DNA from: Dimorphilus gyrociliatus
Lineage: Eukaryota > Animalia > Annelida
Assembly: GCA_904063045.1 (NCBI GenBank)
Contig: CAJFCJ010000005.1
Coordinates: forward strand, 2,474,165 to 2,538,164
Length of the DNA stretch: 64,000 bases
Reading direction: 5' to 3'
The translations under genes were made by a program, and so were the position numbers. This document shows, one piece after another, positions 1 to 64,000 of this stretch (within the stretch, counting starts at the first letter, position 1; each line of letters opens with the position of its first letter). Below the pieces are notes generated by a model. The model was not told where the DNA came from. It searched no databases and saw nothing but the letters and a program-made list of their open reading frames with translations.

Positions 1-335
1 CAAATGACAACTGATGCTTCTACTCCTAAAAAGATGGATCCTGAAATGACTACTCACAAACCAATGGAAATGATGACTAAAACAATAGCTTCTCAAATGT
101 CAACTGATGCCGCTACTCCTGAAAAGATGCATCCTGAAATGACTACTCACAAACCAATGGAAATGATGACCAAAACGATCGCTCCTCAAATGACAACTGA
201 TGCTTCTACTCCTAAAAAGATGGATCCTGAAACGACTACTCACAAACCAATGGTGATGATGACTAAAACGATCGCTTCTCAAATGACAACTAATGCCCCT
301 ACTCCTAAAAAGATGGACTCTAAAATGACTACTCA
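1..335 (+). repeat. Coding tandem repeat, 93-bp unit, about 3.6 copies
   Basis: Unit starts (caaatg(a/t)caact) at 1, 94, 187 and 280. Confidence 0.9.
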
Positions 336-522
336 CGAACCGATTACCACATCGAAAATGACAACTGAAAAGACAACTACTCAACAAATCACGACTGATC
401 AAACGACTACTTCTAGAATGACCACTTTTAAGATGACAACTGGCGAACATGTTACGGATAAAACAACAGGAAAGACGACTGGTGGTAGCTCGACTGTTAA
501 TAGAAGACGATTAAATCACTAA
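1..522 (+). CDS. 3' end of a Thr/Met/Lys-rich mucin-like protein (5'-partial)
   Basis: The frame is open from base 1 to TAA at 520-522. It encodes a low-complexity T/M/K/P-rich protein with 31-aa repeats (MTTDASTPKKMDPEMTTHKPMEMMTKTIASQ). Confidence 0.7.
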   Translation, partial: QMTTDASTPKKMDPEMTTHKPMEMMTKTIASQMSTDAATPEKMHPEMTTHKPMEMMTKTIAPQMTTDASTPKKMDPETTTHKPMVMMTKTIASQMTTNAPTPKKMDSKMTTHEPITTSKMTTEKTTTQQITTDQTTTSRMTTFKMTTGEHVTDKTTGKTTGGSSTVNRRRLNH

Positions 523-1174
523 TCTATTGAAAATCAAGGCAAATTGAAAAAGAAACGCTTTATATCTTCTTAAATTTAAATATAAATAATATCTATAGCT
601 GCTATAAAAAATGAATGTATCAATTACAATACTGATATTAATTAAATAGTCAATTAAAAATAGTTCAACCTAATCATATTGAGGCGGTGATGATAATCAT
701 TGAACCTTTCATTAATACTGAATGTTTCCTTGCCTGAATACATTTTATAATCTTCAATATTCCAATGTTTTCTTCTTCCATAAAGAAGTGATACTTTCGG
801 TCAAAAGTTAGAGAAGTTACAAAGCGATGTTACAAACATTTCGATTAATTTTCAAAGGATGTTTAATGAAAATGCTCCAGAGTTAAATATAGATTTTTCT
901 TAAGAGTAATAACTCATGGAAAAAGTGTCAATTGTAAATGACAATGAATATTCAAAAGGTGAATAATTAACAAGTATTGACTTAAGTACTTACTCAATAT
1001 GTAATACATAACGAGGCTATCCTGTATGTTGAGGGTTAGAATGTGGAAAGGATTTTGAAAGCATTTTTTTCCTTATTATAAAGGACAAGGTCGTTTGACA
1101 ACATCATCAGAAATTATTTGCAGATAGAGAAGAATTTAAACAAGAGATAAGTAAAAATAGACCGGTTTAAGAAA

Positions 1175-2629
1175 ATGAACAAGGATGATAATACGTGTCC
1201 AATTTGTAAAGAAGATCTAATAACTAAGAAACCCAAACGATTACCATGTAATCTATCTCATGTATTTTGTAGAGATTGCCTAATTAATTTAGAGAAATAT
1301 TTACAATTAAAAACTGGTGATAAATTCCCTTGTCCTATTTGTAAAACCTACTCAAAATGGCCAAGAGGTGGTGTTGACTCTTTCTCAGATATCGTCATTT
1401 TCGACAATACAAATCAAATTGAAAATGTTGAAGATATCTACGTTGAAAGAATTCAACAAGAGAATTTTGCAGATGAATTCAAGAGAATCTTATTAACAGA
1501 AATTAATAATTCAGAAGAATTGAAAAGAAGTGAATTGAATAAATTAGATAATAAGATAAATATTCTTAAAGCATCTATTAATAAGAAACAAGCTATTTTG
1601 AAAGATGAGTTGGAGATTTTCTATTCTCAGAAACAGTCAAAATTAAGAGAGATGATGAGGGAGTGTGAATTTTTGAAACAAATTCCACCATTATCCGGAG
1701 GAAGGATTAGTTGTATCTTCAGAGAAAAATACGATTCTATTAAGGAAGAATTAACAGAGTTAAGAGAGAAAATAGTAAAAACAGATGCTATACTTGTAAC
1801 TCCCAACGAAGATGTACAAATTGGATCAGTAGTTTTCTCTCATTCTGATCAATCTCGCGACAAAAGAGAGATTTTCGTCGAAGGTTACCTAAGTAAAATT
1901 AGATCATTTAATGGGGCGATCTTTGCCTTTTCATCAACGAAAGATACAATAAGTTGGACAAATATTGAAACTGGAGAAAATATGTCGTGGTCAATGAAGC
2001 AAAATAGTGGATTTTTAGATCAAGAAATATGCCTAGGTGGAGATGGATTAATCTATTTATATCATGGTACAAATTTTGAATCTTCGAGAATTTTTACGAT
2101 AGATTCTCATTTTAAAGAAGCTAGAAAAGAAAAAAAAGTTAAAGCTTACGTTCGTCTAACAGATCCCCAGTACATAACCTTTTCAAATGTTCTATTTTTT
2201 ATGACGGATTCATTATTTATTATGTATGATAAAGCTCAAAAATTATTGGCAAATATGGATTTAAAAAAATCAATTATCGATTTAAAAGTTATAAAAAACA
2301 AGGTTTTCTTTCTACTTTCGAATGGTAAAATAAAGAAAGTTGAAAATGGAAGTTTAATTGATTTAAAAATAACAAAAATTGATGGAAATTTTTCAATAAT
2401 TGACGATATAATTCCAAAATTGAGGGATGATGATAAATTTTTACTTTTTGATGATAGTTTTATATATATGGTTACTGAAAATTCAAAAAAAACAACTGCT
2501 TATTGCCAAAAGCATTTATTTACAAATGATCGTATAAAAGGATATAAAATTGGAATAAATAAGGTCATTTTTGCTGTTGTTAGCAATAGAATTAAAGATA
2601 AGATTACAATGAAATATTTTGATTTTTAG
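1175..2629 (+). CDS. RING (C3HC4-type) - coiled coil - beta-rich propeller-like protein, intronless, putative E3 ligase
   Basis: RING CPIC...PCNLSHVFCRDC...CPIC; coiled coil with ELEIFYSQKQSKL; blade-like motif EICLGGDGLIYLY. Its closest paralogue in the window is 30483-31946. Confidence 0.85.
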   Translation: MNKDDNTCPICKEDLITKKPKRLPCNLSHVFCRDCLINLEKYLQLKTGDKFPCPICKTYSKWPRGGVDSFSDIVIFDNTNQIENVEDIYVERIQQENFADEFKRILLTEINNSEELKRSELNKLDNKINILKASINKKQAILKDELEIFYSQKQSKLREMMRECEFLKQIPPLSGGRISCIFREKYDSIKEELTELREKIVKTDAILVTPNEDVQIGSVVFSHSDQSRDKREIFVEGYLSKIRSFNGAIFAFSSTKDTISWTNIETGENMSWSMKQNSGFLDQEICLGGDGLIYLYHGTNFESSRIFTIDSHFKEARKEKKVKAYVRLTDPQYITFSNVLFFMTDSLFIMYDKAQKLLANMDLKKSIIDLKVIKNKVFFLLSNGKIKKVENGSLIDLKITKIDGNFSIIDDIIPKLRDDDKFLLFDDSFIYMVTENSKKTTAYCQKHLFTNDRIKGYKIGINKVIFAVVSNRIKDKITMKYFDF

Positions 2630-2750
2630 TATATTTTTTTTTATGTTCTCTTTGGTTTTTAAAAAGCTGGATAACATAAATTTCTCTTTTTAATTTTTTT
2701 ATGTTATTACAAAAATAGAAGCTAATAAACAATATTTTTCAAGAAATCTA

Positions 2751-2775
2751 TCTCTCTCTCTCTCTCTCTCTCTCT
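2751..2775. repeat. (CT)n microsatellite
   Basis: Direct reading of the sequence. Confidence 0.95.
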
Positions 2776-2965
2776 TACCTATTTTTCTGCGCTAATATCT
2801 TTATTATAGGATTAGAAAAGCTACAGCTCAAAGGGATATTCTTATTATTTATGCTAATTTTAAACAAACTGATCTGCTGTTAAATGTAAATTGATACTTA
2901 ACTCTGCTCATTATTTCTTCGACAGAGGATTGATTTTCAACATCATTCAGTAGTGTAGTAGAAGA

Positions 2966-5900
2966 ATGATTTTGAAAATATTTTACTTTCTTTCAATTAT
3001 AATTATAACTCAAAATCTCTTTGTTGGAAGTAATGATTGTCCTCCACAAAGTGTAGATAAACTCGATTTTAAAACTAAACATTTACGAGAAGACGACAAC
3101 ACAGTAACTTTGCTGATTGAAGCTAAACATCAAAATTCTACCGCACCTATTGTTTTTCCGAATACAGTACAATTTAAAAACATTAAAAACATGTTTTATA
3201 TATTTAGTTACGCATGTTCAATAAATGGATATGATGACATATTGCACTATGGCCTTATGTATAGAGTGAAAATAGGTAAATATAGGAAAACAATCATTGG
3301 TAATGACAATTAGATTTTTTTAAGATCCTAACACTGATATATTTTCGTGCCTGAGTTATGGAAAGCAATTGTATTGTTCAATGTTAATTTAATAATATAT
3401 ATATGATCAATTTAAAAAGAGTTAAATATGTTTCTTTCAACAGAGAATGGGCAAAATGCAATAGAAAAAGTAAAACAAGAACAGAGATCACATTGGCAGT
3501 TAAGTGTTTTAAAACCAACAAACTATGTAAATTGTTTATATTATAGATACAAAAAAAACCCTTAGACATTTCTGTAACTATTTATAGTTTTCTATCATAA
3601 TAACTTCGGCAAGAACGATCGGTCTTTAGTATATGCTCGATTCAATAGAAAATCTTTTCATTTTTGTCAAAATAAAACAACTAATATCAAAGAGTTGTGT
3701 AAACTTTCATACGAACGTTCACAGTTTATATTTTACAATAAATTTAAACAAAATATCACTGAAACGTTCTTGGCAATAAATTCAACATCTATAATAGAAA
3801 TTAACGAAAGTCAATGCAAAAAAATTGAATGTACAGATGAATTTGGTTTGTCTTGAAATAAAATTTAGATGAATTATACAGTTACTGACACGTTTTTAAA
3901 CTTTTTCAGATGCAACAATTGAACAAGCTTCAAATTATTTTTTTAATGAAAAGCCTAAAAATCATATTGTTGAACCAATATTAGCAAGTCCAAAATATGG
4001 TCCTTTACCCTTTTTGTCGGCATATGATAATATAAACCTTGGAATACTCTTCTCTCTAACTTGTCAATATTTCAATTATTCAACATATGACGATTACCAT
4101 GAGCTGTGCTTCTACAAAGCTTCGTATTACTCAAAACATTCTTTTGCATTTAAATGTGACTTGTCAGCAAGAAATTTAAAGGATTGCAGAGTCGGGAGGT
4201 TTTCTTCAGGAATATCCATTTGTGAAATAAGATGCAAAAATCTAGAAAAAACATTTAAAGGTTTAAAAATTTTTTTACGATATTATACCTTTGATTGATA
4301 GTTAACTTTTTGTTTCCAATCTAGAATCTACTTTTCGACTGTATTCATCTAAAAACAAGATTTTTTATGAAAAACAGAAAGACAAACCCGAGATAATAAC
4401 TGCTGATTTACAAATACATAAATTTCACAAATGGTATAGGGTTGTTGTTCCACAATTTTCTTACTTACATGGACGGGTGATTTCTAAGTTTAATATAATT
4501 ATTAGAGAGATATTCACGTAATTACATTCTTTCTTCCTTCAAGTTTATATGTAGTCATTTTGGATACAAGCACGCAACTTTCCATACTTACAATAAAGAT
4601 TTAGATGAGAAATTTACAGTTTTGTTTTCTATACTATGTAATCTAAATGAAACCAATTTAAATCATTGTGAAAAAATTCTGTTAAATGATCTTTTTGTAC
4701 TTGACGTTGCTCTTTTGAATTGTCGAAATGATTGGCCTTCTATAGGTCAGAATAATCTTTAAAAAAAAAACAACCTTTAATTTGCTATAAAACAATATTT
4801 CACACTTTTTTCAGAATGTTCAGAAGAAAATGAATTTCACTTTCAAGGAAAATGTTTAACTTTTGTCTCATTGTCTCAAAGATTTAGTCTAATGCAAGCA
4901 AACATTTATTGCGAAAGAAGAAACTCCACTTTATTGAATTTAGCCCACTTACACAGCATTAAACATGTAAATATGATGTTACAGCTGTACGCGATTTCGT
5001 TAAGAAGAGGAAAAAAAGCACGCCTTAGTTCTACAGTGGGCTATAAAGCTACCTTTGGTAAACAACATATTCCTACTAAAATGGAACGATTGCTATTAAT
5101 TTACATGTTTTTTTTTTATAGAATTTCACTTCCCATTAGGTAAAACCGTTGAAAAAATAATTAAAATCTCTATCTAAGAATTAAACTCTTTTGAAATTAT
5201 TAAAAATATCATTAAAATTCTAAGCTAAAAGGGTAAAGATGGATAAATTTAATAGATCAGTAATCGTTTCTGGAGATAACATACCTTTTGACATAATCGG
5301 AATTCATGGACCTAATTTACTGAAGTACTTTTTTAAATATATAATTTTTAATATGTTTTACTCATGAATATGCATTAAAAAGAAATAATTTACATTATAC
5401 ATTTGATTGTTTAACACAATTTCGAAGTGACTTGAGAAAATATTTATCCATAAAGAAATATGGAGATTGCTTGTTTACCTTCACCTATAAACTTAACTAT
5501 ACTTCTTGCATGAAAGATTACTATTCCAACTTTTTATGTGAACGTACTCGTGGTAAAATAAAAGTAATTTCTGTTTCTGAGGATTATTAAACTACTTCTT
5601 CTTTCAGATCTTACTCTTCTTCCAGAGAATTTCTCGTACAATAGTCTTGATGTTAAAGGGTTTTCTTCCTGTCCGAAAGGGTTTTTCGCCTGTAAACCCG
5701 AAAATTTTTGTATTAGTATTGTCCAAGTTTGTGATGAGATTCCTGATTGCCCAACTGCCAACGATGAACTAAATTGTAGTGGTTCTATTGAATTTATTTG
5801 CGAAAATATGGAAAGAGTGCCAATGACTTCCCTATGTAACCATCGGATTGATTGTTCTGATAACAGTGATGAAAAACATTGTGGTAAAATTATAATAAAC

Positions 5901-8616
5901 AATGTGCAGTATAACAAAATATACAATGATTAATTCTTTTATAGAATTTAATTGCTTAAACAGCAAGTAATATCTATTCTTAAATAGTTTTATTAATCAA
6001 TAAACAAAGCTTATTTTAAAAACTAAAATATATCTAGTTTTCAATGTAAAACTGGTAAATGTATACCAATGAGACAATTTTGTGATTCGGAGATCAATTG
6101 CATAGATAGAAGTGATGAAGACTGCAAAGGTAGATATCATTTTTATATCTGCACTTTTACATGCTTATCTTTTTAACAGAAAATTGTACCACTTTCTTTT
6201 GTGAAAAACGTTGTCTAAGAGACAAAAACATTTGCGATCTGAAACAAGACTGCACAAAGGAAGCAGCAGAAAAGGACGAAATTCCAGAGCAATGTTTTAA
6301 GGGATATTATAGAAACTTGTAAGACAAGAACGAACTTTTTTTATATGCTTTGGTAAAAAAAATCTTTAATAATAAGCTTTTTATGCATTTTAGTTCCAAA
6401 AAAAATTTCCTGAAGTCGGGTTGTGATCCATTGCAACCCGAAAAACAAATATTTATCAGACATCATTATAACAAATCAAGTAGTGAAACTTTTTGTAGGG
6501 TAAAATATGACTCAATGGGAGAGCTTATAACAAAACCACATTATCCATTTGAAGAATTACGGGAATGTTTACATATCAAATGTAAACAACACGAATATCA
6601 ATGTCGAGACAAAAATTATTGCATATCGTTGGAAAATGTTTGCGATGGAATAAGTCACTGTTACTTTAGCGACGATGAAATAGCTTGTGGTATAAATAAT
6701 TCTCATTTGTAAACAATTTGGAAAAAAATTTCCCAACAGAAACTTTCAAACCAATTGGCTCGTTTAAATGCAAACTTCAAACAATATATTTACACTTTAG
6801 TCAAGTTTGCGATGGAATAATTAATTGTCTTTACGGAAATGACGAAATATATTGTATCGACTATTCAAATCATGATTGCCCAAATTCTTGCGACTGTAAT
6901 AATATTTTAAGCATTCAATGTAACATCCTTCATGAAGGGAAAATTATTGACCTGAATTTCACATACTCTTTTAAGAGTCTCTCCATTATAAATATGCGAG
7001 ATATTGACGATGTCAATTTTCTTCATCCTGAATCGCTTTCACACTTATCAATTACGAATGGTCTTGTCACAAAACTTCCAGATTTTAGATTAATCAATCT
7101 CTTTTATCTTGATCTCTCTAATAATCAAATTAGACAAATACAAGATGTTCAACAGAAATTGAAATTGCTACAGTATTTAGATTTAAGGAATAATCCAATT
7201 GTATGGGATAAGAAACTATCTTTAGCTTTTTCTTATAAACAACTTATGACACTTGATTTGTCTGGAACAAATATCGGACATATTGAAAAACAGTTACAGA
7301 ATTTGACAAAACTTCGAATACTTAAAATGGCAAATTGTAAAATATCCTATATATTCGTTGATGCTTTTAAAGGAACGCAAGATTTGAGACGCCTTTATTT
7401 AAATAATACTGTTCTCCCTTTTATTCTATCAATAACAATTATCAAGCCATTTATAAACATTGAATATTTTTTCTCAGAGAGATTTGAACTGTGCTGCGCA
7501 GCCAGGAAATGGCATTCATCGTTAATAAAATGTACACCAAAAGCTTCTGTTATAAAAACATGCTCAGATCTAATTGGAATAAAAGCACTTAGAGTTATTA
7601 TAATGATTGTTATATTTTGGGGTTTTTTAGGAAATATTGCTGCTATAGTATATCGTTTAAAAACTATTACAAAATCCATGGAATTCATTTACATGGGTTT
7701 AAGTTTATCCGATTTCTTGTTAATTATATATTTACTAATAATAGCTAGTGTCGATCAGAACTTGAACGGCAGATATAGTGAAAACGATCACATTTGGAGA
7801 TTTAGCATTTGGTGTAAAATAAGTGGTATAATTGCAACCACTTCAGTTATATCTTCAAATGTCTTCCTTCTATTAATTACAATTGATAGATATGCGGCTA
7901 TTTGTTTCCCTCTTGAATATCAGAAGCATTCTTTTTCAAGTTTCAAAGTTGGAGTATTTACATTTATCTTATTTATCATTATTATTTTCATCTCAGCTTT
8001 ACCGGAAATAATTTTCAAAGTTCGCTTCCTCTATTTTATTAAATAGTTTAAAGTTATTGACATTTTTTCAATGCATTATAGAATTATTTTTCAAGATCAC
8101 CAGTATGTTTTTCTTTACATTTAACACCAGAAAGAGTTAGCGGTTGGCTATATTCATTTATCATAACTGGAGTATTTAATTTCATTCTCTGCTTTTTAAT
8201 TGCTGCTATATATATTAAAATTTTTATCATAATGTTCAAGTCGAAATCATTTTTAACTCAAGGAAATTTTATAAGCAGAATAAAAAAACTTGCAACAGCT
8301 AGTGCTATAATCATTTTTAGCAATTTGTGTTGTTTTGCTCCAATATCTTTATTAGGTAGAATTCATGTTTGTTTATTTTAGTTATCTCTATAAAATACTA
8401 TTTATAGCATTCTTTACTGAATTTGGATGGATCACTCTAAATAATAATGTATATCCATGGATCATTGTTCTAATCACACCTATAAATTCAATGGTTAATC
8501 CATACATTTATTGCCTATCTAAATACATATCTTACAAAAACTTTCTTAAGAAAAGGAAACTAAAGGAAATGTATATAATGAATTTTTATTCAAAGTTATA
8601 CTGTATTTTATATTAG
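2966..8616 (+). CDS. Multi-exon GRL101/LGR-like rhodopsin-class GPCR: signal peptide, unknown N-terminal region, SRCR-like, C-type lectin, about 6 LDLa, LRRs, 7TM
   Basis: Manual GT-AG splicing links the exons in frame. SRCR-like FICSHFGY...LCNLNETNLNHC (~4545-4745); CTL CSEENEFHFQGKCL...GDC...SC...FLCE (~4815-5545); LDLa repeats such as CPKGFFACKPENFCISIVQVCDEIPDCPTANDELNC and FQCKTGKCIPMRQFCDSEINCIDRSDEDC; LRRNT CPNSCDC; LRRs; hinge ELCC...CSDLI; TM3 DRY; TM7 NPYIY. Some junctions and the 3' end are approximate. Confidence 0.8.
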
Positions 8617-9506
8617 TAATACTTGTTATATTGAATTTTTTAGAAATAATGCTATTCGGGATCGAGAATATTCTGAGAGTAAAGCATGTGACTTTTTAAC
8701 TTTTTAATATATTTTCTCATTTTAGAAAGACTATTTACCTTTTCAGATTGTTTATTTATTAAACAAATGATTACAAATAAGATTTATTATCAAATTGGTA
8801 GAAATATTAAGAATTTCAATTATGTTAAATTCAATTTATCTATCTGGAAAATATATTATTTGAGTAAAGATATTATCACAGCAATATCAGTTTTTCATGA
8901 CAGAAAGTTAACTTTTTCAATGAAATTATCAGAAAAGAATATTTATTTTACAGTATTAAATTCATATTTTTCAAAAATATAGATTAACTTATCAAATTAA
9001 TTCATTTCTAATTAACTTTTTTATGTTAATAAATTCAGAAACAAAGCAAGCGAGTATCTTTTTTCGTTTCAATGGGAAATCTACAATTCAATACCGACAA
9101 GAGGAAACATCAAGAAGATCTTACTTACTTTGGTGTTTATTTGAGAAAAATTCTTCAAAAGAATTCAAAAAATTTCATATCATCCACTTGAAAAGGATTG
9201 AACAGAAAACTCTTGAATATTGATTATTTGCTATTACTTTTTTTGATTGCGTAATAATAAATCTGTTCCTTATAAATTAATTGTAGTAGTTTTTGAAGAA
9301 AACAAACATGGACGCCTAAATTCAAAATCATTTGAATTGGCTTTGGAGAAACGCTTTAAGAAAATATTCTTATATTCTATTTAAGCATAGGGTGAAAAAA
9401 TTGAATAATTGTCAGAAATTATTCTTATGACACTTTTTATTAAGTTTTACAAAAAAATAATGAAATAATTATACATTAAAATACGAAAATAAATAAAGAT
9501 TCAAAT

Positions 9507-10827
9507 ATGGCGTCTAAAGCAATAGTTGACTTCAACCTGGACGAATCTGATGATGCCTTTGCCGAAAAGTTAAAAAGTAAGATCCTCTATGAAATTGATG
9601 TTGCTGAAAAGGAAAAGAAGGCAGAAATTTCCAAAATTCATGAGGGTGCGGCTAATTTAACAGCTTTAATTTCTAAAAATGAATCTAAACTTAATGAGGA
9701 AATTGAAATATTCTACTCCAACCGTCAATCTAAACTTAAAGAGATATTAATCAACTGTTCAGTTTTTGACAAAGATAGGGATATAAAATCAATTCTTAGT
9801 ACAAATAATAAAGTAATCAAGAAAGATTTGTTAACATCATTCAATAAAGCAATAGATGGTACAGCTGAATTTGTAAGTTCTGATAATGAAATTAAATTAA
9901 CATACGGATCAATACTCTTTTCAAATGACAAAGGACAAGGGCAAAGGAGAATAGAATTAGAATATCCAGTAATAAAGGTCAGATCATTTGATTCTGGACT
10001 ATACGTTTTCTATTCGGCCAATTATAGAAATACTTATTTACCTAAAATATTAAGTGGGGAATATGCTGCTAATAATTTCCAGCCAGATCAAACAACTCTT
10101 TCTGGTGCTGAATACGTATATTGTATGAATTTGGAAACTGGAGAAGTGCTAAATGAAAATATTAATGGTTTTTCAATCGTAGATATTAATGCTTTAAATG
10201 ATTTGGCCTATTTAACAAATGATAAAACAGCTTTAATGCATAATTTTTCAACTATGAATAACCTATGGAGTACAGGTTAGTTTGCTAATTTTATATTAAT
10301 TAATACTTAATTATTATTAATCTTATTAAACAATTTAATTCTATTTTTACTTATTAGGCGAACCATCTCTTTACCAATATCAACAACTTAATGATGTGTC
10401 TACTCTATTCTTAGCCGATCAAAAGATATTTATGAAAAATCTATGTATAGATAAATCAAAAGACTTTGTCGATTTGAACATTTCCAATACTGAAGGATTC
10501 TATTTGGACTTGAATCAGGGAATTTTCGTTAAGAATACAAAATTTTTATCCAAAGCAAAAATAAAAACATGGAAACAAGATTCGTCGGAAAATGAATTGG
10601 TTCATTATATTATAACTAAACAAGAGAAGCTTCTTTTCGATCTATTATATATTTATTCAATTAACGTAGAAACATTTGAAGTAACCGTTTTTATGCAGAA
10701 AAATATATTCCCGGACTATTGCATTCTGGGATATAAAATTGTTGATGAAGATACTGTTGTTTTTGCCTTGTTCGATAAAAAGAATATTTGTGAAATAATG
10801 TTAAAAATATGTCGACTAACTAATTAA
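9507..10827 (+). CDS. RING-less coiled coil - propeller-like paralogue of the RING family, 2 exons
   Basis: A phase-1 GT-AG intron at 10276-10357 joins ORFs 9507-10280 and 10396-10827 in frame. It shares EIEIFYSNRQSKL and C-terminal ILGYK...VVFAL motifs with the RING genes. Confidence 0.8.
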
Positions 10828-11050
10828 ATATGTCTTCTAATGAAGGGGAAGTTTTTACAGAAAGTGTCTCGTTTGTTTTCGTAGTTTGTTTTTGTAATAC
10901 AGGATATTGTGTAATTGATGACTAATTTTAAGCATTGTTTTTGAGAAACGGAAATTAGGTTTTTTTTATCTGAACTATTGCATAGTTCATAGTTTTTATA
11001 CTATTAAATACATTTGGAGACTGTGGCCTGAATAGAGACATCCAGAAAAT

Positions 11051-11554
11051 ATGCAAAATTTTTTTGAACAACGTGGAATAGGCAGAAATTCAGCTGATCC
11101 TTTTAATTGCAAGAGACACTCTGAAAAGCCAAAACTCTCCAACGAAAAATCTATGAGCAACCTTAAAGACGAAATTTCAAATGAGATTGAAAAAATTAAA
11201 GAAAAGAAAGAGATGAAGCTTGCTCAGATTGAACAAGAGGTGCGAACTTTGAAGGCTGTGATAGCCAAACACGAAAGTATTCTTAATGAAGAAGTCGAAT
11301 CGTTTTACTCGAATCGCCAATCGAAACTAGAAAGCTTGTTAGAAAGCATATCAACAATAGAAAAGCCTCCTACATCAAATGATGCAGAGATTCAATCTCT
11401 TTACAAGTCTACCTATTCAGCTCTTGAAAAGAAGCTCATAAAAGTGATAGAGAATACTCTATCAGGAGATATTGCTTTTACAGAATCAAAGCTAAACTCT
11501 CAAGTAACAATTGGAGAAATAACGTTACCTATTAAAATTCATCATTCGCATTGA
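11051..11554 (+). pseudogene. Truncated coiled-coil-only paralogue (pseudogene or short isoform)
   Basis: Contains EVESFYSNRQSKL and the linker, then stops before the propeller region. No clear downstream exon was found. Confidence 0.55.
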
Positions 11555-11914
11555 AAAATAATTATCCAGGTCACATGTATTGTTACTCTGACGATTGGAG
11601 TGATTAATAATAATGTAATTAATAAATATAATTAAGATACATTGATCTTACGACACGTTTCGTGAAAAATCTACTCGCGTGCTACGGCCATCAGGTATTT
11701 TACCTTCGTCATCTTTATCACTGTAGAGGGCAAATAGATTCCAAATTTATGAGATACTGCTTTTACACCTAAAAATTAAACAAAGAGAGCGATTGTTTTT
11801 CAAAGACATTTGTATTCAATTTATGTATTATTAGTCGCTTATTACAAATAATTTTTCCAATAAAGTATTAATAACAAGTTTCTTAAGCATTTCAAAAGAA
11901 AACAAAACAATATT

Positions 11915-13228
11915 TTACCCTTTGTTTGCGTTAATTAATGATTTTAATTTATAATTTTTCAAATTAATTTCTTTTATATTTGCTGGATGAAACAATACAA
12001 ATGTAACAGATTCATGACAAAATGGTCTATATCCTAAAGCAATAAAATCACCGAATAAATCTTCTTGTAAAAAAATAGCAACCTTTAATGATTTTTCATC
12101 AATTGAGTAGATATTTTTAGAATCAAATAAGAGTTTTTCACCGTTTTTAAGAATATTATCCAATAAATTATCAATAGTTGGATTCTTTATTTTGGTTTCT
12201 ATTCGTATCTGTGATAAAGAATTAACAACATTTCGATACACTCGTTGATCTTCACCTACAGAGAAGGCTTTATTGCTTGAAAAGATTATGTCAACCATTG
12301 GATTTCGATTTACACATTCATCTCCGCAATAGATCTTGAAATTTGCTAAGAAAATAGGTGAATTATCATTTCGTCTAACGCATCCATAGGAGTGATTGTA
12401 ATTAGCTGTTTTAGATTGAAATAAATGAATACAATTCATTAGCAATAATTATTGGATTATTAACACACCTATGCTGTAAATGTTGTCGATATTTTGATCA
12501 AAGTTCTTAATATCTATACAATCATTCGAAAGGTAATATATATCTTTTGAAATTTCAATATCAATTATTGAAAGCATTTTTATACGATCATTAATAATTT
12601 CTCCGGTTTCTATATTCATACAAAATATAAAATCCTTATCTGATACAGTAGAATCAGATATCATATACTGTTCTTTATACATACTAGCCAAATGCGTATT
12701 CCTATAGGAAGCTGAATAAAATGCATATATTCCAGAATCGAAAGATTTCACTTTCACTAAAGGATATTCGAATTTCACTTTTCTATCCAATTTCGTGAGA
12801 ACAGATCCAATAGCTAACCTATTATTTATATCTGATTTAACAAAGAAAATTTGATCTGTTAATGTATTTTCAAGTAAATTCAGGAAATCGTCCTTTATTA
12901 ATTTCAAATTTGACTTAAGAATAGAGGAAATATCACCACTTTCCACTGATGGAAAATTTTCAAGTACTGAACTATCTTTTAATATTTTCGACAGTTTTGA
13001 TTGACGTTTAGAGTAGAAAACCTCAATTTCATTTTTCAGCATATGTTCTCGTTCTACAATTGAAGATAATAAAGTTGTACTCTCATTTTCAATTCTAGAG
13101 ATTTCATTATTCTTCTCAATTTCTATTTCTTTCATTTCGTCTTTTATAAATTTCTTGAATTTTTCACAAAATTGCTCATCATCAGAACAAATGCTTGGTC
13201 TCTTTCTCTTTAAATTGACCTTTTTCAT
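11915..13228 (-). CDS. RING-less coiled coil - propeller-like paralogue, 2 exons
   Basis: A phase-1 intron at 12406-12468 (minus strand) lies at the same position as in the 9507 gene. Clear similarity to that gene (EYPxxKVxSFDSGxYxFYSAxYRNT; CMNxETGE). Confidence 0.8.
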
Positions 13229-14114
13229 TATTTGATTTTTTTGAGATTGTTGTAAAAGTTCTAGAAAGTAAATAATAAATTAATATTTGGAGAATAAAAT
13301 CAATACTAAAACTTTCCCTAACATGTAATCAGACTTATCTTTTTTTTAATAATCCCAAATGGTAATGCATTAGAAATTATTACAAATTTATATATTACCT
13401 TATAACTCAAAAATTAATCAGATATTAGGTTCTGTAAAACTGTAACTATTTGAACAAATGCCTCGTGAAATAGGTAATTTTCATTCATGAGCGAAAATAA
13501 AGTGATTAGGTAAGTTTACCATAAAAAATATCCCCGCCCAACTCAACCTCAATTCGGAAAAAAAAACATAGCATACTCCATTTAGGTTGCACAAAGTCAG
13601 AAATTTGCTAATAGCTAATTAGTTTTTTTTGTAAGATTCCTCTCTATTTTTATTTATGTTAAGTGATTCATTAATCCATTTAATTAGTATTCAATATAAA
13701 AATAACTCTCATTAACTTTGAACGCCTATTGACATTTATTTTGAATGTTTGTTTTCATTTGTGAAAGAATTTTCAAACAAACTGAAAAAACTAATTTTAA
13801 AAGCTTTTCAATAAGTTTCAATGAAATAATGAACAATTAATAATATTTCAAACTTATTAATCAGTGGAAGAGAGCTTTTCTTTTGAATTTATCCGTAATT
13901 GGTTCAATCCTACTAATTTCATTTCCAATAAAAATAACTTATAAGGTTTGTAAAGTTATGGAAAACTGATATTTTTCCATTTACTATTTTTACTCCAAAA
14001 AAAAAATTTCATCTTTTAATATCGTCTTTTTTTTTTATTAGTATAATTTTAATTATCGCTCAGTCGTAATATTCTATTAACGCTGAGAATTTCTTGCTTT
14101 AAATTTTTGTTAAA

Positions 14115-15265
14115 ATGGCAAATAATAAGGAATCATTAAATAATAGTGAGTTATAGGGTTTTTGGCTGAAATATTCATTCTAATATTTTTGTTTGAAAAG
14201 ATATTTATGATATTATTCGAAACACGTGGCTAATTAATTCTTTTCTTTACTTTAGATTTGGATCGTAGTTTCGTGAACGGAACTGTATCTAATAATACTC
14301 CGCTTCTAGATGAAATCTTTGAGCTAAGAAATATCATTGACATTTGGAAAACAAGATTTATGGGTTTGGAAGATGTGGCAATTGAAATGAGAAATAAAAT
14401 TGATGAATTATACGCCGAGTTGGATGAAACAAGATTGATGCTGATAGATAAAGATACTGAACTTGGAGAGAGTCAAAGGCATAAATGTTATTTAAAGATG
14501 AATTTGATTAATGTATTGGATATGCTTCGCAATGCATATTCAGCATCACTCCAAAAGCAGAATTCTCTTCCTTCAGTATACATAAATGGCTTATATGAGT
14601 ATAGAAATGGCACATGGTTTCGTTTAATACCTAGAAGTTTTTCAGAAGCTTCGCTTACCGATTCTAATTATTCTAATGACTCTACCGATCAAGATTTTGA
14701 TGATACCGACGATGAAGAGAGCGAAGATGGTGAAGATAGTGATGTTATCGAAGATAGTGCTGCTACTGAAGATGATAGTGAAACCGATGATGATAGCGAA
14801 GATGATGATTCAGATAACAAAGACAAAATTATTGCAGTTCGAAAGAAGGAACCCACTTCAAAGTGTTCAAATTCGAATCAAGGAAGTTTTAATAATACAC
14901 TTCCCCAGAAGATAGCTGTTAAAACACAAGCTTCAGATGTAGTTAATGATTATGATAATATTGAAAACTGCTCAAAAGAAAATCATAAATTTGGAAATGT
15001 ATTGGTATCTCCTGGAATAAAACATCAATTGGAATCTTCTGAAGAAAAAGAGACTTATCGCTTGCCATCAAATTCGGCTAGCCCATTTACTAGAAAGAGA
15101 GCTAACCAGGGCGAAAACCAAACCAGCGTCTCTAGCGATCAAAAGAAAAGACGAAGATCAACTTCCGAAGTAGGACCTCCTCAGGTAAGATATATGACTC
15201 GTAAAAGTTCTAAGGAAAAGGGTACTCGATTTTCACAATCGAAAGTTACACCTGGAAAACCGTAA
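14115..15265 (+). CDS. Orphan protein: coiled coil, D/E-rich tract, basic C-terminus (putatively nuclear), 2 exons
   Basis: ATG at 14115 and a phase-1 intron at 14146-14255 (GTGAGT...TTTAG) splice in frame into ORF 14258-15265. Acidic tract DDEESEDGEDSD...; KKRRR. Confidence 0.65.
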
Positions 15266-15699
15266 ACGTCTTAAATAAGGAAAGAAAGTTGCAAAATTGC
15301 TTTTTTAACTTTCTTGTTTTGTTAACTGAACAAAATACTTTTTGTATTTTGTCGATATTTAAATATTTTTGTACTTTGTGACGTATTTGTTCATATGCTT
15401 ACTTAGTTTTCAATAGCTCTTTGGTTATTTTATTTGGTTATAAAGAAATAAATACATAATTGAAGACGCTTAAAGCCCTTAAATAACTGATACATTATTT
15501 TTTTCAACGTAAAAATGGAAGCAACGCCTTCCCAGAAAATTAACATACAATAGAATAAAGAATGATAATAAATAAGTGAACGTTTAATAATCACTTGAAT
15601 ATGAATTATGAATGAATTTTCATAGTATATATAATGTATATCTATCTATATACTGTGTAGAGAAAAGCTAATCATAAAGATCAGAGAGAATTCGTTGAA

Positions 15700-16773
15700 A
15701 TGTTTAGCTTGCTTATTTCTCTTCTAATCATTAATCCTATTAAAGGAAATGATGACAATTGTAATATATTAAATCCAGTCTACTATGGTAATTCTGACAT
15801 TGATCAAAATAATTGTACCACCTACATTGGTTGTTGGGATACCGTTAAAAATAGCTGCTATTATGGAAAAGATTACGTTTCCGGATTCGTTCGTGCCAGG
15901 GGATATTATAAACAATCTGAACCTAGCACAAATACAGTCTACTTTGAAAGTTCCCCTTCAACTATTGAACAGTGTAAATCAAAGTGTTTTGAATATTGGC
16001 TATGTAACTGCTTTACATATTCTAAAATACACAAGCTATGTAAGGTTTTTAAAGACAATTGTCTTACCGTTGAAACTCAACATACTGACTATAGAACGTA
16101 TAATAGAGTGGCGTTTGCTAATTATACATGCTATCATTCTCATTGTGAATCTAGTGGATCGGATTTAAAATTGAACATGGATATGCGCGAATGCGTTAGG
16201 CAGGCGGACGCAGATACTACTAGAGAGTACGGAGAATTCAGTATGGCAGTAAAACAAGAACTGAGTGAAGCTTGCACTGTAAGAGATGGATTATGTAGTG
16301 TTTACGATCCAATAAATAAAATTTTGCCCTATAAGTATGTTTGTATGAAAGGAGCAATTACAAACTCTATTTATAATCCTAAGAATCCGATTCTACAACA
16401 ATTTACTTGGGACTTAAGTAGCTGTTTCAATATTTCGTTAGAAAAGCCCTTTAGTATAAGACATGCATGGCCAACTGTGGGAACAGCTCAACAGACTTTT
16501 GATGTAAAAATTATTGGTAAAAATTTACAATGTTGTCTGCGTAACAAGAATATAGAAGAATCTTCAGGCGTTATAGGTCTAGTATTGGCAGAATTCCAAT
16601 CAGATCCAACTTTTAATACAGTTTATAAAACTTGCACCTATATTAATGGCGATGATCAGAATTTTTGTTCTTATAGATGTTCTTGCGACGAAGGCTATTG
16701 TGAAGCTGTCTATATAAAAGCATTTGCCAAAGATGATGAAAATATGTCTATATGTAATTATGAAATACTCTAA
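15700..16773 (+). CDS. Secreted Cys-rich protein with a PAN/Apple domain, intronless
   Basis: Signal peptide MFSLLISLLIINPIKG; PAN-like TIEQCKSKCFEYWLCNCFTYSKIHKLCKVF; Cys-rich C-terminal domain. Confidence 0.75.
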   Translation: MFSLLISLLIINPIKGNDDNCNILNPVYYGNSDIDQNNCTTYIGCWDTVKNSCYYGKDYVSGFVRARGYYKQSEPSTNTVYFESSPSTIEQCKSKCFEYWLCNCFTYSKIHKLCKVFKDNCLTVETQHTDYRTYNRVAFANYTCYHSHCESSGSDLKLNMDMRECVRQADADTTREYGEFSMAVKQELSEACTVRDGLCSVYDPINKILPYKYVCMKGAITNSIYNPKNPILQQFTWDLSSCFNISLEKPFSIRHAWPTVGTAQQTFDVKIIGKNLQCCLRNKNIEESSGVIGLVLAEFQSDPTFNTVYKTCTYINGDDQNFCSYRCSCDEGYCEAVYIKAFAKDDENMSICNYEIL

Positions 16774-17239
16774 AATTAAATTATGAATACACTATTAAAA
16801 TAAGAGAAAAGAAAAAAGTCGTTCTAAAACAATGAAAGAAAACGTAGGCGAAATTTCAATAGAACGAAATAAAAGTCGTAAAAGGCGCGTTGGCTAAAAT
16901 GATGAATATTTCAACTGTTGACTAGTAATGATTATTCATATACCTTTTACAAAAGTATTAACATAGTTCCTATTTTTCTTTTCCTTTGCAATTTATAATA
17001 AAGGAATTGGATGGTTTACAAAATAGGATTTTTATTACGATATCATTCAAAAATGCCATTATTTAATGTCAAAATGAAACTACAAATTAGGCAAAGAAAA
17101 TATCAATTGTATTGCTTTAAAGTATTTGACATTAGACATAAATTTTCTTTAGTTTTTAATATTGTACTTTTCCTACAAGTGCTTTATCGTTAGTTCTCTT
17201 AGTTTAATAGTAAAAAAATATTAGAGCAGGGAAGAAGTG

Positions 17240-20200
17240 TTATATGTTGTAATATAGTAAGGAATAAGATAGTAGTATGATAACCAAAGGTGCTACTTCA
17301 ACGTTAATAGTATTACCATAATTACCACATTTTGGTCTTTTATAAGAAACTGATATTACGTTTGACAGTTTACTTGTATGACCAACATCATCAATAACTG
17401 TGAGTCCAACGAAAAAATTGTCTGAGCATTTCTCTATCATTTTCATTTCAAATTTCTCTTTTTCGCCTGATTCCTTCGGTACGAATGTCTCTATACCTTC
17501 AATTACCATCGTCGAATTAAACGACTTTCTTAGAGACTTTGACGTTGATGATTTTCGGAAATCATATTTTCTTGCTATATTTCGACATGTATTGTATATA
17601 AGATTGATAATTATAAAGATTTAACTTAACTGACCCAATCCAAAATTCCAGTCGTCACCTACAGCTGTCCATTCGAATAATATGAGATCCTTGTCCCAAT
17701 TTACACCAGTAAATTTTAGATCTTTAACTTTACTTGGTGGAAAATAGTCTACTTCACTTGTAAAGTTTACAACATCCAGAAAATTTCCAGCTGTTATCCT
17801 TTCAAATGGTTTTAAAAATGTTATCTTTGACGATGGCGGGGAGCAGCCATCAGATTGGTCACTTATTCCATCTGATTTTTCTGATGTAGAGAAGAAGGCC
17901 TTTGATTCATAATTAACGGCGATATATCTTGCAGTATATCTTCCATTGCCGGTAATATTGGAAAAGAATCCAGAATATATTCCATCATTAGCAAACACGT
18001 CGGCACCAATACCTTTATCATTCAATTGAATTTCTTCAACAAGAATACCGGTGAAGAATACTTGTGCTACAACTTTAGCGTTTTCTATTGCATAATCTCC
18101 AACCAATAACTTTGATTCGATCTTTACAGCTTCGGTATTTCTGCTAAAGTCGAAGGAAGTGGTTTTAAATTTTCCTGAGAAGGAAATTTGAGAACTTTGA
18201 CTATTAGTGTAGGATATTATATCAACGTTTATTCTAGTTTCAACACTTCCGGATTGACTTGACACGGTGTATGTCCATTTTCCTTCAGTAGCTGAAACTG
18301 TTATCTTTATAGTATTAGCTATGGAGTCAATTTTGGTAAAGTTTTTGATATTGATTTGATCTCCATTCGGCGATTTTAGCTCAATTTGAATATTATTAGG
18401 ATCAACCAGCGTAGCTATAATAAGGGAGAAGCTGACAGAATACTCATCAATCCAAAATTGGGTTGTCTGCTTCTGATTAGGTAAGATATGTACAACGTTC
18501 TTTGCAACTTGTGTTGCTATATCTTTCTGACTATTTGAATTTTTTCTTGAGCGAAGACCTTCTTGAATATTTCCAATGCTACGTAAAACTTCGGAAACTG
18601 ATTGTTCATTATTGGATACTGTTTGTGCAGTTGTAAAAAACGTTTGTCCACCTGTTGCATCTGCTATAGCCTTTAGAAAAGGAGTTGCATGTCTTGTTAA
18701 CATGATGCTGTAAACAGTGACGCCTGAATCGTAGGCAATTTCTTTCGCTCGTTGTAAGTCGTCATCGTCGGATTCTCCATCTGTCATGAGTATTAAAATA
18801 CCTCCCCGAGCAGCATCACGTAAAGTCTCTACTCCGCCTTTTACTCCATACATGATGGAAGTTCCACCAGAGGCATAATTAGGAACCTTCTCTAGGATTC
18901 CTGGTTTATTCGCACTTGTTACAGTTATTAAACTCTGTAAGACTCTGTGGCGATTATTAAATCGTACAATACCAATGCGATCACCAGGAACGACATAATC
19001 AGTTATGTACTCGATGCAGGCTGAATATACAATCTGTCGTAGGGGATTTACGCCCCCATCTGGTATTTTATCCATACTGCCTGAAACATCAAGAACCAGT
19101 ACAATATTTAGGGTGTCTGAAGTTTCTCGGTAAAAATGGAAATTTGGCCTCAAATTGATATTTCCTTGTTGAGCAATTGGTGGATTGTTGCCGTTTCTAA
19201 AATCATCCGATTCCCTCAAAACCTCCCAAGCACTTTTTCCATCACAGAAATAGTTTTGAGGTGTTGGAGCATCTGAATTATGTCTTTCATTTTCTGGAAT
19301 GTCTTCAGAATCATCACAAAATTTCGTAGCCTATTTTCATTAAAATTAGTGTGATACTTATACGATAAAGAGTAATACAAACCCCACTAAATGGATAATA
19401 CATCGCGCTTGCCGAATCATCTGCCTTTATCTTAAGTTTGCAGTTTTCTGGAACTTTTAGACATTTATCTGTCACTTGACACTCTTTGCCTTTACTATCA
19501 ATCGTTTCAACTAGAATACTCTTGCTACATCTGTTTTTCATATTTCATATTTAACTTTTTACACAATCACTATAGTTATTTAGTAATCGGTACCTGATTG
19601 CCTCAACTTTGTTTCCAGCATTAACATAATATGCCTCTGATTGATCGAAAGCATTTCCGAATTCATCTCGAAGACCATATAAAAGATGACCAAATAAATG
19701 AAGCATAAACGCTTGTGGTTTTCCAAAGGTACTTTTATCTCCTACTAGGAATTTGCGAGTAAAGTGTATGTATTCACCAGGTTCACCGCATTCTTCCAAA
19801 TTTAGCACGTATGGATTATGTCCGTATTGAGCATTGGGTTTTTCAGTCACAATAATGCTTTCTACAGGTATTTGATTAGTAACTTTCGTAGAACTAATCG
19901 ATGTCCAATTTTCTAGAATGAAAAGAAACAAGTATCATACAATCTGGATTAATGAAAAGTGTGATGAATATCACCTGGTATTATAATATTGACATTTTCA
20001 ATGTAGCCTCTTCTGTTAGTAGCTTTGAAGAGAGCTTCAGAGCTATTCGTTAATAGCCACTGTGAAAAATAAACGAACAGTTGTATTTGAAAATAAACCG
20101 TTATAAACTACTTTTTACTTTAAGGTTATCGATGACATTTTTAGCATCAGATTCATCAATATCTGATCTTATATGCACGGTAAGTCCTTCATACTTATTT

Positions 20201-20268
20201 TGCTTCAGAGGAACTTTTGCTTCGTAAATGAAGACGGCACAAAACAAAACGAAAAGTTTTACCAACAT
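17240..20268 (-). CDS. CLCA: CLCA-family (calcium-activated chloride channel regulator-like) protein, multi-exon
   Basis: ATG at 20268 with a signal peptide; ALFKATNRRGYIENVNIIIP; CGEPGEYIHFT; HLFGH...RDEF at the HExxH position; vWA with intact MIDAS (LVLDVSGSM); DKGIGADVFANDGIYSGFF; FPPSKVKDL...WTAVGDD (FnIII-like); hydrophobic C-terminus. Confidence 0.9.
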
Positions 20269-21507
20269 TACTACCTTCTCTCCGAAGCAGTCAATGTCAA
20301 TAGATCTCATTCTTATAGCTTATCAAATGATTCATTCATTTTGTTGGATTTTCTTGAAGAAGAGATTTGCTTTTCCTATTATTCGGTTTACACTAAAAGC
20401 AAAATCATATTGTTGAAATCTAGATCTTTTATTGGAAAGAAAATGTTTGTTATGTTTTCTTATTTTCACTTTTTTAGTCATAAATTCTTTCTTTCGTATT
20501 GATTACATGAATAAGAAGGTTATATGCATAACGCAGAGGAGGTATAGCATTCCCTCAACTTTTTCAAAATTTTATGGATATGAATATCCATTCATGAGCT
20601 ATTCGTTTCGTAAATTACTCAAAATGGGTATAAAGCTTATAAAAATAAAGAAATATTTCATTTTAGAACATATTAGCATATAATATCTTCAAAATATTAC
20701 TACAAAGGCTCAATTCAAGTCTCATTGAACGATAATTAATCTTTTTACTTCCTATAACCAAAAAAGAATTTTTCATTACTACAATGTCTTTACAATCTGC
20801 TTTTTTGAAATCTTTCTAGGGTAAAAGGGAAGTTTTTTTCTACGACCATAATTCTTATTAACCAATAAAGTTCAACTTTTAACAGACGATATTATATTTT
20901 TCTAATACATTTAATATCTGTAATAACTCAGAAATCTTCTTACACGAACATTTTTCTTCATATTTTATTCAAATTAGTGTTTTAAACTCTGTGAAATCTT
21001 CAAATGGAAAGTATTTGGGCGACTTAATTTTCTCGTTTTCGAATAAATTCTTACCACTGTATTGACATTTTTGCTAATTACTTTTCTAGTAAGACTAGAA
21101 TTACTAGAATTCCCTTATACATATATATATATATATATATTATATTTTCACATCTAGAATAGGTGTTAATCAGTATTTTCTTTAAAATATACAGTTTATG
21201 ACCTATGACTCAGGAATACATTTTTCAATAGAGCCCCATAAGACGTATGAGGAAGTTATATACGAAATTATTCCTTTTGTACTATAAAAGCTTATTTTCT
21301 ATTGTAATTAAAAATTCTGTGAATACATAAATAGGCTGAATACTTTCTATAACAAAAATATAAAAATAACTGATTTTCTTTATTTTCTCTATACAAACTA
21401 AAAAGAACTGTAATGCAGTATAAACAATCAGCAATATTTTATTAAAAAGACAAATATTTCAGCATTTTTAAACGTCGTTTAAAGCGTCTTCATACACTCC
21501 TTACGTG

Positions 21508-22642
21508 TTATTCATAGTTGGGAGGAAACAGTGAATAAGCGGGAGGAAGTTCCGAGACATTCATTCTATGAAAAGATATTATACGTATTTTTTACTATAA
21601 TAAATAATAGAAATATGTATTCAATGACCTATTAGAAGGGTCGTTGGGGAAATGACCAGTAATATGTGGTTGGCAACTTTCGGTCACCCGTAGAGAAGAT
21701 TGGTTCTGTATTAAATAAATCACTTAAATAGATGAAATGTATTGAGTGGTACTTTGAAAAATAACTTGGAAAAGTAGGTAATATTCTCTCGGAGGTATTG
21801 AAGATATTTCGGATGGCGAAGGTAACGGTGGAGGGATAGATCTTCCAGCGATAATCCAAATTCCTTTCTCAAACGAGAAATCTTTGAAAACAAAGCAAAT
21901 AAATTGATTGATATGTAATCAATAAAAATAATAGTACCTATACGTCGAATCGATACAATTAAACTAGGAATAATAGATAATATTGCAAGACCAGATATAA
22001 ATTGAACAGGACCGAAATATTGACCTAATATCTTGCTGCATGGACAAAAAGAAACAGTTTTTAGACTCTTATTATTTAGTAATTATTAAAAAAATAACCA
22101 ACTCTTTTGGAGAGCAGAGTTTCCATCCTTTAACTTTGTTATTATATACTTTTATAATATAAACGCTTAATATAAAAGCGTAAATTGCGTTAAGTAATAT
22201 CAGTATTTTAAAGACAATTAAAAACTTTATATCACATTTCTTATGAGCCCGATCAGGTAGGCTAATAAAAGCGAATAAAATGTCCAGTATCAAACCGAAG
22301 AGAATAAGAGCAAATGCAATTGTTATCAGATATCTAAAAGAATAAAAGTTTATTCATAGTCCGAAAAGGAGGTTAGTAGTAGTTATTATTATTATATACT
22401 TACCCTTCAATATGATTTGCAGTTATTACACATAATATATCTTGATGAGATACATTTTTTGCAGTTGTTTCATCGATTCTATTCCATTTGTTAATAGAAT
22501 TACCATCTTTACGGTGATATCTATGAATTTTTTTAAAGTCTTCTCTATTAATTAACAAATGAGTTATTGGGCTGCTAACAAAACTAAAAACTAATATAGG
22601 TATAATCCAAAGAGATGAGACGCTTTTCCTAAGAGATTTCAT
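21508..22642 (-). CDS. Four-TM membrane protein with tandem C-terminal PPxY motifs, paralogue 1, 6 exons
   Basis: Manual splicing gives four hydrophobic segments, CVIT in the first loop, GWKLC in the second loop and a Pro-rich tail ending LPPAYSLFPPNYE-stop (TAA at 21510-21508). Confidence 0.75.
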
Positions 22643-23254
22643 TTGAATTGGAGAGGAAAACCAGCTTTAGCAGCGCTATAGTCGCAGGAAAACATGTAAG
22701 AAAATCAATAATCAAGTAAAAAATGTAAATGATACTTCTACAAGAGTTACAGTTGTATTTTTAATTAAAGCAATTAAAATAAAGTTAAAGAATTAATTTA
22801 TTTGCTTGCCTCTTCCAAATAAATATTCTTTAAGGAATTCCGAAACGGATGGGAAGGTTAGGAGGTTCGATTTTAAGAAAAATCTTATAATTTACTTGTA
22901 TGTTGAGTTGTTCTTTCTTCCGATTCTCCTGTCTCTCTCTCTCTCTCTCGCTGTCGCTTTCTATCTATCTATCTTGTTTATATTAGGGATTCGAGGAATT
23001 TAATAATACTTCCCCAGAGGTAAACTCTTATTAAATATAGAATCTTTTTAATTAAAATATCATACTGTATAATATCCGTTTTAATTCAATAGATGGCAGT
23101 TCACTCTCTATATAGATTTCTCATCTAACAACTATTTAATCTCACTCTAATTCGTTAATTTATGCACTTTGTATATAAAGAACTGACATTTTATTAAAGA
23201 CATTAATTCTAGGTTAATAGATTGTTGCGTTAGAGAAAAAATAAGATGCAATAA

Positions 23255-23362
23255 GGTAGCGTGGCCGAGCGGTCTAAGGCGCTGGTTTAAGGTCGATAAG
23301 AGATAAGAAAGATTAATACACCAGTCTCTTCGGAGGCGTGGGTTCGAATCCCACCGCTGCCA
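23255..23362 (+). tRNA. tRNA-Leu-AAG: tRNA-Leu(AAG) with 26-nt intron (23293-23318)
   Basis: The 82-nt exon sequence is the canonical animal Leu(AAG) tRNA. Anticodon stem CTGGT/ACCAG, AAG at 23289-23291, intron at position 37/38, T7 terminator at 23365-23371. Confidence 0.95.
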
Positions 23363-23647
23363 TATTTTTTTCAAGAGAAATCTTTAACTTTTCACTCGAA
23401 ACATTCATTGAAAAGTGATTTAGAGAATGAAAACAAGTTATGCATGAGCGTATCTAGATAACGCAAAAAGAAATTTAGAGTAAGATGCCACTATTCAAAT
23501 GGAAGTTATTACAATTTTGAAATATTATCGTGAAACTGTGAATAATAAGCTTTAGTCTAGAGAGGCTATTGATTTTCCGGTTTGTTTTGCTATGAATTGA
23601 CAACGCTACTACGCATTTCATATTTCGTTTTCTAAACGTTAGAACGA

Positions 23648-24901
23648 ATGGAATCTTTTGATGAAATTATAGGATTTGTGTTCTTCTTATCAGTAATAGT
23701 CCTAAGCGTAACATCTGGTCCTATCTCTCATATTCTACTTAGCAGAGAGGATTTTTCCAATATTCTTAAATATCAATATAACATTGATAATTCAAGTTCA
23801 AAAAGAGTAGATATAAATGAATCAATAGCCAAGACTCTACAATCAAAAGATGTTTGCGTAATTACGCCATACCAAGGTGGAAGGTAGGTTTATAATTTAT
23901 TAAGTTATTACTACCAAAAATGAATAACCATTGAAATAGTCACAACCAACATTATTTCCATTTCTTTATTTTTTTTCTGTGTTTTCTCCCCAATTAGTGT
24001 TCTCATATACATCTCTAGCACAATATGTCTTATTGGAATAGGATGCGGCGGCTTAATATGGCTAACTAAACTAAGAGAAAAATACGTAACAAAGTCGAGG
24101 ATGTTAATTTTTATATGTTACAATATTTTAACAATTGCAAATAGTATTTACATCTGCGCTCTTAGTTTGTATTACGCAAGAATACGAGATTATTCAATAG
24201 ATGGATGGAAACTTTGTACTGGGAAGAAGTAAGCTTTACTTTTGTATCTTTTGGCTTAGTTTTAACTTTTTTTTTTACTTTTTAACATTTTTATAGCTTA
24301 GGTATTAAAAAATATATGGATTATTTACCTTACATTGCTGGTATATCACCGATTTTCTATGCATATAACCTATATTTTATGATAAAAAGTAAGCTATACA
24401 ATCTTTCTCTCATACCTACAAACTTTTCATTTTCTTTAACTCTTGTTTGTAGCCGTTAAACAAAATAAGACTGATTTGGTATGCTCAAGTGGCACATCTC
24501 CTCATCAATTATCAACGAACAATGAAACATCTCCAAGTACTGAAGATATTGATGATAATCAAACAAATCAGGTTTTTGATTTATCATTTTATACTGTATT
24601 AGTTTTAATTTGCAATTCTTTCCTTATAAACAAAGGGCGTATCTTCCACAATTTGTTATCAAAATCAATCCATACCTCCACCAGAATATTCAAATATCGA
24701 ATTTAATAGGTTTGATATAAAAGTTTAATTCAGTTCTTATACAATGTATATAAAGAAAAATATCTCTATTCTCTTAATAGAATGGATGAGTCTTACGAAT
24801 ATCCGCCACCATACGATTCAATACCACCAAGCTATGAATCTTGCGTATTTTCATTGAAAAAGGAGAACACTTCAAACGATAATTCAAATAAACCCGTCTG
24901 A
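23648..24901 (+). CDS. Four-TM PPxY protein, paralogue 2, 6 exons
   Basis: Spliced product has CVIT, GWKLC, PPPEY and YPPPYDSIPPSYE. Intron phases match paralogues 1 and 3. Confidence 0.8.
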
Positions 24902-26686
24902 TGCTTGGAAAGTAAATAATGGTGCTCTGTACATAATAACAAGTAACCTAGTGAAGAATTTAATAATTACAGTTGAATTTCGCTCTTCATTTTGCTTATA
25001 TACTTTTATAAATGAACAAAGTTTCTCTCTACGCTGTTAAATCATATTAATATATATATATATATTTAAGTTTTGTTTACCTCAATATAAACTAATTTAA
25101 ATATTTGACCTAATTAATTAAAGATTTAATTAAGACATAAAGTAATTATATATACTAGAGAGTTGAGAAAACTATATAAAGTATATGGCTTGGATATTTA
25201 AAGTATTAAACACTTTTTATATAAATTGTCTTGTTTATTTACAAGTTATTACTTTTGAATGTCAAAGTAATACTTTATTTTCAAGTATGTCAACATCTGT
25301 CGTAGTAACAATACTGATGAAATTGCAAACGTAAACAAAAAAATGTGACCTGAAAAAAGGATTTTACGGCCTTAGAGATCTAAGATTGTGCTATTTTCTA
25401 CATTATGACAAACATTTATCCTGAAAGTTATTATTTATTAAAAAGTTATTTCTTGTGAGCTAGTTAGTTTAATGAAATGATTCATATATTCAGTATAAAT
25501 ATTAAATAGAATATCTCTGTCTAATCGAGCATGCTATCGATTACGAAACACATTCTACCTATTTCTTCATCATATTTTATTATATAAATTCAATTTGATT
25601 GGTAAATTAATGGATTAATGGATTAAACATTTTGTTTTTTAGAGTATTTACATTAAAATCATTATTAATTATTACAAAGAGAACATTTTTGGTATATTGT
25701 TTAATATTTTAACTGATGAAATATAGGAATAGACTATAAATAGAAAAGAAATTGATTTAACTACGAATGTGGATCAATGAAGACTAATTCTCACAACCTA
25801 GATGTAAACATAAGCGCATGTGCTATTTTCAAAAATTATATTTAGATTGGAAATATAATGTTCAAATTATATTATGTTACCGTCAACTCCATCTAGTATT
25901 AAAATCTCTCATATTATCATTTATTTAGGGAATTTCTTTCACTGGAAAGATCTAATAAATAACTGGAGAATGGGAATAACAGAGCCTTCTCCAATAAAAA
26001 ATGATTTGTTATGTTTAATCAAGTTGGCTGTATGTTATGGCAAAGTATCGTATTTTCTTTGTTTTCCTCTCTACATATTTCATATTAAAAGAAGTTTTAT
26101 TGCCTATAGTATTGTTGCTGATTCTGAAAAAAAGGTCTAACATTTCAGAATAATTACTAAATCAGACATCAATAAAGTACTGACCCGACATTCAAATATT
26201 GAATTACCCGAATCAAATTTATCCCAGGTAACTATTTATTCTTCTTAATGTAGTTTTTTTTATTTTTACTATATTTGTACGATGGAAATTATTAAATTGA
26301 GAGAGAGAGAGAGAGGGAGAGAGGGAATATTTAATGATATATAACGAATAATACTTTATATATTAGCTCCCCTTCTTCTTTTCTTATAAAGATGGAAATC
26401 AACAGTGTGTCATAGCCTAGCCCTTCAATCAAATATGATTGAAAAGATACTCAGAAATTAAAGAATGACACTATGATAACTTTGTGAAAAAGCTTTAAAT
26501 ACAAGGAATAACATATGAGTTCAAGTGAATAACTATTCACTTTTTCAAGGTTGTACAAGTTAAACAGTCTTCTTCTTTTTTGCAACAAAAGAACTTTCCA
26601 TTTCTATAGAAATAGGTCAACAGTAAAAAAAATACTGATGGTTAATACGAGTTTGTTATGTAATAGCATTGAAATTATACTAATCC

Positions 26687-26798
26687 GGTAGCGTGGCCGA
26701 GCGGTCTAAGGCGCTGGTTTAAGGTCCAAAATATTAAAACAATACGGATTAATACACCAGTCTCTTCGGAGGCGTGGGTTCGAATCCCACCGCTGCCA
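26687..26798 (+). tRNA. tRNA-Leu-AAG: tRNA-Leu(AAG) with 30-nt intron (26725-26754)
   Basis: The exons are identical to copy 1 but the intron differs. T10 terminator at 26805-26814. Confidence 0.95.
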
Positions 26799-27421
26799 CA
26801 GTGATTTTTTTTTTAAAAAAAACGTTATCAATAGTCTTATTAATATTTATTAGCAAAATGAAACACTTTCCAACACCAAAAATCATTTTTAAAGAATACT
26901 TAAAATGTTCAGAACTGACTTTTACCAAGCATTCAATTTTGGATGCTCCAATTTAAAACCTCTATAGACATATTAATTAGTAACTAGGTTATATAGTATA
27001 TTTAGTAAAGAGATTAGAGAAGAGATTAGTAAACAATCAGCAATTAATTTTTAATAAACAAAAGAAGAACATTCAACAAAAAGTTTTACATTTTAACAAA
27101 ACAACCGTCCCGAGAGTCTCTTTGAATGGAATGATTTAATATTATTATAATTTAATGATTTTTTATTAAAAATATAAAAAATATTTTAATAATAATAAGT
27201 CTATTCAATAAAAATATACTATAGAAAAAAAATGTAGACCTATCGAGACTACGATCAACCTTTTTCCGTTACATTCAAAAGTAAAACTTTCCATCATTTT
27301 GTTTTCCTGGAGAGGAGAAAACTTTTAAATAATTTATAAAGGTTTTATTTTTGTTATTACTATCTCTCTCTCTCTCTCTCTCTCTCTCCTATACAATTGA
27401 AAGTGTTGAATTATAGCAGGT

Positions 27422-28728
27422 ATGCAAAAAAGAATTGTTAGTTTTTCAACCTATATACTATTGATTTTTATATTCAGTATTGCCCTATTACTAAGCAACT
27501 CTGTAATGGCAGCCACGACTAAGGGTAGCATATATAATATTATTTTATATGGATTTCTCATCTTAAGTTTGGTTTATGGTCCTCTTGTTCACGTGTTAAT
27601 TTCTATTGAAGATCATCATGAAGTTTTACAGTATAAATTCAAAAATTCAACCGAATCTAAACGGATTGTTGTTAATGAGTCAGTTGCAAAAAGTTCTCAC
27701 CCTTCTTCAATATGTATTATAACAAGATTTCATCAAGTTGGGTAAGATATTTATGAATAGAAAACGCTATTAAACCACTATAAAACTATTAAAATACCTA
27801 TTTTTTTCCTTTTCATATATATTAGACCATTTATAACGGCAGCAATTTGTTTCGGTATCATTGGAATATTAGCAGGAACGATTATATCATCAAGAAACCG
27901 TCAAAAAATTGTTCTATTAGATAAACTACGAATTCAGCTGGTTATTATCTTACAAACCCTTATTTTAGCTAATATTATCTACCTGATTGCTGTATGTATA
28001 CATTATATGTATAAATATGACTATACAACTGGTAGATATTCTCTTTGTCCAGAGAATAAGTAAGGATAGCTTATTATAATATTTAAATTAGTAAATGTAT
28101 AAGAAATTTACGTGTTTCAATAATAGAAAAAGAGGAGTGAAAAGATATTATAATATTCTTCTATTTATTGGTGCTTTTTCCGTAATTAGCTGCATCTATT
28201 TTCTAATACTTTCCATTATGGGTTTGTTTATATTTTCATTTTTATATACTGTATATTAACTGCTGGTTTGCATACGTTTATTATAGAATACCTTAAGGGA
28301 GAGAGAAATTCATTCTGTTCTCTGTCATGTCCTTTGGAGATTTGTCGAAAGAAGCCGACACCAGTTGAAACGTCTCATTCTATTCATATTTACCATTTGA
28401 GTCAATCGCATGTTTGTAATTTATTTTTCAGGGTTAACTTTAAGTTTACAATATTTAAAATAATTGTTTCTTAATAGATGCCTATACCGTCACAAACAAG
28501 GGATACCACTACTTCAACAGCTAGAAGGTTTGATAGTATTGAATAGATAATTTTATGTTTTATTTAAACAAATTTCAATATAGGGAAGACCAAAACGACG
28601 ATCCTCCACCTTATGATTCGATACCTCCAAGCTATGAATCCTGTATCAGGAATAAAGATAATTCCCAACCACTAACAGATTCTGTCAATTCTTATCTTGC
28701 TGATGAACAAAAAGAATCGTCACTCTAA
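27422..28728 (+). CDS. Four-TM PPxY protein, paralogue 3, 6 exons, with an extra N-terminal hydrophobic segment
   Basis: Spliced product has CIIT, YSLCP and DPPPYDSIPPSYE; TAA at 28726-28728. Confidence 0.8.
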
Positions 28729-28872
28729 AAGAAACTGACATTTATCTCATTTTTGAAATTATGCTATAATAAAGTTATAAATATTTCTACATTTCAATCA
28801 TCACTCTTGCGATATTCAGTGATTAACGAATGGATTAAAAGAGTTATTATTACATAATTTCTTATATAATGA

Positions 28873-28980
28873 GGTAGCGTGGCCGAGCGGTCTAAGGCGC
28901 TGGTTTAAGGTCGATAAGAGATAAGAAAGATTAATACACCAGTCTCTTCGGAGGCGTGGGTTCGAATCCCACCGCTGCCA
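28873..28980 (+). tRNA. tRNA-Leu-AAG: tRNA-Leu(AAG) with 26-nt intron (28911-28936)
   Basis: Identical to copy 1 over all 108 nt. T5 terminator at 28987-28991. Confidence 0.95.
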
Positions 28981-30482
28981 TTAATATTTTTGTATATTAC
29001 AAACAAATTTATTATGTTGAAAGTCTAAGTTTAATGACGAACAAATGAAGAAATATTTCATATTTTCAGATCATTCAACCCTACCCCTCGTTATATGTTC
29101 CCATTTTTTTATCTATTCATCAAATTGAATAGTGCTGGTTTAAATTACTATTCAGAATTTTCTATATTTCAATTGCTCAACACAATAGAGATAATATGAA
29201 ATGAATTATCTGTTGAAATTCGATTGGCAATTAAGGATATGTTTTAAATTTTCATTCCTATTTAATCCAAAAGTTATGTTTGGCAGGAAGAGACAAATAA
29301 GAGGAACCTTTTAACTGGATTATATTGAATAAAGTGAAATTTTATTGGCTTTTCATTAACAATCTATTAATTATTACTGAAGCCAAATCAATCAAACATT
29401 TAATATATACACAGTATATATATATTGTTAACGATCTTTATTCATTTAAAAAACATTGAATATCTTGAAAGAATTTCAATTATGAATAGCATTTAAGCAT
29501 TTATTTGTCTTATAAATTTATTTTACCTTCATAAAATAGCAGCTGAAAGAAGGACGTTTGTTTTTAGCAGAAAAATGTCAATTTTAATTCAATTTTTAAT
29601 GATTTTTGGCAAGCTGCAATAAACATTGAAAATATTTATAATATATTTTTAGCATTCGTTACAAACAAACACTTTCACTTATCTCAAAGTATATAGTTTT
29701 TGTTGAGGAAGTTTCGTTAAACTATTACAATATGCATTCAATTCTCCTTTCCTCTCCTATGAGAATTATTACAACTACTCTCAATGAAAAATTCTTTATT
29801 GAATGGAAGTAACCTTCAAATAAGTGGATAAATAAGTGGATTTTTATATTTCAATCATGTACAACATAATCGAAAATACTTAATAGCAATTTGACGAAAT
29901 TCAATATTTAGATATCTGCTGCAGTTATTGATATTGAAAAAAAAAGGAGATTACTGTAACAGACGCAAAGCTAAAGAAAGTTAGCTTTTTATCAAAGAAT
30001 AGATAATTTAAATATTCATAAACTATAAATAAACAAAATACAAAACTGTATACTACAATATTTTAATTCAGGTAAAATTATGTAATAATAGAAAAGATAA
30101 CAACTCTCTCTCTCTCTTTTTCTCCCACTCGCTCGCTTACTTTCTTACAAGTCTTTCCTTCTATCTTTCAAACAATAACACAAAAAAGGATGCAAAAGCA
30201 ATCTATTAATTCTCATTTAACTGTGTTAATACTCGGGAAAAAAACTTGTTTATCAAAGTAAGATACTGATCACTAAAAACTAATAAATACTTATGTGTTT
30301 GCTTTTTTTATAATAAGTTTTAAGAAAAGTACTTAGGCCTATAGTAACATGATGATAAACAATCTGTTTATATATATATATATGTATATACAGCATATAT
30401 ATTATAATTATGTATTGAAGAAATACAAGAATATAAGTAAATAACATAAACAATAAAAAAAGAAAACAAAGAAAGAATGAAT

Positions 30483-31946
30483 TTATATATCAAAATATTT
30501 ACAAACAATACAATTATTGAGTTCGTATTCGTTTGTTATAAAATAAAATTCATCTTTACTAATTCTATAACCAAATATTTTGCCGTGTTTCAATATTTTT
30601 CTATGTCTATACGAAATAGCTTTTTTCTCCTTAACAAATACAATATATACTCTCTGCTCGTCGCATAAAAGTAAATTTCCCTTTAACAGAGGACTTATAA
30701 TGTCATTTCTAACTGATATTTTACCATCATCCAATTTGACATCGATAAAATTTGTTTTACCTTTACCAATGTCTAATTCTTTAATTGTACCATTTTTAAA
30801 TAGTACAAATACTAATTCATCTTTTGCTTTAACATTGCTAATTGGCAATTTTAAATCCATGGATAATAATCGTTTAGATCGTTTCTCGTAGATCATTAAA
30901 TTTGAATATCTTGTAAAATATATATGATCTTTTGATGATAGGAAACTAGGATCGCTTAGGATTGGTGTTTCTTTAAAATCTATTTCAAATTTCTCTTGAT
31001 TAAAGCACGTATCAATCATATAAAGCTTCTTTGAATGCTTTAAATTCTCCATTAAGAAATATATATAACCATCTCTTCCAATACAAAAATCTATAATTGA
31101 TCTATCCCTATGAAATGATAAACTTGATTTTGTTTCGATATTATAGCAAGTTGGACCAGGTCCGGAATTGATTACAAATATTCCGTCGTTACAATAACGT
31201 AATAATGCTATTTGCCCATTTAATCTTATAGATCTCTCATTCGATGGTTTATCGGATGGAAGTATTATTATTGAACCAATTTCTAAACTATCTAAATTCT
31301 TCACTGTCTTTAGATAAGCATCTTTCTTAGCCGTCATCTCTTTTTCGTGTAGAAGATCTTCTTTCATTACGTCGAAATTCTCTTTTAGAATTAAGCTTAC
31401 TCTACTTCCCGATAAGGCAGGAATATTCTTTAAAAATTCAGATTCTTCTAATATCTCTTGTAGTTTGTTCTCCTTCTCGTCGAAGAAAGTTTCCAATTTA
31501 TCTCTCAAACATGCTTCCTTCTTGTCAATAATTTGCTTTAGGTTGTCAATTTCATTCTTTAATTTACCAAGTTCTTGACTCCTTTTCAACTTTGTCTTTT
31601 CAATCTCTTTCATAATATCATTATAAAAGTTTTCTGCAAAGTTATCTTCTTTCATACTTAACAGATTCGATTTATTCGATTTTCCACAATCGTCAGTTTC
31701 ATCTTCAAAATGAACTTCCGGAAATCCATCAACACCTAGTTTTGGCCATTTCGATATAGTTTTACAAATAGGACACGGAAATTCATCTCCAGATTGTAAA
31801 CGAAGAGAAATGGCAATATTTTCCAGGCATTCCGAACAGAATACGTGTGATGGATTACAAGATAGTCTTCTAGGCTCCCTTTCCACAAGAACTTCAGTAC
31901 AAATAGGACACTCAGTTATGTAATCTCCCATGTCTTTTACTTTCAT
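30483..31946 (-). CDS. RING - coiled coil - propeller-like protein, intronless
   Basis: CPIC...SCNPSHVFCSEC...CPIC; DFCIGRDGYIYFL. The first ATG is at 31946 (alternative 31931); the ORF track starts at a non-ATG codon. Confidence 0.85.
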   Translation of the reverse strand: MKVKDMGDYITECPICTEVLVEREPRRLSCNPSHVFCSECLENIAISLRLQSGDEFPCPICKTISKWPKLGVDGFPEVHFEDETDDCGKSNKSNLLSMKEDNFAENFYNDIMKEIEKTKLKRSQELGKLKNEIDNLKQIIDKKEACLRDKLETFFDEKENKLQEILEESEFLKNIPALSGSRVSLILKENFDVMKEDLLHEKEMTAKKDAYLKTVKNLDSLEIGSIIILPSDKPSNERSIRLNGQIALLRYCNDGIFVINSGPGPTCYNIETKSSLSFHRDRSIIDFCIGRDGYIYFLMENLKHSKKLYMIDTCFNQEKFEIDFKETPILSDPSFLSSKDHIYFTRYSNLMIYEKRSKRLLSMDLKLPISNVKAKDELVFVLFKNGTIKELDIGKGKTNFIDVKLDDGKISVRNDIISPLLKGNLLLCDEQRVYIVFVKEKKAISYRHRKILKHGKIFGYRISKDEFYFITNEYELNNCIVCKYFDI

Positions 31947-32205
31947 GGAAGCGTTACTTAACTTTCTAATTAATTTGAGAATTTTGACTTGTTCTAACGA
32001 CAACCAGCTAATAAAATAATTTAGCTAGGGATGGATAAAAAAGTGTTGAGAGTACATGTCAAGTAATTAATTATGCTTGAGCTCAATAAATTTTTAACAG
32101 CATAGCCGATACCTTTAGCTTTTATATAATTATAAAATATAAAAAAATTTGTACAAGTTTTCTTCTCAATAGGCCTATGAAGCTCTTTCATGTAACTCTT
32201 CTACA

Positions 32206-32208
<3 letters not shown>

Positions 32209-32239
<31 letters not shown>
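32209..32239. repeat. (AT)n microsatellite
   Basis: Direct reading of the sequence. Confidence 0.95.
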
Positions 32240-32243
<4 letters not shown>

Positions 32244-32945
32244 ATATATGGATACAGTATGTATTCATATATACATAGTAAATGAAGAATGTATCACACT
32301 TTCTCGTATGTCTAGACATCTTAATCATGTGTGTAATTTGAATTGACCTATTGAAAAAAAACTACTCAAGGTACTTAAAAGATAGATAAAAGGGAACGAG
32401 AGACAAAAAGATATTCCTGCAAAGGAACAAACTGATTTACAAACATTATTGTAAAAAAATAGAAATATAATAAGATATTACTATTGATATAAGCGTATAA
32501 CCTATAAAATTATAAGGGTATTATGACTTTTTATAAGCCTATAGTTATCGATTTTTAAATTTTCACAAAAGTAGAATTCCTTGAAAAGAGTACTAATAAT
32601 TAAGTTTTTATCCTCATCATACATTCATGTTTCTATTACAAATAAAAAGGAAAAAAAAGCACAATACATTAAACATACAGTATATAAAGTTTATTACAAA
32701 TTTATTACTTATTACCGTTGTTATCATATTCAAAACTAGGCTTATATTATATTAAAAATATTATTAAGAATTATTATAGTAATATGTAATTATTTAAAAC
32801 GTTCTTAACCTATTTTTTACTTTGTGATTTGTTTGCATAACCGTTTTATATCAGATATGTTAATTCTGAATTCTTTTGTTGGCATATTCGAGGATATTTA
32901 AACGTATTGATAAAGATATTGGAAAGATAGGAAAGTGAAGAAGTA

Positions 32946-32968
32946 TGTGTGTGTGTGTGTGTGTGTGT
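32946..32968. repeat. (TG)n microsatellite
   Basis: Direct reading of the sequence. Confidence 0.95.
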
Positions 32969-33007
32969 CATATAATAGGATATTAAATAAATAAACAATC
33001 AATCTAA

Positions 33008-34459
33008 TTATAATTTGTAATGTGCTAAAATCAACTTTTCCATTGATAAATAAGTTCTAATAGAGAAGATAATCTCAGTATTTGTTAAACTATAACTTAA
33101 GATTCTTCCATAGTTGAAAATTCTTTCGTGACGATAGAAAATTGCAGTATCCGTTTTGGGTGAAACAACATAAATACCAGTGGAATTTGATAATAATACA
33201 CTTCCTTTAACAAGCTTATTAATGATATCTAATCTAATAGAAAAGTCCTTATTGCCAGTTTCGATATCGTAGTTTCTGACTAACCCCGTACTAGTTTCTA
33301 AGCATTCAATAGTTTTGTCGTGAAACAATATATAAATATTTTCCTTCGATACCTTAAAATCGCAGATAGTTTGATTAAATTGTCTATATTTTAACGTTTT
33401 ATCCCTATCGTCATAGATCCAAAAGTTATTATTTTCTATAAAGCAGATGTTATTCTTTATCCAATCGGTTTCGATGAAATAGATTGTTATTTTATCTTGT
33501 ACGTAAAACCATTCAATCTTCTTTGATTTTGTATTGATTTTACCAATGGAGAATTCATCCGATTCACATTTGATCATGATGTAAAGATGGTCATTGTTAT
33601 CTAGTGATGCGGACGTTACCTTTGCGTTGAATTTTATTAATTTCTCTCCACTTTCTACATCGTATAATCGATCTGTATTACCTGAGGCGACTAATGCGTA
33701 ATGTTTATCGTTCGGCGATGAAAGGCTTTGGCATATAAATCCTTTGAATAATGTTGAATATTCGTATGTTGGCTGATCCGAATAAGGTGAAAGAATTCTT
33801 CCAATTTCTAATGTATCCTTACTAAATACTGGCTTAAAGAAAGCTTTTTCTCCTAGCGTCTCTTTTCTCGCCTTTAACAGTTTAGTTTTCATCTGCTTAA
33901 TCTTCCATTCTAAAACTTCATCTTCATTTTTAAATCTTTCCAATTTCGGGTATGAACTAAAAATTTCTGCTTTTTCAATTAATTGCTTTATTTTCATTTT
34001 CTTATTTGCATAAAACGTTTCCAATTCATCTTTTAATATATTACGTTCTTTTTTAATAATACTAATAATATCATTAACTTGATTCTCTAATTTATCTAGT
34101 TCTTTTACTTCGTCTTCCCTAATTGAGATTAATTCTCTTGATAATCCCTCTTTAAAATCTTTTGTAAAACAATCGTTTATTCCATCTTCTTCGTGTCTAT
34201 AATTATAACTTTCGTGTTCCTTTATCAGTTTACCGTTTCTTAGACTACCTTTAAAAGAACTAACCCCCTTTTCAGGCCATATAATACTTGTCTGACAAAT
34301 AGGACAGCAAAATTCATAGCCAACTCTTATAAACTTTGCCAAGTGATTTAAACACTGCAAACAGACTTTATGATGAGAATTACAAGGTAAAAATCTTGAA
34401 TTTTTCTCCTGTAAACAACTAGTACAAATAGGACAATTACTCTTATTATCAGCTTCCAT
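33008..34459 (-). CDS. RING - coiled coil - propeller-like protein, intronless
   Basis: CPIC...PCNSHHKVCLQC...CPIC; ELETFYANKK; RLDII...LL...ILSY C-terminal signature. Confidence 0.85.
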   Translation of the reverse strand: MEADNKSNCPICTSCLQEKNSRFLPCNSHHKVCLQCLNHLAKFIRVGYEFCCPICQTSIIWPEKGVSSFKGSLRNGKLIKEHESYNYRHEEDGINDCFTKDFKEGLSRELISIREDEVKELDKLENQVNDIISIIKKERNILKDELETFYANKKMKIKQLIEKAEIFSSYPKLERFKNEDEVLEWKIKQMKTKLLKARKETLGEKAFFKPVFSKDTLEIGRILSPYSDQPTYEYSTLFKGFICQSLSSPNDKHYALVASGNTDRLYDVESGEKLIKFNAKVTSASLDNNDHLYIMIKCESDEFSIGKINTKSKKIEWFYVQDKITIYFIETDWIKNNICFIENNNFWIYDDRDKTLKYRQFNQTICDFKVSKENIYILFHDKTIECLETSTGLVRNYDIETGNKDFSIRLDIINKLVKGSVLLSNSTGIYVVSPKTDTAIFYRHERIFNYGRILSYSLTNTEIIFSIRTYLSMEKLILAHYKL

Positions 34460-34501
34460 AAACGTTATTTCTTTATTTTTATTCTTATCCTTGTTATTTT
34501 A

Positions 34502-34548
34502 TCCTCCTCCTTCTTCTTCTTCTTCTTCTTCTTCTTCTTCTTCTTCTT
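34502..34548. repeat. (TCC)n(TTC)n trinucleotide repeat just upstream of the 34459 start codon
   Basis: Direct reading of the sequence. Confidence 0.9.
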
Positions 34549-35087
34549 TACGAAAAAGAGTGCGTTAACTCAAAGAACTCGTAGTAGCGTAAAGATTTTA
34601 AACAGAAACTCAGTATCTATCGTAAAGTGAAGAGTTTACTCGAACGAAAATACATATTTCTTAACAACGAATAGGTCGCCTATATATATATATATTAGTA
34701 TACAGTATATATATTTAAAGATTAAATTATAGGCCCAATTGGTAAAATTTGAACAGTTTTTGAACTCTTTATCGATCGGATATCGTATGACATGAAATAT
34801 GGGTTTATTATTAATTATCACACAAGTTTTTTATGCATAAAAAATGATTAAGAGGAGTAAATTTTACAAAAAAGAAAAAAGAAAAATATCATATGAATAA
34901 TTAAAAAAGAAAAAAAAACAGGCCTATGAATAAATGAAAAAAGAAAATATAATTATTGGCGTTGTTAGGTATATTGAAAAAATTCCATTCTGTGATAAAT
35001 AATAGAGGGATTATCTATAATCTCTCTCTCACTCTCTCTGTCTCTTTCTACCCTCCTCTCTTCTGTCACCTATCATTTCTCTTTTCC

Positions 35088-36677
35088 CTACATATCGTAC
35101 GTTTGAGTGTAAATTTCATTAGGATTATCTTTGTTAAAGACGACAAAGGTTATGTCGTGAGTAGTGAGTCTATAGGCCAACAGATGTCCCTTATGAAAGA
35201 TTCTATTCTGAGGAAATCTTATAAATTCCCTTTGTTTCTCTAAATAGATATAAACGTATTTATCGTCGTGCAGGAAAACTGAACCTCTTCTCAAAGGTGC
35301 AACAATATCAGTTTTAAGTGAAAATCTTCCAAATTCCGGTGTAATCTTACAGAATGTCGACGTACCAGAGGAACTATCGTACATCTTAATAACTCTATCT
35401 TGGAATAGATAAAATATTAAATTATTAATAATCTTATAATCCCATATATACTTTTTGAAAACTTGAATACCGATAATATTTTTAACCCTATCGTAAAGCA
35501 TTAATTGATTAAAGAATTTAAATGAAATTCTATCAATTAAAAAATTCTCGGTTGGTTGAGAGACAATATAATAATTGGAACAATCCAAAAGTCTACTTCT
35601 TTCGCACAGATCGTGCTCCATATAAAATATTCTCTTCTGATTGATTCTAGCTCTTTTATCGAATTGTATCGTTGGATCTGGTATAAGATCTTCGGGAGTA
35701 AATAAAATATGATAAAGGTAACCGTCTCCTCCCAAGCAAATATCGTGAATGGATAGCTCATCGTCGGATAGGTCAATTTCAATATTTTCACCCGAAATTA
35801 TATTATTCACGACTATCGAATACTCTTTCTTACTAACAACATAGATGCCTTGTACGTAAGATTTTACTATTTCGATATTTCCTCCAACAACAAATCTTTT
35901 GTCTTCGTGCGGAATTTCGGCATGAGTATAAATGATCGTTCCGAAATCTGGTCTATTTATGAAAGATGCAGGTTTAAAAATTGCTTCCGGTTTAGTTATT
36001 TGCTCTTTTAGCTCTTCCAATTCCTTCCTAGCCACTTTTAAATCTTTGGAAAAGACGTAATCTAATTGGCGTCTTTCTATCTCCTCTTCATCACATCCTC
36101 CTTCGCACGATTCCGTATAGCTAGTATCTTCAGCATCCTTTTCCGATTCCTGCTCCCTATTCTCCCTCTCCTCGTTTTTCTTCTCAATAGATTTACCCAG
36201 GAAACTGCAGCCCCTTAACAATTCTAAGATTCTATCCTCCTTAGTTTCGTAAAATTCTTCAATATAATATTGCAGTTCGTCTCGTCTACTTTTTATGCAT
36301 TCTTCAAAAAAACTCGTTGACTCATTCAACCGAGCTATTTGTTCATCTTTACTTTTTCTAGTCTTTTTTATTTCGTTTCTGAGCATTATCATAAATGTTT
36401 TATTAAATTCATCCATCTCGATTTGCTCGTTTGAAACGATTACTTTATTAGATTTAACCGCATTTGCTACAGCAAATCCTAACGCACCGTCATCCGATTT
36501 TTGGGGTTGTGCTCTACAGGTTGGACATAGTAGATTGTCGGTAGGCTTTAAATTTTTATTCGTACATAAATTTTCAATGCAAGTTGAGCAGTATGTCTTA
36601 TGAGGATTACAAGGTAATCTTGGAAGTACGCTTTTAGTTGTACATGCTGGACAAACATGGCAAGAATTTTCAGACAT
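35088..36677 (-). CDS. RING - coiled coil - propeller-like protein with an acidic insertion, intronless
   Basis: CPAC...PCNPHKTYCSTC...CPTC; IEEFYETKE; DICLGGDGYLYHI. Confidence 0.85.
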   Translation of the reverse strand: MSENSCHVCPACTTKSVLPRLPCNPHKTYCSTCIENLCTNKNLKPTDNLLCPTCRAQPQKSDDGALGFAVANAVKSNKVIVSNEQIEMDEFNKTFMIMLRNEIKKTRKSKDEQIARLNESTSFFEECIKSRRDELQYYIEEFYETKEDRILELLRGCSFLGKSIEKKNEERENREQESEKDAEDTSYTESCEGGCDEEEIERRQLDYVFSKDLKVARKELEELKEQITKPEAIFKPASFINRPDFGTIIYTHAEIPHEDKRFVVGGNIEIVKSYVQGIYVVSKKEYSIVVNNIISGENIEIDLSDDELSIHDICLGGDGYLYHILFTPEDLIPDPTIQFDKRARINQKRIFYMEHDLCERSRLLDCSNYYIVSQPTENFLIDRISFKFFNQLMLYDRVKNIIGIQVFKKYIWDYKIINNLIFYLFQDRVIKMYDSSSGTSTFCKITPEFGRFSLKTDIVAPLRRGSVFLHDDKYVYIYLEKQREFIRFPQNRIFHKGHLLAYRLTTHDITFVVFNKDNPNEIYTQTYDM

Positions 36678-37559
36678 TTTCGCTAAAGTTGGTGGTTTTT
36701 TTTCAAATATCTATTAATTAATTAATTAATCATTAATAATAATTCAATAAATGCTATTATAAACATTCAAATGATACTTTTATTCGTTTATTAAATTGAA
36801 TTTACCTTGTTAATGGGGTGAATCAGTTGATTTTTACCAAAGAGAAATGATCAGTTCTCCCGCTTGCCAGTCAGTGAAAGTTAATATAATACTGATTATA
36901 TTGTTCGTTTTTTTATTAATTTTAAAAGAGTAGTATTCAAAAACTCAGAGATGAGCTTAATAGCTCAACACGTTAGATTCCTACTAGAATGGCCTACTGT
37001 ACCTTGTATACATGCAATATATTTCATTTTCATGTACAAGAATGAGTAGTTTCATAAAACAAGTTCTTTGACTAAACAATACTGGACTGTCAACACATTT
37101 TTATCTTTTAGAAAATTTTGTTGATATTTTTTTTTTTATAAAAAAAAAATTCAAACTTTTTTATATTTTTATGAATAATACAAAACTAATTGACTAATCA
37201 TTCTTTGAAAAAGTGAAAGAGAAAATAAATCTTTATAGAATTACATTAACTCATTAATTAAATTATTAATATATCAAATATAATATTTATTTTTTTAGCT
37301 TAGTATGCACATTTATAATGAAATGTGAATGAATACATTGATTTATTATAATTAAAAATGAACCTAATTTAAATATTATAATCTTTGAATAAATCATAAT
37401 TCAATAATAATAATAAAAAAACCACTACTATATTATTGACATAGTATATACGGTTAAAAAACATATACAAGTACTTATGAATTACTATTGAATAGCGAAA
37501 CATTAAGGTTTTATTTATATTATAATAAATGATGTATCTTTTCTCTCCTCCCTTCTTCC

Positions 37560-38954
37560 TCACCTAAACAACTTGAACGCTTCAAACGTAAAGTTAATAG
37601 TCGAATATCGCTTTTCAACAAGGCAAAAATGTACTTCATTCTCATTTCTGAAGTATGTATATAATCGATTCTTCTCAAACAGTACTCTTTGAGGATAGGC
37701 TTTAACTTCATCATTTGTAGGATCTATTATAAATATATAGAAATCATTTGTAAATAGAAGAAAATTCTGTTGAATTTTACTGATAATATCGTTTCTTATT
37801 GATATATTTTCTTCAATTAAGTTTATATGTAGATTCTCTCCTTGGTAATTAGTTTCGTTGATTATAGAATTTAAATTAAACTTTTGCAAGTTTAATTGAT
37901 CTCCTAAAAGATATAAATACTGGCCCTTTATTTCTCTATGAAACCATTTTCCATAGAAAAATATATCACAAAATTTTGCTACTTTTCCAGTATTCGTTTC
38001 GTAGAATAATAGATCATTCTGATATTGAAAGCAAATAGTATTCTTGTAATCTAAATCTTCATTTGACCTTTCGAAGGGACACTGTATCAAGAATTTTCTA
38101 TTACTATTATTATCCCATTTAAAAATAGCTGGTGGAAGCATATTCATTTCCTCATCTTCAGCTTTTCTTAAAAGAAACAATTGCTTCTTGTAGACTTCTA
38201 AATCAACAAAATTAGTATAAGAATAAGGTGTAGCTTCCCCTTTGCCTATTTCGTATAAGGTATCATTTGTCAGTAGATAAAAACAATTATAGCAACCAAC
38301 TAGAGTTACAGCATTTGAAAATTCATGACTATAAGTGTAATAGGGTTTTTCAAGCATTGAATAATGTATTTTCATTTGTAAACTATCTAAACCAACCAAC
38401 TGTAAATTAAGTGAAGCTCTTGAGAGGAGTTTATGTTTTTTTTTTAACTTTTTAAGTGATTTAAAGGCAATATCAGCGGTTGGAGGACAGTCCCTTCTTA
38501 TTTGTTCAAAACCGTTTATTGATTTATTTAGCATATTCAACTTGGCTTTTTTAACTAGATCAAATATTCTAAATTTAGTTCTAAAGTATTCTTTTTTCTG
38601 TTTTATCGAATTAAGAATAGTTTCAAACTTGTTATCAAACTCTTCGCTACAAGACTCTTGGTATTCTTCCGAATAAACACCTGAAAATTCCGCTTGTTGT
38701 AAAGTATTATTATCCGTTGAACCAGTATCCTCTTTATATTTAACAATTTCATCAGGAAACATTGTACTCGATTTACAAACAATACAATCCGAAGTAATGA
38801 CATCATTTTCGGAGTTTGGTAGTGATTTAAGAGCCGAAAAGCAAATAGAGCAAATACTGTGACGCGGACTGCAGTTGTAGTGCCTAAAATTTAAATCACT
38901 TACATCACACAATACACAACGAGTTTCGTTTCCAACAGTAGCTACGTCAACCAT
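37560..38954 (-). CDS. Most divergent RING - coiled coil - propeller-like paralogue, intronless
   Basis: CVLC...NCSPRHSICSIC...CIVC; ISIRNDIISKIQQNFLLF C-terminal signature; ATG at 38954. Confidence 0.75.
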   Translation of the reverse strand: MVDVATVGNETRCVLCDVSDLNFRHYNCSPRHSICSICFSALKSLPNSENDVITSDCIVCKSSTMFPDEIVKYKEDTGSTDNNTLQQAEFSGVYSEEYQESCSEEFDNKFETILNSIKQKKEYFRTKFRIFDLVKKAKLNMLNKSINGFEQIRRDCPPTADIAFKSLKKLKKKHKLLSRASLNLQLVGLDSLQMKIHYSMLEKPYYTYSHEFSNAVTLVGCYNCFYLLTNDTLYEIGKGEATPYSYTNFVDLEVYKKQLFLLRKAEDEEMNMLPPAIFKWDNNSNRKFLIQCPFERSNEDLDYKNTICFQYQNDLLFYETNTGKVAKFCDIFFYGKWFHREIKGQYLYLLGDQLNLQKFNLNSIINETNYQGENLHINLIEENISIRNDIISKIQQNFLLFTNDFYIFIIDPTNDEVKAYPQRVLFEKNRLYTYFRNENEVHFCLVEKRYSTINFTFEAFKLFR

Positions 38955-39583
38955 TTGGTCTTTTTGTTTTGTATATAGTTGCAATCAAGTGTTATATTAA
39001 TATATATCAGCAAAGTTTATGGAGTGAGAGAAATGTTTAAATGGCAAAACACCTATCGAACAAAATTTTGGCCTTTAGTTACATAGAGGCGTTGGGACAG
39101 TTTCTCGAAAAGTGAATAACAACTTCCTCCTAACTTAAATGATCTGAATCAATAACTGTCGATAAAAAACGCGCTTAAACGACTTTTGGGGGATTAAGGC
39201 AACAATAGGGTGGTTTATCTAGATAAGCCATTTATCTCTAATGAAGATAGTGAGAGTATAGATAATTGGAAAAAGTTATTGAAAACATCTAACAGATTTG
39301 AACAGTCTTTAATAAAATGTTGTTATCTTTTCAATAGAAATTGTTTATTCATCATATTTTACTGATAGATAAAACAAAAGATAAGATAACATAGGAAATC
39401 AATTATACCTTGTATGATTGAAAATTTGAAAAAACGAAAATATAGAACACATCAAAAATATAAAAAAGAACGTATAAACGACGAATTCTTTTTTCAATAT
39501 AACATTGGTATCTAAGTATTTTTTTTCACTATATATCTTTTATATATAATTGATAAGGATAATAAAAGAAAACTATTTATATA

Positions 39584-41571
39584 TTATGTAAATATGCATT
39601 GTTTAATGAAAACTAAAATTTGTTGATGTCGATCAGTATCTTTCGAATTAGTACGTTTTTTCACAAACCTATTGTGAAAATGTACATATTCGTTAAAGAA
39701 ATATTTGACCAAATAAAATTTTTCATCTTCAGAAAGCTTTAGAGAGAAAATCATTCATTTTAATTCAATTATTATTAATTAATTATGTTTATAGAAATGA
39801 AAACAAGTCAAACCATTTCCAATTGTAAACCAGATAGAAATTGGCATATTTCCTTTCTATAGATGTTATCATCGTAGTATCTTGTCAAATTAAATATTAT
39901 TTCAATTAATTTCTTTATAGTAAATATCTAGAATGAATGATAAAAGATTATCTATTTAATAGTAATATAAGTAGATTCCTATACCTTTTTAGCGTAGGAA
40001 TAATACTTTTTAATAAATCTACATAGATATATTAAATTTATATAGTTTGTCTCATTATAGTATAATTCCAGAATTTGACCAGCTAATTTCAATACATTCC
40101 AAAAATATGATGATTTTGAAACGTCATATTCGGAGATTGATTGAAATAGATTGTTAATTATGAACTGATATATTGCTTTATTACTTCTCAGATTTTCAGT
40201 TAATAATTGATATTTTGTTCGATGGCAGAATATCTTAATGAATAAAATAAGTTATAGAATAACCATGTATATAACAGTTTTATATATGAATATATACCTC
40301 GAGAAGTTCCATTATCTCTTCGCTATCTGTTGATTTATTAATATTTCTAGTTATAACTCTATAACCAGAATCGTAGAGGAACTTTTGAAAATAACTCGTT
40401 TTGTCCTGTCTCGTAGATATTTCGTTGAGTAGTGTACTAAAGGCATTACCCGAAATTTTCTGATTTCAAAATCATAGATAGTTATGTAATATATTTTATA
40501 TATATATATATATAAATATTAATATTATTACAGTTAATCCTTTCATCGTTCTTTCTCCTTCCAAATTCCAGCCTCTAAATTCAGAATATATTCCTCCAAA
40601 CATACCGAAAAACTTCAATCGTTTGTGTTTATTTATAAAGTTTCTATAAGAAAATATACATCATAAATTATTAATAACCTATTTTGTAATATTTTAATAG
40701 TAGAATAGATCAATTACATTATATTCTCCTTCGATGCTTGCCAACCGGATATATCAAAATGGGTTAATTTTTCCCAATAGCCGGCAAGTAATAAGTCATC
40801 AATCTTTTTGTCTGCTAATTCATTATCGCAATTGTAGGGATAAAAACCGTCTCGCGTATATGGAAGTATGTCAACGTGTACTCTTGAAATATTCAATTTT
40901 TCTATAGAACTCTTGTTAAGTAAAGAGAAATATGTTATATCAACAGTATAGCTTTTAGGATATGAAATGTCAAAGACTTTCAACTTGTAGAACTCTCTAA
41001 GACAATCTAAATTTGTAATACTTGTATCGGTTAACGTTAGTTCCTCAATTTGCGGTAATTCAAGTGACAGGAAGTTCAGTTGATTATCTGTAATGTTTGT
41101 ACCAGTTACATCCAGTCTTAGTAATTGTTTAAAGCAAGTTAGATATTGCATATTCTGAATTTGATGCTCTAAATCAGAATTCTCCGAGAAATGACATTTC
41201 TTTAGATTCAATTCTTGAATGTATTTCGTGTTCAAGTAAGGAAGCCACTTTTCAAGGCCGACGTTTTTCATTAATTCCACTGTAATTGATCTTATATTAT
41301 GACCTTCTAGAAACTTTAAAGCTCTTTCCGACTCTATCTTTATTCCATTAAACTTTACATCGACCAAATAGCAAATTTCACTATCAAAAAAATCCAGTAG
41401 TCTTTCAGGTATACCGTTATGAAATTCACTGAGTTCTGTTAGAAGGTTTTCAGCCGCTAAACGATTGATAAGCCTAGATTTCTTAAATATCTCCTTATCA
41501 GTAAATATTATATCATGGTTTTTAACAACTGTCCAAAAAGATAGTTCAATTAAACTTTGAAATTGAATCAT
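39584..41571 (-). CDS. ZYG11/ZER1-like BC-box - LRR protein, paralogue Z1, 6 exons
   Basis: N-terminal FQSLIELSFWTV (BC-box-like); LRRs; FDISGW followed by exon 2 FINKHKRLKFFGMF, matching the ZYG11 LDVSG...FIxxRPxMQFVGL region. All exons splice in frame to TAA at 39586-39584. Confidence 0.8.
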
Positions 41572-41600
41572 TTTTCACACTTTCAACGACACAAGTTGTT

Positions 41601-41612
41601 CGCGCAGGCGCA
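41601..41612. promoter_or_regulatory. NRF1/Ewg-type motif upstream of Z1
   Basis: CGCGCAGGCGCA lies 30-41 bp upstream of the ATG in otherwise AT-rich DNA. An ETS-type ACCGGAAGT is at 41753-41761. Confidence 0.5.
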
Positions 41613-41956
41613 CTACAACAAGATTGAAAAAGATGCAAAAATAACTATTTCAGTATAAGTAGAAAAAGTTAAATAATTAAATAAATTTTAAATATTCTAT
41701 TTAATGTATATATAAACGAAACAAGTAAACAAAACTAATTTTTTTTATATAAACCGGAAGTCGATTAATTAACCGGAAATTGAAAGAAAAAAAGTTTCAT
41801 TCAAGTTAATCTTTATATGGAAAAAACTCAAGTTCAAAAAATAGATAGTCAACTAATGTTTATTTATTAACTAAGATAAAATACTTGTTTCTATCTAAGG
41901 TGCTAAACACTAAAAAAAAACAAAAACAAAGAAAAATACAAAATATTTGTCCATAA

Positions 41957-43900
41957 TTAAGAAATTATGTGATCTCTAATAAAAGAATAAACGAAACTAT
42001 CCGAAAAGCAAATGTTGTTACGACCTGAAAGATGTGGTGTAAATTCAATAAAGTATTCTCTAGCCAATAGGAATCTATCTGACTTATTCAGCTATAAAGA
42101 AGAAATTTTTTATAATAATTAATAATAAATATTTTATAATAAACAAACAATTTTACCTTTTTAACATCCAAGTTTGTTATAAATCTACATATGTGATTCT
42201 TATAAGTATCCCGATCAATATAAAGCGACGATTCAAATACTATTGGAAATAGTTGTCTATTGCTTAAATACTAAAAATCAAAACAAGACTTAAAAAGATG
42301 ATTTTTAATTAGTTAATTAATTAAACTTACATATTTGGCGAAAGAGTAATATTTCAATATAAATTTATAGAAATGTTTAAACTCTCCATCGGTAATAGTA
42401 GGACCAAATCCACGGAGTAATTGTAGTAGAATTTTCAACAAATCCGTAAATCTTGGAGAATCGGTTATATCAAATTCATTTATCAATTCGAAAAGTCTAT
42501 CAATAACGCTCCTATGCGCAATATAGATATGCTTACTCTCGTGACAATCTAATAGATATCTATACTTTTGACAGAATATCTGCAAATGATCAAATTATCA
42601 ATATAGAATACGTTTTTCTATGAATTTTAAAGTGAAACTAACCAAAAGAACTTCAATAATATCATTTAAAAATTCTTCTGTATAACATGAACTATGAATT
42701 AGTCTTTTATGCTTTTCATTGGAAGCAAACTGAAGAAAGTAGCAAAAGTTGTCTCTACGGCTTAGTATCTCATTGAGTATTGTACGAAAATCATCCTTTG
42801 ATATTCCCTTCAGAAGACAGAGAGAGAGAGAGAGAGATAGATTATGAAAACAACAGTTATCTTTATTTAAATAATTACCGTTAAATTATCAAAATTCTCC
42901 ATCTTCATAAGTTTACGATATGGAACTTTGTGATTAGTAGCATTGAATATGCCTAGATAATTCAATTTCTTGTGTTTTTCCAAAAACCGTCTACGAAACA
43001 GGAAACGTATTAAATATTAAATATTGAATATATTAATAAAAAATATCTTGTATACTTTATACTCTCTTCCGAAGCTTCCCATCCCGAAATATCCAAATGC
43101 TTTAAATTCTCCCAATCAGCTTCTTTCAAAAAAACGTTAATTTTAAAATATCCCACCGCATTCGGCTCTAGCGGCACTTGCATATTCCTGCCTGTATTAT
43201 CCTCTTTAGTAATATCCAAATACTCTAAAAATCTTAAATTTAACAGAGAATAATAAGATAATATCTCCATGTTAGATTTCGAAAATGCGAATGATAACTT
43301 CTTTAGTTTGTTCAATCTACGAAGATGATACAGTTCTCTTATTTCTGTTTCCGAAATGTTAACATCCTCTATCTGCGGAAGCTCGATAGAGATAAACCGC
43401 AGTTGGCGGTCCGTAATATTAGTAAGAGAAACATCCAACTTTCGCAACTGTTTAAAAGTTGCGAAATGTTTGATATTCTTCAACTGAACAGCAAGTCTTC
43501 GATTCCGAGAGAAGAAACAATTACGCAATGACAACTCCTCCAATCCGTTTGATTTAATGTACTTTATCCATCTATTTATACCAACTTTTAAAAAATTTTC
43601 GAATATCGTACTCTTTAATTGATGACCAATAAGGAAACGTAACGATTTTGAACATTCAATGTCCCTTCCATTCAATTCAACGAAAACCAAAAAACTAAAC
43701 TCCTTTCTGAAAAATTTCCATAAATTATCAATTCTAGCTCCGTAACAGAATGAAAACTCTTTTAACAAAGTTTCCGACACAAAGCGATTGAGGATAGGAT
43801 TTTTCTGACTTTTACCCAAAAAATAACTTGATATAACTGTATTCCAATTTTCAGAAATAGTAGCAATACAAATTTGCTGAAGACTTAAAACACTCGACAT
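41957..43900 (-). CDS. ZYG11/ZER1-like protein, paralogue Z2, 6 exons
   Basis: MSSVLSLQQICIATI; LRRs; LDISGW; exon 2 FLEKHKKLNYLGIF; exons splice in frame to TAA at 41959-41957. Confidence 0.8.
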
Positions 43901-43932
43901 TATTAGCTCAGTATAAAAATTCAAATATTATT

Positions 43933-43944
43933 TGCGCATGCGCG
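43933..43944. promoter_or_regulatory. NRF1/Ewg-type motif upstream of Z2
   Basis: TGCGCATGCGCG lies 33-44 bp upstream of the ATG at 43900. Confidence 0.55.
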
Positions 43945-44198
43945 TATAATTATTTCCTGTTAAAATTTTGATAAACATAAAAAAAAACCCGATTAATTTC
44001 CTAATTAACAAAAAAATGAAATAATTTAAATATACATATGTTAATTAATTTGAATAAATTAAATCGTAATTTTTCACTTAATTAGAATAATTTTTTAGCT
44101 TGTTTTTTGTATTATAGCCGTTATCAATGATGGATAAGTTATACTATAACTAGTTAATAGTTATATTCGTATATTGCAATTTATAAAATAGTTGTTTA

Positions 44199-46236
44199 TT
44201 ATTTTATTTCATTCGTACCACTTATCCAATTTCTAAAATATTTAACAATTTTATCGTGACAAGCTCTTGATCCTCTTCTTTCTAAGCACATGTGACCATT
44301 TCTCTCCAATTTATCATACGTTCTAAAATACGATTTAACCATAGTAAATCTTTCATCGTTATTTAACTATAATAACATAAGAAAACGGACTTAATAATTA
44401 ATAATTGATTTATTTAAATACATATATAACTAACCATACTTATATCTAATGTACTAATAAACTCCCAAAGTTGTTCCCAATAACAGAATGAATCGTATAC
44501 GTTAAATTCGAATATTCTTTCAATTAGTTCGCACCTATCCATAAACTATGATAAAATAGTAAAAGTATTGTTTTTTTTTATGTAAATCTCTCTCTATTTT
44601 GTTTTTTAAAAAAAAAAATACCATTTTACATTGTCCAAAGTTACTATAAACAAATTTAAAGAGAGCGTACAGATGTGGAGAATGAGTTTCATCCAATTTA
44701 GTTAATAGTTTTGCAGTCATTGGTAATATATTCCAAAAATAATCGGATTTATGTAGTTCATTTAATACTAAACGTATCATTATACTACTCAGTATTTTAC
44801 CATATTCCTGTTTTTGTTCAATATCTACAGCAACTGCTGAATCCAAAATAAGGAAATACTTTTCGCAGAAAACCTTTTTTTATTAATATTTTTTGTATTA
44901 ATTTTGTTTTTTTAAAAAAAAAATGGAAATAATATTGTGCTTTTATATTCCTTTTTACCGTTAAAGTTTCTTGAATATCAAGATTACTTCTATCTGGTGA
45001 ATTGTAATACATTGCTGCACTTGCTAAACCATTTAAAAAGGGCAAATGCCTCGTTGTATTAATTCTCATTGAGATTTCATTCATTTCATTTAAGAATTTA
45101 TCATTACTAATTCTCTAATGATTATAATTGAAAAAATGACAATAATTTATTTATAGCCTTAACTTGAATAGTAAAATTTTTTACCGTTAATTTACGGATA
45201 TCTTTACCCCGAACGTTCAAACTTTTGTAAGATTCTTGATATTTTCCAAATAGGCCAATAAACTCTAAATTATCATATTTTTTAATAAATCGTCTGAAAG
45301 GAAATTAATTAGTCGATTTACTTAAATATTAAATTATTTTGGCTTCATTTTGCGGTTTTACTTAATAATATCTGGCCTAACTCTCCATCCTGATAGATCA
45401 AGATGCGTTATATCTCGCCAATCAGCTTCTTCGAGAAGACTATTAATAGTCCATAATTGATCATCAGATGTGTTGTAATTTTTTAAGGAACGTAAATTAT
45501 CTCTATCTGAATTAGTTTTTTTGTCGCAGCCAAACTTTGAGATATTTAATTTTGTTAGATTTGTCATCTTTAACAGGGCGAAATAGGAACCATAAACCTT
45601 TGACTTTCTAGGATAAGAACAATCTAGTACCTTCAAGTAGGAAAATGCCAAAAGAACCCTGAGATCGCTGATAGACGTTTCAGATATATTTAAATCTTCG
45701 ACCTTCGAAGCTAATTCATATGACATAGTATGCAAATGTGTATTAGAAATATCCGTACAAGATAAATCCAACTTTACTAATTGTTTAAAAAAACACAAGT
45801 TTCTTATATCTGATATATCTTGCCCATTTCTATCTCCATCATTATCATCCGTAAAGCGACATCCTCTTAATGAAAGCTCTTTTAACTGACTACCGTCTAA
45901 ATATCCCATCCATTCACCAACTTTCCAACTAATTAAATATGTGACCTTCAATCTTTCAACAAGGTGACCCTTTAAAAAATTCATTGAATGCAAGTAAGTA
46001 ACGCTATTCCCATTTAACCTAATATTTATTAAATCGCAATACATCTTGCTAAATAATTTCAAGAAACGCTCGGGAAATTCAATATAGATATGGTTAATTT
46101 CGTCAAATATTTTTTCAGCGTAAATATAATTAATAATTCCATGTTTCTTGAAAACTTCCCCATTTAAGAAATTAACTTCGAAATTTCTAACAATACTAAA
46201 TAGAGCCATCTTTTCTAAACTTGGATGATTCGCCAT
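44199..46236 (-). CDS. ZYG11/ZER1-like protein, paralogue Z3, 6 exons
   Basis: MANHPSLEKMALFSI; LDLSGW; exon 2 FIKKYDNLEFIGLF; exons splice in frame to TAA at 44201-44199. Confidence 0.8.
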
Positions 46237-46492
46237 TTTTGGTTCAGTATCGGATATGACTTGGCTATTGAGTAATTTCAAAACTAAAATTTAGCCTATA
46301 AGAAAAAAAACCATAGAAAAATAGGTCAATTTATTTCTCCAAAAATGTAAATAAAAGATCAATTAATCTCTCAATTTCTTATAAGTTCTATAATGAATTT
46401 AATATTGTATTATTAAAATATAACAAATACTGTCACTATATGATAATGAACTTGTACATCTATAGGTTAATTAATAATTAAACGTTGTTTAT

Positions 46493-48498
46493 CTATCTTC
46501 GCATATACTTATGAAAAAATAATCGAATATTTTTGTCGTATAAATATTCCGTTTCTTGAGCTTGATAACCCTCTTCCAGTTTAAAACATTTATAATTAAC
46601 CATAAAACACTTAGCCAAACTATGATATTCATTTTTCGATAGCTAAAAAAAAAAACAAATTGCAAAATTATAAATGAATTAATTGATTATATTAAAATTA
46701 ATATGAAATTTTTAACAAACAGTTTCAACATCAACACTTTTCAACAACTTCCAAATAATCTTTCTATAACTTCTTCCATCAAATATCTTTTTGAAATTAA
46801 ACAAATAACGTATTAAACCTGATCTATTCATTAGCTATAAAACAAAAAGAAACATAATTTCATTCTAATTATCATAATTAATAAATATTCAAACCATTTT
46901 ATACAAGTGAAAATTGATTAGAAGTAACGAAAAAATACCAGAATTCCATGGAGTTATCATTTCGCTTCTTTTAATAATTTGAGGGACTAATTTGAATATT
47001 CTCCAAAAACTATCCGATTTATAATCTAGGAATTTAGTTAAAACAATTCCGCACAAGTTCAGATCGTACTTTAATTCTCGTTTACAGAATGAAGCATGAG
47101 TGTAAAATACAAATATTTCACTTATAACCTAAAATTGGGATAAATATATATTAAAAAACAGAACATTTCTATCAATATCTTTATAATTCTGACCTCAAAT
47201 ATTCTAGATTTAACATAACCAGGAATTGTATTTAAATCGGTTGTTTTCAAAGTTTCCAGTAGATTATCGTGACCCAAATATTTATCATATCTAGTTGCTA
47301 TATGATTCAAATCAGTCATAAATTCAATACTTGATAATCCCTGTTGATGTGAAAACAATTTATAATTAAATACAATTTCTAATTAAATATACTGTATTAT
47401 CGTACTGTTAATTCAAATATATCATTTTCTTGAAACTTTAGATTTCGATCAAAATCAATATTCGTCTTGAATAAACCCAAAAAACTCAACTTGTTGTGTC
47501 TCTGTACAAAGAACCTGTTGTTTTCCCCAAAGAAAATGTTTATTAGTATGTAACATATATAAATTCAATAATTACTTTAGTGAATCTATTGGAAGAATCC
47601 AACCAGACATATCAAAATACTTTAAATCCTTCCATTCGGCTTCTCTTAACAAAAAGTCTGTAAAATAATATTCTCCATTTCTTTTAAAGTATTCAGAAGG
47701 TAAAGTATTCTTGTAAGCTGAATGTCTTGCTATTTTGATTGACTTTAAATTTAATAATAGAATTAAAGATGGAACTGTTAATAATAGCTTTTCGTCAACT
47801 GGATAAGAGCAATCGAGAACTGTAAGCTTTGTAAATTTTTTCAACAATCCAAGATTCGATACGCAAGTTTCAGATATATTTAACTCTTGAATATTCTTTA
47901 ATTTATGAGATAAATATTTCAATTGCAAGTTACTTAATTTCGTTGAAGAGATATCTAATTTAACTAAATGTTTAAATTTCGTAATAGGTTTAACAGAATC
48001 TATTTTATCTTTTGTATTATTGCATGAAGATTTTGTAGAAGGAATGGGAGGAGAACGTGGAGTATAGGGAGCGGAAGAAGAAAAAGATGCAAAAGAAGTG
48101 GAAGTAGTTGTAACTAGACAACCTTTAACGCAAAGTTCTTCCAATTTTTTTGCGTTAATTATAGATAGCCAATGATTTAGCTTTATACTCTGTAAATGAC
48201 GTATACGAATAGACTTTAGCGGATGTCCATTGAGGAAATTTACTGCAGTCTTTTTAGTTATTCTATGTCCATTCAGGTCAACATTATGTAGCCAACATGT
48301 GTCTCTATTAAACACCTTTAAGAATTGTTGAGGTATTCCAATATAATAATCATCTATCTCCTTCAAGATTTTCTCCACAATATACGAGCATATAACTCTA
48401 TGTCTAAAGAGTAATTTCTTAGCATAGAAATGAGTTTCAAAGTTCTTAGCTATGCAGTACAAAGTAAGGTCTTCTAAACGTGGAATTTTTAAAGTCAT
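46493..48498 (-). CDS. ZYG11/ZER1-like protein, paralogue Z4, 6 exons
   Basis: MTLKIPRLEDLTLYCI; Ser/Pro insertion within the LRRs; FDMSGW; exon 2 FVQRHNKLSFLGLFKT; exons splice in frame to TAG at 46495-46493. Confidence 0.8.
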
Positions 48499-48754
48499 GA
48501 TTTTTCAACGTTCTAGGAAAGATGTCTGCTCTTCGTATATTTAGTACAGCACTATATTGTAAAATTAAATTTTCAATATGAGTGGTGTCACTTGGTTAAA
48601 AAAAATATCCTTATCAAACCTCATAATTGATATACATTAAAACTGTAGCTATAGTAACAAATATCAATAAACAAAGTATATTTTTTTTAAATACATAGAA
48701 TAATAATAAAAAAAAATTTTAACAGTTCATACGCTTGAACATTTTTGCGTTTTG

Positions 48755-49618
48755 TTATATAGACGCCATACCAACTAAGGTATCTCCTCCTCCACCACCA
48801 CCTCCTCCTCCTCCTCCTCCTCCCTCTTTTATAGTATTTTTATTTGCATTCTTCTTGTAAAGTGATTGTTTTTTAGTGTTATCTGTGTAGTGGAGATGAC
48901 TGTTTACAGAAACTTCTGGTGGTCCTTGAAATATCGCCCTCGTAGCCATTAACTTCTCAAGCGAATCTTGCGTTTGCTTTTCATCGAAAAATGGACTCTT
49001 TAATGTATCTCTGATACTATCGAAAATTTTTCTTTTATCAGCAGCAAACTGAATTAGACTTTGGTTGAGTTGACATAATTCAGCTTGCAATTGAATTTCG
49101 CAATTATTCACATACTCTGAGAATGATTTAAAAAGATCAGCAATTTCAATTTCCATCATCTTCTTATACTTTTCCATTTCATCCTCTTGTTTTCTCCTTA
49201 TTACTTGGGATTTTTCAAATATTTGATTTAAAGTACGAATTTTACAACTATCTTCACCATGATCGTAATCGATACATTTCGAACAAAGTTGCTCAGCTTT
49301 ACAAGTCAAACATAACAAGTTTGGTTTCATAACTAAATTATTGTGTTTCTTACACATTTCTTTATCAGTGCGCTGATCGTTTATTGATGCTTTTATTAAA
49401 CTTTTTGGTAGACCATTAACGCCATCTTTTGAAAGCTTTGTCTTTGCTCTACAGTTTGGACACTTGATAAACTTTCCACGAGATATCTTCAAAAGACACT
49501 CGTGACAGAATATATGTTGACAAGGTAGAACTCTCGGATCTTTATTTAACCAAATATCTAAACATACAGAACACTCAAGAGTTCTTGCATCGATGACGTA
49601 ATCCTTATTAGATTCCAT
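48755..49618 (-). CDS. TRIM-like RING - B-box - coiled coil protein with a poly-Gly tail
   Basis: LECSVC...PCQHIFCHEC...CPNC; B-box CKKH...CLTC...CSKC...H; coiled coil; G12 run. The last codons may be spliced at GTATGG. Confidence 0.8.
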   Translation of the reverse strand: MESNKDYVIDARTLECSVCLDIWLNKDPRVLPCQHIFCHECLLKISRGKFIKCPNCRAKTKLSKDGVNGLPKSLIKASINDQRTDKEMCKKHNNLVMKPNLLCLTCKAEQLCSKCIDYDHGEDSCKIRTLNQIFEKSQVIRRKQEDEMEKYKKMMEIEIADLFKSFSEYVNNCEIQLQAELCQLNQSLIQFAADKRKIFDSIRDTLKSPFFDEKQTQDSLEKLMATRAIFQGPPEVSVNSHLHYTDNTKKQSLYKKNANKNTIKEGGGGGGGGGGGGGDTLVGMASI

Positions 49619-50587
49619 ATGGATATCAACTCATTAAGCTGTCTCTCTACAAATTACACAATCATTTAATTTACGGATTAAACCAAAACAGTGTGTCCTG
49701 TATAAAGTTTCGGCTAAAACTGGTAAAAAGTCGTTACTATCTTATCTTACAAATAATAATAAACAAAATATATATTACAGCAATAAAGTACTATTTTAAT
49801 CATTCTGAGTATTATAGGCCAACACTATTACGCAGGATACTTTCAAAGATCTAGGACTTTCCAGTGAAAAAAGAGAAAAAATAACAAATACAAATAAATA
49901 AGACTACATCCACAGTTTGTTTTGACAAATTATTTTCCTCTAAGTAAAAGAATTCTTCAATTGACAAAAAAAATAGAACACTTGAACAAATAAAGAACAT
50001 TCTACAAATCAAATAGCATCCTATATTTTTTTTTGGTATTACAGTGAAAAAAATATTCTTTTATTTATGTTATTTCTTTGTTTTTGTTTATGGTAAAGCA
50101 AATAATAATCTATTTAATATTTACATAAAAGTTTACTACTTAAATATACATATTCATTAGTTTTAGCTTCTATTATTGGAGGTTATTCAAGTTCATTATC
50201 AACTTTGTTTGTTAGGAGGTCGACGTTGATTATGAATTATTTCTTAATCGGAATGTTAATCTGTATTATCTTAAAATTGTTGGAATTTTACCATTTTTAT
50301 ATTTTATATCATGCTTATCTATATTTCTTGTTGAATGAGGAAATTCTTAATCATATTTTTTGTACCTAGATCAAAAGAATAGGATTTAAAAAAGAAGATA
50401 AAAAAGAGAACAGATAAACTACTTTCTTTAACATCGATGGAATACTGTTTATTTGAGTTCATATGGCTACTACTTTTTGCTTTTTTTAGTACTCAATTAG
50501 GCTGTATAAGACATGCTGAACATGTTTTAGTCATTAGATTAAAGCGCATGCAACTGGTTACAGATAATATCTAAAATTTCATTAGTT

Positions 50588-52412
50588 ATGTGTCGTTTAT
50601 TCAAGTTGTTATTTATCTTATTGAACTTATTTTCCTGTAAGAAGGCAATTTATATAATAATTATAAATGCGTATATATATATATATATATATAATTGATT
50701 TTTTTGCAGATGGACAATGCCTACACTGTCCTCAAACTCCTAAAGGTTGGATAGGATTCAAGACGGAGACGAAATGCTATAAAGTATCAAATTTAGAGGA
50801 GTCTGGTATTGAAAATGCTATGAAAAAATGTCAAGAAACATTCGATAATGGAGATTTAGCTGATTTGCAATTCGAAGATTATGCAACATTTTTCCCAAAA
50901 CTTTCTCAGATTACAAAGGAGAATTTAATATTAAAGACTACGTTTTTGCATAATTTGCCAGCTAGTCTTTTCTATATTAATTTTAAAAAGGAATTTGATC
51001 ATTATCCAATAATCTTTTGGATTAATAATCAACCCCTTTCAATACCAACTGAATATATTGACAACAGTATTAGAGGCACAGATCTTCATTTGATAGTGAA
51101 TGAGTATGTAAAAGATAGAAATTTTATATAGATATAAACATATGTACTCACGTTTTTTTTAGGGCTCATGGAATGTTTAAGATAAACAGAGAATTTGAAA
51201 ATGTTAAGAACGTTTTATGTCAAGTTCCGGCAATCCTTAAATGTCCAAAAGTTCCGGCTGATAGTTATTCTTTTAAAACAAACAGAAAATGCTATATTGT
51301 AAAGCGTTTAAACAATTCTGAAAGATCAGTAGAGGGAGCCAGACAAGCGTGTTCATCAACAGGAAAATTCAAATTGGCAAATCTAGAAACTGAAACTGAA
51401 TTACATTCAAAATTTATACCGTTTGTTGAATCGCTACCTTTAAAAGTTGAGAGAGAAATTACGAATATTCTACCAACTAGTACTGTTGGCTTCTATTTTG
51501 AATATATTAAAGAGGCGAGAGGAACTTATTACTATCCAAATGGAGAAGTAATACCATCAATTGAAACTCAACAAGATGAAGGACGGTCAGAACTTGCATT
51601 GTTTTCCCATATAATGGAGTAAGTACTATGATATTCAGTATTATTATAAATAAAATAAATACGTTGTTTGTACTTTTTAGTAATACTTATGTATTTGGAT
51701 ACGGATATTATTCAGACGAAATTACAGCAGCTATCTGTGAATATAGAGAACCTCACTTAATTATCGATCGTTATATGCGTCATTTTGTTGAGAATGAGGA
51801 TAAATATATCTGTTATGATCTATCAGGAAATGCAAATGATCGTTATATACTGTTTAAAGATTCTTTATCAAAAACAGTAATAATTGGACAACTACAAGAC
51901 GATTGTCATTTTGGTAAAATATTTATAATTACTCCAATGTCGAATCTGACTCTAAGCTCAAATGATAAATGGTCTATTGGCGATGTTATAAACACAAAGA
52001 TAATACATGTTGTTGTCCTTAATCAAAAAAAATTAAGATTTATTATTAAAACTCCATCGCCAACTGTATTTACTATTGAAATAAGAAAAAGTGACGAAAA
52101 GAAATATTTGGATATCACCGTTAATCAAATAAATAAGGAAACATCATCGGGAATTTTTGGTAATAATTCTTTTATCATTATATACAGAATTGTAAATTGA
52201 TCTTCAATAATTGTTCTTTAGGCGATATTCATAAAAAGAATTTTGTATTCTCCGGAGATGAAATTGACGATTCAACAAGTACTTTGAACGTTGAAGGAAA
52301 ATTGTTTGAGGCAAAAGTAATAGCAAAGGATGGCGAATCTCCATTTTGGCTTTTATCTAAAGAAGCGGCATTCTATCCTAATCATTTAACGGATTATATT
52401 CTTTCAAATTAA
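50588..52412 (+). CDS. Secreted CTL-CTL-ITIH_C/VWD-like protein, paralogue A (DPH replaced by DRY)
   Basis: Signal exon MCRLFKLLFILLNLFS splices to YGQCLHCP. Two CTL-like units (CP..P.GW...KT..KCY...A...C); ICYDLSG, IIGQL, SSGIFG, AFYP...DYIL. Confidence 0.8.
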
Positions 52413-52764
52413 AATTTTCAAAATAAAATTTCGAAATGTTACAAAAAATATAAATACCACTCATCCTGTTGTTAATTTAACTACTTACATTATAGACCAA
52501 TTATGAACAATGACTGGTAAACTTTAAGTAAAATTGATATTAATCAAGTATATAACTGTGATTAATATTTACAACAGTGGATGATAAGACTCAATAACAC
52601 AACACGATATAGAACAAGGTTACTGAGTAAAACACTTGCTTTGTGCATTTGAAGAGACAAACAATTCGATATTATATATCGATTATTTGACTGTCAAATT
52701 GTTCATATCTGCAAAAAAAAACACCTAAAAAAATAAGATAATTTATTAGTAATAACAATTAAAA

Positions 52765-54818
52765 ATGATACTTTTCAAAGTTTTTATCCTCTATCAGATT
52801 GTAGTTGTTTGGTGTTTAGATTGTCCAGATTTACCCGATGGATGGTATTCTGTAAAAACGGAAGCCAAGTGTTATGGTTTCCGTTTTCTTCGAATTGACG
52901 AAAGAAACTATACAATCGCTCAACGAATATGTTTAGATGAATTGATAGAAGGACATATAGCCGATCTTGAATTTGAGAATATCGACGAACTTGGTTATAC
53001 GTTAATTGATTCTTTAGATGAAAATTCGAATGTTCCTCGAGAAACTGTAATTAATGGCATTCCAGTTCATGGTTTCTTTATAGGTTATCAAACTTTATTA
53101 GAGGATGGAAATATTAACTATCTTTGGCTAAGTGGAAGACTTGTTAAGGATCAGGTCAAAATTCAAGGTCCAAAAGACAAAGGTCTTTTACAGTTTATTG
53201 TGAATGACACTCTGTATGAACTTTAGTTTCAGTAGCAGTATATACAATGCTCGTCAGAGGAAAGTGGACAGAAAATATGGGCTCATCTAGCTATAGAAAT
53301 GTAAGTCTCAGGGCAACATATATTTCAAATCCTTCAATTGAAGAGAGATCATACTTGCTGAACATCAAGAAGAGAATAACTCCTAGATTTCCTACTAAAC
53401 ACTACTTACTTAAAAATTAACATCAATTATTCTTGAAGTTCTATGACCACTGTGAACAACTTTCTTATCTATTTAAAGTCTTTGGTGCCATAAAGATCCT
53501 TCTTTATCATGCTAATGTACGATGATGCCTATTTGGACGTTATCCATTAACTTGTGACGAGCATTGCATACTTATATATAACACTTGTAATAAAATAGCT
53601 AAATTAACATTTACTTTTTTAGACGATCGGCGACCTTTTATAGCGGACAACCGGAAATAAATGTCGGAAGTGTTCTTTGTCAAGTTCCATCAACAATAAA
53701 ATGTCCGAATGTACCGAAAAATTGGCTAGGTTTCAAAACAAATCGAAAATGTTATATTTATCGTCCTCTGGAAGTTGAGGAGAGGTCATTTGAGAATTCA
53801 AAAGCTATTTGTGAGGGAATTGGAGGAATGAAAATGGCGAAATTATTTGGAGAGACGGAGCTTCTTTTAAGATTTGTTCCGAAAGTAAACGAAAATTCAA
53901 ATTTGTTTGATAAGACAGTACTCTACAATGGAATTTTATATCCCGGATTCTATTTTGACGATGAGCAGGCTATCAGTGAAGGAAATCATTTTGGCATTGT
54001 TGTTACAGAGTAAGTTGATCCAAATTGTATACTTAATCAATTATAATATGTTTAAAACTAATTGTCATTTAACATTACGATTAGAGATACGTTTGACTTA
54101 TATTTACCGGAAAAGACTACTAGAATGACGGGCGTCGTTTGCGATATAGAATCAAGTTCGGGTAAACAAGATCCCCATATGCGTCATTTTATTCAGAGAT
54201 ACGGAAAGTATATTTGCTACGACCTTATTGGTGAAGGTCATCAAAAATTCATTTTGTATAAAGATCTACCGACGAATATTATCATTGCTGGCCAATTGAG
54301 AGACGATTACTATTTTGGAAATATAATCGTACAGAGTTCTTTATTCAATTATACAATTAGAGCTGATCATCTGTGGAATATTCGAAGAGAAATTTATCAT
54401 GATAGACAATTAAGTATACAAATAGAAAATTTAGAAGAGATAATTATTATCATTAACGAAATACATCCAAGTGAATTTGTAATTAAAAAACATAGAAATA
54501 GTATTGGTTCAAATTACTTAAATGTTCAAGTTATACAAATGAACAATGTAGAGAGATCTGGTGGAATATTTGGTAATGTTTTCCTTTCAAAATGATATTT
54601 TTATATAAAAAGAAAAAGAAATTTATTTTTCAGGTGATCTTGCAAAGAAGAAAATTTCATTTTATGAAAATATTCAAGAGAATTTAAAAGGTGCCATTGA
54701 TATTGAAGGAAAGATATTTGATGCTACAATAACTGAAAGAGAAAATTCTATATGTTGGCTAATATCTGCTAAAGCCGCACTTTACCCTAAAGAAAAAAGA
54801 GATTATCTATTAGATTAA
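52765..54818 (+). CDS. Secreted CTL-CTL-DPH-ITIH_C-like protein, paralogue B
   Basis: Signal peptide, two CTL-like domains, DPH at 54170-54178, ICYDLIGE...IIAGQL...SGGIFG; TAA at 54816-54818. Confidence 0.8.
53245..53566. mobile_element. 322-bp Tc1/mariner-like MITE in intron 1 of paralogue B
   Basis: Imperfect 26-bp TIRs (CAATGCTCGTCAGAGGAAAGTGGACA vs CAATGCTCGTCACAAGTTAATGGATA; first 12 bp perfect). TA on the left flank, CA on the right. Absent from the short homologous intron of paralogue D. Confidence 0.7.
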
Positions 54819-55055
54819 ATGTTATTACTTTCAAGTGTTTTTATCTTATTCAAATATAGTCAATTTTTATCGACACTATATAATACAAATACAAAAATAT
54901 GAATATGAAATAATATTAACATTATTCAACTAATTCTTGTACATAATTCCTATTGTTTTATATTTTTAATGAGAACAATATGGTTGCGTAATACTAACGC
55001 ATTCTCCATTTAATAGTAATAACGGTTGGTTTAGTACGCGTTCATCGAGTTCGAG

Positions 55056-55129
55056 ATTGGCGGGTTTTCGTTGAACTCTATTGAAAGGTGTATTTTAAAA
55101 CGCTACATTAGGAAACCTGGTTATAAATA
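55056..55129 (+). promoter_or_regulatory. Putative Pol II promoter of the Gag-like gene (reverse CCAAT plus TATA)
   Basis: ATTGGCGGG at 55056-55064 and TATAAATA at 55122-55129, about 300 bp upstream of the ATG at 55426. Confidence 0.4.
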
Positions 55130-55425
55130 GTTAAGTATTTCAGAAAAAAGATGGCATTAGTGGTACCTTTGTCAAGTACTCTAAAAGTAAAACTACTCAA
55201 TTGTCTACCAGTCCTGTCTTATTATATATAATATAAGAATTCTTCTTACTTTTATTGAACTTATTAATTATTTCGAATTTCTAATTAACGAGATAGTTAA
55301 AAGTAAAATAAAAGGAATAGAATTGGATATTTATCTTTTAATTATATTCGTGGATTGTAAAAGACTGTTAAAACGTTATTGAAGAGATTGGAATATTACT
55401 GAGGCGCCCTTGATGTTCCATCAAA

Positions 55426-56340
55426 ATGTCTGATAATAACGGATATCTCATTCCAGGAAAAAATATTCCATTAGAATATACAGGAGGCGAAAATTTTTAC
55501 AATAATGAAAAGCATGAAGAAGTAGCAAAGATCTTTGATACGGTCATCTATTCTTTGGGATCGGTGGAAAGTTCTCTAGAGAAACAGGTTCGAGATAGTT
55601 GCCTTGAACTTAAAAAATTAAGAAATTCGATTGATGAGCTAAGAAACATCATCTTAGGTCAGAAGAATTGTGAAAGTAGAAGTTTTCTCAAACGTGATAT
55701 TAAATTTTCGAATGATAAGAGTGAAAGTTCAACAACCTTCAACTGCCGTTGTAAGGATCGACCGATCAGTCTTCCGAAGTGGAATCCAAAGTTTAAATAC
55801 GACGGAAATCCAAGGACCTATCACGACTTTATTGAAACTCATAAAATGATAGTAAACGCTGGAAATTACTATGATTGGCAAAAATTAGACATGCTGCTTG
55901 ACTCTTGCAAAGGAGAGGCTCTGGATCTTATTTCAAGGTGTTATATGTCTGGTCCAAAAGGCTATGAGGCCGCTCTGGAGATCCTAGAGCGAATGGGTGG
56001 CAGTAAAGTATCGAAACAGGTATCCTTATACATCGAACTCGCTGAGATGCCACCAGTCGATAAAAGAGACTTGAGAACCCTTACGAATCTTCGAAATTTG
56101 GCTAATCATGCTTTCACTATGCACAAAATTTACGGTGATCCTCCTGTAGATTCTCTCGTTAGATTTAAAGGTCTCCTTATCGAGAAAAAGTTGAACGAAC
56201 AACTCAGAGAAGACTGGAAAAATTTTGGAATAGAAGACAATGCTCCTGAAAAAACAAAGTTCGAACGCCTTGTCGAATTCTTATTTATAACTGTAGAGAA
56301 GTCGAAAAAGGAGTATGAGAGAAAACTAAATGAGAACTAA
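55426..56340 (+). CDS. Stand-alone BEL/Pao-type (DUF1759-like) Gag capsid protein, 304 aa, intronless
   Basis: N-terminal coiled coil, then ISLPKWNPKFKYDGNPRTYHDF...QKLDMLLDSCKGEALDLI...YEAALEILERMG (DUF1759 pattern) and KKLNEQLREDW...FERLVEFL. No CCHC knuckle, pol or flanking LTR visible. AATAAA at 56391-56396. Confidence 0.8.
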   Translation: MSDNNGYLIPGKNIPLEYTGGENFYNNEKHEEVAKIFDTVIYSLGSVESSLEKQVRDSCLELKKLRNSIDELRNIILGQKNCESRSFLKRDIKFSNDKSESSTTFNCRCKDRPISLPKWNPKFKYDGNPRTYHDFIETHKMIVNAGNYYDWQKLDMLLDSCKGEALDLISRCYMSGPKGYEAALEILERMGGSKVSKQVSLYIELAEMPPVDKRDLRTLTNLRNLANHAFTMHKIYGDPPVDSLVRFKGLLIEKKLNEQLREDWKNFGIEDNAPEKTKFERLVEFLFITVEKSKKEYERKLNEN

Positions 56341-56900
56341 CATTCCTTCTTTCTTGTACGAAAGACAAAAAGGAAAAACAGATTTATCTCAATAAATGTA
56401 TTTGAAAAACAAACTTATTAAGTGTCTATATATAAAACGAAAGAAACTTGATAAGTGTGCTACAGCTTTAGAAAACTGGTGAAATGTAAGATTTACTTTG
56501 TATAATATGACACAACTGTCAAGTAGTACTACACGTACCTTTTACATAATTAGAATATAAATATTATAATATTATAACTTAAGTTACATTAAAAGCTATT
56601 TTAGGTATTGATTATCAGAATGTAATTATTGACAATATACTAAAATATGCTGGAATTTTTTATTAACGGCTGTAAGAGTGTGTCTGTTCTTGTTTTTCAG
56701 ACTGATTGACAAGACTCAACTGTATAGAAATGGCAAAAAAGAACAATGTAAATGAACAGTATGTTTCTCAGAACAGTTTGATGATTTGAAAAGACGAAAA
56801 TTACGGCATCTAATGTCGATTGTTCGCCTTATGTTTTATTCAAAAAGACTAAAAAAAACACCTAAAAAATAAGATAATTTATTAGTAATAACAATTAAAA

Positions 56901-58612
56901 ATGATACTTTTCAAAGTTTTTATCCTCTATCAGATTGTAGTTGTTTGGTGTTTAGATTGTCCAGATTTACCCGATGGATGGTATTCTGTAAAAACGGAAG
57001 CCAAGTGTTATGGTTTCCGTTTTCTTCGAATTGACGAAAGAAACTATACAATCGCTCAACGAATATGTTTAGATGAATTGATAGAAGGACATATAGCCGA
57101 TCTTGAATTTGAGAATATCGACGAACTTGGTTATACGTTAATTGATTCTTTAGATGAAAATTCGAATGTTCCTCGAGAAACTGTAATTAATGGCATTCCA
57201 GTTCATGGTTTCTTTATAGGTTATCAAACTTTATTAGAGGATGGAAATATCAACTATCTTTGGCTAAGTGGAAGATCGTTAACGGATCCGAATGATATTG
57301 AAGGACCTTTAAAGAACAGCTACTTTCAGTTTATTGTGAATGATAATCCGTATGAATTTTAGTTCTATATACATAAGTATATGATATATTGCTTGACATT
57401 AAGTCGCTTTATTTATTTTATAGGCGATTGGCGACCTTTTACAGAGGAGAACCGGAAAGAAATGTCGGAAATGTTCTTTGTCAAGTTCCATCAACAATAA
57501 AATGTCCGAATGTACCGAAAAATTGGCTAGGTTTCAAAACAAATCGAAAATGTTATATTTATCGTCCTCTGGAAGTTGAGGAGAGGTCATTTGAGAATTC
57601 AAAAGCTATTTGTGAGGGAATTGGAGGAATGAAAATGGCGAAATTATTTGGAGAGACGGAGCTTCTTTTAAGATTTGTTCCGAAAGTAAACGAAAATTCA
57701 AATTTGTTTGATAAGACAGTACTCTACAATGGAATTTTATATCCCGGATTCTATTTTGACGATGAGCAGGCTATCAGTGGAGGAAATCATTTTGGAATCG
57801 TTGTGACAAAGTAAGCTATTGTCTAGTTTAACAGCTTTGTATGATCTTATTTATTACACGAAAACATTTACAGGAGTTCTTTCGATTTGTATCTTGCAAC
57901 CAAAATTTCTAAAATGACAGGTATTGTATGTGATATAGAATCGAGTTCGCTTAAACAAGATCCCCATATTCGTCACTATATACGAGAAGATGGAAAATAT
58001 ATTTGTTACGATTTTTCTGGTGAAACCAGACAAAAATTCGTATTGTTTAAGGATTTAATATCGAACATTATCATTGCTGGTCAATTGCGGGACGACGATT
58101 ATTTGGGAAATATAATTGTACAGAGTACATTTTTTAATTATACAATTATGGCTGATCGTCCATGGAGTTTTAAAGGGAATATATACTTGGACGATCGTTT
58201 ATCCATTAAAATTTTAAACATTAATACTGTTATCGTTACTATTAAAAGAAAAGCTCAAAGCGTATTCGTAATTACAAAGCATAGAAATATTGCTAACTCT
58301 CAATATTTAAATGTTCAAGCTAGTGAACTTGATAGTGATAAAGTTACAGGAATAATGGGTTAGGTTAAAGATTATACAAATTTTTAAACAGATATTTGAA
58401 ATTTTATAGTAAAATGTCTCTTCTTAGGTGATATGCTAAAGAAAAAGATGATTTTTTTCGAAGGAATTCAAGTGTATTCAAAAGGGGCTATTAACATCGA
58501 AGGAAAAACATTCGACGCTCGATTAATTGAACGAGAGAAATCTTCGTGTTGGCTTCTTAAGGCTGAAGCCGCATTTTATCCAAAAAGGTTAACTGACTAT
58601 TTATTAAATTAG
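56901..58612 (+). CDS. Secreted CTL-CTL-DPH-ITIH_C-like protein, paralogue D
   Basis: Same exon layout as B; DPH at 57959-57967; TAG at 58610-58612. Confidence 0.8.
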
Positions 58613-59280
58613 AAAAGGTAAGTCATATTTTTTTGGAAGTTTTCTTTTTTTTTTTTTTTGTAAAAATGGATGATTTTATTACACAAGTGTTGATCTCTAT
58701 TTGTTTTATCGCAAAGTAACAGATTTCTGTTAAAACTTTTTTTATCTACCACAAACAATATAATGCTTATCTTTAAAACAAGAAATTTTTTTTCACTATT
58801 TATAGGCACGTTAAAAACGTTCTATTGACCCAATATCGACTCAAGTAGTCAAGCCTTTACATACGTCATTATATATTATTACTCATAATAGGAAAACCTT
58901 AGTAAACCTCTGTCTATCCTTTCTATAGCAATGTTATAATATTGTATAAGTAAAGATATTTTAGAATGTTTCTTATCTTTCACAGATGAAATTACAACCA
59001 TTCAATGATAAAAACCATAAAAGGTTTTAGAATTGTAATTGCAAAATCTTCGTAATTGTGTTATTCATTATCCCCTAGTTTTAGGAGTCAAAAGATTTAA
59101 AAATAGTTCCTGCGTATATCATTATATTGTACTATTCTATATATAAATATATATAATTGTATTTGTGGAGTTTATTGATCATAAGATTTTCTATATAAGA
59201 TCATTGCAAGTTTAGTTAGGAATCATTATTGAAACGGAAAAGCTGAGCATTTCGCTTAAAACTAATTAAAATAGTTTGGA

Positions 59281-59850
59281 ATGGAACTTTCGATGTATGT
59301 TATTGATCCTGGATATTTAGAATGTTCAATTTGTTTGGAATTATGGTTGGAAAATGATCCAAGAACTTTATCTTGCCAGCATACTTACTGTTATGCATGT
59401 CTAAAGCAAATCTTCAGAAATGGTATTATAAAATGTCCCAATTGTAGAATTCTGGTAAAAATAAGATCAGTAAGAGATTTACCAAAGAATCTTGCTTCTT
59501 CATCAATAAGCAGTCAACAAACGAAAAAAATACATGAAATAGAAACTATTCGAACTTTGCTTCTACAGAATCTGCGTCGTCTAAAAGTAAAGAACGATAA
59601 AATGAAATCGTTATTAGAATGCGAAGTAGAAACTTTAAAGAATTTTTGTCCTTCAATCCATAAAAGTAAAACTACAAATAAATATAAAAATGCAGCTGTT
59701 CAGACTGTTGAGAAAGATGCTTCAAAACGTCCCAGAAAGAAGGAAAGTATGCTAAACAAGTTCAAACTATTCAAAAAGACTAAAACTTATCGTTTGAATG
59801 ATAATTCAAAATTATTTAGTAAAAGTTTTCTTTCAATGTATAATTTTTAG
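59281..59850 (+). CDS. Short TRIM-like RING - coiled coil protein (no B-box), basic tail
   Basis: LECSICLELWLENDPRTLSCQHTYCYAC...IKCPNC; clear paralogue of 48755-49618. Confidence 0.75.
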   Translation: MELSMYVIDPGYLECSICLELWLENDPRTLSCQHTYCYACLKQIFRNGIIKCPNCRILVKIRSVRDLPKNLASSSISSQQTKKIHEIETIRTLLLQNLRRLKVKNDKMKSLLECEVETLKNFCPSIHKSKTTNKYKNAAVQTVEKDASKRPRKKESMLNKFKLFKKTKTYRLNDNSKLFSKSFLSMYNF

Positions 59851-60119
59851 ATGTATAGATCTATCCTTAATATTTCTCTATTTAAAAATGTGTTGTCTTA
59901 AATTGAGAGCATTTATATTATTCTGGTCAAATAAATTATATACAGAGTCTTTTAAAGTTATAGTTTCTTATATGTTTTACTTGATTTTAAAATAATAGAA
60001 CTCTAGTTAAAAATTTTTGAGTCAGTTGTTAATAGTTAATATTAACCTAAATATCAAACTAACGACTTGTTCAGCCTCGTTAACATCTAGATAAAGTTCT
60101 TTGATAAAAACTGTAAAGT

Positions 60120-61732
60120 ATGAAATTTTTTCATTATTTTCTTCTTTGTCAAATTGGAGTTATTTGGAGTTTCGACTGTCCAACTCTACCTCAAGGCTTT
60201 AAATTGGTGAAAACATCACATAAATGTCTCGCCATTCGATTTCTTGAGCCGTCAGAAAGACAATTTATGACTGCAAAGGCAATTTGTCAAAATGACTTAG
60301 ATAATGGACAGTTAATTGATTTAGAATCGCAGCATAAAATGGAATTTATTATGACGATAATGAATTTTGTAAACAAAAATCCCACTATTCATCGAGGTGT
60401 CGACATGAACGGGAAACTTTTCCCTGGTTTCTTCATTGACTTTTCAACATTGACCCAGAATGGAATAATCAGATATTTTTGGCCTAGTGGACGTGAAGTA
60501 GAACCTGCTCAAATTGGAGGACCAGATCGGACAGATCTTCTCTTTTTCGTGCTAAAAGATGATGGAAGCCCGTCCGGTCTTTATTCTGGAGAAAACGAGT
60601 CAAATATTGGAAGTGTTGTTTGTGAAGTTCCATCTCTACTTAAATGTCCTCCTACTCCTGACGGTTGGCTAGGTGTCCAATCAAATTCGGTATGTGGCAT
60701 TTTACGTCCATTGAAAGAGTTTGAGAGAACTTGGATGGGAGCGAAAAGTGCATGTGAAAGTGTTCCGGGTATGGAGTTGGCTAGATTAACAAATAATGAA
60801 AACATTGTCTTTAATATCGTAAAAGTCATAAACCAGAATAAAGAATTGTTTGAAATAGAAGGTGATCCGACTGTGAAACCTTCGTTCTTTTTTTACGAAA
60901 CAATAAATCTCTCTAATCTAGATATAGATAAAGCTGGTTTAGCTATCATAGGGTAATAACAATTGTAAAATAAAATTAAAGAGCTCACTTTTCTTATTCA
61001 TTTTTAGACAAAAACCGAAGTTTATAACAGGTTCTCAGCCAATAACTGGAACACTTTGTTTTTTAAAGGCAGACTCAAGTCAAGGAGATCCTCATCTTTT
61101 ACACTACATACCGAGTTCTGGAAAATATATTTGCCATGATTTAATTGGTGAAGCTGGCCAAAAGTTTATACTATACAAAGATTTATTGACGAATGTTATC
61201 ATTGCTGGAGAATTGCGGGATGATTACTATTTCGGTAAAATAATTATCTCAAGTTTGTTCTTCAATCATACGATTAGCGCAAATGAAGTATGGAAAGCGA
61301 GAGAGACGTTTTATTACGAGAAGAAATTAAAGATAGAGGTGCTGTCTCTCAATGAAATAATAATTACAGTTAATAATGGTCAATCTGGTAAATTCATTAT
61401 CAAGAAGAATTCAAATAGTATTCATTTAAGTTACTTGAACTTTCATATTATTCAAATGAATGAGAAAAGATCTGGTGGAATATTTGGTAAATATAAACAA
61501 AAACAGATTAAAGAGTTTAATAATTAATTAAATATAAATCGTTTTAGGCGACATTGCTAATAAAAAGTATGAATTCTTCGAAAGAGTACAGAGAAACTCT
61601 ATGGCTGCTGTTAGAATTGACGGAAAAACATTTACAGCTAGGATAACAGAAAGAGATCATCTATTTTGTTGGCTTTTGCCAAATAAAGCCGTATTCTATC
61701 CAAAAGCGACACGGGATTATATATTAGATTAA
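60120..61732 (+). CDS. Secreted CTL-CTL-GDPH-ITIH_C-like protein, paralogue E
   Basis: Signal peptide, two CTL-like domains, GDPH at 61084-61095, ICHDLIGE, IIAGEL, SGGIFG; TAA at 61730-61732. Confidence 0.8.
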
Positions 61733-62082
61733 TATAGTTATATTTATAGTAAAAATAAATATTTTGAAAGCAAACAAGCATTCCTTTATCTTATTTATCG
61801 GACAAAAGGCTTTGTTCTCAACGAGGAGGAAGTATTTTATAAGATAGATTGAGAAGATTAGATTTAAAGTTATTCATTCTACTTATTTGATATCTAAAAA
61901 ATTAATATATTAATGTAAAACAGTCCAAAATACGATCAGTAACTGATATGAATATCTATATATGTTAAAGGTGTACTGTATAAGGTTACACCTACTTTGA
62001 GGTGTTCAAATATTCAACATGTTCAAAACACAGAAAAAACTCTTTATTACTTTCAACATAAATTCCTTTAAAATTCAGATAT

Positions 62083-63064
62083 TCAGTAGTCAGTTTTGTA
62101 TCTTTGAGAATTGCTATGATAACTACGAAGAAGAATTGTCATAGCATCTTCAATTCTAGATTTATAATCTCTATTCAATATAACATCGAGATGAGATAAG
62201 CACTCGCCTTGAAAAGCGTTATATTTCATAACTGTTTGAATTTTCTTGATAAATCTTTTAAGGAAATTAACTGGATCTTTTTGAACAGCTTTAAATAACG
62301 ATGGTAAATCCATAAAGACTTCAGATTGAATATCCATAAATCTATGTATACCGTCATACGATTTGATTACATCTTGCCTTGTATACTCTTGCAGACAATG
62401 GAGTTTAATACTTTTCCAGATTCGTATAGGTAATGAATGCAATAGATATTTTGCAAAATATTTAGCTTTATCGTTTGGAAACGAAGCGAATTGTTTCTTT
62501 GAGAAATCCTTTATAAAATCACCTCTAAAACCTAGTGAATATAGATAGATAATTCCAAGTTTTTCATATTTTGTTCCTCTTTTAGGCATTGTTTTATCGA
62601 ATTGAAATCAACAATGTTTAATACCATTTTTAGTAATTTTCTAATAATTTCATCTTTAAATTTCTCCTTTGATAAAATTTTTGGCATATTCATTAAGCTT
62701 TTTCTATAAACTGTTATATTCTTATTACATCCTTCCAGAGGTATAATAAAGAATTCATTATCCTTTTTATCAACTTTACTTTTATACTTCATTTCTCTTC
62801 TATCTTTAATATGTAAAGGTCAAGGAAAAAGGTATTAAATTTTTGAGATTTAAAGATTAAAGATTGAAAGTATACAGTTACGATTATAAGTAATTGTTAC
62901 AATGAAAAAACATCTAAAAATGTCACTATTTGGTGTTTTACACTTTTTATTTGTCTTATAATTAAGACAAAACTCTACTTAAGCTATTGATTGTGATGCT
63001 GTAATATTTTGTTAACTTACTTCCTGTTTGGAGTTGAATTTTTTCTCCTTCCTATTCTTCCCAT
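62083..63064 (-). CDS. Orphan Lys/Arg-rich protein, probably 3 exons
   Basis: The two overlapping ORFs (62532-62792 and 62083-62589) can be joined by a GT-AG intron. A short first exon MGRIGRRKNSTPNR (ATG at 63064) splices in frame. No family recognised. Confidence 0.4.
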
Positions 63065-63562
63065 TCAACCTGTATTTGCATAAAACTTTTTTTCTCTTAT
63101 GTAGTTTGGCAGACTACAACTCTTAATTGTAAGGTCATAGCAACCGTATTAAAATTACTTAATAGCTTATGAACTATTCTAGACCATAAACATAGTTTAT
63201 CAACCAAAAAATTCACAGTTTTACAAGTTTTTACCGGTGCAACAATTATTTATTAACGTCATCGTGTACATAAATCTTACCTTTATGTTTTATAAAGTTA
63301 AATATATCCTTTTGCCGATGATGAGGACTTTTTTCAATACAAAAGTATAATTGACATGCATATATCTCTGTAAAACTTTGACACTTCCGTTTTCTTTGGC
63401 CGACGTATTTTTTTTCCAATAAAATATGATCGTGTATATTCATATATGCAAATACTGTACTTGAAGGATTTTTTATCAGCTTTCCCAGAAAGTCGTCCCT
63501 TTCGTCAACATTCGAAATCTATTCGTGTAAGAATCTCAAATATCCATTTGCCTGTATCTACG

Positions 63563-63810
63563 TGTAGTCGATAAATGAGTAGCGAGCGTAGGTTATAGCT
63601 AAATTCACCAACTTTACTCGATATACGCGTTAAAGATTTAAGGTATGTACTTGTTAATATAGCAGTAATAATAACTAATAACATGTCGAAATAATAAAGG
63701 GTAATGAAATACGGTTAGGTTTAAAATATGTGTAACGTAAAGTAATTATAAAATAACGTAAAGGGAATTTGGCTCACTGCCAAATTTAGGCGATGTACCC
63801 ATCGACTACA
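63563..63810. mobile_element. 248-bp TGT...ACA element with a 6-bp TSD (solo LTR or small TIR element)
   Basis: Perfect 10-bp terminal inverted repeats TGTAGTCGAT/ATCGACTACA, flanked by TCTACG at 63557-63562 and 63811-63816. Internal hairpin AATTTGGC-TCACT-GCCAAATT at 63766-63786. Confidence 0.8.
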
Positions 63811-64000
63811 TCTACGTGTATCCCTTATATTCTTTTCGTAAAACTGAAAACACGGCTAAAGTAGTACTGCTTGGAAAGACTAAAGTTGAGAACTTTGTCA
63901 AGTTTCTTTGTAAAAGTATGAAAATTTGTAAATAACTGACATTTTTTTCATTTCTTTTCGATGATTTTAAGATGACGAAACCATAGTAAAATAAAATTGA

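What the first reader, a model, noticed from the sequence alone, without database searches (positions are those of the whole stretch)
50588..61732. Secreted double lectins fused to an ITIH-type (G)DPH autocleavage domain: possible covalent glycan-tagging system
Seen: four paralogues have signal peptide - CTL - CTL - C-terminal domain. In B, D and E that domain starts with DPH (54170, 57959; GDPH at 61084), followed by ICxDxxGE...F(I/V)L(Y/F)KD...IIAG(Q/E)L and later a GI(F/M)G motif. Known: this resembles the inter-alpha-trypsin inhibitor heavy-chain C-terminal pattern (DPHF...LCFNIDG...VNGQL...HGLLG). In ITIH, Asp-Pro cleavage leaves the Asp ester-linked to bikunin chondroitin sulfate; GDPH sites in MUC2, FCGBP and RGM also self-cleave, with a reactive anhydride proposed for cross-linking. 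ITIHs carry VIT-vWA upstream, not lectins. Inference: self-processing releases a di-lectin with an activated C-terminal Asp that can attach covalently to glycans or amines (matrix, mucus or microbe surfaces), analogous to thioester opsonins. I do not know this architecture from the literature.
Basis: partly seen in the sequence, partly recalled or inferred. Interest (0 to 1): 0.8.

Follow-up and report, generated by a model that had tools for sequence, protein, structure and literature searches.

The report
Lectin-fold proteins with GDPH self-cleavage domain
Four neighbouring genes of the tiny marine worm Dimorphilus gyrociliatus encode secreted proteins in which two C-type-lectin-fold domains are joined to a very divergent relative of the self-cleaving 'GDPH' domain of mucins and inter-alpha-inhibitor heavy chains; I found no description of this combination, and neither the cleavage nor any covalent tagging has been tested.

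Summary
The window is annelid (Dimorphilus gyrociliatus), not human. It carries four intact tandem genes on the + strand (A 50588-52412, B 52765-54818, D 56901-58612, E 60120-61732). Each encodes a signal peptide, two CTLD-fold domains and a ~195-aa C-terminal beta-sandwich. That sandwich starts with DPH in B, D and E, at exactly the coordinates given. In A the motif has become DRY.

Pfam does not recognise the C-terminal domain in the window proteins. A profile search of 1.84 billion proteins found a family of 47 cluster representatives; every named genuine member is D. gyrociliatus. In this family D, P and H are each kept in at least 90% of sequences, at about 25% overall identity. ITI_HC_C is the Pfam family matching most of these relatives: 5 of 47, below threshold, collinear. 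The AlphaFold model (pLDDT 92) matches only VWD domains coherently in the PDB.

ITIH-C/VWD kinship is therefore supported, but remotely. The lectin fold is supported; the canonical sugar-binding motifs (EPN/QPD, WND) are absent. No cysteine is available to bridge the predicted cut, so Asp-Pro cleavage would free the di-CTLD, as in ITIH. Covalent glycan tagging remains an untested inference. Verdict: a new variant of a known kind, of moderate interest.

The parts
50588..52412 (+). Gene A, 5 exons (50588-50636, 50710-51103, 51163-51618, 51681-52159, 52222-52412), 522 aa: signal peptide, CTLD, CTLD, C-terminal sandwich. The DPH position reads DRY, and the C-terminal CW is replaced by FW.
52765..54818 (+). 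Gene B, 4 exons (52765-53213, 53623-54009, 54085-54572, 54634-54818), 502 aa, with QDPH.
56901..58612 (+). Gene D, 4 exons (56901-57349, 57424-57810, 57874-58358, 58428-58612), 501 aa. Identical to DgyrCDS3692 / CAD5114611.1.
60120..61732 (+). Gene E, 3 exons (60120-60952, 61008-61486, 61548-61732), 498 aa, with GDPH. Identical to P0002.
54170..54178 (+). DPH codons of gene B: the predicted Asp-Pro self-cleavage site.
57959..57967 (+). DPH codons of gene D (residues 308-310). They follow a low-confidence 7-residue linker after the last strand of CTLD2.
61084..61095 (+). GDPH codons of gene E.
51766..51774 (+). DRY codons of gene A at the position aligned with DPH: a natural variant predicted not to cleave.
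   Evidence: D-to-A/N mutants of FCGBP D10 do not cleave (PMC10880436)
56958..57487 (+). CTLD1 of gene D (residues ~20-171, spliced across intron 1). Cys 20, 36, 56 and 169.
57503..57937 (+). CTLD2 of gene D (residues ~177-300, spliced across intron 2). Cys 177, 193, 213 and 298.
57959..58609 (+). VWD-fold, ITIH-C-like domain of gene D (residues 308-501, spliced across intron 3, which sits at the GIMG motif). Cys 323 and 481.

Best explanation
These are four tandem, functional genes of the annelid Dimorphilus gyrociliatus. Each encodes a secreted protein built from two C-type-lectin-fold domains and a C-terminal beta-sandwich. The sandwich is a very divergent relative of the VWD / ITIH heavy-chain C-terminal domain and begins with the conserved (G)DPH motif. 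Shown: the gene structures, the folds, conservation of the motif across the family, and the lack of a cysteine that could bridge the site. Inferred: in B, D and E the Asp-Pro bond cuts itself in the secretory pathway, with the Asp side chain attacking its own carbonyl, as in ITIH3, MUC2 and FCGBP. Because nothing covalent holds the two pieces together, a di-CTLD of about 290 residues ending in Asp is released from a ~195-residue C-terminal domain. This is the ITIH way, not the disulfide-held FCGBP way. The transient Asp anhydride is most likely hydrolysed; transfer to a hydroxyl or amine is possible but is the least supported step. Gene A (DRY) would stay uncut. The same domain is fused to other N-terminal modules in at least 15 other D. 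gyrociliatus genes, so it behaves as a mobile processing module.
For: Gene models are intact and match database proteins. Purifying selection acts on both halves. The family profile search found 47 representatives, and D, P and H are each >=90% conserved at about 25% identity. ITI_HC_C gives sub-threshold, collinear hits in 5 of 47 relatives (E 5e-4 to 0.044). These hits start 13-24 residues after the DPH Asp, so they do not depend on the motif itself. Ten unrelated proteins from the same window gave no such hit. The AF2 domain model has pLDDT 92.3. Foldseek against the PDB returns VWF, MUC2, FCGBP D10, MUC5B and MUC5AC VWD domains at probability 0.98-1.00 and rmsd about 5 A over about 135 columns; all other hits have low probability (mostly below 0.3) and rmsd above 14 A. 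The full-length model has pLDDT 89, with tandem-CTLD hits at E 8e-5 and probability 1.00. Mature Cys counts are 4+4+2, one even set per domain, so no inter-fragment disulfide is expected. Literature: GDPH autocleavage, Asp anhydride and the ITIH3 ester to chondroitin sulfate (PMC8267560); D and H are required for cleavage, and ITIH3/5/6 have a VWD-like sandwich (PMC10880436); ITIH-C lacks the bridging Cys and is released (PMC11670116).
Against: No window protein reaches any Pfam threshold for ITI_HC_C or VWD. The best relative scores 20.2 bits against a cutoff of 27. Profile searches of PDB sequences found nothing. Foldseek E-values for the domain are only 0.015-0.09 and TM is about 0.39. The models place no beta-1 strand before DPH, whereas in VWD the motif sits in the beta1-beta2 turn and cleavage relies on a cis Gly-Asp bond. 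B and D have Q rather than G before DPH. Gene A has lost the motif yet is still under purifying selection, so the domain has a role beyond cutting. There are no expression or protein data.
Confidence: 0.6

Rival explanations
1. The first reader's full model (a special case of the best explanation): the cut exists to activate the C-terminal Asp, which then becomes ester- or amide-linked to a glycan, matrix or microbial surface. The di-CTLD would thus be covalently planted, like ITIH heavy chains on chondroitin sulfate or hyaluronan, or like thioester opsonins.
For: The closest sequence family is ITI_HC_C, the one case where such transfer is established (PMC8267560). There is no bridging Cys, as in ITIH (PMC11670116). 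The Asp sits at the end of a flexible, low-pLDDT linker, so it should be more exposed than the buried Asp of FCGBP. The module is fused to adhesion or recognition domains (CTLD, Calx-beta) across the family.
Against: No acceptor is known. In FCGBP the anhydride was found hydrolysed and no adducts were seen (PMC8267560). The CTLDs lack EPN/QPD and WND, so glycan targeting is not indicated. Nothing here tests the chemistry.
Confidence: 0.2
2. No cleavage occurs. DPH is kept as a structural turn or first-strand cap of a binding or oligomerisation beta-sandwich, and the proteins act as intact three-domain adhesion or recognition molecules.
For: No beta-1 strand is modelled before DPH, and G is missing in B and D. 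Gene A and a few relatives (GNPH, SNPH, GDPD) persist without the motif. Not every GDPH-bearing VWD is cleaved under all conditions: uncleaved MUC2 structures exist (PMC10880436).
Against: Conservation of all three residues at >=90% in a family with about 25% identity is hard to explain by a turn alone. These are exactly the residues needed for cleavage in FCGBP D10.
Confidence: 0.28
3. Annotation artefact or decaying pseudogenes in a repeat-rich region.
For: A BEL/Pao-type gag-like ORF (DUF1759) lies between B and D. The public annotation fuses A and B into one product.
Against: All four reading frames are open with canonical splice sites. dN/dS is well below 1. Two models equal deposited proteins. 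The same architecture occurs in a second, AT-richer organism (L005).
Confidence: 0.02

Closest known systems
[quoted passage not shown]
   Same: DPH lies immediately upstream of the domain. A conserved Cys shortly after it maps near the start of the Pfam model. There is a GGLxG-type motif late in the domain and a C-terminal CW motif. No cysteine ties the upstream part to the domain, so cleavage means release. It is the Pfam family matching most family members (5 of 47).
   Different: Scores stay below the gathering threshold (at most 20.2 against 27 bits), and the window proteins give no hit at all. The upstream partners are CTLDs rather than VIT-VWA. No beta-1 strand is modelled before DPH. 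True ITIHs were not retrieved by the family profile at E<=1e-3.
GDPH-containing VWD domains (FCGBP, MUC2, MUC5AC, SUSD2, BMPER)
   Same: Beta-sandwich fold (Foldseek probability ~1.0 to VWF, MUC2 and FCGBP D10). A (G)DPH motif lies at the N-terminal edge of the sandwich.
   Different: No Pfam VWD hit. No C8/TIL modules follow. No beta-1 strand and no disulfide that would hold the fragments together after cleavage. TM is only about 0.39.
Sponge Aggregation Factor 'wreath' domain (PMC11670116)
   Same: A lineage-restricted, sequence-orphan domain that resembles VWD, ITIH-C and RGM by fold only. It keeps the Asp-Pro motif and lacks the bridging Cys. It is combined with Calx-beta in some proteins, as are the D. 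gyrociliatus relatives (P0033).
   Different: Different phylum. In the wreath domain the Asp-Pro lies in a beta1-beta2 hairpin.
Tandem-CTLD proteins (mannose receptor family: MR, DEC205, Endo180, PLA2R)
   Same: Two consecutive long-form CTLDs with the CP..GW...C hairpin and the C1-C4 disulfide pattern. These are the best Foldseek hits for the full-length model.
   Different: No CysR or FNII domains and no TM segment. The C2-C3 disulfide and the EPN/QPD-WND Ca/sugar site are absent. Pfam Lectin_C is sub-threshold.

Membership tests
ITI_HC_C (PF06668) | Pfam HMM score at or above the gathering threshold (27 bits) | tested here: not met
   Window exons and full-length P0001/P0002 give no hit at E<=1. 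The best relatives are P0018 at 20.2 bits (E 5e-4), P0033 at 17.8, P0028 at 15.7, P0037 at 15.2 and P0023 at 13.8.
ITI_HC_C (PF06668) | Asp-Pro-His cleavage motif directly N-terminal to the domain | tested here: met
   B, D and E have DPH. D, P and H are each >=90% conserved in the 41-sequence domain alignment. Gene A has DRY.
ITI_HC_C (PF06668) | No disulfide between the upstream part and the domain, so the domain is released after cleavage | tested here: met
   Mature Cys counts are 4 (CTLD1), 4 (CTLD2) and 2 (C-terminal domain) in B, D and E. The pairing is inferred, not observed.
ITI_HC_C (PF06668) | VIT and VWA domains upstream (ITIH architecture) | tested here: not met
   The upstream domains are CTLD folds. 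No VIT or VWA appears among the Pfam hits of the 47 relatives.
ITI_HC_C (PF06668) | Autocatalytic D-P cleavage and ester transfer of the Asp to a glycosaminoglycan | not testable with these tools
   Needs protein expression and mass spectrometry.
VWD (PF00094) | Pfam HMM match | tested here: not met
   VWD is not among the 25 Pfam families listed (of 26 matched) for the 47 relatives at E<=0.1. Profile searches of PDB sequences, which include many VWD chains, found nothing.
VWD (PF00094) | VWD beta-sandwich fold | tested here: met
   Foldseek: 7wn4_E, 7pp6_B, 6tm2_A, 8qci_B and 8oer_A at probability 0.99-1.00, rmsd 4.8-5.9 A over 132-160 columns, TMq 0.36-0.40. E-values are only 0.015-0.05.
VWD (PF00094) | [quoted passage not shown] | tested here: not met
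   AF2 models show a low-confidence linker (residues 301-307), then DPH (308-310), then the first strand (311-315). The strand before the linker belongs to CTLD2. This rests on models only, and no residue-level structural alignment was available.
VWD (PF00094) | Followed by C8/TIL modules (D assembly) | tested here: not met
   The proteins end 194 residues after the Asp of DPH.
C-type lectin-like domain (PF00059) | Pfam HMM score at or above the gathering threshold (22.6 bits) | tested here: not met
   Best is 16 bits, E 0.021, covering only profile positions 3-37.
C-type lectin-like domain (PF00059) | CTLD fold and conserved disulfide framework | tested here: met
   Foldseek: DEC205 8hbc_A at E 7.7e-5, MR 6inn, and CD23 and LOX-1 with TMt 0.58-0.64 and rmsd 4-5 A, all at probability 1.00. 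The N-terminal Cys pair and C1/C4 positions are present; the C2-C3 pair is absent.
C-type lectin-like domain (PF00059) | Ca-dependent sugar site (EPN or QPD, plus WND) | tested here: not met
   No EPN, QPD or WND in any of the 8 window CTLDs, nor in P0003, P0007 or P0008.

The most novel reading that the evidence does not exclude
A spiralian lineage has turned the ITIH-type Asp-Pro self-cleaving domain into a general-purpose module. It is fused to recognition and adhesion domains (CTLD pairs here, Calx-beta and others elsewhere in the genome). Cleavage would release each partner with an activated C-terminal Asp that becomes covalently ester- or amide-linked to mucus, cuticle or cocoon glycans, or to microbes. 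That would be a protein-tagging chemistry so far known to operate only for inter-alpha-inhibitor heavy chains.
Probability: 0.2. Interest if true: 0.8.

Novelty: new variant of a known kind. Interest (0 to 1): 0.5.

Why it matters
GDPH/DPH self-cleavage is well known, but its purpose is settled only for ITIH, where the freed Asp is esterified to chondroitin sulfate. Here a compact, experimentally tractable annelid genome holds an expanded family, invisible to Pfam, in which this module is attached to different extracellular domains. It lacks the disulfide that normally masks the effect of cleavage, and natural motif-loss variants exist (gene A with DRY; GNPH, SNPH and GDPD elsewhere). That makes it a good system for asking whether release, covalent attachment, or both is the ancestral use of the domain. 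It also adds a link between VWD, ITIH-C, RGM and the sponge wreath domain. If only ordinary processing occurs, the finding is a modest addition: a new domain architecture and a candidate new Pfam family.

Tried and rejected
- Pfam on single exons and on full-length proteins: no ITI_HC_C or VWD hit, and Lectin_C only at E 0.02-0.085.
- Word-index protein searches. The exon-1 query of gene E found nothing, because the full-length kin fall outside the length window. The 41-sequence domain profile found only 4 proteins, two of them new (P0048, P0049), and no ITIH fragments. P0001 residues 1-295 returned only itself.
- Profile searches of PDB sequences returned only chance hits at E about 0.7.
- I could not obtain bona fide ITIH-C sequences through the tools, so no profile-profile (hhalign) test against ITIH-C was run.
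- Foldseek gives no residue alignment and model coordinates are not exposed. I therefore could not check whether DPH superposes on the VWD GDPH, or whether Cys323 and Cys481 are within bonding distance.
- P0021 (Homalodisca, 8 short repeated stretches) was rejected as a spurious low-complexity hit.
- The organisms behind the Logan runs (SRR23372216/228/229, SRR31984834, ERR14224704/706) could not be identified.
- The pseudogene reading was rejected.
Full report
**Source and context.** The window is AT-rich (25-36% GC per 2-kb window, mostly 26-32%) and has short GT-AG introns. The protein I spliced from gene D is identical to CAD5114611.1 (DgyrCDS3692) of Dimorphilus gyrociliatus, a miniature annelid with a 73.8-Mb genome (PMC7854359). 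From the window maps to contig CAJFCJ010000005.1 at about 2.474-2.538 Mb. It is not human, and nothing in it looks like a toxin or a virus, so the operators' binding notes do not restrict this work.

**Checking the observation.**
- Frame translations and an enumeration of splice sites give four intact + strand genes: A 50588-52412 (5 exons), B 52765-54818, D 56901-58612 and E 60120-61732.
- Models D and E equal the deposited proteins P0001 and P0002 residue for residue.
- DPH begins at 54170 (B) and 57959 (D), and GDPH at 61084 (E), exactly as reported.
- In A the aligned triplet reads DRY (51766-51774).
- The N-termini are hydrophobic and there is no other TM-like segment, so the proteins are predicted to be secreted.
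- tblastn finds only these four loci in the window, and shows that the two N-terminal domains are internal duplicates of each other (E about 1e-10, about 35% identity).
- dN/dS is 0.12-0.56 in both halves, so these are constrained genes.
- B and D share 95% DNA identity over exon 1 and 50 bp upstream, against 76% over the rest. This points to gene conversion or a mosaic history.

**The N-terminal domains.** Pfam Lectin_C reaches only E 0.02-0.085.
- The full-length AlphaFold model has mean pLDDT 89.2 and pTM 0.70. It shows two beta-beta-alpha-alpha-beta units.
- Foldseek matches tandem-CTLD receptors: DEC205 at E 7.7e-5, plus mannose receptor, Endo180 and PLA2R. It also matches single CTLDs: CD23 and LOX-1 with TMt 0.58-0.64 and rmsd 4-5 A, all at probability 1.00.
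- The cysteine framework fits a long-form CTLD without the C2-C3 pair.
- None of the eight CTLDs has EPN/QPD or WND.
- They are therefore CTLD-fold domains. Calling them lectins goes beyond the evidence.

**The C-terminal domain.**
- Sequence search. A 4-sequence profile of exon 3 was searched against 1.84 billion representative proteins. It gave 47 hits at E<=1e-3.
- Taxonomy. Of the 30 hits looked up, 17 carry a name. Sixteen are D. gyrociliatus; the seventeenth is a spurious repeat hit from Homalodisca. The remaining 13 come from unlabelled SRA assemblies, or in one case a JGI metagenome.
- Conservation. In a 41-sequence domain alignment (A3; 21-48% identity to P0001, mostly 21-30%), one Cys is invariant. 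D, P and H of the motif, a DD.Y, a W, a GG(L/I).G, a Q and a C-terminal Cys (the CW motif) are each >=90% conserved. The family consensus is GDPHF.Q. The natural exceptions are GNPH, SNPH and GDPD.
- Pfam. It does not recognise the window proteins, but ITI_HC_C matches 5 of the 47 relatives, more than any other family. E-values run from 5e-4 to 0.044. The matched stretches are collinear (profile positions 26-40 through 130-162 of 189) and start 13-24 residues after the DPH Asp, so they do not depend on the motif. Ten unrelated proteins from the same window gave no such hit.
- Fold. The AlphaFold model of P0001:296-501 is an all-beta sandwich with pLDDT 92.3. Its only coherent PDB matches are VWD domains of VWF, MUC2, FCGBP D10, MUC5B and MUC5AC, plus Cypridina luciferase, at probability 0.98-1.00 and rmsd about 5 A over about 135 columns. 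The E-values are weak (0.015-0.09) and TM is about 0.39.
- Agreement with the literature. The ITIH3/5/6 C-terminal domain is reported to be a VWD-like sandwich with GDPH that Pfam does not call VWD (PMC10880436). VWD, ITIH-C, RGM and the sponge wreath domain are reported to form a fold-level group sharing the Asp-Pro motif (PMC11670116).
- Conclusion. This is a remote member of that group, closest in sequence to ITI_HC_C but below its threshold.

**Differences from the known domains.**
- In VWD, and in the predicted ITIH domain, GDPH lies in the beta1-beta2 turn. In both of my models DPH follows a flexible 7-residue linker (pLDDT below 50 at residues 304-306) right after the last strand of CTLD2. 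The first sandwich strand comes after it.
- B and D have Q, not G, before DPH.
- There are no C8/TIL modules and no VIT-VWA domains.
- Cysteines are 4+4+2 per domain. Unlike FCGBP, MUC2 or SUSD2, no disulfide could hold the fragments together. The same situation is described for ITIH-C.

**Likely mechanism.**
- Established chemistry. The Asp side chain attacks its own carbonyl. The D-P bond breaks and an Asp anhydride forms, which water, hydroxyls or amines can open. In ITIH3 it ends as an ester on GalNAc C6 of chondroitin sulfate. In FCGBP it was found hydrolysed with no adducts (PMC8267560).
- Required residues. D-to-A/N and H-to-N mutations stop cleavage in FCGBP D10 (PMC10880436).
- Inference for this locus. 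B, D and E self-cleave in the secretory pathway and release a di-CTLD ending in Asp. Gene A does not. I put this at about 0.6.
- Covalent transfer. For it: the ITIH-like kinship, the missing bridge and the exposed linker. Against it: there is no known acceptor, the CTLDs lack a sugar site, and the chemistry is untested.
- Non-cleaving alternative. A purely structural role for DPH is about 0.28. For it: the missing beta-1 strand, and the persistence of motif-less members. Against it: the joint conservation of exactly the catalytic residues.

**Wider family.**
- In D. gyrociliatus the domain also follows six CTLDs (P0003, DgyrCDS3694, about 40 kb downstream on the same contig).
- It follows Calx-beta in P0033.
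- It occurs twice in P0013, and precedes a Laminin_G_3-like region in P0010.
- A second, more AT-rich organism (25% GC) has the same CTLD-CTLD-GDPH layout with a short intron (L005).
- A full-text search for GDPH together with C-type lectin found no description of this architecture.

**Verdict.** This is a new variant of a known kind, namely a GDPH self-cleaving VWD/ITIH-C-like module in a new, lineage-restricted sequence family and a new domain combination. Interest is moderate (0.5). It would be high only if covalent transfer is shown.

Noticed in passing
window 50588-54818 (L004 3688-7918): The public annotation has a single 986-aa product spanning genes A and B. In the sequence A has its own stop (52410-52412) and B has its own ATG and signal peptide (52765). 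The fused model is probably two genes merged.
   Followed up: partly
window 55426-56340 (+): A 304-aa ORF between genes B and D matches DUF1759 (E 3e-6), a domain I recall as typical of BEL/Pao retrotransposon gag-like proteins. It is probably a retroelement remnant inside the gene cluster.
   Followed up: partly
window 52714-53228 vs 56851-57364, and 53609-54817 vs 57411-58611: Genes B and D are 95% identical over exon 1 plus 50 bp upstream, but only 76% identical over the rest (dS 0.16 vs 1.1). This suggests gene conversion or a mosaic duplication. Intron 1 of B is 409 bp against 74 bp in D, and the extra sequence is unique in the window.
   Followed up: partly
window 1175-2629, 30483-32003, 33008-34459, 35088-36677, 37560-38984, 48755-49618, 59281-59850; also L003: A large array of mostly intronless RING-finger ORFs (about 190-530 aa). 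Several share a coiled-coil-like middle and a long C-terminal region with no Pfam hit. The same family flanks P0003 about 40 kb away, so the CTLD-GDPH genes sit inside a RING gene cluster.
   Followed up: partly
window 40714-41571, 43010-43924, 45358-46281, 47572-48498 (-): Four tandem ~285-308-aa ORFs that look like paralogues. One gives a weak LRR_4 hit. Function unknown.
   Followed up: no
window 4-522 (+): The ORF at the window edge consists of Thr/Pro/Met-rich tandem repeats of about 32 residues and looks mucin-like. It is truncated by the window start.
   Followed up: no
window 48755-49618 (-): A RING protein whose C-terminal region contains a run of 13 glycines.
   Followed up: no
window 17621-19219 (-) and 6718-8046 (+): A VWA-domain ORF (E 1.6e-14) and an ORF with LRR plus a rhodopsin-type 7TM domain (LGR-like receptor fragment). 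Both are unrelated to the finding.
   Followed up: no
L005 1422-2840 (Logan SRR23372229; also SRR23372216): An unidentified eukaryote with 25% GC carries a gene with the same CTLD-CTLD-GDPH-domain layout (P0007 plus an upstream CTLD exon). It shares about 25% identity with gene D, so the architecture is older than the D. gyrociliatus cluster.
   Followed up: partly
P0013 (DgyrCDS8601), P0010 (DgyrCDS3249), P0033 (DgyrCDS6856): The GDPH domain occurs twice in one 1127-aa protein, precedes a Laminin_G_3-like region in another, and follows Calx-beta in a third. It behaves as a mobile module, and in some relatives the motif has changed (GNPH, SNPH, GDPD).
   Followed up: partly

Follow-up and report, generated by a model that had tools for sequence, protein, structure and literature searches.

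Domesticated capsid genes such as Arc, dArc, PNMA and PEG10/RTL are the subject of intense study. Tetrapod Arc, in particular, has a helical or coiled-coil region at its N-terminus and lacks NC. Moreover, Fv1, the sheep enJS56A1 Gag and the truncated Gag of Ty1 (p22) act in restriction, either by binding to capsids or by co-assembling with them. In the survey by Wang and Han (2021), all seven animal gag co-options came from Ty3/gypsy, and the PNMA genes, which are mammalian, are also Ty3/gypsy-derived (PMC8321522). The sole Bel-Pao-derived co-opted gag in that survey was Crtg14, a fungal gene of Tremellales and Trichosporonales that is single-copy and conserved across taxa (PMC8321522).

The gene described here was found in a window of 64 kb (the whole stretch of DNA that was analysed, 64,000 nucleotides) of Dimorphilus gyrociliatus, a tiny marine annelid with a genome of 73.8 Mb. 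In dinophilid-type annelids, it is likely to have become a host gene through the domestication of gag from a BEL/Pao LTR retrotransposon, and it is apparently the first BEL/Pao-derived domesticated gag to be reported in an animal. Compared by description, it resembles Crtg14 in being a co-opted Bel-Pao gag, but it belongs to an annelid instead of a fungus. Like Arc and dArc1, it stands alone as a host gene derived from Gag and encodes a predicted two-lobed capsid-like domain, and, as in tetrapod Arc, the N-terminal helix is kept and the NC is missing. In contrast, Arc and dArc1 derive from Ty3/gypsy, while the worm gene carries the DUF1759 of BEL/Pao, a different superfamily. In searches for Arc homology, no Arc-family Pfam match was found at E ≤ 1, and no sequence match was found in PDB.

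To begin with, the coding sequence occupies positions 55426–56340 of the + strand (as do all the features with coordinates below) and consists of a single exon, which the ORF list gives as an ATG start followed by 304 codons without interruption and a stop, just as the first-pass annotation of this DNA had read it. The product is identical to that of an annotated gene on contig CAJFCJ010000005.1 of assembly GCA_904063045.1. A chance ORF was ruled out by an open frame of 304 codons in DNA of 28–30% GC together with two intact homologues. The G+C content at third codon positions (GC3) was 0.355, compared with 0.21–0.31 in six neighbouring ORFs. As in BEL/Pao (Belpaoviridae) Gag, the C-terminal 180 residues match DUF1759 (PF03564), the Pfam match covering residues 125–266 (55798–56223) with 27.7 bits (E 3e-6), only marginally above the gathering score of 25.4. 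One of the two homologues (P0003) reached 28.6 bits, and the other (P0002) fell short of E 0.01. A profile built from the 304-aa protein and its two homologues retrieved 210 matches at E ≤ 1e-3, and the long ones that were scanned for domains carried the full Pao set (DUF1759, Peptidase_A17, RT or integrase, and DUF5641) in four out of six cases and a partial set in the other two. Furthermore, DUF1759 was present in 43 of the 45 members of an alignment comprising the three homologues and 42 shorter profile matches. The assignment to BEL/Pao Gag, proposed earlier from DUF1759, is thus secure despite the marginal Pfam score, because the profile search retrieves Pao-type polyproteins. At the level of sequence, the protein is strongly diverged from BEL/Pao elements, and its nearest element-type relative, out of 1.84 billion representative proteins, matched with E 2e-12.

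The structure of the protein was predicted with AlphaFold2, for which the three homologues alone gave an unusable model (pLDDT 47), so that the 45-sequence alignment was used instead, resulting in a mean pLDDT of 83.3 and 193 residues at ≥90. The model begins with a long helix at residues 24–83 (55495–55674; pLDDT about 95), a candidate coiled coil in which a single heptad register runs through all three proteins (reached by 19–52 out of 2000 shuffles) and whose sole long indel measures 14 residues, that is, two heptads. A poorly conserved linker at residues 84–128 (55675–55809) follows, predicted to be disordered with pLDDT <50 at residues 85–110. Two predicted four-helix lobes complete the protein, the first resembling a capsid N-terminal lobe (residues 129–207, 55810–56046; pLDDT 90–97) and the second a capsid C-terminal lobe (residues 216–303, 56071–56334), whose last helix immediately precedes the end of the ORF. 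The N-terminal coiled coil and the two capsid-like halves ending at the stop, which had been noticed from the letters alone, are therefore both recovered in the predicted model, which gives no sign that a capsid fold is missing. The combination of helix and capsid domain is shared with BEL/Pao Gag and was probably inherited from it instead of being a host innovation, since the profile matches of several BEL/Pao relatives reach into the N-terminal helix.

The model was then compared with known folds, as had been proposed for capsid (CA) structures, and capsid proteins headed the rankings in both searches, although the matches were statistically weak, none of them reaching E ≤ 1e-3 and the TM scores normalised against the targets ranging from 0.31 to 0.45. 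In PDB, Foldseek placed the PNMA2 capsid on top, together with dArc1, HIV-1 CA, MLV CA, the Arc CTD and the Copia capsid (best E 0.065), and the matches to the PNMA2, dArc1, HIV and MLV capsid proteins extended over 160–225 columns. PNMA2 was the best structural match, with a probability of 0.97, a TM of 0.44–0.45 against the target, about 170 columns and E of 0.065–0.2, while the capsid domains of Arc and dArc1, also among the top matches, were weak (E 0.2–1.6). In BFVD, the top matches were caulimovirid coat proteins and metavirus Gag (probability 0.97–0.98, best E 0.012). Regarding sequence, weak PNMA Pfam matches were found in two DUF1759 relatives and none in the 304-aa protein itself. 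Neither the 3- nor the 45-sequence profile gave any capsid match in PDB sequence searches; the family profile yielded weak matches to nucleocapsid zinc knuckles only, a region missing from the 304-aa protein, and no solved structure of DUF1759 was returned by these searches.

The locus differs from BEL/Pao elements in the parts that surround Gag. The BEL/Pao proteins returned by the profile search were used unmodified for the domain scans, the alignment and tblastn. The CCHC zinc knuckle, found at least once in 23 of the 28 relatives longer than 700 aa, did not appear in any of the three proteins. Moreover, when 28 long Pao-type polyproteins were searched by tblastn against the window and the two homologous contigs (L001 and L002), the matches fell on the gag ORF only, with no remnants of protease, RT or integrase from pol; no RNase H was found around the gene either. 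No LTR-like direct repeats were detected in the 64-kb window, where seeds of 8–12 nt gave only short matches at chance level, nor were LTRs or other terminal repeats present within 7 kb on either side of the gene, and no second gag copy was found in the window. Because LTR-like repeats and pol matches are both missing, the locus was not classed as an LTR element. These searches bear out the first-pass claim that zinc knuckle, protease, RT, integrase and an LTR pair are all missing, and they gave no sign of the many LTR-flanked copies that would have spoken against it. A further difference from BEL/Pao Gag is the fixed place of the gene at a host locus that has been conserved.

A search of 5.8 billion clustered proteins brought up just two homologues of comparable length. 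The first, of 323 aa and 53% identity, lies on a 9.8-kb contig of another species (L001), and the second, of 330 aa, comes from a different sample and a 1.1-kb contig without flanking context (L002). All three ORFs (304, 323 and 330 aa) are intact, with their start codons aligned and their stops falling within a few aligned residues. Shorter fragments or kin did not appear: the capsid-like domain, used alone as the query in a word-based protein search, retrieved only the protein itself. Regarding copy number, one gag was found in 64 kb, and in the protein databases each sample is represented by a single cluster at 90% identity, whose one member lies on one contig. The syntenic orthologue sought as a check on the earlier reading was found on L001, where the order LRR (−), RING (−), paralogue A (+), gag (+) and paralogue B (+) is collinear with 46.8–58.2 kb of the window, a synteny of five genes in one other species. 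The identity of the gag product between the window and L001 (53%) falls inside the 40–73% range of the neighbouring proteins, and the intergenic spacers flanking gag measure 340–690 nt in both species. The truncated Gag would have been fixed before the split of D. gyrociliatus and the second species.

The gene is flanked by two secreted multi-exon paralogues. The upstream one, B1 (52765–54820, the end being read from the sequence), is 97–98% identical to B2 in exons 1–2 and 75% identical in exon 3, and it represents an extra copy relative to the related species. The downstream one, B2 (56901–58610, end approximate), is the orthologue of the gene located downstream of gag on L001. The two neighbours had been described as lectin paralogues, of which the paralogy stands while the lectin identity is weak: with each exon searched separately, Pfam gave no match at all up to E 10, and all the weak sequence matches in PDB (E 0.005–1.4) were C-type-lectin-like, the best being NKG2-D with E 0.005. 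The assignment of the flanking genes as C-type-lectin-like is thus weakly supported by their sequences. Between B1 and the gene, a non-coding stretch (54984–55202), a candidate promoter or 5′ UTR, contains four short collinear words shared with the related species; this signal is weak, the longest shared word being 14 nt, a length reached in 12 out of 500 shuffles. The stretch includes ATTGG at 55056–55060 and TATAAATA at 55122–55129. Past the stop, a candidate poly(A) signal AATAAA lies at a distance of 50 nt (56391–56396) and is the only AATAAA in 56341–56600, while at the related locus an AATAAA lies 93 nt past the gag stop. The CCAAT- and TATA-like elements and the AATAAA reported earlier are therefore present, but their statistical weight is not upheld: on one strand of DNA with 28–30% GC, such motifs occur once per 480–880 nt (AATAAA once per 478 nt), and promoter and poly(A) motifs carry little weight alone because they are common in AT-rich DNA.

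Pairwise comparisons reveal purifying selection on the gag coding sequence, with the capsid-like domain the most strongly constrained. Between L001 and L002, dN/dS was 0.116 (bootstrap 95% CI 0.068–0.173), for a pair that may not be strict orthologues, as L002 has no context, and it was 0.098 in the capsid-like part. The pN/pS ratio of the window sequence against each homologue was 0.37–0.41, with pS saturated. Furthermore, the capsid-like domain was 68–83% identical across species, and the N-terminal part including the linker showed 25–27% identity between the window and the homologues. The expectation of a dN/dS below 1 agrees with these values, which do not fit neutral evolution. Active element lineages, too, show purifying selection on gag when compared with one another.

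Among the alternatives, that of a domesticated gene acting mainly as a restriction factor survives best, although we consider it unlikely. The truncated Gag would co-assemble with, or bind to, the capsids of incoming or endogenous BEL/Pao or other LTR elements and thereby block them. As with Fv1 and Ty1 p22, the protein comes from Gag and has kept its capsid-interaction domains, the remainder of the element being absent, and a Gag that is truncated with its assembly domains kept and the NC missing is what such a factor would look like. In the present genome the source superfamily is scarce or missing, with gypsy-like elements accounting for 1.67% of the assembly and all other LTR elements together for 0.23%, and the searches gave no close BEL/Pao Gag relative. 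Moreover, the neighbourhood consists of tandem, fast-diverging RING, LRR and C-type-lectin-like paralogues of the kind typical of innate-immunity clusters, an argument from guilt by association. However, the pairwise dN/dS values, which average over sites in a set of three sequences, are low, at 0.10 for the capsid-like domain as a whole, the identity of this domain across species is unlike that of an arms race, and there is no known target element. The gene thus differs from Fv1 and Ty1 p22 in giving no arms-race sign in pairwise dN/dS, in having no known target and in its source element. A conserved cellular role is favoured over arms-race restriction because the pairwise dN/dS is low.

A decaying gag-only leftover of a BEL/Pao insertion, still open after the deletion of pol and the LTRs and with no host function, is very improbable. 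Such a leftover would explain the lack of introns, as expected of an element gene, the GC3 above that of the neighbours and the marginal Pfam score, which would reflect long divergence from the elements. However, three ORFs of 304–330 aa have stayed intact despite saturated synonymous sites, dN/dS is 0.12 and its confidence interval reaches no higher than 0.17, the locus has kept its position in a second species, with 40–73% identity between host proteins, and an unselected frame of 900 nt in DNA of 28–30% GC would soon gain stops. Overall, the present data argue strongly against this explanation. Finally, a gag-only non-autonomous mobile element, present as a single copy in the window and moved in trans by an autonomous BEL/Pao, has next to no likelihood: gag-only non-autonomous LTR elements are known in other organisms and the L002 contig shows nothing of the genomic surroundings of its copy, but no LTRs or terminal repeats occur within 7 kb on either side, the location is common to another species, each sample holds one 90%-identity cluster with one member on one contig, and the flanking spacers are just 340–690 nt in both species.

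Taken as a domesticated host gene, the locus supports the earlier proposal of an independent co-option of BEL/Pao Gag on the grounds of family, predicted fold, missing LTRs and pol, synteny and dN/dS. Through its capsid fold and coiled coil, the protein may homo-oligomerise into an assembly that is capsid-like or serves as a scaffold, as Arc and PNMA proteins do, and any cargo binding would need other surfaces, because there is no dedicated zinc-knuckle RNA-binding module. The candidate functions would be those of a self-associating capsid-like scaffold or of a restriction factor. It is doubtful that this animal-first BEL/Pao capsid gene still builds capsid-like assemblies with a cell-to-cell or vesicle-linked function; if true, it would represent a third independent route to such a role, after the Ty3/gypsy-derived Arc/dArc and PNMA/RTL. 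The host is culturable and miniature, its genome is very compact and poor in TEs, and developmental transcriptomes are publicly available; the gene offers a host-anchored sample of the BEL/Pao Gag domain DUF1759. Furthermore, the layout that has been kept, a long helix plus a capsid domain with the NC lost, is the same as that of tetrapod Arc, so that convergence may be compared across superfamilies. The domestication of this gene would mean that the third great superfamily of LTR retrotransposons has also been tapped for capsid domestication in animals.

The gag-derived gene was found as a single-exon coding sequence of 304 codons at 55426-56340 on the forward strand of the window, starting with an ATG and running without interruption, as the first-pass annotation had described. 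The same single-exon 304-aa gene is present in the public annotation of D. gyrociliatus at ~2.52 Mb of contig CAJFCJ010000005.1, the assembly GCA_904063045.1 being the published genome of this miniature annelid (PMC7854359). The wider bounds originally given to the locus (55056-56396) run from ATTGG through AATAAA around the ORF. All three signals claimed for the flanks were located, namely an inverted CCAAT (ATTGG, 55056-55060, +) and a TATA-like element (TATAAATA, 55122-55129, +) upstream of the ORF, and AATAAA (56391-56396, +) 50 nt past the stop codon. However, these motifs carry little proof alone because they are so common in this window of 28-30% GC, where their mean spacing on a single strand is 478 nt for AATAAA, 547 nt for TATAAA and ~850 nt for CCAAT or ATTGG. 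The gene (55426-56337) had a GC3 of 0.355 and an overall GC of 0.373, compared to 0.21-0.31 and 0.28-0.34, respectively, in six neighbouring ORFs, which could be residual foreign composition or expression-linked codon bias.

The sole Pfam match of the protein, DUF1759 (PF03564), covered residues 125-266 and scored 27.7 bits, the gathering score being 25.4. Since this score was marginal, the family assignment was tested independently with a profile built from the window protein and its two homologues, which was run on a set of 1.84 billion representative proteins. A total of 210 proteins were retrieved at E ≤ 1e−3, the best match outside the query's own cluster having an E-value of 2e−12; the named sources among the nearest matches included a sea spider as well as a schistosome relative. 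The matches entered the domain scans, the alignment and the tblastn searches as the unaltered database proteins. Four of the six long matches scanned presented the full BEL/Pao Gag-Pol architecture (DUF1759, followed by Peptidase_A17, i.e. the Pao peptidase, RT and/or integrase, and DUF5641), and the other two a partial Pao domain set. Furthermore, DUF1759 was recognized in all 10 shorter profile matches scanned and in 43 out of 45 members of alignment A3, which comprised the three homologues and 42 shorter matches. The retrieval of Pao-type polyproteins and the DUF1759 of the relatives argue for a sound BEL/Pao origin at the level of sequence, in agreement with the Gag membership first proposed, and the gene is far removed in sequence from every element copy in the databases searched.

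The remaining parts of such an element were looked for in and around the ORF. A CCHC knuckle was found in none of the three proteins, i.e. the window protein and its homologues P0002 and P0003, compared to 23 of the 28 relatives longer than 700 aa, and the family profile gave weak retroviral nucleocapsid matches in the PDB, in the region past the C-terminal end of the window protein. Searches by tblastn with 28 long Pao-type polyproteins matched the gag ORF alone, both in the window and in the contigs encoding the homologues (L001 and L002), which bears out the reported lack of zinc knuckle, protease, RT and integrase. A flanking LTR pair was likewise confirmed to be missing, as no LTR-like direct repeats appeared in the repeat searches of 48-64 kb, nor at fine grain over 54.6-57.0 kb, the only repeat families there being the neighbouring paralogous genes. 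A search with the gag protein found no second copy within the 64-kb window, in which the 2.1-kb region around gag was unique.

The protein was modelled with AlphaFold2 from the 45 sequences of A3 (mean pLDDT of 83.3, with 193 residues at ≥90), the model from three sequences having a pLDDT of 47. The N-terminus was predicted to be disordered, followed by a single long helix (residues 24-83), a predicted disordered linker (pLDDT <50 over residues 85-110) and two four-helix lobes (residues 129-207 and 216-303), with the ORF stopping directly past the last helix. The coiled coil previously noticed corresponds to the long helix, where a single heptad register was found in all three proteins, with 59-65% hydrophobic residues at positions a/d versus 20-23% elsewhere, a signal reached by 19 to 52 of 2000 shuffles. 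In addition, the only large indel within this helix, 14 extra residues in the homologues (window 55597/55598, residues 57/58; columns 58-71 of A1, the alignment of the three proteins), was exactly two heptads long and kept the register. The profile match reached into the helix in several element-type relatives (e.g. profile positions 28-313 and 34-301), which suggests that the helix-plus-capsid layout is probably an ancestral BEL/Pao Gag inheritance, rather than a host addition. Foldseek returned as top PDB matches the PNMA2 capsid (probability 0.97, E 0.065), the dArc1 capsid domain, HIV-1 CA, MLV CA, the Arc C-terminal domain and the Copia capsid, and as top BFVD matches caulimovirid coat proteins and metavirus Gag (probability 0.97-0.98, E 0.012-0.03). 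No match in either database reached an E-value of 1e−3, and TM-scores were ≤0.45. The two capsid-like halves previously described correspond to the two predicted lobes, and the model is consistent with a retroelement capsid fold but does not prove it. The window protein was balanced in charge (49 K+R vs. 48 D+E), and all three homologues had six cysteines each, including a Cys-x-Cys (window 55735-55752, residues ~104-109) kept within the linker, which is otherwise poorly conserved and predicted to be disordered.

Among 5.8 billion protein clusters, only two homologues were close to the window protein in length: P0002 (323 aa, 53% identity, Logan sample SRR23372228) and P0003 (330 aa, 50% identity, Logan sample SRR31837527). 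No shorter kin were found with the capsid-like domain alone. P0002 is encoded on the 9.8-kb contig L001, where gag (+) lies in a five-gene block (LRR (−), RING (−), three-exon secreted paralogue (+), gag (+), another secreted paralogue (+)). By both blastn and tblastx, this block is collinear with 46.8-58.2 kb of the window, so that a syntenic orthologue exists in one other species. The identity of gag (53%) was within the range of its neighbours (RING 73%, LRR 40%, paralogue exons 46-57%), as expected from vertical descent with the locus. The two loci differed only in that D. gyrociliatus has an additional paralogue, B1 (52765-54820), which separates paralogue A from gag. P0003 comes from the 1.1-kb contig L002 (1-1094), with just the ORF, 78 nt before it and 23 nt after it, which would be a transcript if its sequencing run is RNA.

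The secreted paralogues A, B1, B2 and C form an array of four multi-exon genes (50667-61723, +). Gag is indeed flanked by paralogues, as first noticed; as for their lectin identity, no Pfam match was found exon by exon, the third exon type had no recognizable family, and the weak PDB sequence matches were all C-type-lectin-like (NKG2-D, E 0.005; tunicate lectin; snake-venom lectin-like chains). Between B1 and B2 (52715-54382 vs. 56851-58171), exons 1-2 and ~50 nt of upstream DNA were 97-98% identical and exon 3 75%, which suggests that gene conversion or a partial duplication took place recently around gag, without including it; L001 has one B copy only. Further away were five divergent RING-finger ORFs (~480-530 aa, with pairwise identities of 20-36%, only the RING domain being recognized by Pfam), one at 1175-2629 (+) and four in tandem at 30483-38984 (−), and a shorter RING gene adjoining the gag locus (48755-49618, −). 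Four tandem LRR ORFs (~285-308 aa, with pairwise identities of 26-36%) were located at 40714-48498 (−), the last of which is kept beside the RING gene on L001. The window also contained an ORF in which leucine-rich repeats precede a rhodopsin-type 7TM segment (6718-8046, +), an LGR-like receptor exon, and another ORF with a von Willebrand factor A domain (17621-19219, −).

The three homologous ORFs were all intact, with aligned start codons and stops within a few residues of one another. Nei-Gojobori counts (own script) gave for L001 versus L002 a dN of 0.149 and a dS of 1.28, i.e. a dN/dS of 0.116 (bootstrap 95% CI 0.068-0.173), with 0.098 in the capsid-like part and 0.118 in the N-terminal part. 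For the window gene against either homologue, dN was 0.40-0.42 and pN/pS 0.37-0.41 with a saturated pS (0.77-0.87), the capsid-like part being 68-71% identical and the N-terminal part 25-27%. Gag of active elements is likewise under purifying selection; therefore, the case for domestication needs selection together with synteny, loss of everything else and rarity. Overall, these results show a Gag pared down to its oligomerisation parts, conserved and fixed at a host locus. By analogy with Arc or PNMA proteins, the protein probably acts by associating with itself, using the coiled coil together with the capsid lobes, and would do so without the zinc-knuckle RNA-binding part. The main functional rival is a restriction factor, Fv1-like or like truncated Ty1 Gag, which would fit the few LTR elements of D. 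gyrociliatus beyond the gypsy-like 'Dingle' (gypsy-like 1.67% and other LTR 0.23% of the assembly) and the position of gag amid fast-diverging RING, LRR and C-type-lectin-like genes arranged in tandem, but not the low dN/dS. Neither a neutral relic nor a non-autonomous mobile element fits well with the missing element parts and lack of a second copy in the window, the relatives and synteny on L001, and the purifying selection.

As a domesticated capsid gene, it resembles the Arc, PNMA and RTL families in layout and predicted fold only. It shows no sequence-level match to them (Pfam, PDB) and comes from a different superfamily, and thus is not a member of any of them. In their survey of 2,011 eukaryotes, Wang and Han identified 14 deep gag co-options; the seven in animals were all of Ty3/gypsy origin, and the only one of Bel-Pao origin, Crtg14, was fungal (PMC8321522). 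The D. gyrociliatus genome paper makes no mention of the gene (PMC7854359), and in the full-text literature searched neither the co-option of a BEL/Pao gag by an animal nor a link between DUF1759 and domestication was described. Within that literature, the gene is a domesticated capsid gene from a superfamily so far without an animal report.
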